This document shows, piece by piece, positions 1 through 64,000 of a DNA stretch of 64,000 nucleotides. The DNA lies in the sequence record PZ386967.1; one strand, written 5' to 3'. The stretch comes from a phage. Made by a program: the position numbers and the translations under genes. The notes under the pieces are model-generated. The model saw only the letters and a list, made by a program, of their open reading frames with translations, searched no databases and was not told where the DNA came from. Each line of letters starts with the position of its first letter. The first letter of the stretch is position 1.

Positions 1-351
1 ACGTTCTACAGATTGAACGACCTGCCCGAGAGCCAGTGGGTTTGTGTCGGCGCCATCAGTAGGACTTGAACCAGTCCAAGTCCAGGTGATGCGTAAATTC
101 TGGTATGCTTCGTCAAGGGCGAACCCCATAACCTCAGTACCAGGAATGATACCCGTTGGAGACCAACCTAAACCAGCAGAGGAGGCGTTAGAAGCAGGCA
201 TCAGTACCTTCGCCCACGGGAGTTTGTCTGTAGGCAGGAGGACGGGATCGTCGGTGTGTACGCCATAGATGCGGACGGCGACGCGCCCGTTTTGGTCTGG
301 ATCGTTGACATCTTCAACGGTGCCGTAAAACCATCTCATATTGTCTAACAT
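1..351 (-). CDS. baseplate central spike/hub protein, gp5-like N-terminal OB-fold domain (partial; C-terminus lies beyond window start)
   Basis: Minus-strand frame open from ATG at 351 to position 1 (117 codons, hand-translated: MLDNMRWFYGTVEDVNDPDQNGRVAVRIYGVH...LPTDKLPWAKVL...). WFxGxVxDVxDPxxxGRVxVRIxGxH...PTDxLPWA pattern is typical of phage baseplate spike N-termini. Not in the supplied ORF track because it is truncated. Confidence 0.5.
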   Translation of the reverse strand, partial: MLDNMRWFYGTVEDVNDPDQNGRVAVRIYGVHTDDPVLLPTDKLPWAKVLMPASNASSAGLGWSPTGIIPGTEVMGFALDEAYQNLRITWTWTGSSPTDGADTNPLALGQVVQSVER

Positions 352-385
352 ATTGAGTTCCGGTTGTCAAACAAGGATTTGAAGG

Positions 386-393
386 TATTTATG
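386..393 (-). promoter_or_regulatory. candidate T4-type late promoter (CATAAATA on minus strand) about 34 nt upstream of gp5-like start
   Basis: Plus-strand tatttatg = minus CATAAATA, one mismatch from T4 late consensus TATAAATA; same spacing to start codon as the 6498-6505 element. Confidence 0.3.
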
Positions 394-690
394 CGCAGCT
401 GATTTTGCCTTATATACTATAGGAAGCTCTGCTTCCGTTCATTTTATTTGTTTTATTCGATCCTATTCGCTTCGCTCATCAAACCGCCCTATGCGGGCAG
501 CACCATTCCAATGCCATGGAGGCATAAGGGCGAGGCAATAACTGTACACCCCAGAACACTCCTTGAAAAATGGTATTTTACTGACAATCTGATTCAAAAC
601 AGACAAACACCAACAAATGACTCGGGAACAAGCCCATTATAGCAATTTCAGGTAAAAAGAGCGCGTGTTAACCGATTTTACAGTTAAGCC

Positions 691-716
691 AATAAAAATC
701 CCGCCGAAGCGGGATT
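691..716 (-). terminator. rho-independent terminator downstream of CDS 864..1670
   Basis: Stem ATCCCGC / GCGGGAT with CGAA loop; on the minus strand followed by TTTTTATTGG. Confidence 0.6.
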
Positions 717-863
717 ACTGTTTCTTAGACAACCTGACCTTGAGGGCTTCGGTTAACAAGTCAAGATGCCATGGCATCGACTCGTTGATTTCAAATATGC
801 TATAGCCGTGTAACTTCAATTCATCACACATCACGAAGTAGGATAATAAATCAGTTTCAAACA

Positions 864-1670
864 TTAAATGAAAATTTCATTAATACTATTGAATTCGATT
901 TTGTGCTCCTTACCACATTTCGGACACTTGATCGAACTCTTGTAGTGGATGCGCGGTATTTTATGGAAGAAGTTCTTCGTAATGCTGTCAATAACATCTG
1001 ATTCGATGTTATCCTTCACCCACTCAACAAACGCTTCTTTCACACGGCGGCGCTCAGTAGCCTCTTCCGGAGTGATTCCGATTTCTTCAGGATTCTCAAC
1101 CTTCCACACCTGACCGTCATCATCGTACAGACAGTCGATAAAGGTGGCCAGCATCATCTCAACGCTTGCAGCATCAGACAGTGCCGTAGCGTCCGAGAAG
1201 GAAGGTTGGCGCATCTTGAGGTGATATCCACCTGGCAGGTCAAACGTCTCCCGGAAGCCGTCCTGAGCAATGCATTTGACGTTGTTCAACGGGATAGGTA
1301 GAGTCAGTTCCTGCTCACAGGGAACCATCTGGTGCTTTTCTTGACCATCTCCCAGATCGATCGTTTCTTCAATCTGATTATTGCACTTATAACGAATCTT
1401 CATCAATTCACCGATGGAGATCATGCGCATGCGGATGAACACTTCCTCAACAACGCCGATTGGCAGTTTACTGAAAGGTGCGCCTGCATTTACACACTCG
1501 CTAAAGAGACTCTCCATCATGGCCGCGCGTTCTTCAATCGGCGTTTGCGGATCTGACACCTGAAGTAATAAAGTTTGTTGCCCCGCAGTAAAGGCGCGAT
1601 ATTTGATCACAGTAGGCCAAAAGTCGCTTTTATATGTCTTTTCTGTTCTGGGCAATGATGGTAAATTCAT
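864..1670 (-). CDS. hypothetical protein with C-terminal CxxC...zinc-ribbon-like motif (CPKCGKEH)
   Basis: ORF track 864..1784; start moved to ATG at 1670 (MNLPSLPRTEK...) which has GGAG 8 nt upstream and avoids overlap with 1714..2244. Function not recognised. Confidence 0.45.
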   Translation of the reverse strand: MNLPSLPRTEKTYKSDFWPTVIKYRAFTAGQQTLLLQVSDPQTPIEERAAMMESLFSECVNAGAPFSKLPIGVVEEVFIRMRMISIGELMKIRYKCNNQIEETIDLGDGQEKHQMVPCEQELTLPIPLNNVKCIAQDGFRETFDLPGGYHLKMRQPSFSDATALSDAASVEMMLATFIDCLYDDDGQVWKVENPEEIGITPEEATERRRVKEAFVEWVKDNIESDVIDSITKNFFHKIPRIHYKSSIKCPKCGKEHKIEFNSINEIFI

Positions 1671-1713
1671 AATGTATCTCCACGGTATATTGTAAGAGTA
1701 ATTATAACGAGGA

Positions 1714-2244
1714 ATGAAAATGCGCGGATTTTGTTTTAGTGAAATAGGCAAAGAACTGTCTATACAATATCCCGATCCCAACACAGACTTCTTTATCTTC
1801 CTGACTGATTATGCCAAGAAAGAGAATATCCTCCATGTGGCAATGAAACACGAAGATTATAAGTTCTGTCGGCTGGGTGTCAAAGACCTGCTGCGTTATG
1901 GTCTACAAGTGGTCATTGTAGACCCATACTACAGCCCTATCGACGATGAAGAAGTTCTACCCGTATATGTTCACCGCAACATCAATACATTGGAAAAGCA
2001 TTATCCAGATTGTATTGTCATCGGCGAACTCATCTCGTATTATCATCGTGTGCGAAAGCTGGAACAGATTAAAAGTTATTTTCAAGAGGGTGTTGGTCAA
2101 TATAAGATGAATGCCCTTAGTAGTGGATGGATGGTGCTGTCTTCAGCAGGCAGTGCTGACTATATTAAGATGCGTGTCTACCAATACGTTGTGGAGCGCG
2201 ATTATGAACTGGAGAAAAGTAATGCAAAACGAAAAACCCGTTGA
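1714..2244 (+). CDS. hypothetical protein
   Basis: 176-aa ORF, first gene of a plus-strand run ending at gp32; no recognisable motifs. Confidence 0.4.
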   Translation: MKMRGFCFSEIGKELSIQYPDPNTDFFIFLTDYAKKENILHVAMKHEDYKFCRLGVKDLLRYGLQVVIVDPYYSPIDDEEVLPVYVHRNINTLEKHYPDCIVIGELISYYHRVRKLEQIKSYFQEGVGQYKMNALSSGWMVLSSAGSADYIKMRVYQYVVERDYELEKSNAKRKTR

Positions 2245-2713
2245 ACGTGCTCCGATTGAGGAAGTACAACAACACGTCCTGGACCTTATGAAACACACAG
2301 TTTCTGATGCCGAAGGTAAAGTGCCGGATGAGTTCATCGGTGCGTTCGATCAGGTGGCTTTCGATACAGAGGGAGTTCCTTTGATCCAGACGATCGCTGG
2401 TATGGTTTTGTTTGAACCAAAAGCAGTAGAAAATGGCGTAATCGTCTACTCAGCCAACATCGGTGTGGACGGTGAGTCCCTGTCTCTCGAAGTTAGCAAC
2501 ATTGCTAAGTACCTGATCAAGTGTGGTTATGATCTGCAGGTTGTGACAGCCCACTACATCGATCCTCAGGGACAGATCTCCTACGGTGATGAAGCGCGCA
2601 AAGTGAAACGCCACATCGACACTACCGTGATCCTGCAGAGTATCCAACAGATGCAGAAGAACCTGGACCACCCTGGTCTGATCCTACCTGATAGCAAAAT
2701 CATCACCCGTTAA
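2222..2713 (+). CDS. hypothetical protein
   Basis: ORF track 2111..2713; internal ATG at 2222 (MQNEKPVER...) has GGAGAAAAGT upstream and overlaps the previous stop by 23 nt. Confidence 0.4.
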   Translation: MQNEKPVERAPIEEVQQHVLDLMKHTVSDAEGKVPDEFIGAFDQVAFDTEGVPLIQTIAGMVLFEPKAVENGVIVYSANIGVDGESLSLEVSNIAKYLIKCGYDLQVVTAHYIDPQGQISYGDEARKVKRHIDTTVILQSIQQMQKNLDHPGLILPDSKIITR

Positions 2714-2764
2714 CCCGGCGTAAATAGCCCATACACCAATGAAACTTCGTTATGGGCTATTTAC

Positions 2765-3355
2765 ATGAAATATTGCGGAATCGACTACTCCTATGGCTGT
2801 CCATCCCTGTGCTTCTGGGATGACAAAGACCCTCTTGATTTTGATCATCTGCGCTTCTACGCATATTATACTGTGGAGAAGTACTGCACTCAGATTCGTC
2901 AGAATATCCTTATCATGAAGCAACCGAAGTGGGAGACCCCAGAAGAACGCTTCTATAACATCTGTAAATGGGCTGAGGCTGTCCTGTTGACTGAGAAGCC
3001 GGATGTGATCACTCTTGAAGGGTATGCTATGGGCAACTCTAAGAACTCCAACAACATATGCCAGACCGCAGAGAATACCTCACTGTTGAAGCAAGCCCTG
3101 CGCCGTAACAATTTCGACTTCCAGATCGTGACGCCATCCCATGTGAAGAAGATGTTCACCGACAAGGGCAACGCGGATAAACACGCCATGATCGCTCACT
3201 TCGAGTCGCTGTTCAATGTTAATATGCGCGGTATAATGGATATGTTGGAAGTTAAGGATCCTAAGCCAATCGATGACCTCGTGGATTCGTTTGCGATAAT
3301 GGCTTGTGGCTCTTACTTCATTGAGAATAATCCAGACTTCAACAGAGGTATATGA
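2765..3355 (+). CDS. RuvC-like Holliday junction resolvase (putative)
   Basis: N-terminal CGIDYSYG (catalytic Asp context), ITLEGYA (Glu), C-terminal PIDDLVDSFAIMACG resembling the RuvC D-x-x-D-A motif. Motif-level only. Confidence 0.4.
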   Translation: MKYCGIDYSYGCPSLCFWDDKDPLDFDHLRFYAYYTVEKYCTQIRQNILIMKQPKWETPEERFYNICKWAEAVLLTEKPDVITLEGYAMGNSKNSNNICQTAENTSLLKQALRRNNFDFQIVTPSHVKKMFTDKGNADKHAMIAHFESLFNVNMRGIMDMLEVKDPKPIDDLVDSFAIMACGSYFIENNPDFNRGI

Positions 3356-3666
3356 TGGTCGATTATTGGTTGTTGGCGAACTTCCTGACGTTCGCTTTGT
3401 TGTTAGTGGTTGTCTTGGTCTGGGTGAAGTCGTTCTTCACTCTGGTTCATGCGTATGTGTACCAGATCAACTTCTACACGCTGTCCCCACATCGTGACAC
3501 GAACGTTCGTGCCGATCAACAGGCCGAGGCTATCCTCTCATATCAGTTCATCCACATGCGCGATAAAATGATCAAGCGTGTAGTGTTTTCTACAGTGATG
3601 TTGCTGGTTATCATTATGGTGCGTTTCGTACTGACAACCGTGGGGGTGTTCCATGCCGCTGTATGA
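3352..3666 (+). CDS. small membrane protein (hypothetical)
   Basis: Hydrophobic N-terminus (LLANFLTFALLLVVVLVWV) and second hydrophobic stretch; start overlaps upstream stop. Confidence 0.35.
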   Translation: MMVDYWLLANFLTFALLLVVVLVWVKSFFTLVHAYVYQINFYTLSPHRDTNVRADQQAEAILSYQFIHMRDKMIKRVVFSTVMLLVIIMVRFVLTTVGVFHAAV

Positions 3667-3898
3667 TTATCAATGCAAGGGCTGTGGTAACGCGATGACA
3701 CTGCGTAAATCTATTGCAGATCGCCATGAGCCTGAATCCAACCCTTGCACTGAGTGCGGAGGGGAGATTAAAATGATCGTGGGTGCTCCCAAGATTGTCT
3801 CTGGGGTGAAGGGACCACAATCAGCTCCAGACGGCTTCAAGGACGTCTTGCGTACGATAAAGAAGGGTTCGGGTAAGGGGAACACAATCGATGTCTGA
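3653..3898 (+). CDS. FmdB-family zinc-ribbon protein (putative)
   Basis: MPLYDYQCKGCG...CTECGG matches the MPxYxYxCxxCG...CxxCG zinc-ribbon signature. Confidence 0.45.
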   Translation: MPLYDYQCKGCGNAMTLRKSIADRHEPESNPCTECGGEIKMIVGAPKIVSGVKGPQSAPDGFKDVLRTIKKGSGKGNTIDV

Positions 3899-4136
3899 CG
3901 AAAAACAGCCAGCGCTTGTGATGACACCAGAATTATTTTCTGAAATCGTCCTACTACGCGCCGCCCAAACCAAGGATAGTATCCTTGAGACTCTGGCAGC
4001 TGTCTGTGAAGAGAACGACATAGACGAGACCAAAGTCAAAAAGATGATTACAGCACCATTGTTGTCACGACTGACAGCTGAGTGCTCCGATGCGCGCCTG
4101 ATCAAAGACGCGCTAAAGTCTAAGAAATTAGTGTAG
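3891..4136 (+). CDS. hypothetical protein
   Basis: 81-aa ORF in operon context, overlapping upstream stop. Confidence 0.35.
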   Translation: MSDEKQPALVMTPELFSEIVLLRAAQTKDSILETLAAVCEENDIDETKVKKMITAPLLSRLTAECSDARLIKDALKSKKLV

Positions 4137-4143
4137 GTCTATT

Positions 4144-4383
4144 ATGAGCAAAGAATCAATTTACAGCGCAATGAAAGCCTCCGAATTCCTTCCTGGCTCT
4201 ATGCGCTGGCGTGTGGGTAGCCTGAACGAGCATGCCGACCAGACGGATCGTATTCGTTACGTTACCCCTGATGGTCGCTCATATGTCGTTGAGTATCACA
4301 CGCACGACGAAGGCAAGAAGACGTTTTCGGACGTGTTCGACATTATTGAAATTGACCCAGCAAATCAAGTGCTTAAAGGTTAA
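4144..4383 (+). CDS. hypothetical protein
   Basis: 79-aa ORF directly upstream of the gp32 promoter/hairpin. Confidence 0.35.
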   Translation: MSKESIYSAMKASEFLPGSMRWRVGSLNEHADQTDRIRYVTPDGRSYVVEYHTHDEGKKTFSDVFDIIEIDPANQVLKG

Positions 4384-4407
4384 TTCAATGTAAGATCGGG
4401 GTATAAT
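4384..4407 (+). promoter_or_regulatory. TTCAAT-box / TATAAT promoter upstream of gp32, with -10 inside hairpin CGGGGTA-TAAT-TACCCCG
   Basis: TTCAAT at 4384-4389, TATAAT at 4402-4407; 7-bp GC stem flanks the -10; gp32 ATG at 4482. Confidence 0.4.
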
Positions 4408-4481
4408 TACCCCGCTTTGTAGCAAACTGAAATACATGTAACAGAATAGCCCTGAGGGGCGGAAACAGAGGAAATTAAGAA

Positions 4482-5492
4482 ATGGGTAATTTATTCGATC
4501 GTCTGAAAGCATCTCGTGGCCAGCAAACTGAAGCAATGCAGGCGCGTCTTGCACAGCAAGGCCAGAAGTCCGGTTTCCAGAAGGATCCTCGCATCTGGAA
4601 ATGGACTTGGAACAAAGATGGTATCTCCGAGAATATCATCCGCTTCCTGCCAGTCCCGCTGGTAGACCTCAAGGCACAGGAAGAAGGGACGATCGATAAA
4701 GATCAGATCCTCACCCCTTGTGCCATGATCATGAAGCATCAGTTCCAAGGACCTGGTGGTTGGTACATTGAGAACTCACCTCAGACGTTCGGCAACGACG
4801 ATCCGGTGCGCGACCATGACCGTCCGCTGTGGGCGCAGCAGAAAGAAACGAACGACGAAAAGCTGAAGGACATCCTGAAGAAACGTCTACCCAACACCGA
4901 TTACTACGCTAACATTCTGGTGATCAAAGATGTCAACGTACCGGAAAACAACGGCAAGGTCTTCCTGTTGAAATTTGGTAACGCCATCAAGAAAATCCTG
5001 GATCAGGCGCAGAATCCTAAGTTCCCAACCGACCCTAAATTCGATCCGTTCGATCTGTGGGAAGGTGCCAACCTGAACCTGAAGCTCTTTGGCGAGCAGA
5101 AGAAGTTTGGGAACTGGGAAGGTCTGGTGGCAAACTTCAGTAAGGTGGTGTGGGAGAACCCTGCCCCGCTGAGTGATGACGAAGCGTATATGGAAGACGT
5201 CTGGTCTCGTGAGCATAGCCTGTTTGAATTCTTCAATCCGGCTAACTTCAAAGACTACGACACCCTGGAAAAGCGCCTGCGCAAAGTTCTGGCAATTCCT
5301 GATGACCAGCCTCTGGTTGAAGGTGGTGCAGCCACGATGGCTCATGCTCCTAGCACCCAGACTACACATCAGCCAACTGCTCAAGACAGCCTGAAACAGC
5401 AACAGGCCGCGCCGTCGCAGGCTCAGACTCAACCGGATGCCAGAAACACGGCTACCATTGATGAATTCGAGCAGTATCTCAAGTCTAACTGA
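4482..5492 (+). CDS. 32: single-stranded DNA-binding protein (T4 gp32 family)
   Basis: IRFLP, YYANILVIKDVNVPENNGKVF and WEGANLNLK match remembered gp32 blocks; GAGGAAA SD; acidic C-terminal tail. Confidence 0.85.
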   Translation: MGNLFDRLKASRGQQTEAMQARLAQQGQKSGFQKDPRIWKWTWNKDGISENIIRFLPVPLVDLKAQEEGTIDKDQILTPCAMIMKHQFQGPGGWYIENSPQTFGNDDPVRDHDRPLWAQQKETNDEKLKDILKKRLPNTDYYANILVIKDVNVPENNGKVFLLKFGNAIKKILDQAQNPKFPTDPKFDPFDLWEGANLNLKLFGEQKKFGNWEGLVANFSKVVWENPAPLSDDEAYMEDVWSREHSLFEFFNPANFKDYDTLEKRLRKVLAIPDDQPLVEGGAATMAHAPSTQTTHQPTAQDSLKQQQAAPSQAQTQPDARNTATIDEFEQYLKSN

Positions 5493-5498
5493 TCAAAC

Positions 5499-5527
5499 AA
5501 GCCATCTTCGGATGGCTTTTTATTTTC
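5499..5527. terminator. bidirectional rho-independent terminator between convergent gp32 and 5520..6464
   Basis: AAGCCATC-TTCG-GATGGCTT hairpin with T-run on plus strand (TTTTATTTT) and A/T-rich flank on the other side. Confidence 0.65.
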
Positions 5528-6464
5528 CCATCACGTCTTTCAATATCCCCAACAGGCTTGTCTTCTCCGCCGCCGTCAGGTTATCGTTGCCCATGATGTC
5601 ACGAGAGATACCTACCGAGATGCGCTCGAAGTCCTGTATGCTTATCCCAGCCAGGTTGTTTACAAGTTGGTCAAGCTGTTTGTAAGCCAGGAGAGCCTCT
5701 CCTGTGAAGTTCCCTTCTTTCACCTTGCGATAAAGCTGTCCGGCTTTTGAGGCCGCAGTTTCCCAGTCACCACTGGTAAGAGCGTCAGCAATACCGAGAG
5801 GAAGAAAATCGCTGGAAAGGCTGCGTGTTTCATATTCTGTCTCCGAAAGCACTTTGTTGTAAGAGAAAGAAATGTTGTACTGGTTGAACTGGTCTGTGGC
5901 ACCTTTATCCAGCTCAATAGAACTGAAATTTATTGGGTGAGCCTCGACGATGTAGACGCGGTGGACCACTTGATCTTCGGTGTCAAGCTGTTCAATGCAT
6001 ATGTCAGTCACGAAGTCTTCGTAATATCCCATTTTGGTGGTGTGTGGATCAAAGATCAGACTCTTCCACTTGTCCATCACAGACTTCTCATAATAGTCAT
6101 TGGCTAATAAGAATGACAAGTCGAGGTCGACGTTGGACTTGTTGTTCGGCATCTTGATGTGATTACCGTTGCTTGTCATTGGAGTGGTGTCGATACCAAC
6201 CCCTGGCAATGAGGCAACCATACACATCATCTGAAGGGAACGGGACGTCTGGTTTGTCCCTCCAAAGAAAGCGTTTACAATACGGGCTGACTGCTTAAAC
6301 AAGTCACCGAAAGATGAATTGGTTCTGTACGCCTTTCCGTCATTAGCCAGAGTGGCATTGGAGTCAAAGATCCCTGGTGGTAGAGGGATGGTCACTCTGA
6401 AGCGGTTCTTGCGCGACAAGCCCCGCTGTAATATCTGTGTGATAAAATTGCGATAGTCTTCCAC
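5520..6464 (-). CDS. tail tube / baseplate-tail-tube junction family protein (gp19/gp48/gp54-like, putative)
   Basis: N-terminal RFRVTIPLPPGIF...VASLPGVGI resembles the tail-tube fold signature; GTG start with GGAG SD; TATAAATA late promoter 34 nt upstream. Confidence 0.4.
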   Translation of the reverse strand: MEDYRNFITQILQRGLSRKNRFRVTIPLPPGIFDSNATLANDGKAYRTNSSFGDLFKQSARIVNAFFGGTNQTSRSLQMMCMVASLPGVGIDTTPMTSNGNHIKMPNNKSNVDLDLSFLLANDYYEKSVMDKWKSLIFDPHTTKMGYYEDFVTDICIEQLDTEDQVVHRVYIVEAHPINFSSIELDKGATDQFNQYNISFSYNKVLSETEYETRSLSSDFLPLGIADALTSGDWETAASKAGQLYRKVKEGNFTGEALLAYKQLDQLVNNLAGISIQDFERISVGISRDIMGNDNLTAAEKTSLLGILKDVMGK

Positions 6465-6497
6465 GGTGAGGACTCCACTTAAATAAAATAACTGTTA

Positions 6498-6505
6498 TTA
6501 TTTAT
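6498..6505 (-). promoter_or_regulatory. T4-type late promoter TATAAATA (minus strand) upstream of 5520..6464
   Basis: Plus tatttata = minus TATAAATA, exact T4 late consensus, 34 nt from the start codon. Confidence 0.45.
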
Positions 6506-6517
6506 AGGAGTTGACAA

Positions 6518-7222
6518 ATGGCAAAGAATGCAGCTGGCGAAGAAGATCCGTTGCTGTTTCCGGCCGAGATGGACGCCCCCGAGCTGGTCAAGCGTTACAT
6601 CCGCAAGTACCGTCAACACTTCGGTCCAGAGGCGAAGCGTAACATCCGCCGTTCGCATGTGTGGTTCATGGAGCGTGTGTCTAAGGACGCCAACCTGAAT
6701 CCCAACCATATGAAACAGGCGTTTGCTGATCACAAACGTCCGGTACAAGGTGTGCGGTATATAGTCGGGCGTATGTTCTATTTCAAATATGATGCTCTGA
6801 CGAAGAATGAACTACCCTACTGGGATATGTACCCTCTGGTGTTCTTCTTCAACTTTGTCAAGGGTGATGGTATCACCTTTGGAGAGAAGGGTGTGACATA
6901 CCTCTGGGGACTCAACATGCACTACCTGCCACCGAAGCTCAGGCTGTTGGTGTTTGAGGATCTGATTAAGTTGCGTAACGAACGGGCATACCGCTCAAAG
7001 ACGCGTCTGAAGCTCACCTGGGAAGCCCTGAAGCGCTTCGCCAACCATCCGCTGTACAATCACTGTGTGAAGCTGTACCGCGCCGATCAGTTCCGTTCAC
7101 AGCTTTACGAGATTGAACCACAGTACTGGGAGATCGTTCTCTTCATGCGCACGGCTCGCTTCCAGAAACAGAGCCAGATGTCTGTGTGGAAAGATGCACG
7201 TCGTATGCATAAGAAGAAATAG
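6518..7222 (+). CDS. hypothetical protein
   Basis: 234-aa ORF with GGAG SD; basic C-terminus; no recognisable motif. Confidence 0.45.
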   Translation: MAKNAAGEEDPLLFPAEMDAPELVKRYIRKYRQHFGPEAKRNIRRSHVWFMERVSKDANLNPNHMKQAFADHKRPVQGVRYIVGRMFYFKYDALTKNELPYWDMYPLVFFFNFVKGDGITFGEKGVTYLWGLNMHYLPPKLRLLVFEDLIKLRNERAYRSKTRLKLTWEALKRFANHPLYNHCVKLYRADQFRSQLYEIEPQYWEIVLFMRTARFQKQSQMSVWKDARRMHKKK

Positions 7223-7285
7223 TTCTATAACCTGTTCCGAGGGATAATTCGTGAACGGGTAATCCTTCAACAATGAGGCTATAAC

Positions 7286-8035
7286 ATGTCACAAATGTAT
7301 CGTTTGTTCGGTCTGGAGTTTACGCCAGCCCGTCTTGAAATGAAACTCCCAAACTTTGAAAAGAGCGGGTTCGAAGTCGGTTGCGTCCTGGGGTTCGATC
7401 GCAATGGCAGATCTGTCCGTGAACACAATATCTTCGACGCGCTGGGTCTGAAAGAAGACAGCGAAACCGCAATTCAGTTCAGCGAAGACATTCGTTTTGG
7501 TCATGCCGACCTGTACGATTATGTCCGTGATGTGATCGCTGGATATGAACATGCCAAAGCGCATATGAAGATGGCGACAGAGGCTTGCCTGAAGCTGGCG
7601 CATTGTCTATACTTCTTTGGTCGCAAGCGTCAGAATCTCGATATGGTATTCCCATCGGAACTGCTTGAACGCTTCTCTGAAACCGAATTCCTGCTGAAGC
7701 AAGCTGACGGAGTTGCTGTCAAATCTAGTGAAGTATTCAAACACCCGATAAATCTGGTGTCTGGGCATCTGCTGGTAGGGCGTGATCAGGTCGACCTGGC
7801 GATTCATCCGGATATGGAGTATGATCAGAACTCCTGTCGTGCCATCCACAACTACGTAGGTGCCATTCTAGAAAACTTGTACTCAGCCATGGAAGAAGTG
7901 ATGGCAGCAGAACAACAGGAAGAAGTGATTCGTCGTATCCGCGAAGATATCGAAGGGAAGGTGAAACAGGATGTTCTGGTGGGATATCTACCAGAGCATT
8001 TCCCTGAAGTTCCAAACTTCTACCTGTCCAAATAA
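7286..8035 (+). CDS. hypothetical protein
   Basis: 249-aa ORF, same operon orientation. Confidence 0.45.
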   Translation: MSQMYRLFGLEFTPARLEMKLPNFEKSGFEVGCVLGFDRNGRSVREHNIFDALGLKEDSETAIQFSEDIRFGHADLYDYVRDVIAGYEHAKAHMKMATEACLKLAHCLYFFGRKRQNLDMVFPSELLERFSETEFLLKQADGVAVKSSEVFKHPINLVSGHLLVGRDQVDLAIHPDMEYDQNSCRAIHNYVGAILENLYSAMEEVMAAEQQEEVIRRIREDIEGKVKQDVLVGYLPEHFPEVPNFYLSK

Positions 8036-8049
8036 CTCCACTGTGAGAG

Positions 8050-8331
8050 GTGTGTATGAAACGTTATCTGAAGCTGACGACTGTCCTTGAGTCGATCATA
8101 GAGTATTTCATCATGCAACACCTCCGCGCCGACAACATGCATTTAGACGGTTGCCTGACGTATGACCACAAGATCATTGTCCATTCTGTTGAAGTGGTGG
8201 ATGATGATCTGATGATTGCAAATGTAGAACACTGTCTGTTTGATGAGTCGGTTGATGCGTACTGCCAACCACGGTTCGCAAAAGTCGAGCTAACAAATTG
8301 TTGGCCGCCGGAAATGGTTTTTCTATATTGA
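8050..8331 (+). CDS. hypothetical protein
   Basis: 93-aa ORF. Confidence 0.3.
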   Translation: MCMKRYLKLTTVLESIIEYFIMQHLRADNMHLDGCLTYDHKIIVHSVEVVDDDLMIANVEHCLFDESVDAYCQPRFAKVELTNCWPPEMVFLY

Positions 8332-8423
8332 CGTAGAAAGTTAATATTCACGCAAGTTCGCGCTCCACTTGGTCGCGCACCTTATAACACTAAGGTGTTA
8401 ACTTTCTTTTCAATAAAAAGTAG

Positions 8424-8452
8424 TTTACATCTATGAAAATGCAGTATATTAT
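8424..8452 (+). promoter_or_regulatory. sigma70-like promoter (TTTACA -17 bp- TATTAT) in AT-rich 190-bp intergenic region
   Basis: TTTACA at 8424-8429, TATTAT at 8447-8452, upstream of 8521..9360; a TTCAATAAA box lies just upstream. Confidence 0.45.
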
Positions 8453-8520
8453 GTTCTCACTACACAGTCAGAACAACAATATGCCGCGGATACGGTCTTA
8501 ATAACGAAAGGGTTTTTATT

Positions 8521-9360
8521 ATGTCATATATTCTTCATGTGGATTCTGGAACCAAAATTGAAATTGAAGGCAAAGACGTTGCTGCTATTCAGGCTGAAAT
8601 CAAAGAAGCAGGTCTGATCATCGGAAACGTTACCCTGCGCCGTATGGTTGAAGGTGTTCTTCAGGCTGCCAACGGCTTCGAACTGATTGAAGGTCTGAGC
8701 GCCGAAGAGAAGGAAGAAACTCAGCAGGCTCTGGCGCAAGCCCAAGAGCAAGCCCAAGCTGAAGTATCCCTGAAAGTCGCTGAAACCGTTGATGCTGAAG
8801 CACCGATCTCTGCCGATGCATGTGAAGCCCCAGTGTCCGACGCCCCGGTAGACGCGGTTGAAGATGCAGTCAACGCGGCGCTGGAAGAAGGCAATCAGCC
8901 GTCCGACGCGAAAATCGGTTCCTTAGCGTCTTCTATGCTGAAAGAAGCATCGAAGGGTAAGACCCTGACCCCGCAGGCAGCGCTGGTAGAGCGTAAACGC
9001 CGTCACACCAAACGTGAGGAAATGGTTGACTTGGCTCGCGCTTCTAATCACGGTCCGGTCTTGGCGGCGATTGAAGCTGGTGTTGTCCCCGGCGTGTTCC
9101 TGAGCTACGTGAACCCAGACATGCGTTGGTTCCAGTTCCCGGTCACCGAACTGGCTAACCCTGAAAACCTTCACGCCCGCACCAATACGTATGTCGACGT
9201 TGCGCCTATCGTTTCCGGTGGCTGGGGCTTCAGTCTGTACGTGAACGGCAAGTCCTTCACCAAACGTCAGAAGATCAAAGAGTCTGATGCTGAGTCTCTG
9301 GTTAAGGCGATCAATGAATGGCTTCCACAGGCTCTGGCTGAAGCGAAAGCTGCTGCGTAA
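8521..9360 (+). CDS. hypothetical protein (Ala/Glu-rich central region)
   Basis: 279-aa ORF following promoter region; no recognisable catalytic motif. Confidence 0.45.
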   Translation: MSYILHVDSGTKIEIEGKDVAAIQAEIKEAGLIIGNVTLRRMVEGVLQAANGFELIEGLSAEEKEETQQALAQAQEQAQAEVSLKVAETVDAEAPISADACEAPVSDAPVDAVEDAVNAALEEGNQPSDAKIGSLASSMLKEASKGKTLTPQAALVERKRRHTKREEMVDLARASNHGPVLAAIEAGVVPGVFLSYVNPDMRWFQFPVTELANPENLHARTNTYVDVAPIVSGGWGFSLYVNGKSFTKRQKIKESDAESLVKAINEWLPQALAEAKAAA

Positions 9361-9390
9361 TTTAAGTTCAGAAACTGTTCAAAAGATGAA

Positions 9391-9424
9391 GGGGCTGCTA
9401 TAATAGCAGCTCCTTTTGTTTATT
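9391..9424 (+). terminator. terminator hairpin that also carries a TATAAT in its loop (terminator/promoter unit)
   Basis: GGGGCTGCTAT-AAT-AGCAGCTCC followed by TTTTGTTTATT; TTCAAA box 15 nt upstream of the TATAAT. Confidence 0.5.
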
Positions 9425-9434
9425 GGAGCAGTTT

Positions 9435-10094
9435 ATGTCCTACTCCCTGAAGGGGTTGATGAAGCGCCCCGTCCACACATTCTTTAAACCACCCGTCGTA
9501 AAGGGGATCTACCCAGCACGAGGGCAAATCTACTACGTCAAAGGCTCCAATGGTAGCGGTAAATCCACTGTGCCGTCTCAGCTGGCGGAGAGGGATCCTC
9601 AGGCGTATGTCGTGACCCATAATGGCAAGGTCATGCTGACTGTCTGTCCTTCGTTCAACGTGGTCTGTATCGGTAAATATGACAAGTCGAAGTCCAAGGG
9701 GGTTGATTCCCTGAAGGACACTGAGCAGATGTTGTTCGCGTTGTCTATTGCTGACCAACCAGAATACTTGAAATATGATGTGATTTTCGAAGGTATCATT
9801 CCATCCACATTATTGAGTTCTTGGATCCCCCGTCTGACACGCCCACCACGTGAATTGGTTGTGCTCTTTATGGACACTCCTCTTGAAACGTGTATCACCC
9901 GCGTTAAATCACGTAACGGCGGTGTGGACTTCAATGAAAGTCTGGTGGTCGAGAAGTGGGAGAGAGTTCATGACCATCGTCAACGACATAAAGACTTGTT
10001 CCCTACGGTAGCTGCGGGTATGATGAAGTCTCACGGCCTAACGGTAGACCAGGCTGTGATGGCATTCCTCTGTCGTGATTTTGGGAGTATCTGA
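9435..10094 (+). CDS. P-loop kinase, polynucleotide-kinase (Pnk) kinase-domain-like, no phosphatase domain
   Basis: Walker A GSNGSGKST in a context resembling T4 Pnk N-terminus (remembered GCPGSGKST); ORF track start 9423 is TTG, ATG at 9435 has GGAG SD; stop overlaps next gene start. Confidence 0.5.
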   Translation: MSYSLKGLMKRPVHTFFKPPVVKGIYPARGQIYYVKGSNGSGKSTVPSQLAERDPQAYVVTHNGKVMLTVCPSFNVVCIGKYDKSKSKGVDSLKDTEQMLFALSIADQPEYLKYDVIFEGIIPSTLLSSWIPRLTRPPRELVVLFMDTPLETCITRVKSRNGGVDFNESLVVEKWERVHDHRQRHKDLFPTVAAGMMKSHGLTVDQAVMAFLCRDFGSI

Positions 10095-11140
10095 TGGAAA
10101 TCAAAGCAATTAACAACAATGACATGCTGAAGCAGGCTGTCTTGGCTATCCGTGAATTCGGGATCGAATCTGATCCTGGTAATGCTGAAATCAATACTGA
10201 TAGCACCCGCTTCCTTGATGGTGTGACTATCACTGTTTCCGATATTCGTGACCGCTGGCTCTCCGTTGAAGGTCGCAACTCATCGGCTATCGCTGCCATC
10301 GGCGAGACCTTCTGGGTGTTGTCAGGTCGCAACGACATAAAGTTCCTGTCACGCGTATTGCCTCGCGCTGCTAACTTTTCGGATGATGGGGTAACATGGC
10401 GAGCTGCTTATGGTCCGCGTCTGTACGCCCATGGCCAGCTGGATAGCGTTATCAACCGCCTGCGCAAGAACCCAAACACTCGTCAGGCGTACCTCACCAT
10501 CTATGACCCGGCTCTAGATTCGGATGCTGGTCTGGCGAAGTTCAGCGAGAGCGGCGAAGCAAAGACTAAAGACATGGTGTGTAACCTGGCTCTGTTGTTC
10601 GCCATCGTTGAAGGTCGTCTGAACCTGACGGTCATCAATCGCTCACAGGATGTTCTGTGGGGGATGAGTTCAATCAACTTCATTGAGTTCTCTATTCTTC
10701 AGGAAGTGATTGCTCGGGTGTTAGATGTTGATGTCGGTCAGTACAAGCTCTTCTCCAACAATCTTCATTACTACAACAATGAAGTCAGCCAGAAGCAGCT
10801 GGGAAAGATCACGAAGGACACCAAAGTAGAAGCTGGGTTCATCAACACCATGATTCACTTCACGAACGTGACCAACCAGAACCATATCCGCAATCTGTTC
10901 ACTGGTGTGCTTCATCACTGTGATATCGGTAGCCCGTGGGAAACTGTGGTTGCTCACCTGAAGGAATACGATGCGGATCGCGGCCTGATTGTACAGATGG
11001 CGTACTGTCTGCACTGCAAACTGAACGAAAAGCTCATTAACCTGGACCTGATTCAGGATCATGGCTTGAACACCGCGCTCACCCATTCTCCGGTTGACCG
11101 CAAGATCGTTGATCCTAAGTTCCTGGAAGGTGTAGTATGA
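10094..11140 (+). CDS. thymidylate-synthase-fold pyrimidine hydroxymethylase / TS homolog with about 100-aa C-terminal extension
   Basis: ETFWVLSGRNDIKFL, WRAAYGPRLY, RQAYLTIYDP, catalytic Cys in MVCNLALLF, NRSQDVLWGMSSINF align to conserved ThyA blocks; Asn retained at the base-specificity position (uracil-type). Confidence 0.6.
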   Translation: MEIKAINNNDMLKQAVLAIREFGIESDPGNAEINTDSTRFLDGVTITVSDIRDRWLSVEGRNSSAIAAIGETFWVLSGRNDIKFLSRVLPRAANFSDDGVTWRAAYGPRLYAHGQLDSVINRLRKNPNTRQAYLTIYDPALDSDAGLAKFSESGEAKTKDMVCNLALLFAIVEGRLNLTVINRSQDVLWGMSSINFIEFSILQEVIARVLDVDVGQYKLFSNNLHYYNNEVSQKQLGKITKDTKVEAGFINTMIHFTNVTNQNHIRNLFTGVLHHCDIGSPWETVVAHLKEYDADRGLIVQMAYCLHCKLNEKLINLDLIQDHGLNTALTHSPVDRKIVDPKFLEGVV

Positions 11141-11706
11141 TGTACCCAAATCTTGAATTCTTTACGGGGCGCAAACGCTCCGGTAAGGACTTCTGTTTGG
11201 AGTCCCTCATCAGCTATCACCAACTACAGGGTGATATGGACATCCAGCGCCTTTCGTTCTCAGATGAACTGCGCCGTGTGGCCAACTACATCTACCCATG
11301 GCTGCCAGCGGAGGTAGAGGATGCCGTGAAGGACGTTCCTTACGTGCACCCTGATAACCCCAAGGGCTTAACTCCACGGCAGATCTGGCTTCATCTGGGC
11401 AGCGATACGGGCTTGCGTTACGTACAGCCTGATCTGTTCCTGGCATTCTTCAAGCGCTTCCAGCTTCCTCTGGTAGAGCAGAACCCCCACGTCCATTATA
11501 TCGTGAGTGATCTGCGTACCCCTCAGGAATATGAATGGGCGCTGAGTACGAAATGTCCTATCACCCGTATTTCAAAGGCCGACCGTGCTGGTATCATAGA
11601 GGACGATATAGAGGCTTTCATTGACCAAATGAAAGTGGACTACGAATTCCTCAATCCATTTGATGGTTGGGAACCGTTCGTTAAATTCTACGGAGAACGT
11701 AAATGA
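11137..11706 (+). CDS. 1: deoxynucleoside monophosphate kinase (T4 gp1-like)
   Basis: FTGRKRSGKDF matches remembered gp1 N-terminal SGVKRSGKD P-loop; translationally coupled to flanking genes. Confidence 0.55.
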   Translation: MMYPNLEFFTGRKRSGKDFCLESLISYHQLQGDMDIQRLSFSDELRRVANYIYPWLPAEVEDAVKDVPYVHPDNPKGLTPRQIWLHLGSDTGLRYVQPDLFLAFFKRFQLPLVEQNPHVHYIVSDLRTPQEYEWALSTKCPITRISKADRAGIIEDDIEAFIDQMKVDYEFLNPFDGWEPFVKFYGERK

Positions 11707-12257
11707 TCACAGCAGGACATATCAAAAGCCTGCTCGAACTCCAAAAGGCCACCAACGTGGCCTATTTTGGGGAAGAGTGGAAGAATGTATGGAGTCAGAA
11801 CGCAGTCATCAACTCTATCTATCGTGAGTGGGCAGAGTTCCTTGATGAAACCACCCGTGACTGGAAGGTCTATGGCAACGACATCAGGTTTGACCATACG
11901 AACGCAGTTTATGAACTGGTGGACGTGGTACACTTCATGTTGTGCTTCATCCTTGTGGACCGCACCAAAGGTGAGATCGAAGAAGAATTTGAAGTCCTTA
12001 GCAATCGCGAATTCACCCCATCTGCTTTGGGTGTTGTAGGGCATCGCAATGTTACGTACCGCCTTGGGCAATTCATGAACGATCCTTGCGTTGAGACTCT
12101 CATGTTCTTCCTGTCGTCTGCGTGTTCTTATATGGAGATCGACATTGAGACTTACATGCTGGCACACAAACGCAAGAACGATCGCAATCGTCTGCGTGCT
12201 TCTGGTGGTGTGGATTACGACAAGTCCGCAGAAACCCCTCTGACCCTGGAGTTCTAA
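11703..12257 (+). CDS. 56: all-alpha dNTP pyrophosphohydrolase (T4 gp56 dCTPase/dUTPase-like)
   Basis: EWAEFLDETTRDW and ELVDVVHFMLCFIL resemble the dimeric dUTPase/MazG metal-binding helices. Confidence 0.5.
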   Translation: MITAGHIKSLLELQKATNVAYFGEEWKNVWSQNAVINSIYREWAEFLDETTRDWKVYGNDIRFDHTNAVYELVDVVHFMLCFILVDRTKGEIEEEFEVLSNREFTPSALGVVGHRNVTYRLGQFMNDPCVETLMFFLSSACSYMEIDIETYMLAHKRKNDRNRLRASGGVDYDKSAETPLTLEF

Positions 12258-12799
12258 TGTTTACAGTCGTCGTTTCATACCATGCGGAGAACGCTGCTCA
12301 GGCATCCTCCAAATTCGCCGAGCACATCATCGGCGGCGGCCATAATGTATTCCTTACCGAATACAACAGGCCTGTTAAACCGGGCGACGGTCTTTCGGCG
12401 ACTGTTACGCATAAGATCGCCAGCGAGCAACCAGAGTCTCTGTTCAGAATGATCGAAGAGTATGCCAGTGGTGGCATCAAGATACCAGATGAACTGGTAG
12501 ACGTCTATTTCGAAGGCTCGATCTATTACATCCACGCTATGCCAAAGGATATAACCATTGAACAGATGATGTATATCCTGAATATAGCACTGAACACTGC
12601 GTGCATCAACCGCACGAACTACAACAATCTGCGCAATATGTACCTAACCGACCGGCATAATGACGCATCGTCACTTGTTGAGACAATGTCCCTGAAGAGC
12701 ATCCAAGAGGCGGTTAACATTTTGTCCCAGAAGGTTATGGGTGTAGACTTACTAACGACGATTAACAACAAAGAGGAAGTGAAATGGCCAGTTCATTAA
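12257..12799 (+). CDS. hypothetical protein
   Basis: 180-aa ORF between pyrophosphatase and uvsX; overlaps uvsX start by 16 nt. Confidence 0.4.
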   Translation: MFTVVVSYHAENAAQASSKFAEHIIGGGHNVFLTEYNRPVKPGDGLSATVTHKIASEQPESLFRMIEEYASGGIKIPDELVDVYFEGSIYYIHAMPKDITIEQMMYILNIALNTACINRTNYNNLRNMYLTDRHNDASSLVETMSLKSIQEAVNILSQKVMGVDLLTTINNKEEVKWPVH

Positions 12800-13869
12800 T
12801 GGACCGCATGCTGAAGGTTGCTAAGAAACACGATGACCAGGCTTCAGTGCTGTCCCAATCAGACGCTCTGGAACCGTCTATCATCTGTTCTACTGGTATT
12901 CCCCTGATCGACATCGCATGGTCTGGGCGTATTGACGGCGGTCTGATCTCCGGTATCAAGATGATGGTGGGTGATTCCCGTACCTTCAAAACGATGTTCG
13001 GCCTGGTCGATGTCAAGGCGTACATGGACAAGTTCCCTGATGCTATCTGCGTCTTTGCGGACTCAGAAAAGGGTGCCAACGCAGATTACTGGACCTCTAT
13101 GGATATTGACATGGACCGCGTCCTGTACGTACCGATCGACAACGTTGAACAGACCAAGATCCGCTTGCTACAGATCCTACAGGAAGTCAAGAAAGGCGAC
13201 CATGTTATTGTCTTCATCGACTCTATCAGCCAACTTCCCTCCACCAAGGAAGTTGAAGATGCGATCAAAGGGAACGACACTCAAGACATGACCCGCGCCC
13301 GTGCCCTCAACAGCTTCTGGCGTGTCATGACTCCTGAAATCAACAGCAAAAATCTCGTGTGTGTTTGGATCAACTCCTATTACGATGAGATCGGCAACCA
13401 GTATGCCGAGCCCAACATCAAAGGCGGCAAGCAGGGCTTCTTATCCTCCAACTTGATCTGGTTTATCACCCGTTCTCAGGTGAAGGAAGACAAAGATCTG
13501 CTGGGCTGGAACTTCAACATAAGCATCATGAAAGGTCGCCATGTCAAAGAGAAAGCCAAGCTCCCTGTGACGGTACTGTACAACGGTGGTATTGATCGCT
13601 GGAGCGGCCTGCTTGAGATCGCTCGTGCTCTGGGTTATGTTGATATGCCGTCTTCCGGCTGGTATGTGCGTACAGCCAAGGGTGGTTTCGATCCTGAGAA
13701 GGAAAAGAAATATCAGAAGCGTCAGATGGGTGATGATTTCTGGTATCCGCTGCTGGAGAATGTCAACTTCGCCGATGACGTGAAGAAAATGTTCGGTGTT
13801 TCTAACGGTACTGTTATGCCTGCTAACATGCTGGAGCAAATGGACCATGTTATTAACACAAGCGAATAA
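12784..13869 (+). CDS. uvsX: UvsX recombinase (RecA-like)
   Basis: RecA-fold blocks GIPLIDIAWSG, VIVFIDSISQL; size 361 aa; GAGGAAG SD; positioned before gp41 as in T4. Confidence 0.85.
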   Translation: MASSLMDRMLKVAKKHDDQASVLSQSDALEPSIICSTGIPLIDIAWSGRIDGGLISGIKMMVGDSRTFKTMFGLVDVKAYMDKFPDAICVFADSEKGANADYWTSMDIDMDRVLYVPIDNVEQTKIRLLQILQEVKKGDHVIVFIDSISQLPSTKEVEDAIKGNDTQDMTRARALNSFWRVMTPEINSKNLVCVWINSYYDEIGNQYAEPNIKGGKQGFLSSNLIWFITRSQVKEDKDLLGWNFNISIMKGRHVKEKAKLPVTVLYNGGIDRWSGLLEIARALGYVDMPSSGWYVRTAKGGFDPEKEKKYQKRQMGDDFWYPLLENVNFADDVKKMFGVSNGTVMPANMLEQMDHVINTSE

Positions 13870-14176
13870 TAGTGGAGGGGGAGGAGACTCCCCCAATAAC
13901 TACACAATCATCGACCCTGGTGCTGATCAGCTGGCGATCATCAAGATCACTTCTGGCAAATTCCGTGGTGTTCAATTCCGGTTCGGCAAGGTGGCTATTA
14001 ACGAAGTGGACGGCGAACCCCGCCTGTCTTTCGTGACTGATATATTGAAGAAACCATTGCGTCTGATGTTTGTGAATTTGAAAGAAAATGACTTGTTCAC
14101 TGAGGTATCAGGGGATATCCTTGTAGACCTCATGCAGCGTAATGCTCAGGAATATAATAAATTTTTGGTGGGGTAG
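13847..14176 (+). CDS. hypothetical protein (start uncertain), between uvsX and gp41
   Basis: ORF track 13796..14176 starts at GTG inside uvsX; first ATG in frame is 13847 (GGAG 11 nt upstream), overlapping the uvsX 3' end. A GC hairpin (13876-13897) lies inside the 5' region. Confidence 0.3.
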   Translation: MLLTQANNSGGGGDSPNNYTIIDPGADQLAIIKITSGKFRGVQFRFGKVAINEVDGEPRLSFVTDILKKPLRLMFVNLKENDLFTEVSGDILVDLMQRNAQEYNKFLVG

Positions 14177-14182
14177 TGGCCA

Positions 14183-15607
14183 ATGTTACTCGAATCTGTC
14201 GTGCTTTCACAGTTGATTTACAATGAAGATTACCAAAGAAAGATCCTGCCGTACCTGAAAGCCGATTATTTTGACAACGAAGGCGAAAAGGTCATCTTTG
14301 GCCTGATTGACAGTTATACCTCAGAGTACAATGCCCGCCCGTCTGTCGAAGCACTATCTATCATTCTTGAACGGACAAAGTTGAACGAATATGTGTTTGA
14401 CCAGGCAGTGACTGCCCTGGAGAACATCAACGACAACACCTTCAATGAAGAGTGGCTGGCGAAGGAAACCGAGGCTTGGGCGCGGCAAAAAGCCGTACAC
14501 AACGCAATCAAGACCGCCGTCAACATCTACGGTGACGAGAAGCGCAAGGACGAGATGAACAACATCCCGACCATGTTGCAGGAAGCCCTGGCTATCCGGT
14601 TTGATTCATACCTCGGTCACATCTATTGGGAGATGGCGGCAGAGCAGTATGACCACATGAACTCCAACGAGGCCAAGATCCCGTTCGCAGTTGAGATCTT
14701 CAATAAGGCGACACGTGGTGGCGTTGGTAAGAAGACACTGAACATCGTAACAGGTGCGATCAACGCAGGTAAGACCACAACGCTGATTGACCTGACCGCA
14801 GGGTACTCGGAGCAGGGGCTGAACGTCTTTGTCTTCACCCTTGAAGTGGCCGAGAACGTCTGGCGACACCGTCTTGATGCCCGTATCATGCGTCGCGACT
14901 TTGAGTCTTTAGAGAAACTCACAAGGCACGAGTATATTGCAACGATAGAGAAGCTCCGCAGTCGCCAAGATGGTGCGCCCAAGGGTGATATCGTCATCAA
15001 GGAATATCCTTCTGGTACTGGACACACGGGTTTATTCCGCCGCGATATCCTTGAGTACATCCAGGCAACAGGTCGTGCTCCTGATGTTATCGTTATTGAC
15101 TATCTTGGCGAAGCTGCTTCCTCGCGCCTGCCTTCCCACCTGATGCAGAACACGAACGTCTATTACACGTCTGTGGCTCGTGAGTTTCGTGCGCTGGGAT
15201 TTGAGTTTGATGTCCCTGTATGGACTGGTATGCAGTTCAATCGTGAGAATCAGAATAGCACTGATGGTGGAATCAGTGATCTGGCAGATGCTATCGGTAT
15301 TCCGAAGGTGGCCGACTTCATCATGGCATTCTATGCTCCTGACGAACTGGCGGCGGTCAAGAAAGCCCGAGCCTCAATACTCAAGAACCGTTATGCCAAC
15401 AAGCAGAAGCTGAAGTCATTCCTGTTTGGTATGGACCAAGACAAACAGATCCTGTTTGACCTGGACTGGAACGAAGTTAAGAAGGATCTGACTGAGGCTG
15501 AGGCCAAATATGTCGAAAACGTACACATCAAACATGACCTCAACAAGTCCGGGGCTGCTGCCAGCGATGAGCAGAAAGCCCAAACAGTCAATAATTGGAA
15601 ATTCTAG
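14183..15607 (+). CDS. 41: replicative DNA helicase (T4 gp41, DnaB-like)
   Basis: Walker A GAINAGKTT, DnaB-like C-terminal RecA fold, 474 aa. Confidence 0.85.
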   Translation: MLLESVVLSQLIYNEDYQRKILPYLKADYFDNEGEKVIFGLIDSYTSEYNARPSVEALSIILERTKLNEYVFDQAVTALENINDNTFNEEWLAKETEAWARQKAVHNAIKTAVNIYGDEKRKDEMNNIPTMLQEALAIRFDSYLGHIYWEMAAEQYDHMNSNEAKIPFAVEIFNKATRGGVGKKTLNIVTGAINAGKTTTLIDLTAGYSEQGLNVFVFTLEVAENVWRHRLDARIMRRDFESLEKLTRHEYIATIEKLRSRQDGAPKGDIVIKEYPSGTGHTGLFRRDILEYIQATGRAPDVIVIDYLGEAASSRLPSHLMQNTNVYYTSVAREFRALGFEFDVPVWTGMQFNRENQNSTDGGISDLADAIGIPKVADFIMAFYAPDELAAVKKARASILKNRYANKQKLKSFLFGMDQDKQILFDLDWNEVKKDLTEAEAKYVENVHIKHDLNKSGAAASDEQKAQTVNNWKF

Positions 15608-15611
15608 GCAA

Positions 15612-15639
15612 TTCAATAAAGCGGGTCATAGGGTATAAT
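15612..15639 (+). promoter_or_regulatory. TTCAAT-box / TATAAT promoter with -10 in hairpin loop (TCATAG-GGTATAATT-CTATGA)
   Basis: TTCAAT 15612-15617, 16-nt spacer, TATAAT 15634-15639; upstream of 15672. Confidence 0.45.
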
Positions 15640-15671
15640 TCTATGATCTGAATGTAAACCAGGAGCACATC

Positions 15672-16007
15672 ATGTCACACAATGATTTTATGGCTGGCCT
15701 GGTGCAGGCCGCCAAACAGGTGTGCCACACCAAACAAGCGATTGAGCTGAGTCCGGAGCAGACTCTGGAGTTCTTCAACAATCGTAAAATCTGGGAGGAA
15801 TATGGAATTGGTATGATATGCCAAGAGGGTGAACTCGTACAGCTGGATCTGCCGTCATTCCCCCTTCCAGTGCGCACTAACACAGTGGAATGGTATACGA
15901 CGGAAGATGGTGTAGAGATCATCCCGAAGTTCCAGTATCACTCCATCGTAAACTTCTTTTTACGCCGTTGCGGGACTAATCTGATCCCACAAGGTATGAG
16001 ATCCTAA
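15672..16007 (+). CDS. hypothetical protein
   Basis: 111-aa ORF. Confidence 0.35.
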   Translation: MSHNDFMAGLVQAAKQVCHTKQAIELSPEQTLEFFNNRKIWEEYGIGMICQEGELVQLDLPSFPLPVRTNTVEWYTTEDGVEIIPKFQYHSIVNFFLRRCGTNLIPQGMRS

Positions 16008-16022
16008 CAAGAGGAACACCAA

Positions 16023-16337
16023 ATGTCTGTAGAACAAATCGGTTTTTATGTACTACCTTCTGATCCTGAATCCCGTCGCAAGCTGATAGGTGCGATTGAA
16101 AACTGTCGTGCCGCCCAGGTCCGCATCAAGTCGGAACAGACTTTCATTACTGAGACTCTGGCCGAGCTGGCGAAAGAGACGGGCATCAAGGCCAGCGACC
16201 TGCGCAAGGTTGTATCCGACCGCGCCAATGGAACTTACCATAAGACGATCGAAACGAGCGAGAAATATCAAGACTTGTACGAGTCTCTATTCCCGAACGC
16301 CAAGCCCGATCGAGATCCGAATGCCAGTGGCGAATAA
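16023..16337 (+). CDS. hypothetical protein
   Basis: 104-aa ORF. Confidence 0.35.
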   Translation: MSVEQIGFYVLPSDPESRRKLIGAIENCRAAQVRIKSEQTFITETLAELAKETGIKASDLRKVVSDRANGTYHKTIETSEKYQDLYESLFPNAKPDRDPNASGE

Positions 16338-16464
16338 GTCAATAGAACACCAAGAAGCCCAGTCAAGTACTGGGCTTTTTAACTTCAATAACTTTACTTT
16401 CAAGAAATAATCGCCTAATATTTAATCTGTATTGAAGAGTTACAACTACATCATGAGGCTGGAA

Positions 16465-17658
16465 ATGAACGTCAAAACATTCAATATTCCGATCGACAAT
16501 GAAGGGTTGGTAGTTGAGCGACTGAAGAAGCTCGAGCGCACTGCCGAAAGGTTGGGTGTTCCGTTTCCGACTGTGACTTATGGTGAACCCTTCAAAACCC
16601 ACACCCGCGACTTCACTGGTGAGATCCTTACTCACTGGTGGAAACCTGTTACTCTCGAAGGCGAAGGCATTGACCGCCCCGTCTCTTATGGTGGCTGGAA
16701 GATCATCGGTCAGTTCAATCACGAATATCCAAAGGTTATTCTTAACCGCCTGTCCGACAACATCAATCCTGACTTCATCCGTCACTTCGAGACAGAGAAC
16801 GTCTCTTGGTGTCAGCATTGCAATCTAGTCATCCGTCGCAAGAACACGTATGTGATTGAAAATGAGGAAACGCATACCCAGATGCTGATTGGTAGCACCT
16901 GTATGCATCATTATGTGCCTCATCAGAAGTCCCTTGACGCGATTATGTCTTACTATCTGGAAATCCAAGAGTTCTTCATGCCAGACGAGGACGACCCAGA
17001 GGGTATATATCGCGTCCAAAATGAGCGCTTCGTCGACACCCACAGTTTCCTGCGCGCATGCTTCCAGGTGATGCTAGCAGGCGTGGATATCAAGTCTGAA
17101 CTGTTTGACAAAGTACTGGGCTATGTCCGGTCTCATCAGAAACCAAAAGCAGGTTCCGATGAAGAGTATTTCGTAAACAAGGCACACGAATACCGTGAAG
17201 ATGCCGAGTCGGAAATGTACCATATGAAGCTTTTCATCAGTGCGCTGTCCGAATCTAATGAGTTCAATGTTCGCCTGAAACGCATGTGTGAACCCGGCTA
17301 TCACCTCATCAAGGATAACAACACAGTCCGCTGGGGTGCCAAGAAGTATTACGATTACATCCATCGTCCTCGTACTGACCGCAAGGCGGAGAACAAATGG
17401 GTGGGTGAAGTCGGTGAAATGCTGGAAGTGCAAGTCAGGTTCGACAAGCGCACCTTCCTCTTCTCCAATGAATATGGTGATAGCTACCTGTTTACTTTCA
17501 AAACAGCAGAAGGCAATACAATTACCTGGAAGACCTCTTATATGGATACAGAGTTCTTGCAGGGTGATATGATCATCCGTGGTCGTGTTAAAGAACTGAC
17601 TGAGTACAACGGCGTTAAACAAACTCAGGTCACCAGAGCTAAATTGAGGAAGTTATGA
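16465..17658 (+). CDS. hypothetical protein with Cys/His cluster (CQHCN...CMHH)
   Basis: ORF track 16432..17658 (TTG); ATG at 16465 has GAGG SD. Occupies the position where T4 has primase gp61, but no clear TOPRIM motifs were recognised. Confidence 0.4.
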   Translation: MNVKTFNIPIDNEGLVVERLKKLERTAERLGVPFPTVTYGEPFKTHTRDFTGEILTHWWKPVTLEGEGIDRPVSYGGWKIIGQFNHEYPKVILNRLSDNINPDFIRHFETENVSWCQHCNLVIRRKNTYVIENEETHTQMLIGSTCMHHYVPHQKSLDAIMSYYLEIQEFFMPDEDDPEGIYRVQNERFVDTHSFLRACFQVMLAGVDIKSELFDKVLGYVRSHQKPKAGSDEEYFVNKAHEYREDAESEMYHMKLFISALSESNEFNVRLKRMCEPGYHLIKDNNTVRWGAKKYYDYIHRPRTDRKAENKWVGEVGEMLEVQVRFDKRTFLFSNEYGDSYLFTFKTAEGNTITWKTSYMDTEFLQGDMIIRGRVKELTEYNGVKQTQVTRAKLRKL

Positions 17659-17767
17659 ATTTGATTGAGTTTGTTCTGAAGTCGTTCGCCTTCGGTCTGA
17701 TAGCATGTGGGATGATTACAGCTATGCTTCTCATCATAGCCCTGGTCATCCCCTTTAAGAGGAAACG

Positions 17768-17983
17768 TTGATGGAATGTTCATGCGGAGGGCAGGGCACA
17801 AGTGCTTACCTGCCATTCACCACTGTGAAGGAAGCCGAAGCCGCTGGATTTGCCGTGGACAAGGCTCCCTGTGTAATCGCCACGAAGGATTGCCCGTGCT
17901 GTAAGAGGCACTCTCAGGACGTCTTCTACGCTCCTGATGCGCGTCCGGCTACGGTCAACCTACTCTCATTGATGAGGAAGTGA
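17768..17983 (+). CDS. small Cys-rich protein (hypothetical)
   Basis: 71 aa with CSCGG...CPCC. Confidence 0.3.
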   Translation: MMECSCGGQGTSAYLPFTTVKEAEAAGFAVDKAPCVIATKDCPCCKRHSQDVFYAPDARPATVNLLSLMRK

Positions 17984-18160
17984 CATGCGCAAGTATTTCA
18001 ACTGGCTGTTGGCAAGCCCCTGAGCACCGAAATCCGTTGTCTGATAGATGCGATCGATGTTGAAATGGAATGGCGAGCGCCGGATTAATCGCACAAAGGC
18101 TCAGGCCGAAATTAAAATCGTGAAGAAGTCCACAAGGCTCTGGGTTTCATAACAAATAAT

Positions 18161-18186
18161 TCAATAAACTATTCACCCATATAATA
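18161..18186 (+). promoter_or_regulatory. TTCAAT-box / TATAAT promoter upstream of 18214
   Basis: AATTCAATAAAC, 14-nt spacer, TATAAT; GAAGGAA SD before ATG at 18214. Confidence 0.45.
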
Positions 18187-18213
18187 CATGGGAACTTACA
18201 GAAGGAACAGACC

Positions 18214-18555
18214 ATGACTACACTCGTAGAAACATTATTCCCAGGCTGCGTGCTTGGGCGCGGTGGATCCGAAGCCAACGGGCTACCGATTGACGTCGAA
18301 CCTCAGAACTGTGTTATTGTTGACAAGTTTCACGACAACCACTATGCCCTGAACAATCGTCGTGACCACTATCTTGTTTCCGTAGGAGATTCTTTGGTCA
18401 GTCTGCGCATCTGCAAGGCTATGCCAGGATCCGGCTATGGAGCATTCGCCTATATTCACAGCGTGTCAAATGACAAGCTGGGTAAAGAAGCCCTGGTTGA
18501 AAAATTCAAGAGTTGGAAGGATTCTTTCACCTCAATTGAACCCCCGAAGAAATAA
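18214..18555 (+). CDS. hypothetical protein
   Basis: 113-aa ORF. Confidence 0.4.
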   Translation: MTTLVETLFPGCVLGRGGSEANGLPIDVEPQNCVIVDKFHDNHYALNNRRDHYLVSVGDSLVSLRICKAMPGSGYGAFAYIHSVSNDKLGKEALVEKFKSWKDSFTSIEPPKK

Positions 18556-18572
18556 CTGAGGACTACACACTG

Positions 18573-19181
18573 ATGTCACTGAAAAACTTACTGAAACGCA
18601 TCTTCACCACTGTTGAAGCTAACGTCACCGCAGGTCTGGATAAACTGACCGACACCGAAAAGCGCCTGAACCTGGCTGCTCGCAAGCTGTCTGACGAAAT
18701 CCGTCGCCTGGAGGAAGCCCGTGTCACCAACGTCCGCAACGGCGTCAAGCTGAAGAAGACCGCAGAACAGAACCTAAGTGAAGCCGCCAAGCGCGAAGAA
18801 GTTCTGAAGGACGCCATCGCTCGTGGTGTCACACCAACCCGCGCCGACGCCCTGATTATTCTGCATCGCCGCCGTATCGGTGAAGCCCTGTTGGCTCAGG
18901 TGAAGGACATCGAAGCAAGCAGCGACAAACTGAACGGTGCGATCATCCAGCTGGGTGACAAACTGGACGAAGTCAAGTCCAATCTCGAGCTGGTTCGTGT
19001 TCAGAAAGAGACGAACGACCTGGGTCTGGTGCTCCCTGAAGATATCGATTATGCCGCTGGTATGACCACCATCGATATCGATGCCATCCTGCGCGAAACC
19101 GAAATCGCTGATTCGAGCTACTCCGCCAACAGCCCGTCGTCTATCGAAGCCGACAACTACCTCGCCAGCCTGAGCAAATAA
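18573..19181 (+). CDS. PspA/IM30-like coiled-coil protein (putative)
   Basis: N-terminal RIFTTVEANVTAGLDKLTDTEKRLNLAARKLSDEI resembles remembered PspA N-terminus ([23 protein letters not shown]...); about 200 aa, heptad-rich. Confidence 0.35.
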   Translation: MSLKNLLKRIFTTVEANVTAGLDKLTDTEKRLNLAARKLSDEIRRLEEARVTNVRNGVKLKKTAEQNLSEAAKREEVLKDAIARGVTPTRADALIILHRRRIGEALLAQVKDIEASSDKLNGAIIQLGDKLDEVKSNLELVRVQKETNDLGLVLPEDIDYAAGMTTIDIDAILRETEIADSSYSANSPSSIEADNYLASLSK

Positions 19182-19195
19182 CATCAGAGGGGCTT

Positions 19196-19756
19196 ATGCC
19201 CCTCTATCACTTCGGGGATCTTATGAACATTATTGATTCTTTCAACATACTCACTGGTGCTACTGCTTTCGTTCTTTTGTGTATTGGCAGTGCCTGGCTG
19301 AGAGGTCGACTGAAGAAACGGGAAGTCTTGAAGCGAGACCGTATTGACATCCACAAAATAATGCTGGATAGAACTTGCAAACATGGCCCCAGCGGTGACT
19401 TCCGTTTGTATTATTTGTCGGATGAAGTCACCCCTTCGGAATTCTTCAATTATGCGATGGCTGGGTTGCGATGGCCGGAGATAAACGGCGTTGTTCAGAA
19501 AACTGATTACGTGTACGTGAATATGGCTTCCCTGAACAAGCACGGGGAACGCGACGATCTGCGGATGTGGTTCTTTGGAGGAGAGGAACAAGAAGAGTTT
19601 GTAAAAGAACTTGCTCTCTTGCTTAACACGTACGAAAAGGCTGGTTGCCCACCACTCGAGGTGGAAGAATCAGTAGAATCTATCGTGGCTCGCGCTCGTG
19701 GTGAAACCGTGGATCTACTGAACAAATACGGCTTTGTCTGGGCGGAGGGTTCATGA
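19196..19756 (+). CDS. membrane-anchored protein (hypothetical)
   Basis: N-terminal TM helix (LTGATAFVLLCIGSAWL); follows the PspA-like gene. Confidence 0.4.
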   Translation: MPLYHFGDLMNIIDSFNILTGATAFVLLCIGSAWLRGRLKKREVLKRDRIDIHKIMLDRTCKHGPSGDFRLYYLSDEVTPSEFFNYAMAGLRWPEINGVVQKTDYVYVNMASLNKHGERDDLRMWFFGGEEQEEFVKELALLLNTYEKAGCPPLEVEESVESIVARARGETVDLLNKYGFVWAEGS

Positions 19757-19810
19757 TGGATACAGAAGTCATTATCAGCCAAGCAAGATCCCACACCCGC
19801 CAATAATCTA

Positions 19811-19832
19811 TTGAAGTCCCCAGGGTTATAAT
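19811..19832 (+). promoter_or_regulatory. TTGAAG-box / TATAAT promoter inside an 11-bp hairpin that also overlaps the ligase RBS
   Basis: CCAGGGTTATA...TATAACCCTGG stem (19820-19852); TATAAT at 19827-19832; GGAG of the SD lies in the 3' stem. Confidence 0.4.
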
Positions 19833-19861
19833 AGCAGCACATATAACCCTGGAGACACCGC

Positions 19862-21292
19862 ATGATCCCTATCCTTGAAACAGTCCGCCGACTTCGCGAA
19901 ACCAAAGGCAGCAATGCGAAGAAAGCCGTGCTGACCGAAGCATTCAAGAACAACCCAGACTTGGCAGACTTCCTGCAGTATGTCTATGACCCAATGACGT
20001 CGTTCTATCGGACTGAGTTGAAGCTCAGCGCGTACCCTCGCATGCTCGTCCGTGAGAAGACTGATGACATTAGCGAAGTCTATGGCGTCCTCGACCAGAT
20101 GGCGCAGCGCCTTGTCGGTGGCCAAAAGGCTGATGCCCTGTTGGCCTCTGTCGCCCTGAAGATGGATCCCCAATACCACGAACTCATTCAGATGATCCTA
20201 GACCGTGATATCAAGGCGGGTATCGCTGAGAAGGGCATCAATGCAGCGTTCAAAGCAGCGGGTGGCACAGGCCGACTGATCAACATCCTTCCGTATCATC
20301 GTTATGACAACATGACGATTGACCTGCTGAAGAAGATGGACTTCAAGCGTGGTGTCTACAGCCAGCTGAAGTCAGACGGTATGTTCGCCAACATCATATG
20401 TCGGTACAATAAAGAGCCTGAGATTCGCTCTCGATCCGGTTCCCTTATCGCAGGCGGTTCGGTTGACAACCTGTCACTGGTGTTCAAGGACATCATCTAC
20501 GATGCGGGGATTGGTGAGAGTGTGTTCCATGGTGAACTTCTCGTTGTTGACCTCAAGTCGAATACCATCCTGCCTCGTGCTGTCGGTAACGGTAAACTCA
20601 ACAGCGTGATTCAGACAGGAGAACCCCTAGAAGATCGTTATCGGGTGATCTACCGGGTGTGGGATGTTATCCCGTACGACAACTGGTTCAACGCCCAGCG
20701 CGTGGACACCCCGTATGAAACCCGCTTCGACATGATCATGCAAATGTTTTGTGAAGACGACGGTCTGGTTCAGGTTCAAGAAACCCGTGTTGTTCACTCA
20801 TTTGCCGAAGCCGTCGACCACTTCAAAGACGCGCTGGCTCGCAAAGAAGAAGGCACGATATGTAAGGCCGCAGACATGCCGTGGGAAGATGGTACTTCTT
20901 CTGAAGGTCTGAAGCTGAAGATGGAGGTTGAGTGTGACCTTGAAATCGTGGGCTTCAACGAGGCTGACAAGAAGGGTAAACACGCCAAGACTTTTGGCTC
21001 ACTGATTTGTAAAACTTCCGATGGCCTGCTTGTTGTTGGCGTATCAGGGATCTCAGATGAGCTGAGACGCCATATGTGGGAGAACCAGGGCGATTACATT
21101 GGCAAGATCGCCGCAGTGCTCTCCAATGGCGTACAGGACAAGACAGACGATGCGATGAAGTCTTTGTTCCTACCTCGCCTTGTAGAAGTCCGCATTGACA
21201 AGAAAGTGGCCAACACACTGGATGAAGTCTATGCGATACAGAAAGCGTACATCGAAAACATCGCATTCCTGTTGGAGAAGGGTAATGGGTGA
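19862..21292 (+). CDS. 30: ATP-dependent DNA ligase (T4 gp30-like)
   Basis: Adenylation motif I KxDG (SQLKSDGMF), 476 aa. Confidence 0.8.
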   Translation: MIPILETVRRLRETKGSNAKKAVLTEAFKNNPDLADFLQYVYDPMTSFYRTELKLSAYPRMLVREKTDDISEVYGVLDQMAQRLVGGQKADALLASVALKMDPQYHELIQMILDRDIKAGIAEKGINAAFKAAGGTGRLINILPYHRYDNMTIDLLKKMDFKRGVYSQLKSDGMFANIICRYNKEPEIRSRSGSLIAGGSVDNLSLVFKDIIYDAGIGESVFHGELLVVDLKSNTILPRAVGNGKLNSVIQTGEPLEDRYRVIYRVWDVIPYDNWFNAQRVDTPYETRFDMIMQMFCEDDGLVQVQETRVVHSFAEAVDHFKDALARKEEGTICKAADMPWEDGTSSEGLKLKMEVECDLEIVGFNEADKKGKHAKTFGSLICKTSDGLLVVGVSGISDELRRHMWENQGDYIGKIAAVLSNGVQDKTDDAMKSLFLPRLVEVRIDKKVANTLDEVYAIQKAYIENIAFLLEKGNG

Positions 21293-21296
21293 GTAT

Positions 21297-21518
21297 ATGA
21301 GTTTCTGGTGGGCGAAGTTCTTGGTTGAACTTCAGATATCCGGCATCGTCTTCTTGATCGCCTTGATCCCAGTTGCCCGTTCGGCGTTCAAGCAATGGCG
21401 CTGCAAACACAGCACCTATCGTGAGAACCATGCTTGCCATGCTATCTGCACCCATTGTGGGAAGGATCTTGGGTTTGTGGGCACTGTCCGCAAGATGAAG
21501 AATCACAAAGAGGTGTGA
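21297..21518 (+). CDS. small membrane / Cys-His protein (hypothetical)
   Basis: ORF track 21195..21518; likely start just after the ligase stop; hydrophobic helix then CKHSTYRENHACHAICTHCG. Confidence 0.3.
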   Translation: MSFWWAKFLVELQISGIVFLIALIPVARSAFKQWRCKHSTYRENHACHAICTHCGKDLGFVGTVRKMKNHKEV

Positions 21519-21522
21519 TCTG

Positions 21523-21780
21523 ATGGACGAGCTATTCGCATTGGTGATTGCATTAACGTTCTTACTGTCCTTGATTATCAGCTCGCTTGTGTTGTTGCTG
21601 GTGTGGATAGCTATTCCCGAGATCAATAACCACAAGGCGCTCGTTGTCGTGATTATCCTAGGTCTGAGTGCTTCCCTTACTCTTCACTATTCCAAACAGG
21701 AGTATAATCCTAACAAATATTACAAGACATTAGCGGACAAGTATCATGAGTTTAAGAATGAAAGAGCTTCCGGTAAATGA
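21523..21780 (+). CDS. small membrane protein (hypothetical)
   Basis: Two hydrophobic helices in 85 aa. Confidence 0.35.
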   Translation: MDELFALVIALTFLLSLIISSLVLLLVWIAIPEINNHKALVVVIILGLSASLTLHYSKQEYNPNKYYKTLADKYHEFKNERASGK

Positions 21781-22000
21781 CAAGAAGTACATGTACAAGG
21801 TTCTGCTGAGCCTCGGGGTGTCACAATCTGGGCTGGCTCGTTTATTGGATTGTTCTAATGTTGTGAACTACTGGGCGAAGGGATATCGTGTTGTCCCCCG
21901 CTCCTTCCGTCGCTTCATCCTGGTGTTACAGTTCATCAAGAAGAAAGGGCTGATGGAAGAGTTATTGCAATTTATTAAAGAAGAGGAACGCAAATGCTAA
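21746..22000 (+). CDS. HTH (XRE/Cro-like) DNA-binding protein
   Basis: LGVSQSGLARLLDCSNVVNYWAKG helix-turn-helix pattern. Confidence 0.45.
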   Translation: MSLRMKELPVNDKKYMYKVLLSLGVSQSGLARLLDCSNVVNYWAKGYRVVPRSFRRFILVLQFIKKKGLMEELLQFIKEEERKC

Positions 22001-22653
22001 CAGAGTGGCAGAAGATGGAGTTCGAGCGGGCGTTCAACGTTTACTGTGTCTTCATGGCGATCAAGCTGCACTTCACCACTAAGGACTTCGATTACAGCTT
22101 GTATGGGCCGATGAATTACAAGTTCGAGACGTTCTTGGCGAAGGAGGCCGTGTGCAAACAGTTTGCTCGCCTTGCCCGTCGGTTCGAGTCATCACAGGGT
22201 GAAGTGGTAGAGAACTACATCATTGCCAACTTCATCAAATCACCCAAGACCTGGGTGACGACATTGCTTACACGCCAGGCTCAGGCCAATTATGATGAAT
22301 ACCGTAAGCTGTACGAGAACTTCACATATAACTTCCTTGAGGAGTTCGAGCGGGAGATGATCCCTGCCATAAGGGAGCGCAACTGCACCTTCATTGAGTA
22401 CATCAAGGGGACGGGTACAGGCCATCCACCGTTGCTGACAGACATCATCATCAAGAAGTTCCCGATTTGGTTCCTTGTCGGTCTGAACAAGATCGTTGGT
22501 TTCATTCATCTATACGATACGATTCTGCGTGATGACATCTATTGGAACTCGGAGGCGTTCTTGCTCAGGAAGACGAATGCTGTGGTTCCGGATGAGGATA
22601 CCACATATTCAAAACAGAGACTCCGTGAGCTAATACAAGCCCACGGAATTTGA
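21994..22653 (+). CDS. hypothetical protein
   Basis: 219-aa ORF, convergent with the structural block. Confidence 0.45.
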   Translation: MLTEWQKMEFERAFNVYCVFMAIKLHFTTKDFDYSLYGPMNYKFETFLAKEAVCKQFARLARRFESSQGEVVENYIIANFIKSPKTWVTTLLTRQAQANYDEYRKLYENFTYNFLEEFEREMIPAIRERNCTFIEYIKGTGTGHPPLLTDIIIKKFPIWFLVGLNKIVGFIHLYDTILRDDIYWNSEAFLLRKTNAVVPDEDTTYSKQRLRELIQAHGI

Positions 22654-24600
22654 TTACCATTCCCACAGGATGCGGGAATTATCTGTTTTGTTCTCAGGCT
22701 CAAGATATGAGCTGTTGAAGTTATTGGTCGTGTTGATCCTCTTAGAAGCATCCACATTCTGCTGTACTGGCATCACGACGCTGGCTGGAGGCGGTGAATA
22801 GCCGCCTTGTACTTGCTCAATATTAGACAGCGCCCTCCCTTGTGTTGGCATGGCCCCGCCCAGAGTACCACCCCCGATAGAACCATACGCAGCTTTCAGC
22901 TGAGAGGTGCGGTCATTAGTCATATTCTTGTCATCCGAAGACGCACCAGAAGGTATTGGAGTCAGCGTTTGTGGATCGATGTTCGGTTGTGCTGGCTTCT
23001 GTGGCTGCTGGGTCTCTGTCACATTAGGAGACGGATTCTCATCAGTGTCAATCAGCATAGACTGGCGAGCCTCATCCATCTTCTGCTTCGCAGCCTGTCC
23101 ACCCAGAGCGTCAGGGATGATGCTGACGAACTTGTCAACGATATCGAACATCGCATTGGTGATTGTGTTCAGCATGTTGAAGAAAGGTTTCTTCACATTT
23201 TCGGCAAATCCCTTCTTGATATCGTCAATGACCTTGTTGGCCACACCCATGCCCTCGTCGATCACACTACTGATACCCCCTGTGATCCAGTCTACCAGCT
23301 TTATCAACTCGGACTGTAGGTTGTCTGCTAACTTGCCAGGGATATCCGTAAGAGACGTGTCTCTCCCGATCCCTGCAAACAAGTCGTTGCTAATCCAGTC
23401 GATAATACCATTCAGCCAACGAGCGGGAGCCTCAGTGATCATGAGGGTGTATTTGCGCAGGGTTTCACCCGCCTCGGTATCAAAGCCAAAGATCTTGGAC
23501 ACCCAGTCAAATAGATCACCAAATCCACCAACCAGTTCTGATATCCCCGCCCGTACTCGGTCAACTATCGTGACAGCACCTTTACCCAGGATCTCCTTCG
23601 CATCAATGAAGCCTTTACCGAAGTCCCAGATCATAGACAGGAGAGCCAGTGGGCCGACTTTCAGGAACTTAAACACCTTCCCAAATGGACCCAGAAGTTT
23701 GGTGATACCTTCTCCCAGCTTGGAGAACATGCCGAGGAAAGTCCCGACAACACCACCGATGATCTTGAACGGCTTGAGCAAGAAGCCCTTCAGTGCATTC
23801 AGGCCAAGCATGGCCGCCACCGCCGCCCCGATACCGGAGGAATCGTCTTTCTGGTCATCGTCTTTGGGTATAACAGAACCCGCCTGAGGATGACCACCCG
23901 TTTCTTTGTCGGTTTCCCCACGGCGCATCTCGTCCTTCTCACGCCACTTCTGGTCTTCATCAAAGATGCGTGTCAACACTCCAACGATATGACCACCCGT
24001 GCGCCCAATCTTGTTTTCAATGCTAGACAAGCGAGTAAGGGTGTCATCGGAGTTCTTTTTCAGTTCAGCAACATCGTCACGAACCTCGATCATCACTCCG
24101 TCGATCATGTTCAAGAATGATCCCACGCGGACCAGAGACACACTCTGCTCGTCCATGCGCTTGAGGGTGTCATCATTGGCAGACTTCAGCTGGTCTGAGA
24201 TCAGGTTAAGATACTCCAGGGACGTGTCATCTGTTGGCATGCGGGTGATCTCACCGAGGCGGTCAATCTTGCCTGCGATATTCTCCAGTTCCCGATTGCC
24301 TTCGTTACCCACATCGACAGTATCCTTCATCCATACGCTGAAGTCGCGGGTGAAGATCGGAGACATGCGAGCGAATCCCATGACGATCTCATTGACTGTC
24401 GGGATACGGATTTCAAATGGCTTGGACTCGGCCTTGGTGCCCTGTTTAGTGGCAGATTCCAGCTTGGCCAGATTCTTGTTCATCCGGTCAAGCTGTCTGT
24501 TGGTTTCATTCTGAGCGCGGAGTTGTTTGCGCTGCATCATCTCCGCCTTGATCTTGTCTAGAACTTTGACAACATCATTGTTCGTTGCTTCCTGTGCCAT
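22654..24600 (-). CDS. tail tape-measure-like protein (gp29-like, putative)
   Basis: 648 aa; N-terminal coiled coils, central Gly/hydrophobic-rich segment (GIGAAVAAMLGLNALKGFLLKPFKIIGGVVGTFLG). Confidence 0.45.
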   Translation of the reverse strand: MAQEATNNDVVKVLDKIKAEMMQRKQLRAQNETNRQLDRMNKNLAKLESATKQGTKAESKPFEIRIPTVNEIVMGFARMSPIFTRDFSVWMKDTVDVGNEGNRELENIAGKIDRLGEITRMPTDDTSLEYLNLISDQLKSANDDTLKRMDEQSVSLVRVGSFLNMIDGVMIEVRDDVAELKKNSDDTLTRLSSIENKIGRTGGHIVGVLTRIFDEDQKWREKDEMRRGETDKETGGHPQAGSVIPKDDDQKDDSSGIGAAVAAMLGLNALKGFLLKPFKIIGGVVGTFLGMFSKLGEGITKLLGPFGKVFKFLKVGPLALLSMIWDFGKGFIDAKEILGKGAVTIVDRVRAGISELVGGFGDLFDWVSKIFGFDTEAGETLRKYTLMITEAPARWLNGIIDWISNDLFAGIGRDTSLTDIPGKLADNLQSELIKLVDWITGGISSVIDEGMGVANKVIDDIKKGFAENVKKPFFNMLNTITNAMFDIVDKFVSIIPDALGGQAAKQKMDEARQSMLIDTDENPSPNVTETQQPQKPAQPNIDPQTLTPIPSGASSDDKNMTNDRTSQLKAAYGSIGGGTLGGAMPTQGRALSNIEQVQGGYSPPPASVVMPVQQNVDASKRINTTNNFNSSYLEPENKTDNSRILWEW

Positions 24601-24611
24601 GGGTCACCTCG

Positions 24612-26000
24612 TTAAACCTTCTGTGCTTGGCCTTTCTCAATCGCCTGAGGAGTAGTGGTGGAAGCAGTTGTCTGATTGGTCTGAGGTGGAAGCACCTGCT
24701 CCAGCAAACTGTCCTTGGCAATCTCAGCGATGCACTGATAATCTTTGGTCAGGCGGGAAATTTTGTGACGCACTTTGGTCACGATATAGTGGCCTGTCGA
24801 TAGCTTACTTAACTCTGCCAGGTTTTCGTTCTTCTTAGGACGGTTGGACTGGTCTTCGACGTAGAACACCTGACCGACGTTCAGGCGGTTATCACCAACG
24901 AGCAACACGCGCATCACAGTGCTGGCAAGACTGAAGTTGATAACACGACGAGCATAATCAATCTGCTCCGCTCCATCCGGCTGGGCTTCAATGTAACGGA
25001 CGTTCTGACGATTGAATTCATCTGAGAACATCGGGAACGGATCAAGGTGAGCCGTCTCTGCAAACCACTCAGTATAGATGCGCTGTGTTGGGGTGACTGT
25101 CTTGGTCTCAAAGTCGTAGACGCGCTCGTTCACCGCCAGGACATCGCGGTAGTTTGCCATAAATTGGTCACGCGTCAGCTTCTTCTCTGCCTTGATGATC
25201 GTGCGCATAAAGCGCTCAGAGTTGAAGTTGTTATCCTGCATGAGCGGTGCGTCCTGAGGATCACGGAATAACTTGTTCTGCTGAGCCAGTTCCTGCTTCT
25301 CTTCTGCCGTCAATGACTGGCTGCCCTGGTTGAACAACGTCGTCAGGCTCTTGAAGTGATAGCCATTGAAGTCTTCATAGAAAACGAATGGCATGAACAA
25401 TTCGTCATAAGAACGGCTCGCCATATAATCAATAGATCGCAGCACAGGCCAGAGCGGGGTGGCGAACCGCTCTTGAATTCCATACGACGGGTCGATGTCT
25501 TCGAACTTGGTGCGCGACTCCAACTGATTGAAGATTGCCTTCGCCATGTCAGAATACGAACCGTCGAGACCGAGGGAGCATCGGATCATGCTGTCCTTAT
25601 AGGCATCGGTGGTCACCATGTGCAACCAGAATGCTTTCTTGGACGAGCTGTTGGACTCATCAGCTACGCGCCCAACACGCGCTACGCGCAGGGAGAGAGT
25701 GGTGTATTCCGAGGCCGCCGGACTCTTGAATGACACCACAACTTCTTCACCACCCAAGATAGGCATTGTGTCAAGAATGTCCCACCCTTCTTTTATCAAG
25801 ACATTGGCTGTAAGTGATGGAGATGACTTCCCTTCAAGACCCAGATCCTGGAATACGTTGAACTCCTCAAACAACGCCGTCAGGTCATATGGCGTTGGTG
25901 ATCCGCCCTGGGGTGTATGAGGGAGTATCGCCATATACTTCAGGTCAAATGTTGTTGACGGTGTTACAATACCGTCTTGGGTCTCTCTGTTTTCGATCAT
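24612..26000 (-). CDS. putative baseplate/tail structural protein
   Basis: 462-aa ORF within a co-oriented block with tape-measure-like and tail-tube-family genes. Confidence 0.4.
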   Translation of the reverse strand: MIENRETQDGIVTPSTTFDLKYMAILPHTPQGGSPTPYDLTALFEEFNVFQDLGLEGKSSPSLTANVLIKEGWDILDTMPILGGEEVVVSFKSPAASEYTTLSLRVARVGRVADESNSSSKKAFWLHMVTTDAYKDSMIRCSLGLDGSYSDMAKAIFNQLESRTKFEDIDPSYGIQERFATPLWPVLRSIDYMASRSYDELFMPFVFYEDFNGYHFKSLTTLFNQGSQSLTAEEKQELAQQNKLFRDPQDAPLMQDNNFNSERFMRTIIKAEKKLTRDQFMANYRDVLAVNERVYDFETKTVTPTQRIYTEWFAETAHLDPFPMFSDEFNRQNVRYIEAQPDGAEQIDYARRVINFSLASTVMRVLLVGDNRLNVGQVFYVEDQSNRPKKNENLAELSKLSTGHYIVTKVRHKISRLTKDYQCIAEIAKDSLLEQVLPPQTNQTTASTTTPQAIEKGQAQKV

Positions 26001-26551
26001 TTCGCCAACTCCTGCTCCAGCTGATTGACAAACGAAGACACATAATCTGGGTCGAGTACTTGGATGTTCCGTTTGGCTTCATTCTTACTGATTGCATCAT
26101 CATGGTATGAAACTGCCGTCAGACCATAGTTAGCAATTATGGACGGCTCATCTAGGTCTAGGTTATATGCAAATTTGATAGCACGGGCGTCGGTCACATT
26201 GTTGAACTGGTCGACATAATAGGCTGTATCCCACATACCATCGATGCCGTAATCTGCAGTCAGTTCTTCAACAATACGGCGTTCCGGTTTCGGCCAGTCC
26301 TTATTGATGTCCATGATGCCGTTTATCAGACAAGGTATCCAAAACAACTCGAAGGATCCGTAAACGCGTTCTGCGAAAGACCTTGGGGTTTCCCCATCTT
26401 GGATCGTATACGGCAGGAGAAGTCCTTCGATGTCCTTAATTTTCTGTAAGATCATCACCCGGCGCGTTAAGTTCTGTAACAGCACCTGATCATTCTCTTG
26501 GACATCTTGCAATTGATGCCAAACAAGTGGAAACTTCTCAAAATATTTCAT
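25997..26551 (-). CDS. putative baseplate/tail structural protein
   Basis: 184-aa ORF with 4-nt start/stop overlap to the downstream gene. Confidence 0.35.
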   Translation of the reverse strand: MKYFEKFPLVWHQLQDVQENDQVLLQNLTRRVMILQKIKDIEGLLLPYTIQDGETPRSFAERVYGSFELFWIPCLINGIMDINKDWPKPERRIVEELTADYGIDGMWDTAYYVDQFNNVTDARAIKFAYNLDLDEPSIIANYGLTAVSYHDDAISKNEAKRNIQVLDPDYVSSFVNQLEQELAK

Positions 26552-26562
26552 GGCATCCTCTC

Positions 26563-27531
26563 TTAGAAGCTATCGCCTTCGGTTTCAAAGCGCCCTTTGT
26601 GTAGAGGCTCCAGTTCGATGAAGGTCATGTCAACCTGCGTGGACACGATACCATCATCTTTGTGAACCGCGTATGAACTGTCCGGCGTCTCGTTGACGAA
26701 CATGTTGGAAAGTACACAAGTGGAGATGCGGTGCAGCCACTGGTTACGCTCCCCATTGACCATGAACGTAATGTCGAATGTTGAAGGATGCAAGTAAAAC
26801 GCGCTGGAATTCTTGTTGTACTTGTACTCTGGGTACATATGCATCTTGAACATGCGGATGATCTCACGGACCATCTTGGCTTCCTTCTGAGATCGCGGCG
26901 TGAATTTGAATGTAAATGGAATCTCACGGTTGCGAACACCCTGGAAGATCATCTCCACATATGGGTTGGTCATGGTGCCTGTGAACAACTCAAGGGTGTC
27001 ATGAGCGTTAATGCTCGGCAGGAATGGAATAGCCTCCGACGCAGATTGGATAGCCTTGGTGGCAGCGAATCGCCCCATCTCCTTCCCGACGTTGAGCGCA
27101 TCACCCAGTTTAAACTGAGTCATGTCTTGGGCGGCGCGGGAAAGGAACTGTGCCCCCATACCAGCCAGCCCCAGCTCGCTACCGTTCCAGCCAACACCAT
27201 AGTTGGTTGTAATGGACTCCGGCATACACAGAACAATAGATTCGTTCGAACGAACGTGACGCGCCCATGCATATTTGGTGATGGAACCAGACTTGGACCC
27301 ATAGACCACAGGAGTATTCCCCAGAGGGTTCTGTATTGGGTTCTCGATAGTCTGAGTAGCCGTGTTGCCATAAGATGAACCGGAGATGCGGTTGATGTTG
27401 AATAGGACATAGTGTCCCAAGGTCTTACCCCCAGTAACGTCTAGGGGATAAGACAATTGCTTCTGAGCCTGGGACAATCCCTTCGTGTTCAGAACCTTGA
27501 TCTTATCGATTGTCTTCTTGAAGTCGGCCAT
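26563..27531 (-). CDS. tail tube / baseplate-tail-tube junction family protein (gp48/gp54-like, putative)
   Basis: 322 aa, beta-rich, similar size to T4 gp54; first gene of the minus-strand structural block. Confidence 0.4.
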   Translation of the reverse strand: MADFKKTIDKIKVLNTKGLSQAQKQLSYPLDVTGGKTLGHYVLFNINRISGSSYGNTATQTIENPIQNPLGNTPVVYGSKSGSITKYAWARHVRSNESIVLCMPESITTNYGVGWNGSELGLAGMGAQFLSRAAQDMTQFKLGDALNVGKEMGRFAATKAIQSASEAIPFLPSINAHDTLELFTGTMTNPYVEMIFQGVRNREIPFTFKFTPRSQKEAKMVREIIRMFKMHMYPEYKYNKNSSAFYLHPSTFDITFMVNGERNQWLHRISTCVLSNMFVNETPDSSYAVHKDDGIVSTQVDMTFIELEPLHKGRFETEGDSF

Positions 27532-27581
27532 GGTCTCAGCCCTTAAATAGATAGAGTGTTATGGCTATTTAGGACTAGATT

Positions 27582-28196
27582 ATGAGCAACTATCTTCAGG
27601 GGAAGTACACCCCGGTTAATCCCAAGAAGTATCAGGGGAATGTGAATAACATCATCTTCCGCTCTTCGCTGGAGTTGGTGGCTTTCAAGTTCTGTGATAT
27701 GAACTCCGCGATAGTGAAGTGGTCTAGTGAGGAGACCGTAATCCCTTACATTTCCCCAGTCGACGGGCGCACCCATCGTTACTTCATGGACCTCAAGGTC
27801 TGGACGCGCCGTGAAGGGCAAGAGGAACTACAGGTCACCCTCATTGAGATCAAGCCCAAAGACCAGATCAAGCAGCCGAAGAAGACTCCGAACATGAAGG
27901 AGTCGACATTCAACAATGCGATGCGAACCTGGTTGGTCAATTCTGCCAAGTGGGAGGCCACCCGCGAACTGTGTGCCAAGAAGAACTGGAAGTTCATTAT
28001 CTGGACCGAAGAGCATCTTGTTCCAGGTGAAGATCCGGATGTTCGTAAACAGTTTGAGCTGAAGTCGAAAAAGAAACGGGATATGGAGATGCAAGATCGC
28101 CGACATGCCGAACGTGTCAGGGTGCTGAAGGAACAGATGCGGAAGGAGATTAAACCCGCCCCAACGGAGCGGGATGATGGACTTCTATTACCTTAA
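27582..28196 (+). CDS. hypothetical protein (basic C-terminal tail)
   Basis: 204-aa ORF; Lys/Arg-rich C-terminus. Confidence 0.4.
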   Translation: MSNYLQGKYTPVNPKKYQGNVNNIIFRSSLELVAFKFCDMNSAIVKWSSEETVIPYISPVDGRTHRYFMDLKVWTRREGQEELQVTLIEIKPKDQIKQPKKTPNMKESTFNNAMRTWLVNSAKWEATRELCAKKNWKFIIWTEEHLVPGEDPDVRKQFELKSKKKRDMEMQDRRHAERVRVLKEQMRKEIKPAPTERDDGLLLP

Positions 28197-28201
28197 CTAC
28201 C

Positions 28202-28414
28202 TTAACTTCTTTTGTGGCCAGGGGCGTAGCAGGTATGCCTGTCGCGCCCGATTTGCCAGCCGTCTGCTCGCGCCTGTTTGACACAATCACCCCAAGTCTC
28301 ACCAGTGTATTGTTTGAACCCGCACTTGGGGTGATGCTCTTCCCAAGCCCAACTGCATGCCTTGCAATCTGAGCATTCACAATAAAGATCGATGGTGTAA
28401 CCTGAAATGATCAT
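28202..28414 (-). CDS. small Cys-rich protein (hypothetical)
   Basis: 70 aa with multiple Cys/His. Confidence 0.3.
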   Translation of the reverse strand: MIISGYTIDLYCECSDCKACSWAWEEHHPKCGFKQYTGETWGDCVKQARADGWQIGRDRHTCYAPGHKRS

Positions 28415-28416
28415 AA

Positions 28417-28824
28417 TCAGTCTTCTAGGTGATCGTAGATCTTCTGACGGAACGCATTACCACCAGCACAACCCTTGGCCAGCAGGTGGGTGCCGCCCGT
28501 ACCGATCACGCTGATTGTTGAGAAGCCCAAGATACGGCCTGTGATGGACTGATCAACCTTCACTGTCTCCACCTTACCGATGCGCAACTCATCAGCATCA
28601 CGACGGATGAAACCACGTTTGACGATGACACGCTTATTAGTCACAGCGAATTCAGTTGTCAATACATTTAAAATTGTTGGTATCAGAAATAACAAGCTGA
28701 ATCCAAATGTTGGGATAAACGTTAAAATAACCAGAACGTAAATCCAAAAACCGCTCCACCAGGTCGGGCGGGTGAAGGCAATAACGTGCTCGTCTTTGCC
28801 GAGCATACGATCTACATAACGCAT
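28417..28824 (-). CDS. membrane protein, bacterial PH-like domain (putative)
   Basis: TM segments followed by a soluble beta-rich domain. Confidence 0.35.
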   Translation of the reverse strand: MRYVDRMLGKDEHVIAFTRPTWWSGFWIYVLVILTFIPTFGFSLLFLIPTILNVLTTEFAVTNKRVIVKRGFIRRDADELRIGKVETVKVDQSITGRILGFSTISVIGTGGTHLLAKGCAGGNAFRQKIYDHLED

Positions 28825-28834
28825 GATAAATTCC

Positions 28835-29341
28835 TTATTTGTCAGGGTTCACTAAAACAGGGGTGGATACCAGTTCGCCGTTCTTCACAGAATGCTGGAC
28901 TACAACAAACTGATCGACCATGCGATATACTTCAATTCCAGCAGCCAGCATGTCAATAATGCCGTCTATGATACGATATGGTCGGTCATAGAACACTTTA
29001 GCGATCTTGCCACTGTCGATAATACGACGGGTGCACTCTGGGCATGGACTATGAGTGACAAACATCACTAGGCCACAACAGTCTTCAGTGTGCTGGGGGA
29101 GTTTGCTCAGAGCATTCTCCTCGGCGTGGATAACACCCACCGATACCAGTTGACCGTCTACTTCCTTCTCACAGACATTAGGAGCGCCAGGAGCAGTCCC
29201 GTTCCAACCGATAGACAGGGGCTGGTCAACACGCGGGTCAACGATAACACAGCCGACCTTCAGGCGCTGGGCATAGCTGGACAGGGCGTATGCATGAGCC
29301 GAGCGCATATGCGCAAATAACATACGGGGTTTGATAGCCAT
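28835..29341 (-). CDS. cd: dCMP deaminase (cytidine/deoxycytidylate deaminase family)
   Basis: Zinc motifs HAEENAL and SPCPECTRRI; ORF track start 29344 is GTG, adjacent ATG at 29341. Confidence 0.7.
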   Translation of the reverse strand: MAIKPRMLFAHMRSAHAYALSSYAQRLKVGCVIVDPRVDQPLSIGWNGTAPGAPNVCEKEVDGQLVSVGVIHAEENALSKLPQHTEDCCGLVMFVTHSPCPECTRRIIDSGKIAKVFYDRPYRIIDGIIDMLAAGIEVYRMVDQFVVVQHSVKNGELVSTPVLVNPDK

Positions 29342-29655
29342 CACATCACCAGTTTCTTTTCAAGGAGGAAGATCATGTCGTCTTGGTCTGCACGACCAAA
29401 GATCTGACCCATGGCGACCATCTGGTGGACTTCCCTGACAATGATTTCTTTACCAGGAGTAACTTCATCCAGGTCCATGATAGTGCTGACGCGGTCTACC
29501 ATGCGCGGCGGGTGATTAATGTAGCGCTGCAGGTACTTCTCGCGAGTGGCAATCAGGTTGTTCAGCTCGGAGATTTCAGACTCTTCTTCTGAGAAGCGCT
29601 TTTCCTTCGCCTGCAGTTCAGCCAGGCGCTCATACATTTCTTTTAATGGGGTCAT
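29341..29655 (-). CDS. hypothetical coiled-coil protein
   Basis: 104-aa ORF; promoter-like box/hairpin about 36 nt upstream. Confidence 0.4.
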   Translation of the reverse strand: MTPLKEMYERLAELQAKEKRFSEEESEISELNNLIATREKYLQRYINHPPRMVDRVSTIMDLDEVTPGKEIIVREVHQMVAMGQIFGRADQDDMIFLLEKKLVM

Positions 29656-29724
29656 TTCCGGTTCCTCTTAATAAACGAAGGGAAGTATATACTCCCCCTT
29701 CTTCAATAACCGCTGAATCTTTAT

Positions 29725-30105
29725 TCAGAGATAAGATTTACCGAGTTCGGTCAGGCGATAGAACGTCACCTCAGTGTTCGGCCAGTTCACGTAAGAACCG
29801 TCATGAACCATTGAGCCAGCTGGTTCGATCAACCCCTTGGCGAGCAGGGAAGCCCCAGTGCGGGGGTTGCCTTTGACGGAGGTGAAACCACCAGCGTTCG
29901 GGCATACCTGGAACGTCCAGACGGTGTTGCCCTTGTCATTGGTCCAGGATTTGGGATGAAAGTACCATTCACCATAACGGTAATGACCTTTCTCAAAGTT
30001 CAACATTCCTAAAAGGACGCAGAGTTGATGTCCTGTGATGCGCGGCTTTTTCATGACAATACTCCTTTCAGAGCTAAAACGGAAAGCACACCAATAATCA
30101 ACCAT
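29725..30105 (-). CDS. hypothetical protein
   Basis: 126-aa ORF. Confidence 0.35.
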   Translation of the reverse strand: MVDYWCAFRFSSERSIVMKKPRITGHQLCVLLGMLNFEKGHYRYGEWYFHPKSWTNDKGNTVWTFQVCPNAGGFTSVKGNPRTGASLLAKGLIEPAGSMVHDGSYVNWPNTEVTFYRLTELGKSYL

Positions 30106-30368
30106 GTCGGGATAATTGGCTTGCAGTTCATGTGGGTTTCTCCACCTTCGATGTTCGGGCTTCCTTGTATAAGAACGTGTTCACAGGAAGCTCTGAACGT
30201 CATTACACAGCCCATCAACACAATTGGCCTGATATAATAACCCGTTTTAGTTTGCTTCACGATACATGGAGAGGAGAAGCGCAGATATGGATCCCCTTTC
30301 CGGTAGCCTGTGATTGTGACCTTCTGCACTTCAGAAGGCACTTTTTGGCCAGGAAAATAAATTTTCAT
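30051..30368 (-). CDS. hypothetical protein (start uncertain)
   Basis: 105-aa ORF overlapping neighbour. Confidence 0.25.
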
Positions 30369-30943
30369 ATTTCAATCCCCAGATTGGTGTATAACAACTC
30401 AGACAGGGTTACAGGACGCTTGAATTGTTCCCAGCTGCAGTTCAGGTATTCGCGCTCTTCACGCATTTCACCGTGAAGATGGCCATGGATATTATACGCC
30501 CAGCGGTCTAATTGATAAGGAACGTGAGTGGTCAGCACACGACCAACCGGAGTATCACGCTCATACATCGCACCAAAGGAGCTAATCCATCCCTCTTGAT
30601 ACAGCTGCATCAACATCTTGAATTTGTCATGGTTGCCTTGCGCCACCCTGATGATAAAGTTCGGTCGCCAGTCATCAGGGACGGGGCGGCGCTTGAACTC
30701 ATCAATATTCCGCTTGGCACCCTCGCGCATCAGGCGAATGAACCCCTCAGCCCCGATGAAGCAGATGTCCCCAGCCAGTTCAAGGACGTCTCGGGACTTC
30801 AGCCCCTGAAAGATACTGTCGATAACTGCAGCATCATGTGCCTCTTGGGTATCGAACCCACGGGGCTTGAAGATCTTCTTGTGTCCGAGGTGAGTGTCGC
30901 CCAGATACTTTACAATTCCTGCCATTATGGTCTCCTCAACCAT
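30365..30943 (-). CDS. calcineurin-like metallophosphoesterase (Ser/Thr phosphatase-like)
   Basis: GDTHLG, GNHD and HGHLHG metal-binding motifs. Confidence 0.55.
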
Positions 30944-31353
30944 TCTAAAATCGGTACGTTCACAAACCCTTTATGCCAGCGATGGGGTTTATGGCCTCTG
31001 TTGTGTTCGAGCAAACACGTATCCGGTGGGACACTGAAGTGGATGCCTTCGATGTCGTAGTAATGCCCATCAATCAGAGTATACACATGACCTTCGGTCT
31101 GACTGTAATGGATCTCTGCTTGGGGATACACGTGCTTCAGAAGTAGAGCAACCTGGTAACACTTCCCGTTCTTCCCCACGTACTCGACATCCACCTGTTG
31201 TGGAAACACATCTTTGATAAGGTTTATCAATCTCGTGATGTCATTTACGACAACCGAACGTTTCATATCACCTCTCCCGAGGATTCGTTGGTGAACCAAT
31301 GATACTCTATCCCGGATATAGAAAAGCCCCTCACGGGGCTTGATCGTCTTCAT
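30925..31353 (-). CDS. hypothetical protein
   Basis: 142-aa ORF. Confidence 0.35.
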
Positions 31354-31633
31354 CAGGGAATATACGCCATCGACCTATTCCATACCACTCACCGATAGAG
31401 TTCCATGTCCTTTCCCCAGGCCAGCCGCCGACCGAGTAGTAATGCGTCACCAGCCGCCAGTAAGGAAGAGAGGCCGTGTTCACGCCGCCGTCGGCCTTTA
31501 GGCAGGCCAAGTACCAATTCGTGAGACTGAACGCCTGAAATAACGGATGAAGGAACATGAAGTACAGGTAGCCCAATATGGCTGTGAATACCCCAGCTGT
31601 TACGATCACACCGATGACAGTGAATACAATCAT
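31331..31633 (-). CDS. small membrane protein (hypothetical)
   Basis: Hydrophobic N-terminal helices. Confidence 0.3.
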   Translation of the reverse strand: MIVFTVIGVIVTAGVFTAILGYLYFMFLHPLFQAFSLTNWYLACLKADGGVNTASLPYWRLVTHYYSVGGWPGERTWNSIGEWYGIGRWRIFPDEDDQAP

Positions 31634-32262
31634 CCCACAACCTCCAGACCCATCAGATCTTCCATGGTCTTCTGAATACGCAGCCAGTCAAGCGCAGCGT
31701 CATAACGAGGGTCATGATAGACCATACCTTCCAGTTCCCACGCCTTGATACCAGCATACCGATCCTGCTGTCCAACACCCTTCAGCCAACTCACGATGTC
31801 GAAGGTGTGGTGGTAGTCCCAAGGCTCGTTGGAGTCCTGCTTACATGTCACCTCAATGATGTGCTGAGCCTTGCGCAGATCAAACAGGTTGCGATCACAC
31901 CAGTCGACCGAGCGCGGGTCTACCCCAAGACGATGACAACCCTTGCGGATTTCATCGGCCAATTGGAAGATAGAGATGTCATCTTCCTTGGGGTACAGAC
32001 TGACTGCGCGAGCCGCATCACACGGGTTACGTTTACCCGCCCCCAACCACCATTCTACCGTCCCAGCGTCCTTCACGCGACCAAGTTCGAGCTGCTCTTT
32101 GACATTCAGCTTAATGAACGTCGTGCGCTCCTCAACCAGCTGCTGAAGAGTATAACGCTTGGTCAGGTCGGCGATGGTGTGCGCCCAAGACAGCATGACT
32201 GCATCATCCCAGCGCCCCAAGGTTTCACTGTCGGCCACAGCCAAAAAATTTGATTTATACAT
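31630..32262 (-). CDS. dexA: DEDD-type 3'-5' exonuclease (T4 DexA-like)
   Basis: Exo I motif AVADSETLG, GTVEWW block and C-terminal HDPRYDAALDWL resemble remembered DexA blocks. Confidence 0.5.
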   Translation of the reverse strand: MYKSNFLAVADSETLGRWDDAVMLSWAHTIADLTKRYTLQQLVEERTTFIKLNVKEQLELGRVKDAGTVEWWLGAGKRNPCDAARAVSLYPKEDDISIFQLADEIRKGCHRLGVDPRSVDWCDRNLFDLRKAQHIIEVTCKQDSNEPWDYHHTFDIVSWLKGVGQQDRYAGIKAWELEGMVYHDPRYDAALDWLRIQKTMEDLMGLEVVG

Positions 32263-32506
32263 GTTTATTCTCCCAACACTTTATTTTGGCTTTTACTGTA
32301 TAATAATTTTCATCAATGAACTTTTTGTTGACGCGCTTAATTTCTATCTCTGGGCAAAGTAACCCTATAGTTTCCCTCAAAATCTGGCTCACCCTGGCCT
32401 GTGAAATACAATAAATTTCTGATACTTCTTTCGAACTAGTTCCAGACATGACAAGTTTTAGAATATTGACCTTTTTATAAAATTCTTGATCAAACGCACA
32501 TATCAT
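32255..32506 (-). CDS. small HTH DNA-binding protein (sigma region-4 / Fis-like)
   Basis: SKEVSEIYCISQARVSQILRE helix-turn-helix. Confidence 0.4.
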   Translation of the reverse strand: MICAFDQEFYKKVNILKLVMSGTSSKEVSEIYCISQARVSQILRETIGLLCPEIEIKRVNKKFIDENYYTVKAKIKCWENKHV

Positions 32507-32509
32507 TAT

Positions 32510-33124
32510 TCACCCCTCCTCGTCGATGATTTCTTGCTCATCTTCGACAATCATGATACCTTCTGCGTCCAGATGAGAAAGTTCCATCAGATCATTATCG
32601 AATCCGTCTCCTTCCCTGATATAGAAGACTGGGACGACACGACGGCGGGTCTCTTCATACACGCTTTCAGAGATTCGATTGATATGGCGTACTACACTGT
32701 AGAGGTTCAGGCCACCAATACCACAGCCGATAGCAGGCAGGCCGACATAGACAGTTTCGTCTTTAGTTGCTTCCACAATTTCATGCACCTGCTCAAACAG
32801 GGTCTGAACAGAACTGATGACAGACGGCATGCGAGCGTTCGGGCCTGGATAAAACTGAGTGTAGAGGTTCGCGCCCCAAACGCCCTTGCTGTGGTCAAAT
32901 GCATAGGACATACCACCCAGGCGTTGCTCTGGACCACGAGGGTCGTTCGCATCGACTTCGCGCAGCGCTGGGAAGTTGTTGCCGATGTGCAGAGCAATGC
33001 CCGCACCCATGGTAGACCAGCAGTTGGCACCGTGGGCAAAGATGTCGATCAGATTGAAGCTACAGGCGGCTTTCAGTAGATCGCCGCCATTGATTACATA
33101 TGTGGTCATGCGTACTGTCTCCAT
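32510..33124 (-). CDS. macro-domain protein (ADP-ribose binding/hydrolase family)
   Basis: VINGGDLL...IDIFAHGANCWSTMGAGIA matches the macro-domain N-A-A-N...G-G-G-V signature. Confidence 0.55.
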   Translation of the reverse strand: METVRMTTYVINGGDLLKAACSFNLIDIFAHGANCWSTMGAGIALHIGNNFPALREVDANDPRGPEQRLGGMSYAFDHSKGVWGANLYTQFYPGPNARMPSVISSVQTLFEQVHEIVEATKDETVYVGLPAIGCGIGGLNLYSVVRHINRISESVYEETRRRVVPVFYIREGDGFDNDLMELSHLDAEGIMIVEDEQEIIDEEG

Positions 33125-33348
33125 TCAATAATGCTGTTGTCAACACATGACACTTGGATGATGCCTGTGCGGTGGTGATAATCAGTCATCTGCATGATAA
33201 AGTTGTTCCCATTGCGGATAATGGTGTTGACAACGATACCCTTGGCAGCAAGGCGTATTACAATGGCAGTGCAAAGACGGTCCATGTAACCGGACACAGA
33301 ACCTGGTTCGAAGCATCGCTCGAACAGATTTTCAAATTCTGGGCTCAT
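33106..33348 (-). CDS. hypothetical protein
   Basis: 80-aa ORF. Confidence 0.3.
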   Translation of the reverse strand: MSPEFENLFERCFEPGSVSGYMDRLCTAIVIRLAAKGIVVNTIIRNGNNFIMQMTDYHHRTGIIQVSCVDNSIIEWRQYA

Positions 33349-33398
33349 TTGATGTTACCAAACAAGAGGTCGAGGCGGTAATAATACCGCCTTTTTCT

Positions 33399-33809
33399 TC
33401 AATAGAGGTCTTCGGAAAAGAGTTCGCGGAATGGGGTTGTCTTCAGGCGCACCTGATTGATCTGTCCAGCTTCACGGGCTACGATGCATGCCTCTTCACG
33501 AGTAAGGAAGTTGCCCTGGTTGTCGATGAATCCCTGTTCGCGGGTATGGGTGGATTTAATGACGCCTGCCTCTTTCAGGATCTTGAGCTGGTTGTTCATG
33601 AATCGGCTGTGGTGACGGTCAGCAACGACGATTACATCACCATATTTGTTGGCGGCAGCGACCACACGACGCTCCCAGGCACCTTCGGCAGGAAGTTCAC
33701 GAGTGTACAGGGGAATCATCGTATCACCGATGTCATCCCCCTTCACCTGTGAGAACAACTTGCCTTCAGTTCCCGTTGGGAGTTCACGAAAATATCCCAG
33801 TAATTTCAT
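33399..33809 (-). CDS. hypothetical protein
   Basis: 136-aa ORF. Confidence 0.35.
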   Translation of the reverse strand: MKLLGYFRELPTGTEGKLFSQVKGDDIGDTMIPLYTRELPAEGAWERRVVAAANKYGDVIVVADRHHSRFMNNQLKILKEAGVIKSTHTREQGFIDNQGNFLTREEACIVAREAGQINQVRLKTTPFRELFSEDLY

Positions 33810-33860
33810 AATCTATTCAATCCAAATTTCAGGTTCAGAGATGTCGACCATATCCACTGT

Positions 33861-34091
33861 CTAGTTCTTCAGATCATGGAAACAGTCGCCGAGGAATTGT
33901 ATTTTGCCGTCGGTCAGGAATAGATGGCAAAATGATGCTGGATCAGTTGCATTCACCAGCAGGCTCGGTGTGAACGTAGGCTCAATAACATTGTTGTTCC
34001 ACGACCACATCGGACCTTGGGTTTCGCCCTTAATGTGATATAGATGAAGCATATCACACCCAGGACAATGAAAATACAAGGAATCATCCAT
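33861..34091 (-). CDS. small Cys-rich protein (hypothetical)
   Basis: 76 aa, HCPGCD...C motifs. Confidence 0.3.
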   Translation of the reverse strand: MDDSLYFHCPGCDMLHLYHIKGETQGPMWSWNNNVIEPTFTPSLLVNATDPASFCHLFLTDGKIQFLGDCFHDLKN

Positions 34092-34126
34092 AGACAGAAG
34101 TTTAGGGCTCAGAAGCTATGTTATGA

Positions 34127-34414
34127 TCAACCATCTACAGTGGCTTCAGGATCGTAGGGGCGCAGTTCACCAACCAGTTTCGGAAAGAGTGCAATCCCGA
34201 ACAGGTTGAAAGAACGCATAGTGCCGACCATTGCAACATCTTCCCCTTCCTCGATATCTTTCAGGGCGCACATTGGGTAATATTCATCGACCTCTGGGTC
34301 TTCCGTCTCACCATAGAGACCAAACGCTACCTCTTCTTTGATAAAGCGAGGAACCAAGATATCAAATAGGATAATGATGAATACCATAGGTGCTGCAGAA
34401 CGGAGATAGAACAT
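34127..34414 (-). CDS. small membrane protein (hypothetical)
   Basis: Hydrophobic N-terminus. Confidence 0.3.
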   Translation of the reverse strand: MFYLRSAAPMVFIIILFDILVPRFIKEEVAFGLYGETEDPEVDEYYPMCALKDIEEGEDVAMVGTMRSFNLFGIALFPKLVGELRPYDPEATVDG

Positions 34415-34455
34415 AGCACAACCCTCCAGGTGAGGAGGGGCGAACCCCTCCGATG

Positions 34456-35787
34456 TTATAGGCCAAGAGCCTTTTCAAGGTCATCAAGGTCTTCAGTGTA
34501 AAGATCGATGTCCTCTTTCTTACTTAATTCCTTGTGCTGTGCTTCAAGGTTCTCAATCTGCTTGAGTAGGCGCTCACGGGCATCCAGAGTAATAGACGAC
34601 AGAGGCATCTTGAACAACTCGTCAAGATCACCACCAAAGTCCGGGTAGTCCTGCATGAACAGAGACTTCAGCACGTCAATCTTTTGGCGGAGATCAACAC
34701 GCGTCGCCCATTCAATGAACACCGCCCGGTCACCCAGCTTGCGGATCCTGTCTGCCATGTCCTTCAACAGATACTGGCGACGGTCTTCATACCGTGACAG
34801 GCGATAATTGAAGAACGGCAGCAACATGTCCCGCCAACCAGAATAACGATGAATGACCCCGTCTTCATCCCAGGCCGTCCAAACAGGCTTGTTGGCTGAA
34901 TACAACTTGAACATCTGCTCAACCTGATTATCATCCAGCTTGGACAGTTCGCCGCGCTTAAACACAACCGTGATATCCCAGCCATCTTCCGTCGTGTCGT
35001 TGGCGTACTCGGTGAGGATACCTGCCTTGTACAGAGGCAGCAACACCTTGGTCTCATAGGTCTTGGCAAACCAACCCACTGGGACTTCGGTGATATGCAG
35101 GGTCGTGGCATTGACGCGACGGAAGATGCCGCGACTGTATGCTCTTCCTTCCTCAGTATAGCCTGTCTCTCCTTTGAAGCCGTTCCAGTACGGTTTTAAG
35201 TCTTTCGGGTCTTCGCCACGGAGAAGCGCTCTCAGGGCATTCAGCACGGACTTAACGCAATGACACGGGGTGTCGGTGGAATATCCGGTGCCGATACCAT
35301 TGATCCCATTCACCAGGAACATGGGTAGGATGGGCAGAAAGAACTTCGGCTCCAGTCTTTCTTCACCAAGGTAGTTGTATTCCAAAATACCCTCATCCTC
35401 CTTGCGGAAGATCTTGCGGATAACGTCAGATACAGCGACGGATATGTATCGGGCAGATGAAGCATCACGCCCCATGATAGAACCAAACTGGCCATCGCGG
35501 TCAAAGTACGGGATGTTGTTCGTGCCTGGGAACCCCTGAGCCATGTTCACGATAGTGCCGCTCATGTTCTCACCACCAGACTTGTAGTTGGTGCGAGCGG
35601 CGGCGAACATACCAAGGCGGTCAACAATCTCCTCCTTGTTGTACTCAAGAGCAGCGAAAAGGATCTTGCGCTGGCTTGGCTTGAGGCTGTCGATCAGCTG
35701 AGGGATTTGACGGATGCTGTTGACCACAGAAAACTGCTTATGGTCAGTGTTGACAAAGTCCGTTACAGTAATGCTCTTAGCAACCAT
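34456..35787 (-). CDS. 52: DNA topoisomerase II medium subunit (T4 gp52, GyrA-like)
   Basis: LKPSQRKILFAA resembles the GyrA LKPVHRRILYAM block; ORF track start 35868 overlaps gp39-like; ATG at 35787 follows the upstream stop by 2 nt with GAGGA SD. Confidence 0.7.
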   Translation of the reverse strand: MVAKSITVTDFVNTDHKQFSVVNSIRQIPQLIDSLKPSQRKILFAALEYNKEEIVDRLGMFAAARTNYKSGGENMSGTIVNMAQGFPGTNNIPYFDRDGQFGSIMGRDASSARYISVAVSDVIRKIFRKEDEGILEYNYLGEERLEPKFFLPILPMFLVNGINGIGTGYSTDTPCHCVKSVLNALRALLRGEDPKDLKPYWNGFKGETGYTEEGRAYSRGIFRRVNATTLHITEVPVGWFAKTYETKVLLPLYKAGILTEYANDTTEDGWDITVVFKRGELSKLDDNQVEQMFKLYSANKPVWTAWDEDGVIHRYSGWRDMLLPFFNYRLSRYEDRRQYLLKDMADRIRKLGDRAVFIEWATRVDLRQKIDVLKSLFMQDYPDFGGDLDELFKMPLSSITLDARERLLKQIENLEAQHKELSKKEDIDLYTEDLDDLEKALGL

Positions 35788-35788
35788 C

Positions 35789-37698
35789 TTATTCATCCTC
35801 AGTTTCAAACAGGCAAACATCGCTAAACCAGGTTTTACGGTAATCGGCAGCCTCATCACCGAAGCCATTCTTCAGTGACTGTTGGTAGCCATCGTCCAGC
35901 GTGACCGTCGTAGTATACGCATCTAGGTTGTTTAGAATACGTTTGAAGTCTTCAGTGCTGTTACCACCAAGACCTTTCAGATATTTCTTCTTCGTGATCT
36001 TCTTGGCATCAGGCGTCTTCAGGAACTCCTCATACTCGGCGTTGTTCATGAACTCATGCATCACCTTACCACACCACACACGCATGTAAGGGGTGCGCAG
36101 GAGCTTCAGCCTGCCCTGACGGACATACTCCGGCCAGTAGGTGCAATACAGGGTGATCAACAACCCACGGATGTGGATGCCGTCATCGTCCGCATCGGTA
36201 GCCACAACAGTCTGTGGGTAACGGGTGATATCAAGGGGCTGGCCTGGCACTGCGCCGCCATGGATCGTACACAGGTTCTTGAACTCTTCATTGTTCATCA
36301 CCTTTGAGCGCGGGGCGTTCAGGCAGTTGATGAACTTACCACGAAGCGGGAACAACCCGATCTTCTTGGTGTCGCGGGCGTTCAGGATAGGATTGGAGGC
36401 ACTATCACCCTCTGTCAGCAACAGGGAGCATCCGCTGCGGTCACCACGGGCGGTCGCCGGGTAATACTTCTCAATCTCACGATAATCCCGCTTGCTGATG
36501 TCCTTCTTGGCCTTTTCAAACTCAGCATCATCCTGCTCATTGCGCAGGGAAGCCAGTTCTTTGCTCAGACCAGCTGTAACGAACTCAAGCGCCTTGCGGA
36601 TCAGTTTATCACTGGGCTTGTACGACGTACCGAACTGGCTGACAGGAGTGGTCATGCGCTCCTTGGTCTGGCTGTCAAAGCGCGGGTTGTTGATGTCGGC
36701 AGCGATGAACAAGGACATGTGGTTCTTGATCATTGCTGGCTTCAGTTCGGTCTTGAACTTCTTCACCAGCTGGGGACGAATCGCTGCCACGATCTGGTCA
36801 GCAACATAATCAACGTGAGGACCACCGATGTGGGTGGCAATAGAGTTCACGTATGATGCGTGCATGAACGTACCGGATGAAGGGGCTACAGCAACAGACC
36901 AATCCCCGGTTTCGTCAACAGCCGAACCAGCATGGAAGTAATCAACGAAGTGGCCAAAGCGGTCAATCCGGATTTGCTTCCCGTTGAGAACAATCTTCAG
37001 GCGCGGGTTACACGCAGCCACTTCAAACGCGCGGCGATAGATCATCAGCAGGTTGTTCTGGTCAAGTCCTTTGACGCCCAGACGAGCATAGTCAGGGATC
37101 CAGGCGATGGATGTGCCAGGACTGTTCACGTTGCTGATGACTGGGTTAGATTTCTTGCTCATGTTGTCTTCAAACGTCTGAGTATAAGACTTCTTGCCGT
37201 CATTAGTCGTGACGCGGAACCATTTGGAGAACACGTTGACGAGGGACGCCCCTTCGCCATTCTGACCACCGGACTTCTGGTTGTTGTACTCTTCGTCTTC
37301 GTCGTTGAAGTTCGATCCCGCATATAGAGAGCCGAACAACATTTCAGGAAGCCACTCGTTGGTGACGCCATGCTTGACCACAGGGATACCCCCGTTGTCA
37401 GCAACGATGATTTGACCGTTCATCGGGGAAACTGTGACGGTGATTTCCGTCAGGGATTTGCCCTCAGGGGTCTTGCTGTGTCAACACAGTTGGTGATGAT
37501 TTCATCAAACTGTTTGATCAGCGCGGGGGAGTACTCAAAGTTGTCACGGAAGATGACTTTGTCCTTAGTTGGGTCATACACCCACACCGTCCCCACAGAC
37601 GAACGAATACTGCCCAGATGACGCTCTGGGCGGAGTAGGATATGCTCAACGTGAGTGAGCTTCTTGTACTTGCGTTCAATATCAATTTTGTTGGACAT
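35789..37698 (-). CDS. 39: DNA topoisomerase II large subunit (T4 gp39, GyrB-like ATPase + TOPRIM), reading frame interrupted near 37450-37470
   Basis: N-terminal fragment 37450..37698 carries the GHKL N-box context (ITNCVD); 35789..37423 carries IVADNGGIP, GSNFND and TOPRIM LLLTEGDSA. The frames are joined by a single-base shift at a C4 run (plus GGGG at about 37467-37470). Confidence 0.7.
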
Positions 37699-37747
37699 CG
37701 GCCTATCCCGTCAATGGTAAACACACAAGATTATGTATGGGGTCGGC

Positions 37748-38329
37748 TTATAGACCAAATTTGCTACGCCACTTTTCAACCTTGTGTTCAATAGCGTGCT
37801 CCACTTTAATGCGAGTGGCCATCAAAGAGGATCCATGGATCGCCCCTTCCCCACACCCCATGCGCGCAACATGCTTGATTAGGTCATTGACGAGTTGATC
37901 CAATCTGTCTTGACTGCGATAAGGCTGGTTGCACAACCGGATAATCCGGCCATGATAATGATGGATAAGATTCAGATGCTTTTGAGGATCACGATCAATC
38001 AGACGGAACCAGTCTTCTTCCAACAGATTAGAAGAAATATCGTTCACTGTCGCCATGTGGTTGATGACAGAGTCGATCATTTCGGCCTTGTTCATAGAGC
38101 CGCGCATTTGGACGTCGTCATAATCCATGACGTACAGAAGGTCAATAGCAGAGATAATGACATCAGCAACTTCGCCATTCAACGGCTCAGAAGATACTAT
38201 GCCATGAAACACATCAGACAGTTCACAGATCTCTTCACCTAGTTTGTTCAGAACAAACACAGGCGAGCGGTCTGGGGTATGAGCAGTGCAGTCATAAGAA
38301 GCGTCGACGATAGTGTGTAGAAATTTCAT
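37748..38329 (-). CDS. MazG-like nucleotide pyrophosphohydrolase (putative)
   Basis: LGEEICELSDVFHG...EVADVIISAIDLL resembles the MazG EExxE...ExxD helix pair. Confidence 0.45.
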   Translation of the reverse strand: MKFLHTIVDASYDCTAHTPDRSPVFVLNKLGEEICELSDVFHGIVSSEPLNGEVADVIISAIDLLYVMDYDDVQMRGSMNKAEMIDSVINHMATVNDISSNLLEEDWFRLIDRDPQKHLNLIHHYHGRIIRLCNQPYRSQDRLDQLVNDLIKHVARMGCGEGAIHGSSLMATRIKVEHAIEHKVEKWRSKFGL

Positions 38330-38829
38330 TTCAAAGTTCCTTGTATGCGGAGACGATTAATGTGGGCAATGATATAGTCCATAGAGTTTTGAAAACTGTA
38401 TTTCCCGTTCTGAACGTATGCATGGATCAGGGGTAGGCGACTGTACGCCAATCTGATCTTCAGACGTTCAGGCATTGTCTGGAGTTTCATACTAGTTGCA
38501 AATAGGATATCGCGCTTGAATTCTTCGGTAGACGGGTCCAGGACAATGACGCGGGAAGCCGCCAATCCCTGTCCATATTGCTTGGCCTCATAACCGTCGA
38601 GCAGGCGCAGGTTGTCATCCCTATACTTCAGCCAATACCAGTACCCCTCCATGGAGTTAAACACACCATGTTCATGGGTAGTCATTGGATGATGGGTAAA
38701 ATGCGAGAGGAAGCGCCCGAGTTCCGTCTGGCTCCGGCTGTAGATGTTGAAGTGATTCTTACCCTCTGTTGCAGGGGTCATCTTGTTCTGTGGAACGCTC
38801 ATTAACAGCATCATGATGTAGTTTCTCAA
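38326..38829 (-). CDS. hypothetical protein
   Basis: 167-aa ORF. Confidence 0.35.
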   Translation of the reverse strand: MRNYIMMLLMSVPQNKMTPATEGKNHFNIYSRSQTELGRFLSHFTHHPMTTHEHGVFNSMEGYWYWLKYRDDNLRLLDGYEAKQYGQGLAASRVIVLDPSTEEFKRDILFATSMKLQTMPERLKIRLAYSRLPLIHAYVQNGKYSFQNSMDYIIAHINRLRIQGTLK

Positions 38830-38856
38830 ATCAAAGTATTGCTGTGTGTAGCCAGT

Positions 38857-39054
38857 TTATTTCTTCACACACCCCAAATAGGAGCAGAGTAAACCGACAA
38901 CAGAAAATATAATGGCAAGAAGGTAACGAGTCACCTGCATTTGTGGTGTTGTAAGCAGGCCGATAACGCTTTCGAGCGCCAGGAACAAACACACCCCAGC
39001 GATTACACCGAATTTGAACGAATTACGTTCTCTGTTAATTCTGAACTTGTACAT
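38857..39054 (-). CDS. small membrane protein (hypothetical)
   Basis: Two hydrophobic helices in 65 aa. Confidence 0.3.
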   Translation of the reverse strand: MYKFRINRERNSFKFGVIAGVCLFLALESVIGLLTTPQMQVTRYLLAIIFSVVGLLCSYLGCVKK

Positions 39055-39103
39055 TGCGCACCTCCTGTTAGGGAAATAGGGGAGTTTCCTCCCCTATAAC
39101 TAT

Positions 39104-39649
39104 CTAGCCCAGAAACACTACTAAAGTCAAATTAGTGAGGGCGCTGCGGCCTTCCCGCAGCATTTCATGCGCAGATGCAAGGCGCTTGGGGTCATGCAAC
39201 GTATCAGAGAACACGATGATGTTTGCTTTATCGATGCCCGTGCCCATGTAATGGGAGATGGTTGTCGTGTGCTGTTTCTTGTCTACATCGGGCAATGATA
39301 CATCCGCGCCTGCTCGGGAGCGGAAGAAAGAATCGCGTTCACTAACGCTATGGAAGACACCCATGATGTTGAGGTTGTTCTCTGTCTGGAAATCATAGGA
39401 CAGAATCTTCTTCAGCGCGGCGGTGTGCCCAGTCTGGCGCAGCATGCGATAGTACAGTATGTTTCCAGAACAGGTGGGGTCCGTCACACCTCCCCTCGAT
39501 TGGCGATCTTTCTGGATTTCATACGCATCCAGGATAAGTTGTTGGACCATTTCAATATGGGCAGTCAGGGAGATTTCGACTTTACGTTTGACCATGGATT
39601 TCATTTGGTGTATCCTCAGATAGGTTCCGCTCATGGGGAACGGTTCCAT
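39104..39649 (-). CDS. hypothetical protein
   Basis: 181-aa ORF; start uncertain. Confidence 0.35.
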   Translation of the reverse strand: MEPFPMSGTYLRIHQMKSMVKRKVEISLTAHIEMVQQLILDAYEIQKDRQSRGGVTDPTCSGNILYYRMLRQTGHTAALKKILSYDFQTENNLNIMGVFHSVSERDSFFRSRAGADVSLPDVDKKQHTTTISHYMGTGIDKANIIVFSDTLHDPKRLASAHEMLREGRSALTNLTLVVFLG

Positions 39650-39722
39650 TATACACCAAATGCTGGAAATGAAAAAGAGGCCGGAGCCTCTTTTGTTAAC
39701 CCATGATCATCGCGTTCATGGC

Positions 39723-39980
39723 TCATTCCTCTTCATATTTGCCTGTCCTGAAGTTCCACTTTCGCGCATTCTTCAGGTCGAGGTCTTTGAAGATGTTTCC
39801 AAAGATCTTTTGGAAGGAGGTCTGCTCTTGTTCTTCCTCAAGATCCTTGGGCTTCTTGACAGGCTCTTTCACCATACCGCCTTCGGGTTTCCCCACATCG
39901 GCGGTCGTGGTTCCAGGGGCTGCTGAGTCTTCAAGGAAGTCCTGGAAGCCTTTCATGATTAGACCGCAGCCATTTCGCAA
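39723..39980 (-). CDS. hypothetical acidic/basic small protein
   Basis: 85-aa ORF. Confidence 0.3.
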   Translation of the reverse strand: MRNGCGLIMKGFQDFLEDSAAPGTTTADVGKPEGGMVKEPVKKPKDLEEEQEQTSFQKIFGNIFKDLDLKNARKWNFRTGKYEEE

Positions 39981-40780
39981 CGAGTAGAGGTCACAGAGTG
40001 GCCGTCAGCGTCTTCAACAACACACCAGTACTCACCCTCGTTTTCGGCAGCAACTGCAGTGATAACCAGGCTCGCAGTTGCAGCAGTGGGGTTAGTGCCA
40101 GCATCGATCACCTCACCTTCACCACCAGGGACATCAGAGAAGTACCAAGTATGTGTGTATGGGGTAGTGCCGCCTGTAGCAGCGATGGTGAAGGTTGCGG
40201 ATTCACCTGTTGTTACATCCTGAGAAGCAGCCAGATCGGTAGACAGAGACAGAGCGCCAGCCACTGTGATGACGGTAGAGTCAGTGTGGTCACCTTCGAT
40301 GGTTACACCGTAAACAGTCACTGAACCCGGTGCCAGCAGCTTGAATTTACCACCACCGATGTGCACAGCTTTGGTCAGATCGCCAGAGTACCAGTTGACA
40401 CCCTGGTAGGTCGCGTTCTCCGGAGCGACGACCGCCTTCAGTTCAACAACCTGACCGACTTCACCATTAGCAGTTTCAGGGGTGATGGTCAGGCCAGTGG
40501 TCAGCACAGCGCTTGGGTCGTGGATTTCATAAGACAGCTGGAAGCCAACGGGCTTGGTTGGATCCACTTTGGTGACGCCATCGGCCTGCAAATTGCTCTT
40601 GGTCAGCAGTGCATCCAGACCTTTACACTCAGTCAGGATCTCGTCTGGGTCTTGGTTAAGACTGGTCTTTTCCCAACCACGAGCAGTACCTGTTACAGTG
40701 TGAAGACGCTCAGTTTCCGGTTTGTTGCGAACAACTTCCGGTGCTACTAATACAGTGATCGTTGGCATGGTTTCCTCCAC
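39959..40780 (-). CDS. Ig-like domain virion decoration protein (Hoc-like, putative)
   Basis: Thr/Gly/Val-rich beta repeats and a C-terminal I-set-like segment (TWYFSDVPGG...YWCVVEDADGHSVTSTRC). Confidence 0.45.
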   Translation of the reverse strand: MEETMPTITVLVAPEVVRNKPETERLHTVTGTARGWEKTSLNQDPDEILTECKGLDALLTKSNLQADGVTKVDPTKPVGFQLSYEIHDPSAVLTTGLTITPETANGEVGQVVELKAVVAPENATYQGVNWYSGDLTKAVHIGGGKFKLLAPGSVTVYGVTIEGDHTDSTVITVAGALSLSTDLAASQDVTTGESATFTIAATGGTTPYTHTWYFSDVPGGEGEVIDAGTNPTAATASLVITAVAAENEGEYWCVVEDADGHSVTSTRCEMAAV

Positions 40781-41139
40781 TCATCCAAATCGTTGTTCAG
40801 AGCCATCATCAGCTCATTATCTGGTTCGTATGAACCGGAACATAAATCATCGCGCCATACGCCTAATGTCAACAAAGCAGCCTTGAGGCGTGGCAACTGG
40901 GGCTTATCCACCTTCAAAACGAGCATACGGCAAGCGGCCTCTGTTTCGAACGTATTGAAGACGGTAATCAATTGATTGAGAATCAACCGAGGACTCTTAC
41001 CAGGGACAAATCTCTTCAATGATTGATTAATTAGCGAAATCCGCTGAATGTCTACCAGCAGTTCATCCCACGAGACAGAATCTACAATATAATGCCTCAG
41101 TGCATAATCCATCAAGTTGCTTTCGTCAACGATAGGCAT
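40747..41139 (-). CDS. hypothetical protein
   Basis: 130-aa ORF. Confidence 0.35.
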   Translation of the reverse strand: MPIVDESNLMDYALRHYIVDSVSWDELLVDIQRISLINQSLKRFVPGKSPRLILNQLITVFNTFETEAACRMLVLKVDKPQLPRLKAALLTLGVWRDDLCSGSYEPDNELMMALNNDLDEWRKPCQRSLY

Positions 41140-41169
41140 ATTGAATAAGTTCAGCTGTTGTACATCGGC

Positions 41170-41595
41170 TTATTTAATCTGCAATTTTTCGATCAGCTTC
41201 GCAATCAGCTGAATGCGATCTTCTTCTGTGATACCCAGCGGCGCAGCCAACAACTTGAGATCATCTTCACCCAGCAGGTTCAGAGTCTCGACTGTGATGT
41301 TGGTTTCAATCACAGCCCCGGTTTCAAACGGCTTGCCGAACTTGTCGCGACCATAACGCTTGAGGGTCGCAGCCAGCCCTGGAAGCTCCTGGAGGAGTTC
41401 CTTCGTGCCGTCTTGGTATTCGCACACCCAACCGTACCCGCCAGCGTAGACGACGCCTCCGTCTCCCCCTGGAGGGATGTTATCGATGGCGCGTTGTAGG
41501 TAGGTAGGCAACACACCTTCCTCCTTCGCCTGGATGTCATCGACTGGGGCTTCAGTTTTAATTTCAACTTTCTTGACTTCAGGTTTCTTCGCCAT
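41170..41595 (-). CDS. hypothetical protein
   Basis: 141-aa ORF. Confidence 0.35.
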   Translation of the reverse strand: MAKKPEVKKVEIKTEAPVDDIQAKEEGVLPTYLQRAIDNIPPGGDGGVVYAGGYGWVCEYQDGTKELLQELPGLAATLKRYGRDKFGKPFETGAVIETNITVETLNLLGEDDLKLLAAPLGITEEDRIQLIAKLIEKLQIK

Positions 41596-41820
41596 GTTTG
41601 GTTCTCCTATAGACTGTTACGTATTTACCACAGCAATTGCAGCAGTATACGTGCATCGCGTATCCTTCGTCTGTGAAGTCGCAACCACCACAGCGACAGA
41701 ACAATTTCACGAACTGTTGGTCATGAACTTCACGGGGAGGGAATTGTTTGTGGGAGTATTCCCTGGTCTCGCCTTCGAACTGAAAAGGAGGCCGGAGCCT
41801 CCTTGGTGGATGGGGTTTGG

Positions 41821-43386
41821 TTACTTGTACAGGCCTGTCACGTCAATGGACTTGTGCTGGCGGTTGTACTCGGCGGTGTAATCATCCAACACCAGGTATT
41901 CACAGCAGCGGATTTTGCTTGAACCAAAATCATCGGTGACCGACACGATGTCACGCGGGTTCAGCTTACAGCGAACGACACGCTGTCCCACAGAACCGAA
42001 ACACTCCTTCAGGTAGGCCAGGGAGCACACATGCAGACCATATGAACACAGTTCGGAGTTGTTGTCGTTCACGAATGAGCGAGCCATGCGCACGATAGTG
42101 CCTGGGGCGTTGCTGATCGTGTTGCTATGCTTGTCCATGTAGTTGCCGCGCACCGATTTGTAGAGGATGATGTCACCATCTTCGTCAATTTCGATGTCAG
42201 AGTACGCCATGAACTCGTAGATGCGCCCAGACTGAACCAGAGAAGCTGACGGGTTCTGGAACATTTTGTCCATAAACTTCGCCATGCGGTCCAGGTTGTG
42301 GAAGTCACCCTTCAGCATCAGCGCCAGTACACGCTTGGCGATGGATGTGCCTGTGATGTCATGACCGGACCAGCGGACACGGTTGTCAGACACGTCTACC
42401 AGACCAGCAGCGTACTTCGCGATGGCTTCACGAGGACGCATCAGCGAGTATGCCAGCTTCACGTCTTTGTCTTTGATCGCCTGTACGATGCGGTCATAGG
42501 CCGGGTGTGAAGTGGTGATCGTTTCCGGCTTGCCGTCAATCGCGATAACAACGCTGTCAGGCAGAATCAGGATCTGGTGTTCGTTCAGGAACACGTCCAG
42601 GTCTTTCGCGCCGAAGTCCTGCTTGGTCTTCTTATCATCAGCCACTTCTTCAACGTCTTTGACAGCGACGGCGAATTCTACAGAAGACAGAGCCAGACGC
42701 AGGGTGCGACCGAGGATGCCATCAAAGTAACCAACACGGCGACGGGCATCCAAGGATCCACGGATAGGATAGGTTTCCCCGTCAACCACAACGCTGATTT
42801 CAACGTTGCTCGGAACTTTGTCCGCACCTTCTGACAGTGCCACAGAAATTTCTGCCATCTCGCCGATAGCTTCAACATCGAAAGCGCAACTATCACCTTC
42901 CACAGGAGTCAATTCAGACTTTTCAAAGAAAGCCCCTTTGAAATTGCCGTCGTTAGTGAGACACAGATACTTGTTGTGGTTCGGCAGATATGCCCCAACA
43001 TACCATTCTGTGCCATCTTTGTCTTTGGCCGTGCCGCCCGGTTGGACCTCGAATACTTCTTGTTCTTCCGGCTTGATAGGAGAGATCACAGTTACCTTGT
43101 TTTTCTCCTCGGTAATCCGGACCAACAGAGCGCGAGCAATGGTCTTGGCGGACACACCGTACACCTTGGCCAAGAATGCATTGCTGACATTACCTGCCGC
43201 CGAATCCCTTTGGATATTGGCGATCTGATCTGTTGTCAGGGATTTCAGCGAAGTAGGGTCAACACCAATTTCCGTGTCGGAAACACGTTGTACAGTCGAG
43301 CGGGGTATGCCCAACAGAGTAGCAATTGCGCTCTGGCTTTTGCCTTCCTTCAAATACTTCAGGATCTTTTCGTCAATCTTGTTCAT
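41821..43386 (-). CDS. rIIB: rIIB-like protein (N-terminal HTH)
   Basis: Immediately downstream of rIIA-like gene; N-terminal HTH (SQSAIATLLGIPRSTVQR); C-terminal block NAPGTIVRMARSFVNDNNSELCSYGLHVCS resembles remembered T4 rIIB C-terminus. ORF track start 43473 is TTG; ATG at 43386 used. Confidence 0.5.
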   Translation of the reverse strand: MNKIDEKILKYLKEGKSQSAIATLLGIPRSTVQRVSDTEIGVDPTSLKSLTTDQIANIQRDSAAGNVSNAFLAKVYGVSAKTIARALLVRITEEKNKVTVISPIKPEEQEVFEVQPGGTAKDKDGTEWYVGAYLPNHNKYLCLTNDGNFKGAFFEKSELTPVEGDSCAFDVEAIGEMAEISVALSEGADKVPSNVEISVVVDGETYPIRGSLDARRRVGYFDGILGRTLRLALSSVEFAVAVKDVEEVADDKKTKQDFGAKDLDVFLNEHQILILPDSVVIAIDGKPETITTSHPAYDRIVQAIKDKDVKLAYSLMRPREAIAKYAAGLVDVSDNRVRWSGHDITGTSIAKRVLALMLKGDFHNLDRMAKFMDKMFQNPSASLVQSGRIYEFMAYSDIEIDEDGDIILYKSVRGNYMDKHSNTISNAPGTIVRMARSFVNDNNSELCSYGLHVCSLAYLKECFGSVGQRVVRCKLNPRDIVSVTDDFGSSKIRCCEYLVLDDYTAEYNRQHKSIDVTGLYK

Positions 43387-43417
43387 CTTGTAGTTCCCAC
43401 GTTGGTTAACAGGACTA

Positions 43418-46174
43418 TTATGCCCTGATAATGGAATTTGAAATAACGTCCAAGTAATCCGAAGATTTTTCAATCGGGTTCAGGGCGCTTGGTTTGTAAT
43501 TCTCTTTCAAGAACCGGACAACACGATGACGCTCGATGGTCAATCGGTTTTCCCGCCTTGCTTTCAATGACGGAGTCCTCGATATATCAAACGGTGTAAA
43601 TCCATGAAACCGCAACACATCCGAAGCGCATTCAAAGATCTGTAGCATCTGATGTTCTGAACGGAATATCTTTTCGTCACGCTCGTTGGCGTACAAATTC
43701 ACGTTAAGAGAATGTATTGTGTCCTGGAAATGGCTAAATCGACGCTTGTCATTGATTGAAACCGGGGCTTTCGCCAGGCTTTGGTAATGACGTACAGTCT
43801 GCTCATCCAAGATATCGTCCACAACTTTCATTAACTTGTTGTAACGGCTGACCAATTTGCCATAACGATCGTCTTCAACATCACCAAACGCCTGATGAAC
43901 CAGATGGCTCCCGTATTTTAATCGATCCGCCCCAAGGCGCATGCGGCGGTATGATTCCAGTATGCGCTTGGCGCTATCGCGCTCCATCATAGGCTTCACG
44001 TTTTCCAACATGATCTTCAGGATTTCATCGATCGGTATGAAGACCTCTGGGAACTTCTTCATCATTGGCACGGATTTACGACGAGCCAAGAAGATTCGGT
44101 TGTGAACGTTCAACATATCGCTGATGTACACTGGCTTGCCTTCATCGTCGACACTGACTGCGTGCTCATACAGAGATTTACGAATACCCCGCGCCGCCGC
44201 AGTCGTCAACGTTCTGTCCATCACCTGATGGATACACGCATGGCCAGACACCTCAATATAGACGATGCGCTCGCCCTTGTTGATGATATCTGAGATCTGG
44301 TCGCCCGTTAGTTCTTCATACTGGTATATGTCGAAGTTGCTGCGCGTGAACGGAAACAGGCCGGGGTCTTTGGTGACCGGGGGCGTGACATACGACAGTT
44401 CGTTCATGAACTTGACTTCAGCAGGCTCCAACACCGCACTCAGCCAATCGACGAACTTGTCGGCGAAGCACAGATAATCAACCGTCGTTTCTTCTTTACC
44501 AATCCAAGTTTCAAAGAAATCATAGAGAGCCTGAGAATTCTTGAACGCAGGGTTGTCCTTAGATTGGTTGCGCTTGGTGACATAGGATGTGTTCGGCTTG
44601 GCCACGATGACTATCGTCCCTGTATCTTTCAGCTGCTTGATCTTCAGGTTACGAGCACGAACACTATCTTCGATCACCACAGTAACATGCTGGCCGCGAT
44701 CAATCCACTTCTGGATTTCTGAAATGGTCAAATTACTGGACTCACCCCAGTCATAGAAGATCTCCATAGAGAACGGTGATGACAGCTCATTGAACGGCGC
44801 GGTATGGTCATAATCGCGATCAATCTCAACAGGCAGCGGGTAACGGTAATATGAATCATGAAAGCGCTTGTCGGCCGGGTATTCCTTTTCAACCATCTTG
44901 CGGAACCCACTGCCGAACATTTCACTCAGTTTTACCTTCTCCATATACAGGGCAAGAGGACCACGCTTACACGCCAGCTCCAGGTCACGCATCTTTTCTG
45001 TCAAGATTGCATTGGCGGTGCCCTTAAACTCCTCAGAGAGCGTCTCACGCGTGAATTCGTCATATGAAAGGTCTTCACGCGACGGTGGTACGTTCAGCGA
45101 TCCAAGTTCGAAGAACGTATAGGACGATGGAAACTTGCTCATGATGGAAGCAGTGTCCGGGTCCAGCTGGTCCAGGTCAATCGGGTACGACACGCCACCC
45201 ATTACAGCATAATGGGTGTTCCCCTGGCCTTTCGGCTGGATGTACGTGTTGTTGACCTTGAAATCATAACTGATATCTTCCCAGCTGAAGCGGTATGAAG
45301 CGTTCTCAACAATTGGACGTTGTTCAGGGCGCATAACACGACCAAGACGGACCAGTTCATCGGAGAATGCAGAGAAACGAGCGTTCTTCACCGGGATCTT
45401 CACCGTCATACCGTTGAACTCATCGGTGTCTTCCGGTTTAGGATCACGGGTTTCAAGATCTTTGGTGATCAGATCAACAGTCGGGATGCGCTTGGCATTC
45501 AGGTACATCAGGAAGCGATGGAGTTTACCGTCCATGCGGCTTTCCACAGTGAACGAATCCGATACCGCAAATGGTGATTTGGAGCCAAGACCGAATGCCC
45601 CAATCTGATCATCATCTTCTTCCTTCGTACTGTGGAAGAGAGTGGTATACAACCCAGGCGTACGAATGATTTCACCATCTTCGCGACGGAACACTAGACC
45701 ACCATTATAGAACGCAGGCACGCCGATGACCTCAGCTGAGTCAGGGATCTCGTCTTCCTTGACCACCATGTTGCCTTCCAGCAGCACTTCATCTTCCTGC
45801 GCTGGGATAGGCTCGCCAATGATCTTCTCGAGTGGTAGACCGATGCCGTAATCACGGATTTCCAGCCATGGCTCAAAGTCATCAGGCAGATGCACAACAA
45901 CCTGCTTACCCTTCGGTGCAAGGTATTTGCTATGGCGGGCAGGAGGCGGAGTGAGAGGCGCGTAGTGGGATGCTACCATACGGTGCATACGATCACGCAT
46001 GCCATGGGAGTCGATGGCGTTACAGACGGTTTCGCGCAGGGCTGCAGCCTCTTTGTAACGATACAATGATGAGAACAGAGTCTCAAACATCTTATCGTTC
46101 ATCTTCACGTTGAACGCCTGCCCCTGAATGGAAGACGACGAGCGGATAAAGTGCTCGGACTTGCGCATTTTCAT
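43418..46174 (-). CDS. rIIA: rIIA-like protein with GHKL-type ATPase domain
   Basis: Bergerat-fold motifs: N-box ETVCNAIDSHG, G1 DYGIG, G2 GAFGLGSKS; 918 aa; synteny with rIIB-like and topoisomerase genes as in T4. Confidence 0.55.
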   Translation of the reverse strand: MKMRKSEHFIRSSSSIQGQAFNVKMNDKMFETLFSSLYRYKEAAALRETVCNAIDSHGMRDRMHRMVASHYAPLTPPPARHSKYLAPKGKQVVVHLPDDFEPWLEIRDYGIGLPLEKIIGEPIPAQEDEVLLEGNMVVKEDEIPDSAEVIGVPAFYNGGLVFRREDGEIIRTPGLYTTLFHSTKEEDDDQIGAFGLGSKSPFAVSDSFTVESRMDGKLHRFLMYLNAKRIPTVDLITKDLETRDPKPEDTDEFNGMTVKIPVKNARFSAFSDELVRLGRVMRPEQRPIVENASYRFSWEDISYDFKVNNTYIQPKGQGNTHYAVMGGVSYPIDLDQLDPDTASIMSKFPSSYTFFELGSLNVPPSREDLSYDEFTRETLSEEFKGTANAILTEKMRDLELACKRGPLALYMEKVKLSEMFGSGFRKMVEKEYPADKRFHDSYYRYPLPVEIDRDYDHTAPFNELSSPFSMEIFYDWGESSNLTISEIQKWIDRGQHVTVVIEDSVRARNLKIKQLKDTGTIVIVAKPNTSYVTKRNQSKDNPAFKNSQALYDFFETWIGKEETTVDYLCFADKFVDWLSAVLEPAEVKFMNELSYVTPPVTKDPGLFPFTRSNFDIYQYEELTGDQISDIINKGERIVYIEVSGHACIHQVMDRTLTTAAARGIRKSLYEHAVSVDDEGKPVYISDMLNVHNRIFLARRKSVPMMKKFPEVFIPIDEILKIMLENVKPMMERDSAKRILESYRRMRLGADRLKYGSHLVHQAFGDVEDDRYGKLVSRYNKLMKVVDDILDEQTVRHYQSLAKAPVSINDKRRFSHFQDTIHSLNVNLYANERDEKIFRSEHQMLQIFECASDVLRFHGFTPFDISRTPSLKARRENRLTIERHRVVRFLKENYKPSALNPIEKSSDYLDVISNSIIRA

Positions 46175-46223
46175 AGTATAGAAATCCTATCAAGTCAAAG
46201 GGAAACATATTGGTTGAGTGGGT

Positions 46224-46250
46224 ATAATACGGTGGGCGTCTTCAATTGAA
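46224..46250 (-). promoter_or_regulatory. TTCAAT-box / TATTAT promoter upstream of rIIA-like gene
   Basis: Minus-strand TTCAAT (46250-46245), 15-nt spacer, TATTAT (46229-46224); adjacent hairpin 46251-46272 likely terminates the upstream gene. Confidence 0.4.
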
Positions 46251-46279
46251 AAAGCCCTCGGCTGAGGGCTTTGTTCAGA

Positions 46280-46627
46280 TCAATCTTCGGTGGCAAATCG
46301 CGCCTGGAAGTCGAATGTTGGGCGCTGGGCACCAGGTTCCAACTTCTCTTCCAGATAGCCGATGATGGTGCGGGTGACCGACACAGGCTCTTTGCGTGGG
46401 TTGACTGGAGTAGCCAGCGCGATGATAGAGGACTGCTGCTCTTCTACACGCGTGTATTCCACATTGAAGTGATAGCGAGAACCAAAGGCCGCCACTTCGA
46501 CTTCAACGATTTGTAGATCTTTCAGGTCAGTGCTGCTCAGGGTTCCCACGTTCAACTGTGAGCGCAGGTGCTCAACAATGTTGGAGTACACATACTGTGG
46601 GGTGATCAGCTGTTCAATAGAACTCAT
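46280..46627 (-). CDS. hypothetical protein
   Basis: 115-aa ORF. Confidence 0.35.
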   Translation of the reverse strand: MSSIEQLITPQYVYSNIVEHLRSQLNVGTLSSTDLKDLQIVEVEVAAFGSRYHFNVEYTRVEEQQSSIIALATPVNPRKEPVSVTRTIIGYLEEKLEPGAQRPTFDFQARFATED

Positions 46628-46768
46628 AACATATCCTCTACTTTTTGGGTTCGGTTTTACTTAATCGAGCGACCTCTGCTCGAAGGAAGATTATCTCGTC
46701 GGTCATCAAACATCACCCATGATCTGGCCAACTTTGGATTGCCTACAGAAAGATCCTTCAGGCGCTCC

Positions 46769-46969
46769 TCACTTACGTTTGCGCTTGTTCTTTCCATAGG
46801 TCTTCGCCTTCTTCTTGCGGGTTACAGATGGACGACCATGTCCCGGTTCGCCGGGTGTGCCACCCTGAGTGTAACGACGCCCCCACATATCATCACCACG
46901 ATGCGCGGCGACGATTTCCATTTCTGACAGCGCTAGCATAGCAGCAACAGCCGCAGATGATTTCTTCAT
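46769..46969 (-). CDS. small Lys/Arg-rich protein (hypothetical)
   Basis: C-terminus TRKKKAKTYGKNKRKRK. Confidence 0.3.
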   Translation of the reverse strand: MKKSSAAVAAMLALSEMEIVAAHRGDDMWGRRYTQGGTPGEPGHGRPSVTRKKKAKTYGKNKRKRK

Positions 46970-47421
46970 TTCGTTTCCCCCTTGGCAGCATAGGACAGTG
47001 CCTGAACAATCATTACAGCCAGATCGATCGGCGAGTAGGTGCTGTTCAGATCTTCTCGAACACTCTGCTCGATTTCTTCATCAGACTGGACCACAGGACA
47101 GTTCTTCCCCTGGCGACGGCGTTCTGTGTTGATCATATCACGCAGGAGCAGATCGGTGAAGGAGTACTCGTCAAAGTTCTCCAGGTATTTCTGAATCCCA
47201 GTGGATACAGGGGTTGGCTCCGGTTCCTGTTCCCCAGGATCTTTCAGGGCAGCAACAGTGGCATCAATATCCCACAGAGGGTTCAGCAGTAACAGAAGAT
47301 TAACTGTTTCTCCTGACTCTGAAGTCGGGTTCTTTCCCAGCACCTTGTACAGATTCTTCAGGGTGCTGTCGAAGGTCAGAACGGTCTGCGCCAGTTCTTC
47401 ATAAGTTGGTTTGGTAGTCAT
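46966..47421 (-). CDS. hypothetical protein
   Basis: 151-aa ORF. Confidence 0.35.
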   Translation of the reverse strand: MTTKPTYEELAQTVLTFDSTLKNLYKVLGKNPTSESGETVNLLLLLNPLWDIDATVAALKDPGEQEPEPTPVSTGIQKYLENFDEYSFTDLLLRDMINTERRRQGKNCPVVQSDEEIEQSVREDLNSTYSPIDLAVMIVQALSYAAKGETK

Positions 47422-47480
47422 CAGCGTTTGCTCCGGCGTTTGTTCTTCATCTTTCTTGGCTTGTCTGTCATGTTCCTGTC

Positions 47481-47526
47481 CACGAAAAAGGGATAGAGCA
47501 ATAATACCCTATCCCCTTTTATTGAA
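47481..47526 (-). terminator. terminator hairpin fused to a TTCAAT-box / TATTAT promoter (terminator-promoter unit)
   Basis: GGGATAG...CTATCCC stem followed (minus) by TTTTTCG; minus TTCAAT at 47526-47521 and TATTAT within the loop. Confidence 0.45.
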
Positions 47527-47532
47527 GAACGA

Positions 47533-47946
47533 TTAGTCTTCAGATTCTACTTTGCCGCCTCGTAGATCCCGAACTGGTTTACCGTCCGGTGCCATCACAT
47601 AAATGGTGTTGATTGTCTCAAACCAAGACAGCTGGTCAACACCCTCGGTGTATGGAGTCACCGGAACAGAAGTCTTGACCTCTTTGCCTTTCGTGTTCGG
47701 ATGTTCAACCACATCCAAGAACGCACATTTCCCGCTCGGAAGGATAACACCATCAGTAAACAGCACGATCTTCTTGCGAGGGTTGCTGGCCTCACCCAGG
47801 CACACCACCAGATGATGGATCATCTCGGGGCGGTCAATCAACAAGTCGTCTTTGATAATCCCTTGCTTGATAGCAGAGATCACCACTTCATCCAACAGAG
47901 CCTGCTGTTGGTCCAGTGTCAGGGATTCAGTGAGTTTCACGCTCAT
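47533..47946 (-). CDS. hypothetical protein
   Basis: 137-aa ORF. Confidence 0.35.
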   Translation of the reverse strand: MSVKLTESLTLDQQQALLDEVVISAIKQGIIKDDLLIDRPEMIHHLVVCLGEASNPRKKIVLFTDGVILPSGKCAFLDVVEHPNTKGKEVKTSVPVTPYTEGVDQLSWFETINTIYVMAPDGKPVRDLRGGKVESED

Positions 47947-47950
47947 GACA

Positions 47951-48520
47951 TCAGCCTTTGAAGTTAATCGGTTTCTGAATACCAGCGTCGAACGCGGCCT
48001 GGGTACGGGTATCGCTCACCACCTGGCAAGTCTTGTCAAGGTCGATGCGCGGGTAGCCGAACATGCCAGCAATCAACGAACCAGGGAACTGAGCCAGCTT
48101 GGTTTCGTATATTGTGCAGATATCCAGCTTCTTGGTCTGGCTGATGCGGAATTCATCACGCCCAGAACTGATCACCACCTGGATCTCTTTGTACAGGCTG
48201 GAATCGAACTGAATATTCTGCTCCTGGATCCACTGCATGACGGCCTTGGAACCATCAGCGCCATAACGCCCTTCGAACGTGCCTTTGATCACTTCCTTCA
48301 GACCGTCTTTATACATGTCAGGAATCTGCGCCGTCTCCTGAACTTTGAGCGTGTAGTTGCTCAGGTAGTTCTCGGAGTCTTTGTTGAACTTCCTAACCTG
48401 CTGCTCAGTGCGGTTGAAGTCGTTGAAGTAGCTGATGACTGTACCGATGCCGAGAATCACTACACCCAGCAAAGCCAAACCAATTATCCAACCTGTTGCA
48501 ATACCCTTAGATTGAGACAT
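47951..48520 (-). CDS. LemA-family membrane protein
   Basis: N-terminal TM helix; C-terminal FPGSLIAGMFGY matches the conserved LemA FPxxIVAGMFGF block. Confidence 0.5.
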   Translation of the reverse strand: MSQSKGIATGWIIGLALLGVVILGIGTVISYFNDFNRTEQQVRKFNKDSENYLSNYTLKVQETAQIPDMYKDGLKEVIKGTFEGRYGADGSKAVMQWIQEQNIQFDSSLYKEIQVVISSGRDEFRISQTKKLDICTIYETKLAQFPGSLIAGMFGYPRIDLDKTCQVVSDTRTQAAFDAGIQKPINFKG

Positions 48521-48538
48521 TCTTACTTCCTCTTTTGA

Positions 48539-49651
48539 TTAAAAATTAAACGGATAACGACGACCACCATTGTACTCCATTCGCTGCAATATGAAAATTG
48601 CGGTGAATGGTAAGCAACCCAGCAGAACAATAACCACAACTTCCCAGGTCTTGAGTTCCCGCCACTTCAGGTACTCCATTTCCTTCATCTCAACGCGGTT
48701 GTAGCCTTTGGTGATGTTAGCGACAACATCAGCCATGACACCGACGCCCATGTCGTGGCCTGTGAGAGTCATGCCATTGCGAGAGTGTAGTTCACGGTTA
48801 TACATACCATCAGCGAACGAAGTGCTCTTACCCCAGTTGATCTTCAGATCTTTGCTGATGTCGGTCACGACGATAACGTCGTTCTTTTTACCACCATCCC
48901 AAGCATAGACCAAGCCCTGGAAGTATTCAACTGGCTGACCGGATGTCACAACCCAGACGATATTGACCTGACGTGAAGCACCTAATGTTTTCAGAGTATT
49001 GTTCAGATAGTCGTTCCAGTATGTGGTCGGTAACGCCAGGCCGGACACATTCAACACACGAGTGACACGATAGTAGTCATAGACCTCAGGGTACTTGGGA
49101 ATCTTGTCTTTGAAGCGCTCAGCAAACTGCTGGTCCGAGCGAGAGAACAGAGAGTCCTTGTTACCCAGCACATAGTTCATGTAGGAATGCTCACGGGCTG
49201 CGGGTTCGCCGATCTGAACCTGCGCCCAGCGCGGCGGTTGACCAAGACCACGGCGATCAATACGGTCAATCGTCAGATTACCGACAGTAGTCAACACATC
49301 CCAGTCCACGTCATATGAATGCTCATAACATGTACTGCAATGGCGAGTGCGGGTACAGGACTTGCTACTGCCGGAGCCAGAGCACGATGTGGTGTAGTAG
49401 CAGTTGCATTCATATGAATGCTCACAGCTCACCTTATTCCGCTCCTTTGCAGTGACGTACCCGTTCAGGATCTCAACATCCCCTGAACTGCCAAGGGAGA
49501 ACGCAGCATAAGCCCCCGCCTGAATCAGACAGGATAGCACCACTACAATCGCGGTCGCTATCAGAGTCTCTTTCGGCTCATGGGTCTTGCGGTGGTAGGC
49601 CACAAACAGGATAGCCAGTACCAATGGCACACCAAACAGGAGGTAGATCAT
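48539..49651 (-). CDS. membrane protein with Cys-rich extracytoplasmic segment (hypothetical)
   Basis: TM helices at both ends; CEHSYECNCYYTTSCSGSGSSKSCTRTRHCSTCYEH cluster. Confidence 0.4.
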   Translation of the reverse strand: MIYLLFGVPLVLAILFVAYHRKTHEPKETLIATAIVVVLSCLIQAGAYAAFSLGSSGDVEILNGYVTAKERNKVSCEHSYECNCYYTTSCSGSGSSKSCTRTRHCSTCYEHSYDVDWDVLTTVGNLTIDRIDRRGLGQPPRWAQVQIGEPAAREHSYMNYVLGNKDSLFSRSDQQFAERFKDKIPKYPEVYDYYRVTRVLNVSGLALPTTYWNDYLNNTLKTLGASRQVNIVWVVTSGQPVEYFQGLVYAWDGGKKNDVIVVTDISKDLKINWGKSTSFADGMYNRELHSRNGMTLTGHDMGVGVMADVVANITKGYNRVEMKEMEYLKWRELKTWEVVVIVLLGCLPFTAIFILQRMEYNGGRRYPFNF

Positions 49652-50034
49652 TTGGATTCACCGACGAGCTGCGCCTTGGTCATCCCAAGGAGTTGATCTT
49701 TATGCTCAGGATTGGCACCGTTCTTTAACAACAAATCCCAACGCTCTTCATGGTACTGTGGGTCCAGTGCTTCATCAAATGTGATGTGGTGGCGGAACAT
49801 AACAGTTGCCACTGAATGGACACAATGAGCGGTTGCACGCTTCAGAGTATGCTCTGATGTGATGTGCTTTTGGTATTCAATCCCCATCAAATCCAGTTCT
49901 CTGAAAAGACAAGATAATGACAGGACACCCTGCGAATGCAACGCGACGATAGTGTCTTTCTTAGGGTGCAGCATACCATCTGTTTCTTTCATGAACAGAT
50001 CATACAGATACTGCTTGTATTCAGACTGTGTCAT
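49648..50034 (-). CDS. hypothetical protein
   Basis: 128-aa ORF overlapping upstream start. Confidence 0.35.
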   Translation of the reverse strand: MTQSEYKQYLYDLFMKETDGMLHPKKDTIVALHSQGVLSLSCLFRELDLMGIEYQKHITSEHTLKRATAHCVHSVATVMFRHHITFDEALDPQYHEERWDLLLKNGANPEHKDQLLGMTKAQLVGESK

Positions 50035-50101
50035 TTAGATTCTCCCATGACGAGTAGAGACATATCTTCAATTCGTTGTATTGCCATGATGTAGATCCTT
50101 G

Positions 50102-50141
50102 CAAAAAGAAAGGGGAACGGGCTAATATTAACCCATTCCCC
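50102..50141 (-). terminator. terminator hairpin with TTCAAT-box promoter elements
   Basis: GGGGAACGGG / CCCATTCCCC stem, minus-strand TTTCTTTTTG after it; TTCAATAAA box upstream on minus strand. Confidence 0.45.
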
Positions 50142-50167
50142 TTTATTGAAGAACGCAATCCGCAGTC

Positions 50168-50338
50168 AGATTACTTTTTCTTCAGCTCTTCCAGCTTGGC
50201 TTCAATTTGGTCCAGAATCTCTTTACCTTTCTGGACGATGGCTTCACCATCTTGCGCGTGTTTACGGAAGACCAAAGCACCAGCGATGAAGCCGACAACC
50301 GCGCCAGGAAGCGCATAAACCAGCAGATCTTGTAACAT
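50168..50338 (-). CDS. small membrane peptide (56 aa, hypothetical), not in ORF track
   Basis: Hand-translated minus ORF MLQDLLVYALPGAVVGFIAGALVFRKH...EELKKK with strong SD (GAGGATATTATC) and terminator downstream; coordinates approximate. Confidence 0.35.
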
Positions 50339-50374
50339 GATAATATCCTCGCTTTATAGGCGAGGATATTTATA

Positions 50375-51610
50375 TCAGCGTTTCAAGAGTGCCATGAGGT
50401 TGACGCTGCTGGACTTCGGCTTGTCCTCAACCTTGCGCACAGGCATCTTCAGGTTCGTACATACCTCGGATGGCTCCCAGCGCGTACCCTTTTGCAGGTG
50501 CCAGATATGCAGAGGAACACCAGTCTCAAAGAACACAGGCATCTTCCACTTCTGGACGCCTGGAACGTGCCCTGCAGGAGCCTTTTCGCACAACAGGGTA
50601 TCTGGCAGCCAGAGCGAACGGGCTTCCCAGAGCGCTGCGCAGGAGTATTCAGGCCAGACGCGTTCCATGTAGTCTATTTCATCCCAGGTACGCTCTGCGT
50701 CCCACCCGATGTAACGGGTATTCTTCAGTCGGAAGAATTTCTTCAGCCAACAAGCACCGGAGGTTTCAAAGTTCAGACGGTTGATGAACGTCAGGTGTCC
50801 GAACTCAGCCACACAATCCTGGAACGCCTGCTCAAGGTCGGCCTCAAGGATGTCACACTCTTCATCCGTGATAGGGCAACCGTTGATCTTTTTCTTCCCG
50901 TGTTTAGTCACCCAATCGTCACGGTTGGACAAGAACGCCGCGCCATTACGGTTGGACTCGCTTCCATCACGATCACGCAGCATGAAGCCAGGGACGTCAA
51001 TGGTGTATTCGTTCCCGAAGACCATGTTCAGGGCTTCCAGGAAGTTCCAGGCGCTCAGGCGACCGAAGTATTTCCAGGACATCGCCGTGTCCCACAGCTG
51101 GGTGAATTGTTCTGTCTTATCGATGCACACCAACATCCCACGGAAAGCGTCATATTGAGTACGGCCAGCCAGCCAGTCAATATAGGACTGAACACACGGA
51201 ATCATCTTGGACTTGCGGTAGCGGCAATCGGTATCGAATCGCATGCGATCAAAGTTCAGATTATACCAATCAGAGAAGCGCTGCATCTCTTCCTTAGACT
51301 GAGGCGGCACAGGGAACTCACTGTAGATCGTCCACGGCCCGACGGCGTTATAGCAACAACCCCACAGGAATGCCATCCAGATCTTGCGCTCGACTTTCTG
51401 TTCGAGGCTGATGCCTTCAGTGACTTCGATCGCATAGTCCATCAGACGCATCTGCTGGTTGTGCTCTTCTGTGTAGGACAGCGCCTCCACCCAAGCCTTG
51501 AGCAGGTACATGCGATTCTCAGGCTTGCGATAATCAACAGCCAGGTCAATCGGGTACTTCCATTCAGCCGGAGGTGTATAGCCCGTCGGCATTTTAGATA
51601 AATGATGCAT
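50375..51610 (-). CDS. hypothetical 411-aa protein (candidate DNA-modification enzyme by context)
   Basis: GAGGAAG SD; Trp/Cys-rich soluble protein; no motif recognised. Sits in a block with P-loop NTPase and HAD phosphatase next to the DNA polymerase. Confidence 0.4.
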   Translation of the reverse strand: MHHLSKMPTGYTPPAEWKYPIDLAVDYRKPENRMYLLKAWVEALSYTEEHNQQMRLMDYAIEVTEGISLEQKVERKIWMAFLWGCCYNAVGPWTIYSEFPVPPQSKEEMQRFSDWYNLNFDRMRFDTDCRYRKSKMIPCVQSYIDWLAGRTQYDAFRGMLVCIDKTEQFTQLWDTAMSWKYFGRLSAWNFLEALNMVFGNEYTIDVPGFMLRDRDGSESNRNGAAFLSNRDDWVTKHGKKKINGCPITDEECDILEADLEQAFQDCVAEFGHLTFINRLNFETSGACWLKKFFRLKNTRYIGWDAERTWDEIDYMERVWPEYSCAALWEARSLWLPDTLLCEKAPAGHVPGVQKWKMPVFFETGVPLHIWHLQKGTRWEPSEVCTNLKMPVRKVEDKPKSSSVNLMALLKR

Positions 51611-51971
51611 CTTTCGCTTCCTCTTCAGGAGCCACAGCTTCAGGCTCGGGAGCCAACTGAATGTCTTCTGGTTTCACAAACCCCATCGGACGTTCCCACA
51701 TATCGATGAAGCGGCGGTCGGCGGTCACAAACCAAAGACGGGCTGCAGTGTGGGTCTTACCCGAGATGAACATCTGGGCATTCGTCTGGGTACGGAACGG
51801 AGCCGCCTGCAACCACTTACCGAAGTCTTTGGACGACGGATTGGCATTCAGCTGGAACTGAGGGATGACGCAGTTCTTTTCAGGAATAAGGCGCACGGCA
51901 GTAATGTGCTTGGCGTTTCCGGTGTAGTCAATCGCAACAGCCACAGCATCGCGAGGGATTTGAATTTTCAT
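51594..51971 (-). CDS. hypothetical protein
   Basis: 125-aa ORF. Confidence 0.35.
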   Translation of the reverse strand: MKIQIPRDAVAVAIDYTGNAKHITAVRLIPEKNCVIPQFQLNANPSSKDFGKWLQAAPFRTQTNAQMFISGKTHTAARLWFVTADRRFIDMWERPMGFVKPEDIQLAPEPEAVAPEEEAKDASFI

Positions 51972-52171
51972 TTTGGTTCCTTGAATATTTTATAGCCAGC
52001 AGCGCCGATAGCCATAATCGCGCCGATACAATACAACATGGTCAGGTTCATCTTCTCTGAGGTTGTTAAGTCCAGAGGGGTGAAATGATAGGCTAGGGCA
52101 GTACACATTGAAACGGCTGCCATAACCAGACCAATGAACAACAGATAATTAGACAACCGTTTCATGATCAC
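51968..52171 (-). CDS. small membrane protein (hypothetical)
   Basis: 67 aa, two hydrophobic helices. Confidence 0.3.
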   Translation of the reverse strand: MIMKRLSNYLLFIGLVMAAVSMCTALAYHFTPLDLTTSEKMNLTMLYCIGAIMAIGAAGYKIFKEPK

Positions 52172-53085
52172 CCCTTCTTCATCAGGTCAAGGAGAGAGCG
52201 CGACGCTGCCTTCGTTGCTTCTGGCTGGGCGCTCGCCTTGGTTTTAGTTTTGGATGCCTTCTGCGGCTTCTCAGGGACTCTGTGCGCCAAAGGATCCTGG
52301 CCGCCGATTTCACGAGTCATCGGATTGGTTTCACAGTAGGCGTAGAAGTCTTTGGTGTCCATGTTAACTTCACGCAGTTCGGACCGTATCTGATGACAAA
52401 TCGCATTACCCACAACCCACAGCGGGGCGTCGTATGGGAGCACCGCCAACTCGGACTGCTGTTTGGTCGTGAACTCCTGGGTGTTGGTCTCTGGCGCTTT
52501 ATACAGGATATCCTGTCCGCTGTAATCATCAACAGCCACAGTGAAGCCCAGCGCCAGCATTTCGGCCTTCGACTTCTCAAACTCCTTGGAGTAAGATTCG
52601 TTGCGTGACCAGCCGGAGTTCCCTGCTTCTTTACCAGATCGACCACGGATACGAGCATCGTACTGATAGCGGTCGGGGTACGCAAAGTACAGCAGCGCCA
52701 ATGATTCAATCGGATAGTTCTTGAACATCCATTCAGGACGCCATTTGTCCGACAGCATGAGGGGTTCACCCTCACACACCAGAGTGTATCCCTGAACCAA
52801 CCAGCACTTGATTAGATCACGAGCAATATCGCCTGAGCCTGTAGCAGCATGGATTGCATCCATTGAAGTCCAGGAAGCCAGGCCGGATTTGTTAGACACG
52901 GTGTACTGTCCAACGAAGATTAACTTCAGCTCTCCGAACTTCAGGCCAAACGGGCGAGTCTTGTCACCAACGGTGTAGGTCAGTTCGGTAGGCTCCAGCT
53001 TCGTACGGAGCCATTCGATGAACTGGACCACTCTCGTACCCTTGCCCGTGGCCGAGGTGCCTTTCACTACGATAATTTTTGCCAT
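52168..53085 (-). CDS. P-loop NTPase / kinase (putative)
   Basis: Walker A VVKGTSATGKGT at N-terminus; 305 aa. Confidence 0.45.
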   Translation of the reverse strand: MAKIIVVKGTSATGKGTRVVQFIEWLRTKLEPTELTYTVGDKTRPFGLKFGELKLIFVGQYTVSNKSGLASWTSMDAIHAATGSGDIARDLIKCWLVQGYTLVCEGEPLMLSDKWRPEWMFKNYPIESLALLYFAYPDRYQYDARIRGRSGKEAGNSGWSRNESYSKEFEKSKAEMLALGFTVAVDDYSGQDILYKAPETNTQEFTTKQQSELAVLPYDAPLWVVGNAICHQIRSELREVNMDTKDFYAYCETNPMTREIGGQDPLAHRVPEKPQKASKTKTKASAQPEATKAASRSLLDLMKKG

Positions 53086-53390
53086 TACACAGCATCCTCA
53101 ATACGCCAGCTCACGCCGCCCAGCCAAGGTGCCCAGAACACAGCAACCTGCGGACGACCGTTTTCTTCAAACTTAACTTTATACTGGTCGTCGAAGTTAT
53201 AGAAGATTTCATCCGATTCAGAGCGCTGGCCGATCTTCACCAGTACATCATGAAGAGCCTTGGCTGCGCCGATAGGAGTTGGAGTCTCCTGCTGACGAAT
53301 GAAGTTGTTCACATGGTTAATCACGCCATCCATGTCGCTGTCACCGGAACGCTTGTCTGGGGTTTCCCCGAACTTATTCTGATCTTGCAC
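53085..53390 (-). CDS. hypothetical protein
   Basis: 101-aa ORF. Confidence 0.35.
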   Translation of the reverse strand: MQDQNKFGETPDKRSGDSDMDGVINHVNNFIRQQETPTPIGAAKALHDVLVKIGQRSESDEIFYNFDDQYKVKFEENGRPQVAVFWAPWLGGVSWRIEDAV

Positions 53391-53399
53391 GATGTCCTC

Positions 53400-54179
53400 C
53401 TATCGGACGTATTGATAATGACTAATCAGGCGGTTCACCACTTCGAAGATATTGTGGTTCAGGAAGTCGAAGTGATTCTGGCCTTCTACTGGTTTAATAT
53501 AAAGCATGTCTTCCGAATTCGAAAGATCCAGTTTTTCATAATTGCCCTGAGGAACAAAGATGACAAAGATGTTGTTCAGGCCGCACGGCTCGACATACTT
53601 CGGATTGTCATCAATCAGGACATCGCCAGCCAGCAGATGCTTTTCGTCGGTACTGACAAACCCGTTGAAGATACCAGGGAACTTATCATAGACAAACTGA
53701 CGCTTGCTGCGCTCGTGTTCCGGCTCACACTTGGACACTGCGATGAATTCAACATTGTCGAAATCTTCAAGCAAGATCTCCTTCAGATTTACCAGGAACT
53801 CGTAAGCGCCGGGGAGCGGGTTCATCTTGGCGTACAAGTCAGGGCGACGCCACCAGTCCATAGGATCGTTACCGCTTGGCACACGTTGTTTGTGCATCCC
53901 CAATTGGACTTCATGGTATAGCCACGCCGGATGCGCACGTTCACGCATCAGAATAGCCAGGTCGCCAGCATGGGACATATAACACTCTTTGGTGATCGGC
54001 TGGAACTGGTATGACTTATGTTCCCCCGTAGCGATAGCAGCGGCGGCGATGTTCTCTTCGTTAAACCACTGCACCCAAGGGGAGAGGCTGTCGACCAACG
54101 TCAGGTCAACATCCACGAGGACGCGATACAGGCCACCGACCTTTGATTTCATATCATAGATACAAACCAGGTTGTTCAT
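53400..54179 (-). CDS. HAD-superfamily phosphatase / 5'(3')-deoxyribonucleotidase-like
   Basis: HAD motif I DVDLT (VLVDVDLTLVD) near N-terminus. Confidence 0.45.
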   Translation of the reverse strand: MNNLVCIYDMKSKVGGLYRVLVDVDLTLVDSLSPWVQWFNEENIAAAAIATGEHKSYQFQPITKECYMSHAGDLAILMRERAHPAWLYHEVQLGMHKQRVPSGNDPMDWWRRPDLYAKMNPLPGAYEFLVNLKEILLEDFDNVEFIAVSKCEPEHERSKRQFVYDKFPGIFNGFVSTDEKHLLAGDVLIDDNPKYVEPCGLNNIFVIFVPQGNYEKLDLSNSEDMLYIKPVEGQNHFDFLNHNIFEVVNRLISHYQYVR

Positions 54180-54526
54180 TTGTCTTCCTCAACTTTATCG
54201 TAGCCTGTAGCAACACACTGTTCTTCGGTACAATCTGCATACAGAACGACGGAGGCCTGCTTCACGTAGGTGATGCAGTGGTAAGTTTCGTCTTCCTGGA
54301 TGGAATCGTCATAGTTGCAGACAGTTTGGAGCGGACCCGGAGTAGTGTTGTCCAGTGCTGCATGCGCCTTGATGGTGTCTTCCATCTTGGACACGGCCTG
54401 CTCATTGGTGAACGTCGGCGTGTCAAGGTCTACAGTAGAAGCAACGTCCAGAAGGGTGGAACACGCAGTGGTAGAGAAAGCCAGAGCACACACCAGAAGA
54501 ATCTTATTGAGTTTCATTTCAATCAC
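54176..54526 (-). CDS. secreted/lipoprotein-like small protein (hypothetical)
   Basis: Signal-peptide-like N-terminus ending in Cys (LLVCALAFSTTAC). Confidence 0.4.
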   Translation of the reverse strand: MIEMKLNKILLVCALAFSTTACSTLLDVASTVDLDTPTFTNEQAVSKMEDTIKAHAALDNTTPGPLQTVCNYDDSIQEDETYHCITYVKQASVVLYADCTEEQCVATGYDKVEEDK

Positions 54527-54553
54527 CTGTTTGTCAAAGGGTTAACAGGGGGA

Positions 54554-54579
54554 ATTATATCCCCCTTTGGTTTATTGAA
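54554..54579 (-). promoter_or_regulatory. TTCAAT-box / TATAAT promoter with -10 in loop of GGGGGA/TCCCCC hairpin
   Basis: Minus TTCAAT 54579-54574, 14-nt spacer, TATAAT 54559-54554; immediately downstream of DNA polymerase stop. Confidence 0.4.
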
Positions 54580-57579
54580 TCAACCTTTCTTCTTTTGCAT
54601 CATGGCAAGAAGGTTCACACGGCGCTTGTGCGACCAGCCGACCACGTCAAGGATGGACTGAATCGGGTCAATGAAGGACTTCTCAAAGGCCGCCTGATAA
54701 TCCACCCATTTGCCCAGACCAAGCTCCTCAGGGAAGAACTCAGGATATGCGAAGTAATTCTGGCCGAATGGGTTGCCTGGCTTCAACAACACCATCTGTA
54801 CCTTATCACCCGACTCGATCATCGGTAGACCCAGATCTTCGTTCTTCTCAACCAGACGGTTGTAGCCCACACACGCCTTGGCAGCAAAATGAGCACCAGA
54901 GATGAACGATCCGTCAGCAGCCACACACTTCTCTATGTCGGACACGCCGGAAGCCTTGGCGATATCGTCTACAGAGAGTTTCATGTACTCCTCTTTGTAC
55001 TGGGAGATGAGCGCCTGTACTTCCTCTTCAGTGCCGAGTAGGATCTTCTCATAGCACTTGACAAGACGCTCACGACACCATTCCGGCGTGGTGGACTTGC
55101 GGGCTTCCAGACCTTTGAACTTGATCTTCGGCTTCTCGTACTTGATACCCTCACTGTCGTACACGGCCATGGCATACATCTTCTTGGCTCGCCAGACAGC
55201 GGCTGACGCAATGACCTCACGCTCCCATACCATGCGCTGTTCAAATCCGTTCATGGTGTTACACAGAAGCTGTGCCCACTCATTGGTCTTCGGCTGGTAG
55301 TTGTCTTTGATCCATTGGTCGATATTATCAACCATAGCATGATGGTCAGTAACATCAGGCCACAACTGCTTGACAAGACGCTCAATGCAGATGTAGTTGG
55401 AGTCGGTATCACCTGCGATGACGAAGTCCTGGCCTGTTGTACCACACAGCTTGTTCAGATAGTCATCAGTGTAACGCTTGTTCCACTTGTTGATCAGCTG
55501 ACCGGATGTGGTGATGGCTTCGGCAATGTTGAGGTTGAAGTACTCTTTGAACCAGACGTTCGAGATAGCGCCATAACCTGCGTTCATCAAGATCTTCAGA
55601 CCTTGCTGTAGGGTGTCTTGAGCAACGCCCAGATCTTCCCACTTCTTCATCACTTCGGTCAGTGCATCAAGATCAATGTTCTTGTGCTCTTCATACCACT
55701 CTGGGTCATAGTAGCGAGACTTCATGGCAGACTCAAGATGGAAGTCGCCCTTCGACATCTCTTTACACCAGCCAGCCCACTGCTCATACTTCAGACCCTT
55801 GGCCTTCTCTACTTTACGGTCGCTGTAGATACCACGCATGATTTCAGACAGGAACGACATCTTCTCGTTGCTGAAGAATTGAACGTTCGGCGTGAACGAC
55901 ACGTTGTAGCGGCGCAGGGTTTCAAAGTGGAACTCACCCAGGGCAACCAACTCATCAACAACCTGCAGGCGTTCGTCAACCGCACGCAACAGCTTGTCGT
56001 GAAGGGCTTTCATCAACCGACGTTTGTGCATCGGCGTTGCCATGTTATTCATCTGAGCAGCCAGCTCTTCACACATAGCCTCAATAATCTCGCGGCGCTG
56101 GTGTTTGTCGCCAACGATAGTCTCTGGACCGAGGTTGTACTGCTGAATGATGTGAGGATACAGGGAATTCAAATCTTCCGAGAAGACCCAGAAGTAGATT
56201 CCTGGTGTCACATCCATGACGTATGCACCCTCAAAGTCGGTCGGACCATCGTATACACGCTGGATCTTAGGCACTATCCCCTTCTCGTACAGGCGATAGT
56301 AGCACATGGCCAGCCACGGAGCCACAGTTCCCAGACCGTCTTCATAGTTGGACTTGGTGCGGTAGGCCAGGACGAACATCAGCTGGAGCAGGCGCAGCTT
56401 CTGTTCAAGTCGCCATACCAGCTTAACGTCTTTGATACCATATCGGGTGTGTTTGCAGTAGTCGTTGAAGTACAGATCAAAGAGCGACTTGCTCTCACTG
56501 TAGTCCATCTTCTTCTCACCCAGCTCACAATACGCAATCCAGTCAAGAGAGTAGCGTTCACGGGTGGTGTACGTGTGTTTCTTGTAGATCTGCATATAAT
56601 CGAGCATAGGACAGCCCACGAACTGATACGTCGTGATATCGCCCTTCTTATCGCGAATGATACGCTTCTTAATGATACCCCAAGGACTGAGGCGCGACGT
56701 TTCAGCCTCACCCAGAACCTGATTCATGCGCTCAACAAGATACGGGCTATCGAACGTTTCAATGTTCCAGCCTGTCCAGCCGTCGAACTGACGCTCCGAC
56801 CAGAAGTCAAGGAAAGATCGCAGCAGATCTTGTTCGGTGGTGAACTCCTGATAAACAACCTCAAGGCCGCCGATCTCTTTGTCTTCGGTGTCGTATGCGA
56901 ATTTGTTACGATCTTTGGCACAGGGCATACCCCAGACCATGAACTTATTGGTCGCCATATCCTGAAGCTGGATCAGGGTAATGGGGAACGCCGCATTCAT
57001 GTCTTGGGTGATCTTGCCGTTGCTGTCAATGATAGGGAACTGATCAGTGACGTTGTTGCTGATGAAAGAACCAGGGAAGTGCTCACGGACAAAGTCATGG
57101 TTGGCCAGCACTTGTTTATGGAAGCGGCGAATGCGCGCCTCATTCCCTTTGAACGTCTGCTGCTCAATAGTTGGGTGAGGGAATGGACCTTTGGTCATCT
57201 TTCCGTCTTTCCACCCGGCGGAGAATACTTCGATATCGAGGTTAGCAATATGGATGTTGGAGTAATCCGGCTCAATCTTTCCAGGAAAGCTATGGGCGAT
57301 GAACTGGTATGCATAATCGGTCTGCCCATAAATGGCAGCACCCTGGACTTCCTTGTACTCTTCAAGATAGTTGTCAGCGTCACGCATGGAAGGGAACTGC
57401 TTGGCTACCAGGGGTTCATTGAGAAGGCCGACCTTTTCAACATTTGAATAGTCAGCCGTGGGTAAATAGAGAGTGGGTTCGAATTTCTTTTTCAACAGAC
57501 GGCGATTACCCATGTCATCTGCAATTCGAATCAACAGGTCATTGCCCCTGCGGGCAACGTTCGTATAGAAAACGGTCAT
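54580..57579 (-). CDS. 43: DNA polymerase, family B (T4 gp43-like)
   Basis: Exo I NLDIEVF, Exo II NIETFDSPYL, pol motif A DLNSLYP, motif B KILMNAGYG, motif C AGDTDS; GGAG SD; 999 aa. Confidence 0.9.
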   Translation of the reverse strand: MTVFYTNVARRGNDLLIRIADDMGNRRLLKKKFEPTLYLPTADYSNVEKVGLLNEPLVAKQFPSMRDADNYLEEYKEVQGAAIYGQTDYAYQFIAHSFPGKIEPDYSNIHIANLDIEVFSAGWKDGKMTKGPFPHPTIEQQTFKGNEARIRRFHKQVLANHDFVREHFPGSFISNNVTDQFPIIDSNGKITQDMNAAFPITLIQLQDMATNKFMVWGMPCAKDRNKFAYDTEDKEIGGLEVVYQEFTTEQDLLRSFLDFWSERQFDGWTGWNIETFDSPYLVERMNQVLGEAETSRLSPWGIIKKRIIRDKKGDITTYQFVGCPMLDYMQIYKKHTYTTRERYSLDWIAYCELGEKKMDYSESKSLFDLYFNDYCKHTRYGIKDVKLVWRLEQKLRLLQLMFVLAYRTKSNYEDGLGTVAPWLAMCYYRLYEKGIVPKIQRVYDGPTDFEGAYVMDVTPGIYFWVFSEDLNSLYPHIIQQYNLGPETIVGDKHQRREIIEAMCEELAAQMNNMATPMHKRRLMKALHDKLLRAVDERLQVVDELVALGEFHFETLRRYNVSFTPNVQFFSNEKMSFLSEIMRGIYSDRKVEKAKGLKYEQWAGWCKEMSKGDFHLESAMKSRYYDPEWYEEHKNIDLDALTEVMKKWEDLGVAQDTLQQGLKILMNAGYGAISNVWFKEYFNLNIAEAITTSGQLINKWNKRYTDDYLNKLCGTTGQDFVIAGDTDSNYICIERLVKQLWPDVTDHHAMVDNIDQWIKDNYQPKTNEWAQLLCNTMNGFEQRMVWEREVIASAAVWRAKKMYAMAVYDSEGIKYEKPKIKFKGLEARKSTTPEWCRERLVKCYEKILLGTEEEVQALISQYKEEYMKLSVDDIAKASGVSDIEKCVAADGSFISGAHFAAKACVGYNRLVEKNEDLGLPMIESGDKVQMVLLKPGNPFGQNYFAYPEFFPEELGLGKWVDYQAAFEKSFIDPIQSILDVVGWSHKRRVNLLAMMQKKKG

Positions 57580-57658
57580 GTAATTCTCCAGGTTATCCGT
57601 GCCGTTAGCACGTGGGCATATTTAACCATAGAGCCATTCATTGACCAAGGAGTTTATT

Positions 57659-58231
57659 ATGGCAATCCCCCTCGTTGGTATGATCCCAGGGGCGCTCAAG
57701 CAACTCTGGAACCTCGGGACTGATTTGATCCAATATAAGCGGGAAGTTGTACAGGCCAAACACGACGTCAAGCTGGAGGCCATCAAGTCCTCCTCAGATT
57801 GGGAGCTGTCTAAGATTACCGAAGTCGGCGGGTCTTGGAAAGACGAATTCTGGACTATCGTGTTGGCCATACCCGCCATCCTCGTCATGACTGCTCCGGT
57901 TGTGGAACTGATTCTGTTCCCTGGTGAGTATCATAAAGGGGATTTCATCAAAGCAGTAATCGGTGGCCTTCAGGCACTAGATACCGCACCTGAATGGTAT
58001 ACCTATTCGTTATTGACAGCAATTAGTGCATCATTCGGTATCAAAGGCTACAACCACTACAAAAGCAACAGGCGAAAAGCCCAAGCTATGGATGCTCTCA
58101 AGCAATTTGGGGTTCGGGTCGTACAGAAAGATCCCACTGTTGTTACTCAGTCGGGTGCTCCCGATCTTGAGTCTGCTCCCCCAGCTGGGTCTACTGCGAC
58201 CTCTGGTGCGTGGCCTGATCTGAAGAAATAA
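57659..58231 (+). CDS. multi-pass membrane protein (hypothetical; holin-like possibility)
   Basis: ORF track start 57641 is TTG; ATG at 57659 has AAGGAG SD; hydrophobic helices. Confidence 0.4.
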   Translation: MAIPLVGMIPGALKQLWNLGTDLIQYKREVVQAKHDVKLEAIKSSSDWELSKITEVGGSWKDEFWTIVLAIPAILVMTAPVVELILFPGEYHKGDFIKAVIGGLQALDTAPEWYTYSLLTAISASFGIKGYNHYKSNRRKAQAMDALKQFGVRVVQKDPTVVTQSGAPDLESAPPAGSTATSGAWPDLKK

Positions 58232-58235
58232 GTTC

Positions 58236-58263
58236 AAGGGGAGGAAACTCCCCTTTCTTTTGG
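58236..58263 (+). terminator. rho-independent terminator
   Basis: AAGGGGAG-GAAA-CTCCCCTT followed by TCTTTT. Confidence 0.6.
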
Positions 58264-58273
58264 TGTTTAGGGA

Positions 58274-58486
58274 ATGAATGTGGTAAACAAGAGATTGCTC
58301 GTCACCCAAGGCGGGGCGACGATAGTGCGCGGAAGGATCTATGAACAAACACAGCTGGGTGATCACAAGACACGCCTGACTATTAAGGCTCCCGATGGTG
58401 GTTGGCCAACAAAGGTGATTGTCCCAGACGGTCTCATAGAACGAGGGTCGGCGGTGTATAAAGGAGCAGAGTTCAAAATTTATTAA
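58274..58486 (+). CDS. hypothetical protein
   Basis: 70-aa ORF. Confidence 0.3.
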   Translation: MNVVNKRLLVTQGGATIVRGRIYEQTQLGDHKTRLTIKAPDGGWPTKVIVPDGLIERGSAVYKGAEFKIY

Positions 58487-58581
58487 AATATTTATTGAAT
58501 AAAGTTTACTTCTTCAATAACTGGCGTATACTTCTAATTGTAGTACGAACAAACAACAATCTGAAGAGAAGGAAATACATC

Positions 58582-59139
58582 ATGGCAATCGAAATTATCG
58601 CTCAATCCAAATCTGGTAAAACTGTAATGTACGGCACTGAAGAAGGCCGCGCAATCACCACTCTGGGCACAATTGACGGTTCCAACCCAGTGAAAGGCGG
58701 TCGCTACCTGGTTGAATACGGTTCACACCTGCTGATGGTAAGCAAAGTCGATGGTCGTGAAATCATGATTCCCCGCAAAGAGTACTTCGACTCGCGCATT
58801 GAAGCCATGAACTTCTTCCTTTTCCAGGAACGTCACGAACTGTTCGTTGAAGCGAAAGACGCAGGCCTGGACGATGCGACTGCCGAACTGATCGCTGAAG
58901 GTAAAATGACTCTTGAGGCTGCTCTGGGTGACATGGATTGCGATGCTGAAGCCCATTACATCGAATATTCCGCTTATCAGAATGAATGCGAAGACGATCC
59001 TGAAGATGACGGCTTCGACCCTGACCTTCACGGTGGCGAGGATGACAACACTCCTTCCCTGGAAGTGATCATGGCAGGCGGTCAGGCCGCTTGGGAGTGG
59101 CAGAACGAAAAGAACGCCTGGCTGGATTCCCACCTTTAA
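58582..59139 (+). CDS. hypothetical acidic protein
   Basis: ORF track 58495..59139; ATG at 58582 follows AGAAGGAAATACATC; highly acidic C-terminus. Confidence 0.45.
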   Translation: MAIEIIAQSKSGKTVMYGTEEGRAITTLGTIDGSNPVKGGRYLVEYGSHLLMVSKVDGREIMIPRKEYFDSRIEAMNFFLFQERHELFVEAKDAGLDDATAELIAEGKMTLEAALGDMDCDAEAHYIEYSAYQNECEDDPEDDGFDPDLHGGEDDNTPSLEVIMAGGQAAWEWQNEKNAWLDSHL

Positions 59140-59156
59140 TGTGAAGAAATAAAGAA

Positions 59157-59182
59157 AGGGGCTTAACGCCCCTTTTCTTATT
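59157..59182. terminator. bidirectional terminator between convergent genes
   Basis: AGGGGC-TTAA-GCCCCT with T-runs on both strands. Confidence 0.6.
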
Positions 59183-59636
59183 CTTCCCAGAAGTCTTCGT
59201 CGTCCCCGACAGCAGCCAGTTCCGTGTCCAGTTCTTCATCGGTAAACGGTGGCAGCACCCCGTTCTGAATCAGATAATCCATCTCATCATCTTCCAGCTG
59301 CAGGTCGGTGGCAATATACAGCGCTCCGCTGCCCTCTTCGTCCGTCTCGATACTGTACGAAGTGTATGGCACCCCATTCACTGTAATGATGATAGACGTT
59401 GGATCCTTGGGATCTACGTGCGCCTCGAACGGCACACCATCAATCGGTGCATCTTCTAGGAAGGTAGCAAGTGCTACGGCGGCGCGGACAACATCAGTGC
59501 CTTCAACGCCCGCATAGATCTCTTCCGCGCCTGTCTCTTCACGATCAAACAGCTCAATCGTGATACCGTCTTGAACACCAGTCCATACAGGGATGTCATT
59601 GGTGTATTCTGATTCAAACAATTTGGAGGTTGGCAT
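59178..59636 (-). CDS. hypothetical acidic protein
   Basis: 152-aa ORF, Asp/Glu-rich. Confidence 0.4.
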   Translation of the reverse strand: MPTSKLFESEYTNDIPVWTGVQDGITIELFDREETGAEEIYAGVEGTDVVRAAVALATFLEDAPIDGVPFEAHVDPKDPTSIIITVNGVPYTSYSIETDEEGSGALYIATDLQLEDDEMDYLIQNGVLPPFTDEELDTELAAVGDDEDFWEE

Positions 59637-59780
59637 GTTGGGTTCCTCAGTGGGTTAGCCATATGGGGTATTTAGGCTTCCCGCTTGGCGAGGTCTGGTT
59701 TGTACAGGACGCCTCTCGGAAATATTGGAGGAAGGTTTTCATAGATACCCCACACGGATTGTATGGGGTATTCAGGAGGG

Positions 59781-60974
59781 TCAGGAAGGGGTGAATTCGT
59801 TTACAGGAACTGTTTCAGGGATAGCCAGCTCAGGGCATGCTGCCTTCATCGGCTCGATGTATGGCTTGCTACCCACAATCCAGAACAGAGTGTTCTCATT
59901 GAGCAACTCGGGCTTGTGTTGCTGAACCCAGGTCATGACCTTGCCTTCATAGCGAGGATGCAACTCAATATCACCCCACTGATATTCCATCAGGTCATTA
60001 TAACGAACCCAATTAGTGGTATGAAGATCCCAATGGTGTACCTCAAAGCGAGGAAGCACGACCTCTGGCTCTTCCTTCTGCCTGATACCACTTAGGAGGC
60101 CAGCCAGCGAAACGCTCTTAGAGGCATGCTGAAGCTCCTTCTTGCCGTGTACATAGTCTGGGTTGTCGTGATAGCGACGGGTAAAGTCGACAATGTGCGG
60201 TAGATTGGCATGTTTGCCGATGATGCGCAGACGACTCTCGATAAAGTCCAGGCGGTTCGGACCGATGCCAATCAGATACACACGCTTCAGATTAGGCTTC
60301 GGATGCATTGCCAGCCCGGTCAGGATGCTTGTGCAAGAGTTGCACGATCCGGCTGGGATGATCAGGTCAGTAATGTGATCAGGAATGTTGGCAACCTGCT
60401 CGCCACCCAACATATGGAACCCAGCAATGCGCTCAGGGGAGTGGGCTGTATGGTCGAGGGTGATACCATACTCCAGATAATACGCCTTTGGATTCTGTTG
60501 TTCGATCAACTTCTTACAGCGCGGCTGGATGGTGCTGTTGTAACCCGAGCCGACGAAGTTGAACTCACTACCAAACCAGGCTGACATTGCCACCATTTCA
60601 TGGTTCATACAGGTGGTGGGTTTGGTCGCGCCGAGCACAGTAGTTGTCTTGCCGCCGAAGTGCCGAGAGACTGCCGTCGCCATAGGGGACTGCGGACTAC
60701 CAACGACAGTACCATGGATGATGTCAGGGGAGCCTCCGGTCATGAGGTGCTCAACCATCAACCAGATGGCCTGGCGGAGTTTGCTGCCGTTGATGCCCTG
60801 CTGGCCATTTGCATAATTGGACAGCGGCGCAAAATAATCTTCACGCTTGAACCAGACCTGCTGGTTGGTTTCGGGGTTGACGACAAGTTCGCACGGGGTG
60901 TGCTTGTAGAGATAATCTTCCCAATGGACCAGGTTGCGGTCGAGGGAAAGGATATCGAAGATGGTCTTGTTCAT
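59781..60974 (-). CDS. possible PLP-dependent (fold-type II-like) enzyme; low-confidence
   Basis: ORF track start 60995; ATG at 60974 has AGGAGAAAA SD. NGSKLRQA resembles the S-x-K-x-R lysine motif of Trp-synthase-beta-like enzymes, but the match is weak. Confidence 0.3.
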   Translation of the reverse strand: MNKTIFDILSLDRNLVHWEDYLYKHTPCELVVNPETNQQVWFKREDYFAPLSNYANGQQGINGSKLRQAIWLMVEHLMTGGSPDIIHGTVVGSPQSPMATAVSRHFGGKTTTVLGATKPTTCMNHEMVAMSAWFGSEFNFVGSGYNSTIQPRCKKLIEQQNPKAYYLEYGITLDHTAHSPERIAGFHMLGGEQVANIPDHITDLIIPAGSCNSCTSILTGLAMHPKPNLKRVYLIGIGPNRLDFIESRLRIIGKHANLPHIVDFTRRYHDNPDYVHGKKELQHASKSVSLAGLLSGIRQKEEPEVVLPRFEVHHWDLHTTNWVRYNDLMEYQWGDIELHPRYEGKVMTWVQQHKPELLNENTLFWIVGSKPYIEPMKAACPELAIPETVPVNEFTPS

Positions 60975-61044
60975 TCTATTTTCTCCTGTAGACATTGGCT
61001 TATCATAGTGTATCTACAGGAGTATAGAAAAGGAGAATCTCGGA

Positions 61045-61689
61045 TTACTTCTTGAACAGACGAAGGAACTTCATCATGTTATCCATGAAAGTTGGCTTCT
61101 TGGCCTTTTGTTTTACTGGAGCACCCTGATCATTCAGAACACGACTGGCCGGAGGAGTTGGATTCAAAGATTTAATTGCCTGATTCAAATCGGAATTATC
61201 CACGACACCCACTTCTTCACCGACCGTAACGCATGGTTTGATTAGAACGGATTTCTTAGACTGCTCATACTGATGAGCGATATCCAGATATTTCTTGCGC
61301 TCTGCGTAGAAATCAACAGACTTGACCTTGCGACGACGCCAATTGGCGCTTTCTTCGCCATAGAAATCATATCCGTTTCTGATCAGCCAGTGTACGGCTT
61401 GTTCAAAAGAACCGAAGACCATAAGTGGAGCACCCTGGCCTTTCTCAGATTGTTCCAGGCTACCATAACCCATCAATACAACCTGGCCTTTGATACTCAA
61501 ATCAAACGTCATACCAAGGTTCGGGATGTTTTTATCGCGGCGGAAGAACCCGCCATCACGGTAGACGTAAACAGGCGACAGGAACTCATTCAGAGTACGC
61601 TTGACACCCTTGTATCGGAAGAGTCTGACAATTGGAGGGGTGTCACGGGAAATCACTTCGTTCAATTCCCAGATAGAAACATTACGCAT
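61045..61689 (-). CDS. hypothetical protein
   Basis: 214-aa ORF; last protein gene before the tRNA region. Confidence 0.4.
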   Translation of the reverse strand: MRNVSIWELNEVISRDTPPIVRLFRYKGVKRTLNEFLSPVYVYRDGGFFRRDKNIPNLGMTFDLSIKGQVVLMGYGSLEQSEKGQGAPLMVFGSFEQAVHWLIRNGYDFYGEESANWRRRKVKSVDFYAERKKYLDIAHQYEQSKKSVLIKPCVTVGEEVGVVDNSDLNQAIKSLNPTPPASRVLNDQGAPVKQKAKKPTFMDNMMKFLRLFKK

Positions 61690-61805
61690 CGGTGTATCCT
61701 CAAATCTATGACAGGGGGTTAACGGTTAAATTTTAAACCCCCTTTGTATCATTGAACAAACTATGATAAAGGAGGACATGCTTGGGTCGATAAGAAGATA
61801 ATAAG

Positions 61806-61842
61806 ACAGGGATAAAAAGAAAGCCGGATAGGATATCCGGCT
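61806..61842 (-). terminator. rho-independent terminator closing the minus-strand tRNA cluster
   Basis: AGCCGGATA-GGA-TATCCGGCT followed on minus strand by TTCTTTTTATCC. Confidence 0.55.
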
Positions 61843-62058
61843 ATACCACATCGATGGGTTGGGTTGAAAGACTACACGCTTACACTGGTACTACCCTATG
61901 GGAGAGCGCGTCAGGAGTCGAACCTGAAGTCGTCGACGTAGAGAAAGCTATTTGCATTTCACTATCCTCGCCGCGATTTTCTTAACTTCCTAAACACCCC
62001 GATTACGAGAGAGTCGACATGCACATCTTCTAACTCTTCAGGAAGTCACGCCCGTAAT

Positions 62059-62147
62059 TTGGCGGAAGGTGAAGGATTCGAACCTTCGGGGGCTAAAAGC
62101 CCCACTCGATTAGCAGTCGAGTCCCTTAAACCTCTCGGGCAACCTTC
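62059..62147 (-). tRNA. tRNA-Ser (anticodon GCU), class II with long variable arm
   Basis: Hand-folded: acceptor GGAAGGT/ACCTTCC, anticodon stem CTCGA/TCGAG with loop CTGCTAA, variable hairpin GGGGC-TTTTA-GCCCC, T-arm GAAGG-TTCGAAT-CCTTC, discriminator G, encoded CCA. Confidence 0.8.
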
Positions 62148-62368
62148 CAATTTGGACGGGCTTCACACCCGATTGAGCATTTGATCTGCTGTAGCCCAAC
62201 TCCCCGCGCTTCTCAGCGCCGATTGGTTAACTGGCGACCAGTGCCTTCTGGTTCGATCTCCTGGAACTTTACAGGCTTTGCGCCCGACCATTTCTGGAAG
62301 TTGGGGCATCGTTTCCGATGTGGAGTCACCCCATTTTATACACAGCTGGCTGCAACGCTTACTGTGTT

Positions 62369-62452
62369 TGGTGTGAGTGGATGGATTCGAACCACCGCGC
62401 TGTTACGGGGAGATTTACAGTCTCCTGCATTCGACCGCTCTGCCACACTCAC
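62369..62452 (-). tRNA. tRNA-Tyr (anticodon GUA)
   Basis: Acceptor GTGAGTG/CACTCAC, anticodon stem GGAGA/TCTCC loop CTGTAAA, long variable arm, T-loop TTCGAAT, discriminator A, CCA. Confidence 0.75.
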
Positions 62453-62709
62453 ATTTGGTCTGCCGCTGCGTGCTGGGCCACGCTCGAGGACATCGGCCAT
62501 CCTTCCTCAGCTAATCCACGCAGCGGTAGATTTGTATCAGAGTGTCCGGTGTAGCAACCCGTGAGGTGCGCACTACTGTAGCCTCTACACTCTGAATTTG
62601 GTGGGCGTTACTATCGTCGTCTTCGGATTCCGTTCGGCTATTGGACAGAGGCTTGGAGCTTGTCGGTCGCGTACTTTATGCCTATTCACTTTCGTTCACA
62701 CCCATTGTC

Positions 62710-62785
62710 TGGCGACGATGGCAGGACTTGAACCTGCGACATACGGTTTAACAGACCGCCGTTCTACCGACTGAACTACATCGTC
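62710..62785 (-). tRNA. tRNA-Asn (anticodon GUU)
   Basis: Acceptor GACGATG/CATCGTC, D-arm GTTC-AGTCGGTA-GAAC, anticodon loop CTGTTAA, T-arm GCAGG-TTCAAGT-CCTGC, discriminator G, CCA. Confidence 0.85.
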
Positions 62786-62794
62786 TTGCAAATC

Positions 62795-62819
62795 ACTATA
62801 CCATATAAAGTTTATTGAA
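62795..62819 (-). promoter_or_regulatory. TTCAAT-box / TATAGT promoter positioned to start transcription just upstream of tRNA-Asn
   Basis: Minus TTCAAT 62819-62814, 13-nt spacer, TATAGT 62800-62795, 9 nt before the mature tRNA 5' end. Confidence 0.45.
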
Positions 62820-62956
62820 CAAACATTTATTTTACAACAAACTGTATTGGCGGGGTCTGAGGCTTTTCACCTCACCTGCTGGGTTTGGCCGCCCAGCCGT
62901 TCTCTATGAGGATTCACTGTCCGGACAGCTATCCATTAAACTATCGCCCCTCAATA

Positions 62957-63033
62957 TGGTGATCCTGATTGGGTTTGAACCAATGACCAATGAATTATGA
63001 GTTCACTGCTCTAACCGACTGAGCTACAGGACC
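62957..63033 (-). tRNA. tRNA with CAU anticodon (elongator Met or Ile2-lysidine type)
   Basis: Acceptor GGTCCTG/CAGGATC (one G-U), D-arm GCTC-AGTCGGTTA-GAGC, anticodon loop CTCATAA, T-arm ATTGG-TTCAAAC-CCAAT, discriminator A, CCA; no initiator-specific features. Confidence 0.75.
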
Positions 63034-64000
63034 AAATTATTGTGTGACCAACCAAGGACTGTCAACCCTTTATCCCGTTTGTGCATGATCAGTTCATACA
63101 GGCCTCTTTGTGCTGCCTCACGGCATGCGCTTCTGTTGGTCATTGGCTTACACTGTGGCCTCACAACAGGCGTTTATTTTTCCAGGGCTTTCCACTTACA
63201 AGTCTTAACCAGACCGGGATACGGGCTTGTAAGATCGGGTTGGACACAACTTTGAGGACACTGACGACGTATACGAGTCACCCATAACAGATATTCGGAT
63301 GCCAGTGTCCTCAAAGTTGCAACCAATGTCGCAACTCGCAGCTTCCATACAGAAGCAACTTGTCCTCTAACGCTCGGACCAAACGAGGCTGGCTGGTTGA
63401 TTCAGAGCCGCTGGTTGCTCCAGCAAGCATGGGTTGATAGCCCGGCAACATAGAATCACCCAAAGATGAAGAACATTCATGACTCACATCACACCACGAA
63501 TGGCCTGAAAGAGAATCGAACTCTTTAAATGCTCTTCATTTTGTGAACTTGAGAATACTACGCCTGTCTCGGGTTTCCCCTTAGTTCGGCCTCCCAGTCC
63601 TCGCCGCGCCGGGTAGCTAACCCTGATGGCTCGTCTGCTACTGAGTTCTTCTTGGTGCCCACCAGTGTCCGGAATGTGTAGACATCGCAATCTGCAAGGC
63701 ATGGTCTATTTCACCCAATGCTCTCTCAAGTTCACAAATCGAAGTGCCCTGACTCAACAGTATGGCCCAATATGCTGTTATCGTCCACCGGATTGGCCGC
63801 CCAATTTGTAGATCAACCTTTGGGTTTAAGATAAATTGTCAAGGCACTTCGATTTGTGTGCCCTTCACCTGCCAGGGATCAGGGCTGATGGCAAGACTTC
63901 GCTCACATCTTTCAAGATACTCGTGAGAATATCCTCAAAGATGTGGAGCCGTTTTAGGGAGTCGAACCCAAATGCTCGGCCAGCGCTGACCTTACATCCC

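Follow-up and report, generated by a model that had tools for sequence, protein, structure and literature searches.

A near-obligate phage gene pair encoding a divergent LemA-family protein and a membrane partner with a TPM domain

We propose that two neighbouring genes of a large virulent phage, carried on the minus strand of the 64,000-nucleotide stretch of DNA analysed here (the window), are very probably the viral version of the bacterial membrane module that joins LemA to a TPM-domain protein. The genome is that of a member of the Ackermannviridae, Agtrevirus/Limestonevirus-like, and the two genes, one for a LemA-like protein of 189 aa and one for a 370-aa partner, are a near-obligate unit that recurs in large virulent phages of many unrelated lineages. 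In the window they are the core of an operon, whose parts are given here from its upstream end.

50109..50144, minus strand: intrinsic terminator upstream of the cassette, a 16-bp stem followed by a U run
49648..50034, minus strand: 128-aa ORF (PHROG 5047), co-transcribed with the pair; its stop overlaps the start of the partner (ATGA)
48539..49651, minus strand: TPM partner gene, 370 aa (ORF; PHROG 2087, unknown function, E 1.5e-162)
48521..48538, minus strand: intergenic spacer of 18 nt with the ribosome-binding site GAGGAAG, read directly from the sequence
47951..48520, minus strand: LemA-like gene, 189 aa (ORF; PHROG 1383), with an N-terminal transmembrane (TM) helix and a helical ectodomain
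47533..47946, minus strand: 137-aa ORF (PHROG 4236), the last gene of the cassette, starting 4 nt past the LemA-like stop
47485..47520, minus strand: intrinsic terminator at the cassette end, a 16-bp stem followed by a U run

The initial annotation had placed both ORFs of the pair correctly; they lie on the minus strand and are real genes with many homologues. It had also described the two as overlapping, which has to be withdrawn, as they are separated by the 18-nt spacer with its ribosome-binding site; the real overlap of the partner is with its own upstream 128-aa ORF. The upstream terminator folds at -26.3 kcal/mol (z -5.5) and has a counterpart in LIMEstone1, where a terminator is annotated at the matching position, and the terminator that closes the cassette folds at -24.2 kcal/mol (z -6.1). 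A 17-nt motif, GTTCTTCAATAAARGGG, is common to both and within the window occurs at these two sites only. Below the upstream terminator no convincing sigma-70-type promoter for the cassette was found, the candidates being no more numerous than in shuffles, and a literature search on Ackermannviridae transcriptomics gave nothing useful on the timing of expression.

With tblastn the genes were located in 487 and 502 phage records whose families differ widely, with homologues running from E 1e-116/1e-248 down to about 35% identity, and the pair is carried by Ackermannviridae, ICP1, T5-like vibriophages, Erwinia RAY-like phages, GAP32-like giants, and Acinetobacter and Sinorhizobium phages. Of 80 IMG/VR loci, 78 have the partner immediately ahead of the LemA-like gene in the same orientation and two are cut by contig ends, and the genes are adjacent in 23 of 28 loci from the genome collection (22 in that order and one reversed). 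No third gene of the module is conserved across lineages beyond the Ackermannviridae, to which the conservation of the flanking 128-aa and 137-aa ORFs is likewise limited. At 50% identity the partner family falls into 2,115 clusters; Pfam offers no model for it and its annotations all read 'hypothetical', and our search of the literature on phage LemA or TPM proteins found nothing. Such breadth across phage lineages points to a general role in the infection of diderm cells on which selection can act.

Judged by profile comparison, the 189-aa protein is a divergent member of the LemA family, related to it by remote homology. Its architecture is that of LemA, with a length close to the 185-208 aa of genuine LemA proteins, a single N-terminal TM helix and a motif of the FPxxxxAxxFGF type.

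48431..48487, minus strand: TM helix of the LemA-like protein, residues 12-30 (hydropathy)
48053..48088, minus strand: LemA C-terminal signature FPGSLIAGMFGY, residues 145-156 (alignment to 2ETD and the LemA consensus)
48026..48118, minus strand: stretch from Cys135 to Cys165, which probably form a disulfide (Cys co-occurrence)

The signature aligns to FPGVIFAKMFGF in 2ETD, the crystallised LemA of T. maritima (TM0961), and in hhalign also to FPxVIxAxxFGF from an alignment of genuine LemA proteins. When the phage family was compared with 22 PF04011 proteins, hhalign returned a probability of 97.3% (E 1.9e-11, 157 columns, about 22% identity), and the match spans the TM helix, the whole LemA domain and the FPGSLIAGMFGY motif. 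A profile of 39 phage-family sequences, run against the PDB with hmmsearch, placed 2ETD at the top (E 0.0016) over nearly its full length (profile 30-158 against chain 10-155), and phmmer of the single protein against the PDB gave no match. The LemA signature claimed by the initial annotation stands as remote homology seen in profile-profile comparison and falls at the Pfam threshold, as PF04011 reaches 13.8 bits (E 0.051, residues 125-158 only) against a gathering threshold of 26.2 bits; weak PF04011 matches were present in 8 of 39 homologues (best E 0.0016), and a precomputed one in none of 98 phage homologues. The AF2 model is all-helical (pLDDT 82.6), and Foldseek, which discriminates poorly among helical bundles, listed 2ETD fourth with the highest probability of the list (0.41), a weak match at E 0.63 and a TM-score of 0.30-0.36. 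Scans of the pair, as single proteins, against Pfam, NCBIfam and PADLOC gave nothing at threshold; weak matches to Spore_III_AF, DUF948, LeoBC and Rv0361 fall on the TM/coiled region and were set aside as noise. Cys135 and Cys165 are a likely disulfide pair on the pattern of their co-occurrence, both being present in 61, neither in 34 and one in 2 of 97 aligned sequences (the window protein and 96 homologues), a count that is confounded by phylogeny.

The 370-aa partner is built, in order, of a TM hairpin, a beta-hairpin region stapled by Cys and His residues, a small alpha/beta linker domain, the TPM domain and a C-terminal TM helix.

49511..49651, minus strand: two hydrophobic segments, residues 1-19 and 29-47, with the basic loop HRKTHEPKE between them (Kyte-Doolittle, flanking charges)
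49319..49426, minus strand: Cys/His cluster, residues 76-111 (family conservation and AF2 strands)
48662..49039, minus strand: TPM domain, approximately residues 205-330, with an invariant W-x-GGKKND-V at 251-259
48587..48643, minus strand: C-terminal TM helix at residues 337-355, with a short basic tail (…GGRRYPFNF) behind it (hydropathy and AF2 model)

Residues 1-47 are read as the TM hairpin with its loop in the cytoplasm, and the AF2 model (pLDDT 89.7) places N-terminal helices at 2-20 and 26-54. The initial annotation had counted two TM segments in this protein, but there are three hydrophobic segments (1-19, 29-47 and 337-355), and the Ag3 orthologue is indeed annotated with three TM domains. 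The partner has the TPM alpha/beta fold, and its matches include 6adq_J, the TPM-fold subunit of a respiratory supercomplex. A domain search of the protein succeeded in that a TPM domain was found, and failed in that a Pfam/NCBIfam scan of the single window partner gave no match; weak PF04536 matches were obtained for 10 of 45 homologues (best E 1.8e-4), and hhalign against one Thermotoga TPM protein aligned the W…G…N-[DG]-hydrophobic-strand motif (probability 34%, E 4.3e-4). The partner thereby gains a domain assignment that was previously absent.

The dense Cys cluster noticed at the outset is borne out by an alignment of 120 sequences (119 homologues and the window protein) as seven Cys and two His (C76, H78, C82, C84, C90, C99, C105, C108 and H111), each kept in at least 101 of the 120. 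Conservation is highest at C76 (120), C82 (119), H78 and H111 (116 each) and C108 (115); all seven Cys are present in 92 of the 120 sequences and five in 23. In the AF2 model the cluster lies on long beta-hairpins (strands 57-74, 79-91, 98-109 and 114-121), and the region around it carries the invariant motifs DVDWD, RIDRxG, PPRW and YPxVYDYY. The odd number of Cys (seven or five) together with two invariant His could point to a metal site, or to an enzymatic or ligand-binding N-terminal domain, and is a feature that a chaperone role leaves unexplained. Two matches in this part of the protein were discarded: the lectin KLRC1, matched by the Cys-rich stretch in phmmer against the PDB (E 0.022), is at chance level, and Foldseek matches of the beta-hairpins to the FliF MS-ring collar and to anthrax, CDT and iota pore stems (probability at most 0.3) were not relied on.

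For the LemA-like protein a cytoplasmic N-terminus and a periplasmic C-terminal domain are predicted. The net charge of the N-terminal tail against that of the residues after the TM helix is +1.3 against -0.4 in the phage family and +1.9 against -1.6 in bacterial LemA, and the positive-inside pattern holds for the LemA-like protein and the TPM partner alike, with which the earlier suggestion that the Cys cluster faces the periplasm is consistent. It is probable that the two proteins make up one complex and that, in the infected Gram-negative cell, the large domain of each is on the periplasmic side, a topology also favoured by the joint gain or loss of Cys135 and Cys165, by the Cys-rich ectodomain of the partner and by the evident signal peptide of the Niallia TPM protein.

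Among the explanations considered, the best overall is that the phage pair is an inner-membrane assembly or maintenance module, which we advance tentatively and at somewhat less than even chances. It may, again tentatively and with more doubt attached to the mechanism itself, act as a non-enzymatic, chaperone-like device for assembly or maintenance at the periplasmic face of the inner membrane. This mechanism is drawn by analogy, as the bacterial LemA-TPM pair itself has, to our knowledge, no established function. Host gene expression is shut down by a large virulent phage, whose own copy of LemA-TPM would, through the long latent period until lysis, preserve the function of the inner membrane and of its energy-transducing or secretion complexes, or else assemble a phage envelope complex; in either case the pair would not be a component of the virion. 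TPM proteins serve as accessory or assembly factors in several settings, including Psb32/TLP18.3 for photosystem II, subunits of respiratory supercomplexes, and YdjH with PspA. The literature sees in TPM an assembly factor of chaperone-like character and not a phosphatase, the phosphatase or nucleotidase activity claimed for some members being disputed (PMC11237479, PMC12419801), and a respiratory supercomplex contains a TPM-fold subunit which CcoZ resembles (PMC8267372). LemA, for its part, has been connected with membrane stress: in S. pneumoniae lemA adjoins htpX and changes along with it (PMC8546594), and an sppA mutant under membrane stress induces lemA as well as a TPM gene (PMC13236525). 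A more specific and rather unlikely version is that a periplasm-facing LemA-TPM machine for assembly or repair, carried by large virulent phages of Gram-negative bacteria, sustains host complexes of the inner membrane, respiratory or other, once the host has been shut off, and that the Cys/His domain adapts the module to infection, perhaps as an oligomeric periplasmic collar or a metal site. LemA and TPM are widespread in bacteria, and TPM is also present in chloroplasts; if the proposal is true, the phage pair would be the first tractable genetic handle on the role of LemA-TPM in any organism, and CBA120, LIMEstone1 and ICP1 are clean genetic systems whose deletion phenotypes could disclose the function of the module.

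Other roles for the pair were weighed against that of an assembly or maintenance module. The initial annotation had suggested superinfection exclusion or envelope modification, and both proteins are anchored in the inner membrane with periplasmic domains, the usual layout of exclusion proteins, and are encoded in an accessory region near rIIA; there they would block genome injection or cell-wall penetration by later phages from the periplasmic side, like T4 Imm/Sp. Exclusion proteins are normally lineage-specific and fast-evolving, whereas the length and motifs of this pair are constant across phages whose receptors and tails are unrelated, and its bacterial homologue is a module that occurs on chromosomes in non-phage surroundings. 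Such conservation, across phages that also differ in their injection machines, makes exclusion or envelope modification less likely, and we regard exclusion as unlikely. A part in lysis timing, in which the pair is or regulates a holin/antiholin-type system that underlies the lysis inhibition of the phage group, is prompted by the original ViI record, where the gene name of the partner, Vi01_203, is 'host lysis protein'. Work up to 2011 had identified no holin in CBA120, ViI or Ag3, and at high MOI CBA120 undergoes lysis inhibition (PMC3184105, PMC3121705). LemA-TPM is, furthermore, a membrane pair with periplasmic domains. The same is true of T4 holin T and antiholin RI, a membrane system of two proteins that interact through a globular and a helical periplasmic domain. 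T-type holins co-exist with the LemA-TPM pair in T4-like Aeromonas phages. A holin is usually small (<220 aa) and encoded with an endolysin or spanin; the partner has 370 aa with a TPM ectodomain and neighbours that are not lysis genes. We regard a part in lysis timing as quite unlikely. The pair might also stabilise or mask the inner membrane so that abortive-infection sensors of the RexAB, Kiwa or Zorya type stay untriggered. Its broad spread among large virulent phages would suit such a role, as would its location a few genes from rIIA/rIIB (the 550-aa ORF at 41821..43473 is presumed, on account of its location, to be rIIB), and the T4 rII genes protect against membrane-acting exclusion. 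The proximity to rII is, however, confined to the Ackermannviridae, the weak PADLOC match to LeoBC (E 8e-4) that might be added in favour lies on the TM/coiled region and is near noise, and we know of no defence system that LemA or TPM proteins counter; we consider counter-defence improbable.

Going by the names in PHROG and RefSeq, the LemA-like protein would be part of the particle. PHROG 1383 bears the label 'virion structural protein', the RefSeq records of Ag3, ViI, phi 3, PhiW-14 and fHe-Yen9-04 repeat it, as do some GenBank deposits made later, and the protein could be among the 18 uncharacterised particle-associated ORFs of ViI proteomics (PMC3184105). The original deposits, however, read 'conserved uncharacterised protein' (ViI) and 'conserved hypothetical membrane protein' (Ag3), and no primary evidence for the label was found in the traceable deposits and virion lists: the LIMEstone1 orthologues ORF194/195 are missing from a mass-spectrometry list of 39 virion proteins, orf251/252 are not listed in Ag3 mass spectrometry, and RAY gp46 was not found in the part covered of the RAY/Deimos-Minion mass-spectrometry table. 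Two papers on RAY make no mention of gp45 or gp46. Given the TM anchor, the cellular membrane homologue and the obligate pairing with a three-TM protein, a trace detection in particles would fit membrane carry-over. We correct the propagated label and consider a structural role very improbable; nothing that could be traced makes the pair virion components, the outcome that would have refuted the initial annotation.

The closest known system is the bacterial LemA-TPM module itself. The initial annotation held that bacterial lemA genes usually pair with a second membrane protein, and this partner can now be named, as in Thermotoga and Niallia the gene directly next downstream of genuine lemA encodes a PF04536 TPM protein. 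Bacterial LemA (PF04011; 2ETD) resembles the phage protein in size (186-195 aa against 189 aa), single N-terminal TM helix and charge bias, in an alignment over the whole domain that includes the C-terminal FPxxxxAxxFGF, and in having a TPM gene as neighbour. The phage protein differs in lying at about 22% identity and below Pfam gathering, and in the added, covarying Cys pair; the gene order is also inverted, TPM then LemA in phages and lemA then TPM in bacteria. Compared with bacterial TPM proteins (PF04536: TLP18.3/Psb32/MOLO-1 and the YgcG/YdjH-type partners of LemA), the phage partner has a TM hairpin in place of the signal peptide and an extra region of approximately 150 residues with long beta-hairpins, seven Cys and two His, and it has no counterpart to the Gly-rich C-terminal tail of the Niallia protein. 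The description of the pair as imported, in the sense of a recent acquisition, is contradicted by this deep divergence, the inverted order and the extra domain, by a large viral family of its own, and by composition, the GC content of 0.496 showing no anomaly against 0.45-0.52 across the window; from the sequences, any transfer of the pair would be ancient. T4 Imm/Sp, inner-membrane or periplasmic proteins made in the infected cell, are like the pair phage-encoded envelope proteins, but no relation in sequence or fold was found, and they are small and confined to T-even relatives whereas LemA-TPM is present across many phage families. T4 holin T and antiholin RI are likewise a two-protein membrane system, with no similarity to the pair in sequence or fold. 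Finally, were the phage LemA-TPM machine to sustain host inner-membrane complexes after shut-off, it would be the heterotroph counterpart of the psbA-type photosystem maintenance of cyanophages.

The 189-aa LemA-like ORF and its 370-aa partner lie exactly where the initial annotation had placed them, in a cassette of four minus-strand ORFs which is flanked as a whole by two strong intrinsic terminators and within which no promoter was found. The overlap that had been proposed between the two genes is absent, as 18 nt containing GAGGAAG separate them; the partner ATG overlaps the stop of the upstream 128-aa ORF (ATGA), and the fourth member, a 137-aa ORF, starts 4 nt past the LemA-like stop. 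The window derives from an Ackermannviridae genome of the Aglimvirinae type, and the genes flanking the cassette are typical for this group.

Features of the cassette and its surroundings
43418..46174, rIIA
46966-47421, minus, 151-aa ORF, full-length DUF7181 protein (E 9e-65), directly past the closing terminator
47485-47520, minus, intrinsic terminator closing the cassette, 16-bp stem, fold z -6.1
47951..48520, minus, LemA-like gene
48539..49651, minus, partner gene
50031-50087, minus, 18-codon ORF MAIQRIEDMSLLVMGESK, overlapping the start of the 128-aa ORF
50109-50144, minus, intrinsic terminator upstream of the cassette, 16-bp stem, fold z -5.5
50171-50338, minus, 55-aa single-TM ORF with a strong terminator after it
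50367-50374, minus, T4-type late-promoter box TATAAATA
50375..51610, minus, amino-acid:DNA transferase / aGPT-pyrophosphorylase-type gene (E 7e-60)
52168..53085, minus, 5-hmdU DNA kinase (E 3e-158)
62060-63033, minus, cluster of four tRNAs (Ser-GCT, Tyr-GTA, Asn-GTT, Met-CAT)

The 2.7 kb around the pair share 87-98% identity with Escherichia, Shigella, Salmonella and Dickeya phages (YX22, PC3, RPN242, Ag3 and Limestonevirus isolates), and their GC content of 0.496 is that of the rest of the window. Both bracketing terminators carry the 17-nt motif GTTCTTCAATAAARGGG, found at only these two sites in the 64 kb, and about 60% of aligned columns across some 75 nt are identical between them, a relatedness that may mark them as members of one terminator family or as a cassette boundary at which recombination takes place. 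Terminators are annotated at both corresponding positions in the record of LIMEstone1, a close relative. The TATAAATA box, one of only two T4-type late-promoter boxes in the whole window, immediately follows the stop of the DNA-modification gene and precedes the 55-aa ORF and the first terminator; the thymidine-hypermodification genes at 50375-51610 and 52168-53085 are directly upstream of the cassette. The cassette corner around 50031-50087 is variable, since ORF lengths there differ in related phages: a 70-aa ORF occupies this position in Ag3, RPN242 and LIMEstone1 (orf00249 / ORF192), and ORF193 of LIMEstone1 has 72 aa where the window encodes 128. A deletion remnant may lie in this corner.

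We conclude that the 189-aa protein is a divergent member of the LemA superfamily that falls outside the present Pfam model. The LemA assignment made in the initial annotation does not reach the Pfam cut-off (13.8 against 26.2 bits, over residues 125-158 only), and LemA is missing from the precomputed hits of all 98 database homologues, but profile comparisons support it. In a search of all PDB sequences, a profile built from 39 homologues placed the Thermotoga maritima LemA structure 2ETD first (E 0.0016), with alignment over nearly the whole domain. When the 2ETD sequence, rebuilt from this alignment, was used to gather genuine PF04011 proteins, of which 22 were aligned, hhalign matched the phage profile to them with 97.3% probability (E 1.9e-11, 157 columns), from the N-terminal TM helix through FPGSLIAGMFGY, which pairs with FPxVIxAxxFGF. 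Length (189 aa against 185-208 aa in genuine LemA) and architecture also agree. In the AF2 model (pLDDT 82.6) the protein is helical throughout, and Foldseek places 2ETD at rank 4 (probability 0.41), not distinguished from other helical bundles. The short N-terminal tail is positive and the 15 residues past the TM helix neutral to negative (net charges +1.3 and -0.4 in the phage family, +1.9 and -1.6 in genuine LemA), which predicts an N-in/C-out topology. Furthermore, Cys135 and Cys165 are both present in 61 of 97 aligned sequences, both missing in 34 and single in two, a count inflated by shared ancestry; such co-occurrence would be typical of a disulfide, which in turn would place this domain in the periplasm.

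The partner, whose family (PHROG 2087) is labelled 'unknown function', gave no useful sequence matches in Pfam, NCBIfam, PADLOC or the PDB, and its identity as a TPM protein comes from its homologues and its fold. Scanned singly, 10 of 45 homologues match PF04536 TPM weakly (best E 1.8e-4), the AF2 model built on the homologue alignment (pLDDT 89.7, pTM 0.78) agrees with TPM structures in Foldseek (9h70, probability 0.99; 2kpt, 0.94), and a local hhalign match to a single Thermotoga TPM protein (34% probability) sets the phage-invariant W-x-GGKKND-V-I-V-V on W-G-I-G-Q-K-E-K-N-N-G-V-L-L-L-V. Both termini are hydrophobic, as had been described, yet hydropathy gives three hydrophobic segments rather than two (residues 1-19, 29-47 and 337-355); with the basic loop 20-28 (HRKTHEPKE) and a likewise basic C-terminal tail, these indicate a TM hairpin, an ectodomain of about 285 residues in the periplasm and a final TM helix. 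The ectodomains of both proteins thus most likely face the periplasm, and we infer that the two form a complex. In its first half the partner ectodomain is modelled with unusually long beta-strands (57-74, 79-91, 98-109 and 114-121). These strands bear C76, H78, C82, C84, C90, C99, C105, C108 and H111, which may be joined in disulfide staples, bind a metal or do both, since the Cys number is odd (seven in 92 and five in 23 of 120 aligned sequences) and two His are invariant. The very long beta-hairpins of residues 57-121 (49289-49483) also gave Foldseek matches, at probability 0.3 or below, to the collar of the FliF MS ring and to stems of the pore-forming toxins anthrax PA, CDTb and iota; from these matches, an oligomer that forms a ring or reaches the membrane is a conceivable arrangement.

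Judged by its spread across phage groups and its adjacency counts, the pair is a mobile unit of two tightly coupled genes that typifies large virulent phages. The tblastn matches to the LemA-like gene come from 502 phage records and those to the partner from 487, covering all Ackermannviridae genera, T4-like Aeromonas phages, ICP1, T5-like Vibrio phages, Erwinia jumbo phages of the RAY/Deimos-Minion type, GAP32/K64-1-type giants, Delftia phage PhiW-14 and phages of Acinetobacter, Sinorhizobium, Xanthomonas and Burkholderia, with weaker matches in Lak megaphages and Bacillus phage G. Pairing is near-obligate: in 78 of 80 IMG/VR loci retrieved with the partner profile the LemA-like gene lies immediately downstream on the same strand (median gap 4 nt between stop-bounded ORFs), and the other two loci end at a contig edge. 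No third gene is conserved alongside the pair outside Ackermannviridae. In a full HMMER scan of 1.84 billion representatives the partner family comprised 2,115 clusters at E<=1e-3, or 718 at the stricter E<=1e-30, and nearly all of the 150 matches listed are of 340-390 aa. Across 185,579 species genomes 28 loci match, mainly on MAG contigs, 22 with the same arrangement and one reversed. Four of these, three on high-GC Myxococcota-type contigs and one, beside TrmB- and racemase-like genes, on a low-GC Rickettsiales-like MAG contig, hold a full-length partner without a LemA-like neighbour in an apparently cellular context, which hints at phage-bacterium exchange or a stand-alone function. The pair also occurs in CP099927.1, a 938,616-bp Vibrio parahaemolyticus 'plasmid', amid small, almost wholly unannotated genes in a stretch with GmrSD-like and endonuclease V genes; this replicon resembles a giant phage or a phage-plasmid more closely than it does a usual plasmid.

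We tentatively propose that, during infection, the pair works from the periplasm to maintain or assemble complexes of the inner membrane. Large phages of this kind shut down host expression and have a long infection cycle, during which the pair could keep up or build such complexes. This role is favoured by analogy with TPM and lemA elsewhere. Current comparative studies treat the TPM domain as a chaperone-like assembly factor for membrane-linked complexes and less as a phosphatase (PMC11237479, PMC12419801), and the TPM proteins whose structures have been solved or modelled either assist photosystem II assembly or are accessory subunits of respiratory complexes (PMC8267372); in Streptococcus pneumoniae lemA adjoins htpX and expression of both shifts together (PMC8546594), and a membrane-stressed F. 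columnare sppA mutant induces both lemA and a TPM gene (PMC13236525). Superinfection exclusion, suggested in the initial annotation, appears unlikely, and control of lysis timing slightly more so, although as of 2011 this phage group had no known holin and its member CBA120 shows lysis inhibition (PMC3184105); against both stand the broad conservation of the pair among phages that enter and lyse their hosts by unrelated systems and its homology to a cellular module present outside phage contexts. Counter-defence against membrane-sensing systems we regard as more doubtful still.

A virion role for the LemA-like protein is very improbable, and its family (PHROG 1383), RefSeq copies and some later GenBank deposits bear the label 'virion structural protein'. 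The original deposits read 'conserved hypothetical membrane protein' (Ag3) and 'conserved uncharacterised protein' (ViI). Neither LIMEstone1 orthologue (ORF194/195) is among the 39 virion proteins identified by ESI-MS/MS, the Ag3 mass-spectrometry supplement lists neither protein, and RAY gp46 ('putative structural protein') is absent from the available part of the RAY/Deimos-Minion mass-spectrometry table. Trace detection in ViI proteomics is possible, and would fit membrane carry-over of a TM protein. The ViI partner, Vi01_203, has the gene name 'host lysis protein' beside the product 'conserved uncharacterised protein'; we found no basis for this name, to which the record attaches no evidence.

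The small protein had been named LemA before, in the RPN242 entry and in a UniRef name for Klebsiella phage May, and we found no annotation or paper giving the partner's TPM identity, the equivalence to a bacterial LemA-TPM operon, the altered architecture or the wide, near-obligate spread in large phages. That bacterial lemA genes pair with a second membrane protein was rightly noted at the outset. In Thermotoga and Niallia lemA is directly followed, with overlapping stop and start, by a PF04536 TPM gene, whose product in Niallia combines a signal peptide with a TM helix near the C-terminus and a Gly-rich tail; in Thermincola an unassigned 263-aa gene follows, then NfeD and flotillin. The phage partner is the same type of protein as this bacterial lemA partner. 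The phage pair differs, however, in placing the TPM gene first, in the N-terminal TM hairpin of its partner and in the addition of a Cys/His-rich domain of about 150 residues. It is a variant of a known module, not strange in kind, yet widespread among phages and accessible to experiment.

Follow-up and report, generated by a model that had tools for sequence, protein, structure and literature searches.

The genes immediately downstream of the DNA polymerase gene of the Ackermannviridae phage analysed here very probably constitute, as judged from sequence, the polymerase-proximal part of the thymidine-hypermodification pathway of this family, which leads to 5-(2-aminoethoxy)methyl-2'-deoxyuridine (5-NeOmdU). 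This pathway is already known (Lee et al., 2018, 2021) and has been reviewed as conserved across Ackermannviridae (PMC11721090), and nothing new is found for its kinase and transferase. The chemistry of the kinase, transferase and decarboxylase steps was demonstrated biochemically for the orthologues from Salmonella phage ViI (PMC8989533, PMC5889632), and is inferred for the present phage from identities of 85–91%, the same gene order and conserved catalytic residues.

The stretch of DNA analysed (64,000 nucleotides, PZ386967.1; hereafter the window) comes from a phage near the Agtrevirus group and is ~96% identical at the DNA level to Escherichia phages LHE287, AV101 and RPN242. A DNA-level search found the polymerase-adjacent block in 283 phage records. 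As the first-pass annotation had stated, three ORFs of 411, 305 and 259 aa lie on the minus strand directly downstream of a 999-aa polymerase (54580–57579; PHROG 'DNA polymerase'), with small ORFs of 116, 101, 67 (membrane) and 125 aa interspersed among them (Table 1). The ORFs of the block are genuine genes and not chance ORFs, with a PHROG family match at E ≤ 1e-31 for every one of them. In ViI (Vi01), the order pol, orf237, 239, 240, 243, 244, 245, 247, 248 is that of the window, ORF by ORF, and the same Pfam families are matched. The window phage is Agtrevirus-like (subfamily Aglimvirinae by closest relative), whereas ViI is a Kuttervirus; the small ORFs are more diverged between the two (58–63% for the 125-aa ORF, for example), but no functional difference is apparent. 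The clamp and clamp-loader genes of ViI sit elsewhere, adjoining gp160, which is in line with the first-pass annotation, where neither was noticed in the window.

Table 1. Coordinates of the block, of related pathway and nucleotide-pool genes, and of candidate transcription signals in the window
Feature	Coordinates	Strand	Basis
5-hmdU DNA kinase, clade 1 (ViI gp67 type)	9423–10094	+	Pfam HMUDK_HMUD1, E = 1.7e-108
Thymidylate-synthase homologue, presumed dUMP hydroxymethylase (5-hmdUMP supply)	10094–11140	+	Pfam Thymidylat_synt, E = 1e-15; phrog_3676
dNMP kinase	11137–11706	+	phrog_139 'deoxynucleoside monophosphate kinase'
All-alpha dUTPase/NTP pyrophosphohydrolase	11703–12257	+	phrog_173 'NTP pyrophosphohydrolase'; Pfam dUTPase_2
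dCMP deaminase, dUMP supply	28835–29344	-	phrog_174, E = 5e-53; RPN242 annotation
Intrinsic-terminator-like hairpin closing the block	50109–50144	-	16-bp stem, then T-run
55-aa ORF, glycine-zipper membrane segment	50171–50338	-	phrog_3879, E = 1.5e-31; syntenic with ViI orf00248
10-bp conserved hairpin	50342–50368	-	between transferase stop and 55-aa ORF start
Predicted amino acid:DNA transferase (AADT, formerly aGPT-Pplase clade 2)	50375–51610	-	orthologue of ViI gp247
125-aa ORF	51594–51971	-	phrog_4163, E = 7e-66
67-aa membrane ORF	51968–52171	-	phrog_4514, E = 8e-32; syntenic with ViI orf00244
Predicted 5-hmdU DNA kinase, clade 2 (5-hydroxymethyl-dU in DNA to 5-PmdU)	52168–53085	-	orthologue of ViI gp243
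101-aa ORF (DUF7254)	53085–53390	-	Pfam DUF7254, E = 6e-52; syntenic with ViI orf00240
Predicted HAD-superfamily phosphatase, 5'(3')-deoxyribonucleotidase (NT5C) type	53400–54179	-	Pfam NT5C, motifs, predicted fold
116-aa lipoprotein-like ORF (DUF7292)	54176–54526	-	Pfam DUF7292, E = 8e-54; phrog_3748; syntenic with ViI orf00237
Promoter-like site TTGATT-18-TATAAT	54554–54583	-	gap between polymerase stop and first block ORF
Predicted PLP-dependent decarboxylase, 5-O-serinylthymidine to 5-NeOmdU	59781–60995	-	orthologue of ViI gp226

The three larger ORFs had been proposed as candidate post-replicative DNA-modification enzymes. This proposal holds for the 305-aa P-loop protein and the 411-aa protein, orthologues of ViI gp243 and gp247 in the same gene order, but probably not for the HAD protein, which most likely works at the mononucleotide level. 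The profile and fold searches suggested at that stage led to HMUD2, ADDT/PUGT and NT5C/mdN/cdN, respectively, and the suggested comparison with characterised hmU DNA kinases and amino acid:DNA transferases gave 85% identity to ViI gp243 (YP_004327565) and 90% to gp247.

The 305-aa protein contains, as had been noticed, a P-loop, read from the translation as the Walker-A-like G9-TSAT-G14-K15-G16-T17. It matches Pfam HMUD2 over its full length (E = 3.3e-158; 526 bits, cut-off 25). ViI Vi01_196 and phrog_4409 carry the label 'guanylate kinase', and the RefSeq and PHROG annotation would make the protein a mononucleotide kinase. This assignment is extremely improbable: the Pfam search of the protein returned the HMUD2 match and no guanylate-kinase match, a separate dNMP kinase is encoded in the window, and the ViI orthologue phosphorylates 5-hmdU in DNA to 5-PmdU, that is, shows 5-hmdU DNA kinase activity (PMC8989533). 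The predicted 5-hmdU DNA kinase of the block is only 23% identical to the clade 1 kinase of the window.

The 411-aa protein had been described as uncharacterised and without a placeable motif. This description is superseded by a match to Pfam PF18724 'Amino acid:DNA transferase' (ADDT; residues 49–292, E = 7.3e-60, 203 bits, cut-off 26.2). The alignment with ViI gp247 has zero gaps and the essential Glu/Cys pair is kept; E282, T283, C287, W288, K290 and K291 are invariant across 38 transferase homologues, down to 40% identity. Cys-to-Ala and Glu-to-Ala mutants were found to be inactive in the biochemistry of the ViI protein (PMC8989533, PMC5889632), and purified ViI gp247 transfers serine onto 5-PmdU (PMC8989533). 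The window protein is accordingly predicted from its sequence to convert 5-PmdU and L-serine to 5-O-serinylthymidine.

The same Pfam family includes the glycine:DNA transferases PaMx11 gp46 (PUGT, PDB 8z2m/8z2n) and M6 gp51. The AF2 model of the 411-aa protein (pLDDT 90.4) has the two PUGT structures as its best PDB fold matches and the DNA glycosylase AGOG next; the Foldseek E-value of the PUGT match is weak (0.12), yet its probability is 1.00 and it ranks first. The ET...C-W-K catalytic motif is common to the window enzyme and these glycine:DNA transferases, the conserved residues corresponding to E243/C247 of PaMx11 gp46 by shared Pfam profile coordinates and local alignment, and C247 is the catalytic cysteine according to the crystal-structure paper (PMC11472151). 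Pairwise BLASTP of the 411-aa protein against PaMx11 gp46 and M6 gp51 gave no significant match, and the link between these proteins thus rests on profiles. The systems share a kinase-then-transferase logic on 5-PmdU. However, the window enzyme is ~120 residues longer, owing to 48 residues at the N terminus and, towards the C terminus (~293–385), a helical extension modelled with confidence, and the ViI-type enzyme joins serine via its hydroxyl (ether bond), whereas the PaMx11/M6 type joins glycine via its amine.

AADT donors vary from member to member: the M6 and PaMx11 enzymes use glycine, that of PhiW-14 putrescine and that of ViI serine (PMC8989533), and the AV101 paper still calls the DNA hmU-substituted. 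A non-serine nucleophile, with a final base other than 5-NeOmdU, is nevertheless very unlikely for the window transferase in view of its gap-free identity to gp247 and of the matching decarboxylase, which is 91% identical to ViI gp226 (YP_004327553). In addition, the 301-Da nucleoside of ViI is also present in DNA of Vibrio phage 1.255.O (PMC5889632), although the transferases of the Vibrio phages of the family are only ~48% identical to the window protein. 5-NeOmdU has also been detected by MS in DNA of a Taipeivirus phage. K72 of the decarboxylase aligns with K92 of ViI gp226, the predicted PLP-binding lysine (PMC8989533), which is conserved; the Pfam PALP match (29.3 bits) falls under the 35-bit cut-off. 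ViI gp226 showed PLP-enzyme behaviour and was the protein assayed for the decarboxylase step (PMC8989533, PMC5889632).

With serine as the probable donor, the proposed sequence of reactions would begin in the nucleotide pool, where 5-hmdUTP would be supplied by enzymes encoded elsewhere in the window, namely the dCMP deaminase, the thymidylate-synthase-like presumed dUMP hydroxymethylase and the dNMP kinase. The thymidylate-synthase homologue scores far under what NCBIfam requires of a true thymidylate synthase, and its hydroxymethylase role is taken from earlier work (PMC8989533, PMC10791037). The phage polymerase would then place 5-hmdU in DNA instead of T, and the 305-aa kinase would convert this base in DNA to 5-PmdU by ATP-dependent phosphorylation of its hydroxymethyl group. 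Cys287 of the transferase, aided by Glu282, would attack C6 of the base and expel the phosphate, generating an exocyclic methylene to which the side-chain hydroxyl of free L-serine would add to form 5-O-serinylthymidine. Decarboxylation by the PLP enzyme would finally yield 5-NeOmdU.

The HAD identity proposed for the 259-aa protein agrees with motif I (D23-V-D25-L-T27) and motif IV (D190-D191), as read from the translation. The protein scores 35.2 bits with Pfam NT5C (cut-off 24.8) and is 76% identical to ViI orf00239; D23, D25, T27, K159, D190 and D191 are invariant across 29 homologues. The best PDB folds for its AF2 model (pLDDT 88.4) are Staphylococcus epidermidis 3bwv, human mdN (1q92/1mh9) and cdN (2jao/2i7d), with TM-scores of 0.63–0.77 normalised to target. 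It has in common with these NT5C-family enzymes the HAD core, both motifs (DxDxT and DD) and a cap that follows motif I, modelled here as a helical insertion (residues 32–87); in this HAD family, the position straight after motif I is that of the substrate-enclosing cap. Unlike them, it carries an invariant KCEPEH motif; it exceeds them in length by ~60–90 residues, has more sequence inserted between motifs I and II, and is only 15–19% identical to them. Because Pfam, conserved motifs and predicted fold all point to a capped 5'(3')-deoxyribonucleotidase type, the most likely substrate of the HAD protein is a free nucleotide, probably dTMP, and not DNA.

Action on DNA would mean either removal of the 5-PmdU phosphate, limiting or patterning modification, or a DNA 3'-phosphatase activity like that of the HAD domain of T4 polynucleotide kinase. 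The gene belongs to the same apparent transcription unit, between polymerase and DNA kinase, and is conserved throughout Ackermannviridae, Vibrio members included; modification is moreover partial, amounting to ~40% of T in ViI (PMC5889632) and ~16% in a phage of Taipeivirus, and therefore something limits it. Action on DNA is still improbable, given that every one of the best matches, by sequence or by fold, is a capped mononucleotidase, that no cap-less DNA phosphatase is among the matches listed, and that the modelled insertion sits at the cap position.

For the favoured nucleotidase, the chances are about even, by analogy, that dephosphorylation of dTMP (or other competing dNMPs) before replication would allow 5-hmdUTP to out-compete dTTP. 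Enzymes of the mdN/cdN type hydrolyse dUMP too, which would work against the hydroxymethylase supply. The proposed role would parallel that of the dTMPase known from hmU phages of Bacillus (Aposhian 1965, as cited in PMC8989533), a likeness that is functional and for which homology is not claimed. Somewhat less probable is that the protein serves as a general deoxyribonucleotidase in nucleotide turnover, disposing of host-DNA breakdown products for example, with no special tie to thymidine modification; its place beside the kinase would then be inherited order only. NT5C-type nucleotidases form a separate PHROG family of auxiliary metabolic genes (phrog_2643, a weak match), Ackermannviridae genomes have been described as scattered in functional organisation (PMC11721090), and the HAD gene is neither mentioned nor listed in the hypermodification papers (PMC8989533, PMC5889632). 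On the other hand, clear homologues occur essentially only in the Ackermannviridae lineage, in which the members examined have 5-NeOmdU, hmU phages require dTMP/dTTP depletion (PMC8989533), and no second candidate dTMPase was found among the scanned window ORFs.

The role in depleting dTMP can also be viewed against ParB/Tet_JBP/P-loop kinase 3/ADDT cassettes of uncultured phages, of which two loci were compared. Their transferases are ~42% identical to the window protein. At one locus a P-loop kinase (Ploopntkinase3) lies directly upstream of the transferase; at the other an unannotated 179-aa ORF takes the kinase position. The cassettes adjoin terminase in small genomes, and hmU is presumably made there from T in DNA by the dioxygenase, not from the nucleotide pool. 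Neither the HAD gene nor the thymidylate-synthase homologue was found in the two loci. Retention of the kinase–transferase pair without a nearby HAD gene is counted, for these two loci, in support of a pool-level role of the HAD protein.

Start/stop overlaps and a strong terminator suggest co-transcription of the small interleaved ORFs with the block. The 3' end of the 116-aa ORF overlaps the HAD gene start, the stop codon of the 101-aa ORF shares one base with the start codon of the kinase, the 67-aa ORF has a 4-nt start/stop overlap with each of its two neighbours, and the 125-aa ORF overlaps the transferase start by 17 nt. The 125-aa ORF occurs in 265 phage records, nearly all from enterobacterial hosts and none from Vibrio. 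The promoter-like site upstream of the block is the best of the region (10/12 matches) but only a weak promoter candidate, with 7 such sites found against 8.1 expected by chance. The transferase gene is followed by the 55-aa membrane ORF, and the 10-bp hairpin between them (-17.5 kcal/mol, z = -5.0) recurs in ViI with G-U-compatible changes in place of two of the G-C pairs.

The ORFs downstream of the 999-aa DNA polymerase form a tight run on the minus strand (Table), and ORF reading bore out the coordinates and descriptions given to them in the first-pass annotation. Start and stop codons overlap between several adjacent ORFs, a promoter-like site is located at 54583-54554 in the gap after the polymerase, and a terminator with a 16-bp stem follows the 55-aa ORF (50144-50109). 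Together, these features fit a single transcription unit; the promoter scan of the region is uninformative as a whole, with 7 sites vs 8.1 expected. DNA matches to the 4.6-kb block were found in 283 phage records. The best are from Escherichia phages LHE287, AV101, A221 and RPN242 (~96% identity), followed by Salmonella phage SKML-39 and Shigella phage Ag3 (~91%), and then by Dickeya Limestonevirus phages. RPN242 belongs to the subfamily Aglimvirinae of Ackermannviridae, and the window thus derives from an Agtrevirus-like phage of the ViI-like family. The order in Salmonella phage ViI (polymerase, orf237, 239, 240, 243, 244, 245, 247, 248) is the order of the window, ORF by ORF. The block is an already known system, biochemically characterized in this close relative.

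Coordinates of the ORFs discussed (bare positions refer to the window)
Feature	Coordinates	Strand	Family
999-aa DNA polymerase	54580-57579	-	
116-aa ORF, lipoprotein-like	54176-54526	-	DUF7292
259-aa HAD phosphatase (HAD protein)	53400-54179	-	NT5C
101-aa ORF	53085-53390	-	DUF7254
305-aa P-loop protein (kinase 2)	52168-53085	-	HMUD2
67-aa membrane ORF	51968-52171	-	
125-aa ORF	51594-51971	-	
411-aa protein, "unknown" in the first-pass annotation (transferase)	50375-51610	-	ADDT
55-aa membrane ORF	50171-50338	-	
Kinase 1	9423-10094		HMUDK_HMUD1
Thymidylate-synthase homologue, presumed dUMP hydroxymethylase	10094-11140		
dNMP kinase	11137-11706		
All-alpha NTP pyrophosphohydrolase/dUTPase	11703-12257		
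180-aa "Phage ACT-like domain" protein	12257-12799		PF24021
dCMP deaminase	28835-29344		
PLP enzyme	59781-60995		

In ViI, 5-NeOmdU replaces ~40% of T, and the modification was reconstituted from lysates expressing gp67, gp160, gp226, gp243 and gp247 (Lee et al., 2018, PMC5889632). The pathway proceeds from 5-hmdU in DNA through 5-PmdU and 5-O-serinylthymidine to 5-NeOmdU. Each of gp67 and gp243 was shown to turn 5-hmdU in DNA into 5-PmdU, purified gp247 joins L-serine to 5-PmdU through the serine hydroxyl to give O-serinylthymidine, and gp226 serves as the PLP-dependent decarboxylase (Lee et al., 2021, PMC8989533). The 5-NeOmdU genes are highly conserved across Ackermannviridae (2024 review, PMC11721090), and 5-NeOmdU has been shown by MS in a Taipeivirus phage (2026 preprint). 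Kinase 2, the 411-aa protein and the HAD protein had been proposed from the sequence alone to be post-replicative DNA-modification enzymes. For the first two, this proposal was right, as they are orthologues of the characterized ViI gp243 and gp247, respectively. Of the searches that had been suggested, profile searches of the three ORFs returned ADDT, HMUD2 and NT5C matches, and fold searches with the transferase and HAD models returned PUGT and nucleotidase folds.

The transferase matches the Pfam profile PF18724 (ADDT; Amino acid:DNA transferase, aGPT-Pplase clade 2) with E = 7.3e-60 and 203 bits (cut-off 26.2), residues 49-292 aligning to profile positions 2-228 of 232. It is 90% identical, gap-free, to ViI gp247 (YP_004327568). 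From this identity to a purified enzyme, we infer that the window transferase would transfer L-serine to 5-PmdU in DNA. Kinase 2 is encoded 558 nt upstream on the same strand, and kinase 1 is also present in the window. Mutation of a conserved Cys and of a nearby Glu was reported to kill activity in both gp247 and the glycine:DNA transferase M6 gp51 (PMC8989533), and the crystal structure of a second glycine:DNA transferase, PaMx11 gp46 (PUGT, PDB 8z2m/8z2n), identified Cys247 as the nucleophile (PMC11472151). Residues 25-255 of PaMx11 gp46 align to positions 24-231 of the Pfam profile, and its C247 occupies the same profile position as C287 of the window protein. These coordinates, with the local alignment at the catalytic Cys (INRLNFETSGACWLKKF vs VNIQEVETIL-CKWKSH), equate E282/C287 of the transferase with E243/C247 of PaMx11 gp46. 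Among 38 aligned homologues, the most distant at 40% identity, E282, T283, C287, W288, K290 and K291 are invariant. Profile coordinates, local alignment and conservation thus all point to C287 as the catalytic Cys. The candidate C341, which came from a four-sequence MAFFT global alignment with gp46 and gp51, was rejected because it lies outside the ADDT domain and is not invariant in the 38 homologues. Other invariant residues of the family are found in the motifs DTDCRYRK (residues 126-133) and SESNRNG (217-223).

The AF2 model of the transferase is all-helical, with a pLDDT of 90.4. In a fold search of the PDB, the PUGT entries 8z2m/8z2n were the first two matches, with probabilities of 1.00 and 0.98, TM-scores of 0.57-0.58 normalised to the target and a weak E-value of 0.12; the next fold match was 8-oxoguanine DNA glycosylase AGOG. 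A phmmer search against PDB sequences gave no match for the transferase even at E <= 1, and pairwise BLASTP against PaMx11 gp46 and M6 gp51 was not significant. The gp46 structure was missed by single-sequence search because it is too distant, and was recovered only by fold. Unlike the 292-aa glycine transferases, the ViI-type enzyme carries a well-modelled helical C-terminal extension (~293-385), which may be linked to serine choice or DNA binding. The public label of the transferase is "hypothetical protein".

Kinase 2 is matched over its full length by the Pfam profile PF18747 (HMUD2; 5-hmdU DNA kinase 2), with E = 3.3e-158 and 526 bits (cut-off 25), residues 1-304 spanning positions 1-298 of the 298-position profile. 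It contains an N-terminal P-loop (Walker A), GTSATGKGT at residues 9-17, where ViI gp243 has GTSGTGKGT. Given the 85% identity to gp243 (YP_004327565), we infer that kinase 2 would carry out ATP-dependent phosphorylation of 5-hmdU in DNA. No match to PDB sequences was obtained by phmmer even at E <= 1. Kinase 1 matches the Pfam family HMUDK_HMUD1 (E = 1.7e-108). Public records systematically mislabel the 5-hmdU DNA kinases: clade-1 kinases are labelled "terminase small subunit" (phrog_800, PaMx11 gp49 and M6 gp54; loci L004 14218-14787 and L005 13686-14249), and clade-2 kinases are labelled "guanylate kinase" (phrog_4409 and the RefSeq records of ViI, Ag3 and SKML-39). In addition, positions 203-497 of phrog_15209, an "endonuclease" family of 497 positions, match kinase 2, which suggests that a putative fused endonuclease-kinase ORF is annotated in some phages.

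The PLP enzyme is 91% identical to ViI gp226. Its predicted PLP-binding lysine, K72, aligns with ViI K92 in a shared GSKLRQ motif; K92 has been named as the predicted PLP lysine of gp226 (PMC8989533). The Pfam PALP model scored 29.3 bits on this protein, under its cut-off of 35. The PLP enzyme is a divergent fold-type II enzyme, and its assignment therefore rests on orthology to gp226, without the Pfam model. The thymidylate-synthase homologue scored far under every NCBIfam thymidylate-synthase cut-off (58 bits vs 327), values that would fit a divergent dUMP hydroxymethylase over a true thymidylate synthase; the copies in relatives are still annotated "thymidylate synthase". None of the transferase, the two kinases, the HAD protein, the PLP enzyme and the small ORFs is represented by an NCBIfam family. 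In ViI, gp160, the clade-1 paralogue of the transferase, adjoins a MazG-like gene, the clamp loader and the clamp. A tblastn search for gp160 and the neighbouring MazG-like gene gave a best E of 2.3 in the window, indicating that both genes lie outside it. A 408-aa ORF (16432-17658) is not gp160 and has no Pfam match. The gene for the ACT-like protein (E = 2e-79) directly follows the run of kinase 1, thymidylate-synthase homologue, dNMP kinase and dUTPase. ACT domains usually bind small-molecule ligands, and this protein could thus regulate nucleotide-pool enzymes.

The HAD protein, 76% identical to ViI orf00239, matches Pfam PF06941 (NT5C) with 35.2 bits vs a cut-off of 24.8, a match limited to residues 109-198, and phmmer against the PDB retrieved 3bwv (E = 0.0013). 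Across 29 homologues, residues of HAD motifs I-IV (D23, D25, T27, S158, K159, D190 and D191) are invariant, as are those of a family-specific KCEPEH motif. The AF2 model (pLDDT 88.4) has a capped Rossmann-like fold. Six of its eight best Foldseek matches are deoxyribonucleotidase entries (E = 5e-8 to 7e-6), the closest folds being S. epidermidis 3bwv, human mdN and mouse/human cdN, and no cap-less DNA phosphatase is found among the matches listed. NT5C-family capped enzymes act on mononucleotides. A helical insertion after motif I in the model occupies the cap position of these enzymes, and the HAD protein therefore probably does not belong among the post-replicative enzymes, with which it had been grouped; its sequence and predicted fold are of the 5'(3')-deoxyribonucleotidase type. 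From the family match and the model, the protein is predicted to hydrolyse dNMPs with a preference for dTMP/dUMP, an NT5C-family activity. The pre-replicative programme of hmU phages includes a dTMPase and a dTTPase (Lee et al., 2021, PMC8989533). The best-fitting role, which we consider about as probable as not, is that the predicted nucleotidase would deplete dTMP or competing dNMPs so that 5-hmdUTP is used. Its homologues are essentially confined to Ackermannviridae, Vibrio members included, and the position of the gene between the polymerase and kinase 2 is conserved across the family. The role also gains some support from a comparison of two loci: distant transferase cassettes with a Tet/JBP dioxygenase (L007 and L008, below) lack a HAD gene.

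The small ORFs of the block all belong to conserved families of no assigned function, and Pfam gave nothing informative for the 125-aa, 67-aa and 55-aa ORFs. The 125-aa ORF is present in 265 records; almost all are phages that infect enterobacteria, and Vibrio phages are absent among them. Since the transferase does occur in Vibrio phages of this family, the ORF is not a universal part of the pathway. A broader joint reading appears improbable. It proposes that the missing dTMP-selective nucleotidase, which would set the dTTP/5-hmdUTP balance, may be the NT5C-like HAD phosphatase, and that two non-redundant kinase-partner pairs may decide which 5-hmdU becomes 5-NeOmdU and which reverts to T. 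In these pairs, kinase 2 would act with its block neighbour, the clade-2 transferase, and kinase 1 with gp160, the clade-1 paralogue. The 101-aa and 125-aa ORFs would serve as accessory factors for this choice.

Overall, the block reveals no new biology: of the five ViI genes from which 5-NeOmdU synthesis was reconstituted, an Agtrevirus-like coliphage carries four in this window, together with nucleotide-pool enzymes, and only the gp160 paralogue is absent from the window. The amino-ether base would probably disturb nanopore basecalling. Many type II restriction enzymes are expected to be unable to cut the virion DNA (PMC6449724, PMC11721090), which should carry primary amines at a fraction of T positions, as ViI DNA is open to amine-reactive labelling (PMC5889632).

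More distant transferases occur in another setting. Two metagenomic phage contigs (L007 5880-9101 and L008 5865-9089) each contain, just upstream of the large terminase, a cassette ordered ParB_N, Tet_JBP, one ORF and ADDT, ending in a transferase ~42% identical to the window protein. In L008, the extra ORF encodes a P-loop kinase 3, immediately upstream of the transferase; in L007, a 179-aa ORF with no annotation takes this position. Neither of these two loci has a thymidylate-synthase homologue or HAD gene nearby. The cassette resembles the dioxygenase route by which, according to recent papers, hmU is made.

Relatives also differ from the window in apparent insertions. In RPN242, a gene for a SegD-like homing endonuclease separates the DUF7254 ORF from kinase 2 (7039-7725 of its locus), and such a gene is also annotated inside the corresponding block of AV101 and Ag3. 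It is absent at window position 53085, where the 101-aa ORF and kinase 2 abut with a one-base overlap. The RPN242 polymerase is annotated as two "DNA polymerase" CDSs ~1.1 kb apart, with two ORFs between them (9220-13402 of the same locus), unlike the intact window polymerase; the interruption is presumably a mobile insertion.

Between the transferase stop and the 55-aa ORF, a perfect 10-bp hairpin (50342-50368, minus strand; -17.5 kcal/mol, z = -5) ends 5 nt before the ATG. It is kept in ViI (~27316-27346 of the ViI locus), where two G-C pairs become G-U-compatible, and could serve in RNA processing, RNA stability or the control of translation. Downstream of the block (coordinate set 43418-46174, 47951-48520, 48539-49651) are a 918-aa RIIA-like protein (phrog_3661) and a pair comprising a 370-aa Cys-rich membrane protein and a 189-aa ORF. 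Pfam gave no match for either member of the pair; the 189-aa ORF is labelled LemA in RPN242, and the ViI orthologue of the Cys-rich protein is labelled "host lysis protein".

Follow-up and report, generated by a model that had tools for sequence, protein, structure and literature searches.

The perfect inverted repeat located upstream of the gene for an acidic protein in this phage DNA is part of a predicted promoter. It probably consists of two separately selected boxes that flank the -35 hexamer of an early-type promoter for host sigma70, the palindromic arrangement being secondary. Host-type early promoters are a common kind, and the feature would be an ordinary one to which conserved accessory boxes are added; it does not represent a new kind of element. 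The positions of its parts, together with those of related sites, are presented in Table 1. The window is the whole stretch of 64 kb of phage DNA that was analysed.

Table 1. Features of the studied locus, related sites in the window and in Shigella phage Ag3, and orthologous promoters (window numbering unless Ag3 is named)
Feature	Position	Strand	Remarks
Upstream 70-aa ORF, phrog_4732	58274-58486	+	Stop codon 58484-58486 abuts the promoter region
A+T-rich UP-element-like tract	58470-58491	+	Overlaps the last codons and stop of the 70-aa ORF
Left arm TTATTGAA, reverse complement of the family box	58492-58499	+	About -47 to -40
Putative -35 hexamer TTTACT	58505-58510	+	Promoter scan; inside the gap of the inverted repeat
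Right arm TTCAATAA, family box	58513-58520	+	About -26 to -19; first half of the 16-nt spacer
Putative -10 hexamer TATACT	58527-58532	+	Promoter scan; 16 nt from the -35
Predicted transcription start	about 58539 (58538-58540)	+	Deduced from the hexamers
Initial transcribed region and unstructured leader (predicted)	58533-58581	+	Ribosome-binding site GAGAAGGAA at 58566-58574
Acidic-protein gene, phrog_4823	58582-59139	+	ATG at 58582; 185 aa, pI 4.2
Bidirectional intrinsic terminator-like hairpin	59154-59176		Directly 3' of the acidic-protein gene
Box-N12 site	18160-18185	+	
Box-N12 sites	47495-47526, 50119-50150, 54548-54579	-	
Related spacing, N11	62790-62819	-	
Related spacing, N14	15612-15639	+	
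TTTACW promoters, upstream box reversed	Ag3 144204, 58435, 79821, 78118		Box 4-6 nt before the -35; 7/8 match at 79821
TTTACW promoters, upstream box direct	Ag3 39645, 31632; window 8409, 16384		Box 1-7 nt before the -35
TTTACW promoters, terminator hairpin adjoining the -35	Ag3 64904, 80198, 50674		
Promoter in the window phage, Agtrevirus and Kuttervirus-like phages			TTATTGAA gap 13 TTCAATAA; TTTACT-16-TATACT
Ortholog, Klebsiella-phage group (L011, L013, L015, L017)			TTATTGAA gap 12 TTCAATAA; TTTACT-16-TATACT
Ortholog, Miltonvirus (L012; Serratia phage 2050H1 = L186)			TTATTGAA gap 12 TTCAATAA; TTTACT, spacer 17; -10 TATAGT in L012, degenerate TACAGG in 2050H1
Ortholog, L176 (65% protein identity)			TTATTGAA gap 15 TTCAATAA; TTTACT-17-TATAGT
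Ortholog, Erwinia phage phiEa2809 (59% identity)			TTATTGAT gap 14 TTCAATAA; TTTACT-17-TAGTAT
Ortholog, L018/L181 (54% protein identity)			Both arms lost; TTTACT-16-TATAAT

Genomic location and neighbouring genes

The DNA belongs to a ViI-like phage of the family Ackermannviridae, of the Agtrevirus type. Over the stretch around the repeat it shares 98% identity with Enterobacter phage fGh-Ecl02 and with Escherichia phage AV101; for Shigella phage Ag3, of the genus Agtrevirus, the value is about 95%. The inverted repeat is held by the intergenic region 58487-58581, which is 95 nt long with an A+T content of 72%, and its location 5' of the start of the acidic-protein gene at 58582 agrees with the preliminary description of this DNA. 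All genes across 57641-59139 are on the plus strand. The nearest minus-strand gene in the leftward direction is that of DNA polymerase, with its start at 57579, about 900 nt away and past two plus-strand genes. The scan for promoters and terminators found a second terminator-like hairpin at 58236-58255, 5' of the 70-aa ORF. Since hairpins are present both there and at 59154-59176, the acidic-protein gene and its intergenic region form a compact one-gene unit.

The proteins encoded on both sides of the repeat match only PHROG families that have no assigned function, and no Pfam or PDB relatives were found for them. The acidic protein contains 40 Asp and Glu residues compared with 14 Lys and Arg residues. 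Its N-terminal half is variable, and the C-terminal half (…NECEDDPEDDGFDPDLHGGEDDNTPxLE…AAWEWQNEKNAWLDS) is nearly invariant. A homolog of the C-terminal domain is encoded by a phage that does not belong to Ackermannviridae, Pantoea phage Nafs113 of the genus Lietduovirus, and the locus in that phage has no boxes. The negative charge of the protein and its likely early expression would be compatible with a role as a DNA mimic or in anti-defence, which is pure speculation. In Ag3 and several relatives two extra small genes, orf229 and orf230, lie between the acidic-protein gene and the terminator. They are missing from the window phage (window 59140-59180 compared with Ag3 142767-143570), and the locus is for this reason a variable region.

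Structure of the inverted repeat

The arms had been described as a perfect inverted repeat with a separation of about 11 nt. This distance is correct for the two 10-mers originally quoted, TTTATTGAAT (58491-58500) and CTTCAATAAC (58512-58521). The perfectly complementary core is shorter and consists of the two 8-mers listed as arms in Table 1, which pair in eight of eight positions with a gap of 13 nt and with their centres 21 bp apart. The bases beside the core, T58491 and C58521 on the outer side and T58500 and C58512 on the inner side, are unpaired. The left arm belongs in addition to an 11-bp self-palindrome, TTATTGAATAA, at 58492-58502.

Taken by itself, the repeat stands out only slightly. 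When the intergenic region was subjected to 20,000 dinucleotide shuffles, 4.8% of these gave an inverted repeat of 8 perfectly matched bp with a gap of 3-25 nt, and the window as a whole contains 65 such repeats, approximately one per kb. The repeat is nevertheless beyond chance, because the word that makes up its arms is over-represented, the arms are kept in diverged orthologs, and the palindrome recurs at a second promoter of Ag3.

It is important to consider the position of the arms with respect to transcription. The repeat was initially assigned to the leader of the acidic-protein gene. It is indeed located 5' of this gene, but both arms are upstream of the predicted transcription start, and the repeat is therefore to be regarded as part of the promoter and not of the transcribed leader.

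The predicted promoter

The left arm ends 5 nt 5' of the -35 hexamer, while the right arm occupies positions 3-10 of the spacer and lies 6 nt 5' of the -10 hexamer. The consensus for early promoters of T4 and PST phages is TTTACW-N17-TAYWAT, according to Comeau 2014 (PMC4122927). The -35 at the studied site conforms to TTTACW, the -10 agrees with TAYWAT in five of six positions, and the spacer of 16 nt is within the range of 17 ± 1 nt. In orthologs and paralogs the -10 hexamer reads TATAAT, TATAGT or TATTAT and is found 16-17 nt from TTTACT. The promoter scan gave 5 hits in 2.3 kb compared with 2.5 expected, which is not significant by itself, and the case for the promoter thus rests on conservation. 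We consider it highly probable that 58505-58532 is a promoter of the sigma70 type resembling the early promoters of T4. An alternative on the plus strand using TTGAAT (58495-58500) as the -35 would have TAACTG as its -10; this pairing is not conserved in distant orthologs and was rejected.

A tract homologous to the A+T-rich DNA at 58470-58491 also precedes the second palindromic promoter of Ag3, and it is absent from the Miltonvirus locus L012, where the upstream gene is replaced. The fold of the leader (58536-58600) has an energy of -3.4 kcal/mol, no better than that of shuffled sequences, and the leader is 93-100% conserved in close orthologs. A search of the literature for transcriptomes or start-site maps of Ackermannviridae found none, and it gave nothing relevant on the 8-mer word.

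Conservation in orthologous loci

Sixteen orthologous loci from IMG/VR were aligned, and further diverged relatives were compared individually. Across genera, the intergenic region with its leader and ribosome-binding site is 93-100% identical to that of the window in 15 of the 16 orthologs, the exception being L012 with 63%. The coding sequences flanking it in the same 15 loci are 54-95% identical. Part of this high intergenic conservation could be due to exchange by recombination among repeated promoter cassettes instead of to selection on the boxes. The more distant loci are of particular value.

Both arms and the -35 persist in five diverged lineages, usually together with the -10. What differs among these lineages is the surrounding DNA, namely the adjacent bases, the leader and even the genes on either side. 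Both arms are exact in L011, L012, L176 and L186, and in phiEa2809 the left arm matches in seven and the right arm in eight of eight positions. The right box is invariant across the orthologs and the 6-8 nt following it vary, while the distance from arm to arm can be 12, 13, 14 or 15 nt. TTTACT is found in every ortholog that possesses a promoter, including L018/L181, where the arms are gone. In L016 a hairpin takes the place where the promoter would be. In the Miltonvirus lineage, to which L012 belongs, another gene lies upstream, and the similarity picks up exactly at TTTATTGAA.

Two features of individual lineages can be mentioned here. The substitution C58512A, present in L006 and L011, is the only one seen between the -35 and the right box and converts TTCTTCAATAA to TTATTCAATAA. 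In L006 the latter and the left 11-mer TTATTGAATAA are exact reverse complements, and owing to this substitution the repeat grows from 8 to 11 bp. Miltonvirus has a hairpin after the right box, with the sequence GTGGGT...ACCCAC in L012 (1941-1985) and TGGGGC...GCCCCA in 2050H1/L186 (about 441-485). One pair of the stem is changed on both sides between these two phages, and the loop contains a -10-like hexamer and a third box, TTATTGAA.

Distribution of the box

The arms were recognised in the preliminary description as the same 8-mer that forms a recurrent promoter-associated box, and the counts agree with this. The window contains 14 copies of TTATTGAA/TTCAATAA where 2.19 are expected, and none of 100 shuffles reached 14. 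The complete genome of Ag3 has 26 copies, 22 of them intergenic when checked against the annotation. The distance between the box and the next good TAnnnT is bimodal, with one class at N12 (nine sites in Ag3 and four in the window) and the other at N6 (three sites in Ag3 and the studied site). The 8-mer TTCAATAA is consequently a conserved, almost purely intergenic regulatory word with two sharply different geometries.

In the N6 sites TTTACT is always located 2 nt 5' of the box. Ag3 has the corresponding module, TTTACTTCTTCAATAA(C)-N5-TATAMT, at 144204, which is the ortholog of the studied site, at 100549 and at 79821. The last of these is the putative early promoter Porf138 in Anany et al. 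2011. A module with one mismatch, TTCAATAT, is found at Ag3 64904, with its box at N7 from the -10 and with a direct box 5' of the terminator hairpin. In a fifth Ag3 promoter (58428) the box begins 1 nt after TTTACT. This is the second palindromic promoter, at Ag3 58428-58450, and it also has a gap of 13 nt: TTTATTGAA-aaagac-TTTACT-c-TTCAATAA, followed by TATTAT at 17 nt. This promoter had been listed as Porf100, with other hexamers. Among its orthologs L143-L161 neither the arms nor the -35 change, in contrast to the freely varying 6-8 nt that separate the box from the -10, and in a distant relative, L162, the arms are swapped to give TTCAATAA-N15-TTATTGAA. In Ag3 and the window together, some TTTACW promoters have the spacer box and others lack it, and the palindrome is not obligatory. 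An exact-word scan of IMG/VR was made with TTTACTTCTTCAATAA; among the matches listed, unrelated contigs predominate.

The N12 geometry consists of TTCAATAA, exactly 12 nt, and then TATAAT, TATTAT or TAATAT. The -35 of these sites is poor and the -10 is often in the loop of a G/C hairpin, as in the three minus-strand sites of the window (47526, 50150, 54579), where the hairpin is G/C-rich and terminator-like. The studied site was also considered as a member of this class (TTCAATAA-N12-TAWWAT) and was rejected: its box is N6 from TATACT, and the hexamer found at N12, TCTAAT, is without A at position 2. A site of the form box-N11-TATAGT (62785-62819, minus strand) is located directly 5' of the gene for tRNA-Asn (62710-62785, minus strand), which is one of four clustered tRNA genes (those for Ser, Tyr, Asn and Met).

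The studied site helps to define a family-wide type of early promoter, TTTACT-16/17-TAYWAT. The word TTCAATAA can serve as a bait sequence for finding a putative binding factor, and the promoters identified are usable for timing experiments. The palindrome by itself is a small detail of one promoter.

Proposed function of the boxes and alternative explanations

From the sequence, its conservation and the T4-type consensus we infer that host sigma70 RNA polymerase would recognise the -35 and -10 hexamers and start transcription at about 58539 early in infection. The A+T-rich DNA upstream probably assists as a UP-like element. The promoter would drive a one-gene unit, that of the acidic protein, ending at the terminator 59154-59176. 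The spacer box is nearly fixed in position, with 2-3 nt separating it from the -35 and 6-7 nt from the -10 that follows, and the upstream box is located 4-6 nt before the -35. Because the box has a G/C pair at its centre and its positions and orientations vary from site to site, a protein site is likelier than a contact with polymerase, and a sequence-specific factor would be the most likely ligand. That a factor does bind at the boxes is proposed tentatively, with somewhat less than even confidence. Bound there, such a protein would compete with polymerase, and it may for this reason be expected to turn the early promoter down. The palindromic look would simply result from the presence of one box in each orientation, the palindrome itself not being the selected feature.

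The geometry of the repeat had suggested the operator of a dimeric regulator. The arms are conserved beyond the needs of sigma70, in agreement with protein binding, but the gap of 12-15 nt, together with an upstream box that differs in orientation or is missing among the paralogs, does not fit a rigid operator. In such an arrangement one dimeric or tetrameric regulator would contact both arms across the -35, and the dyad, with its spacing of about two helical turns, would be functional. Some facts do favour the pair acting jointly. The dyad is perfect (8/8), with centres 21 bp apart and half-sites overlapping the core promoter, and the identical palindrome with its 13-nt gap is found at the second Ag3 promoter. 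The arms are jointly lost in L018 and jointly flipped in L162, with the substitution C58512A of L006 and L011 the symmetry reaches 11 bp (TTATTCAATAA), and the third box of Miltonvirus, just past the -10, produces an array of alternating orientation. However, the two palindromic sites are clearly paralogous and therefore cannot be taken as independent evidence. The changes of the gap, from 12 nt (L011, L012, L186) through 13 and 14 (phiEa2809) to 15 nt (L176), correspond to approximately 100 degrees of helical rotation. In promoters of the same class the upstream box can be direct (Ag3 39645, 31632; window 8409, 16384), there can be a single box (Ag3 78118), or boxes can be missing within 10 nt of the -35 (Ag3 80198, 50674). 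Half-site spacing and orientation are thus not constant, either among the orthologs or among the paralogous promoters, and a regulator bridging the arms is considered unlikely. The arms could also be without function, as inherited parts of a PeSL-like promoter cassette that are kept alike by recombination or gene conversion. The entire intergenic region is better conserved than the genes on both sides, gene replacements stop exactly at the cassette (L012 has a different upstream gene, and in L015 and L017 the downstream gene has a replaced N-terminus), the cassette and a related leader occur at several Ag3 loci, and conserved promoter-terminator cassettes that mediate shuffling are documented for T4-like phages (PMC2839356, PMC4122927). 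The conservation, however, is uneven: in both orthologous series the boxes and hexamers stay while the adjacent bases vary, and the box is also found outside the cassette at a sharply defined N12 from -10 hexamers. Functionless arms are considered a still less likely explanation than the bridging regulator.

Two further explanations are both very improbable. The divergent promoter pair that was offered at the outset as an alternative to the operator did not hold. The left arm, read on the minus strand, does give the exact box TTCAATAA and could in principle belong to a leftward promoter. But this box is followed by ATATTT-TAATAA (N6) and ATATTTTAATAA-ATTTTG (N12), neither providing a usable -10. 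The minus strand has no good TAnnnT at N6 or at N11-14, and the only candidate is TAAATT, matching in four of six positions, at N9, a spacing observed for 2 of 26 boxes in Ag3 and 1 of 14 in the window, compared with 9 and 4 for N12. TTTACT is also missing on the minus strand at this site and no minus-strand gene is nearby; since the genes of the region are all on the plus strand, a leftward transcript would be only antisense to the 70-aa ORF. The arms could instead act in RNA, as a hairpin in read-through transcripts from the upstream ORF that would serve as a processing site, attenuator or terminator, and they are able to pair in RNA. The fold, however, has an energy of only -4.6 kcal/mol (z = -1.3), which is equalled by 23 of 200 shuffles. 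The stem is all A-U with no U-run behind it, the gap changes without compensation, and an Rfam scan of 58100-59300 gave only sub-threshold noise with no family match. Two separately selected boxes around the -35 of an early-type promoter therefore remain our preferred explanation.

Comparison with known systems

An example of operators overlapping the -35 and spacer of a promoter is provided by the phi29 protein p4, whose sites at the early A2b and late A3 promoters are inverted repeats with arms about 15 bp apart. They resemble the studied repeat in that the inverted arms are short and A+T-rich, are placed at a distance of about two helical turns from centre to centre, and overlap the -35 region of an early promoter. 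By analogy, the same class of site could repress early promoters and activate later ones. They differ in that the sites described here are candidates by sequence, with an arm gap of 12-15 nt and an orientation that varies among paralogs.

The T4-like early promoters and PeSL elements, as described in Arbiol 2010 (PMC2839356) and PMC4122927, are similar in several respects. The studied site has the sigma70-type hexamers TTTACW/TAYWAT in common with them. The promoter of this family is likewise repeated many times before small genes without assigned function, the cassette is more conserved than the genes it serves, and gene replacements end at the cassette border. As a repeated conserved motif bordering variable genes, the studied site is comparable with a PeSL. 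The Ag3 paralogs at 64904, 80198 and 50674 have a stem-loop directly before TTTACT, which is G-rich in several. However, no stem-loop adjoins the studied copy on its upstream side, the nearest hairpin (58236-58255) being about 250 nt upstream with an ORF between. The studied site also has the 8-mer on both sides of the -35, while the PeSL consensus, in the text of PMC4122927 available, consists of the hexamers and the stem-loop. The spacer is 16 nt here and 17 nt in PeSL, and the phages belong to Ackermannviridae here and to Tquatrovirinae there.

The MotA box of T4 is located 12 ± 1 bp from the -10 (Hinton 2010, PMC2988021). The 8-mer resembles it elsewhere in the genome of the window phage, where it stands 12 nt (11-14 in the window) before a good -10 with a poor -35, although its sequence differs from TGCTT. 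The studied site itself is not of the MotA-box type, because it has a proper -35 and because 6 nt separate its box from the -10. The 2011 genome papers (PMC3184105) describe ViI-like phages as having neither MotA nor AsiA, with early and middle promoters that could not be identified. It is conceivable, though we think it as doubtful as the bridging regulator, that TTCAATAA is the recognition word of a new transcription factor of ViI-like phages for the switch from early to middle expression. Bound 12 nt 5' of a -10 without a usable -35, the factor would activate with MotA-like geometry, and bound on both sides of the TTTACT -35 (58492-58520) it would shut early promoters off. If this is true, the TTCAATAA factor would be the early-to-middle switch in phages reported without MotA and AsiA.

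Sites of host factors (IHF, FNR/CRP, ArgR, PhoP and others) were compared by eye through their consensuses, and none fits both arms. The search for a cognate regulator in the window gave as its sole lead a 104-aa ORF at 16023-16337 on the plus strand, with a sub-threshold hit to Phage_DsbA (E = 0.074). This Pfam family corresponds to DsbA of T4. The ORF is annotated as a transcriptional regulator in Ag3 and gave no PDB relative. 3' of it (to 16430) are a terminator-like hairpin and then TTCAATAA-c-TTTACT-17-TAATAT, the spacer of which opens with the box-like sequence TTCAAGAAATAA.
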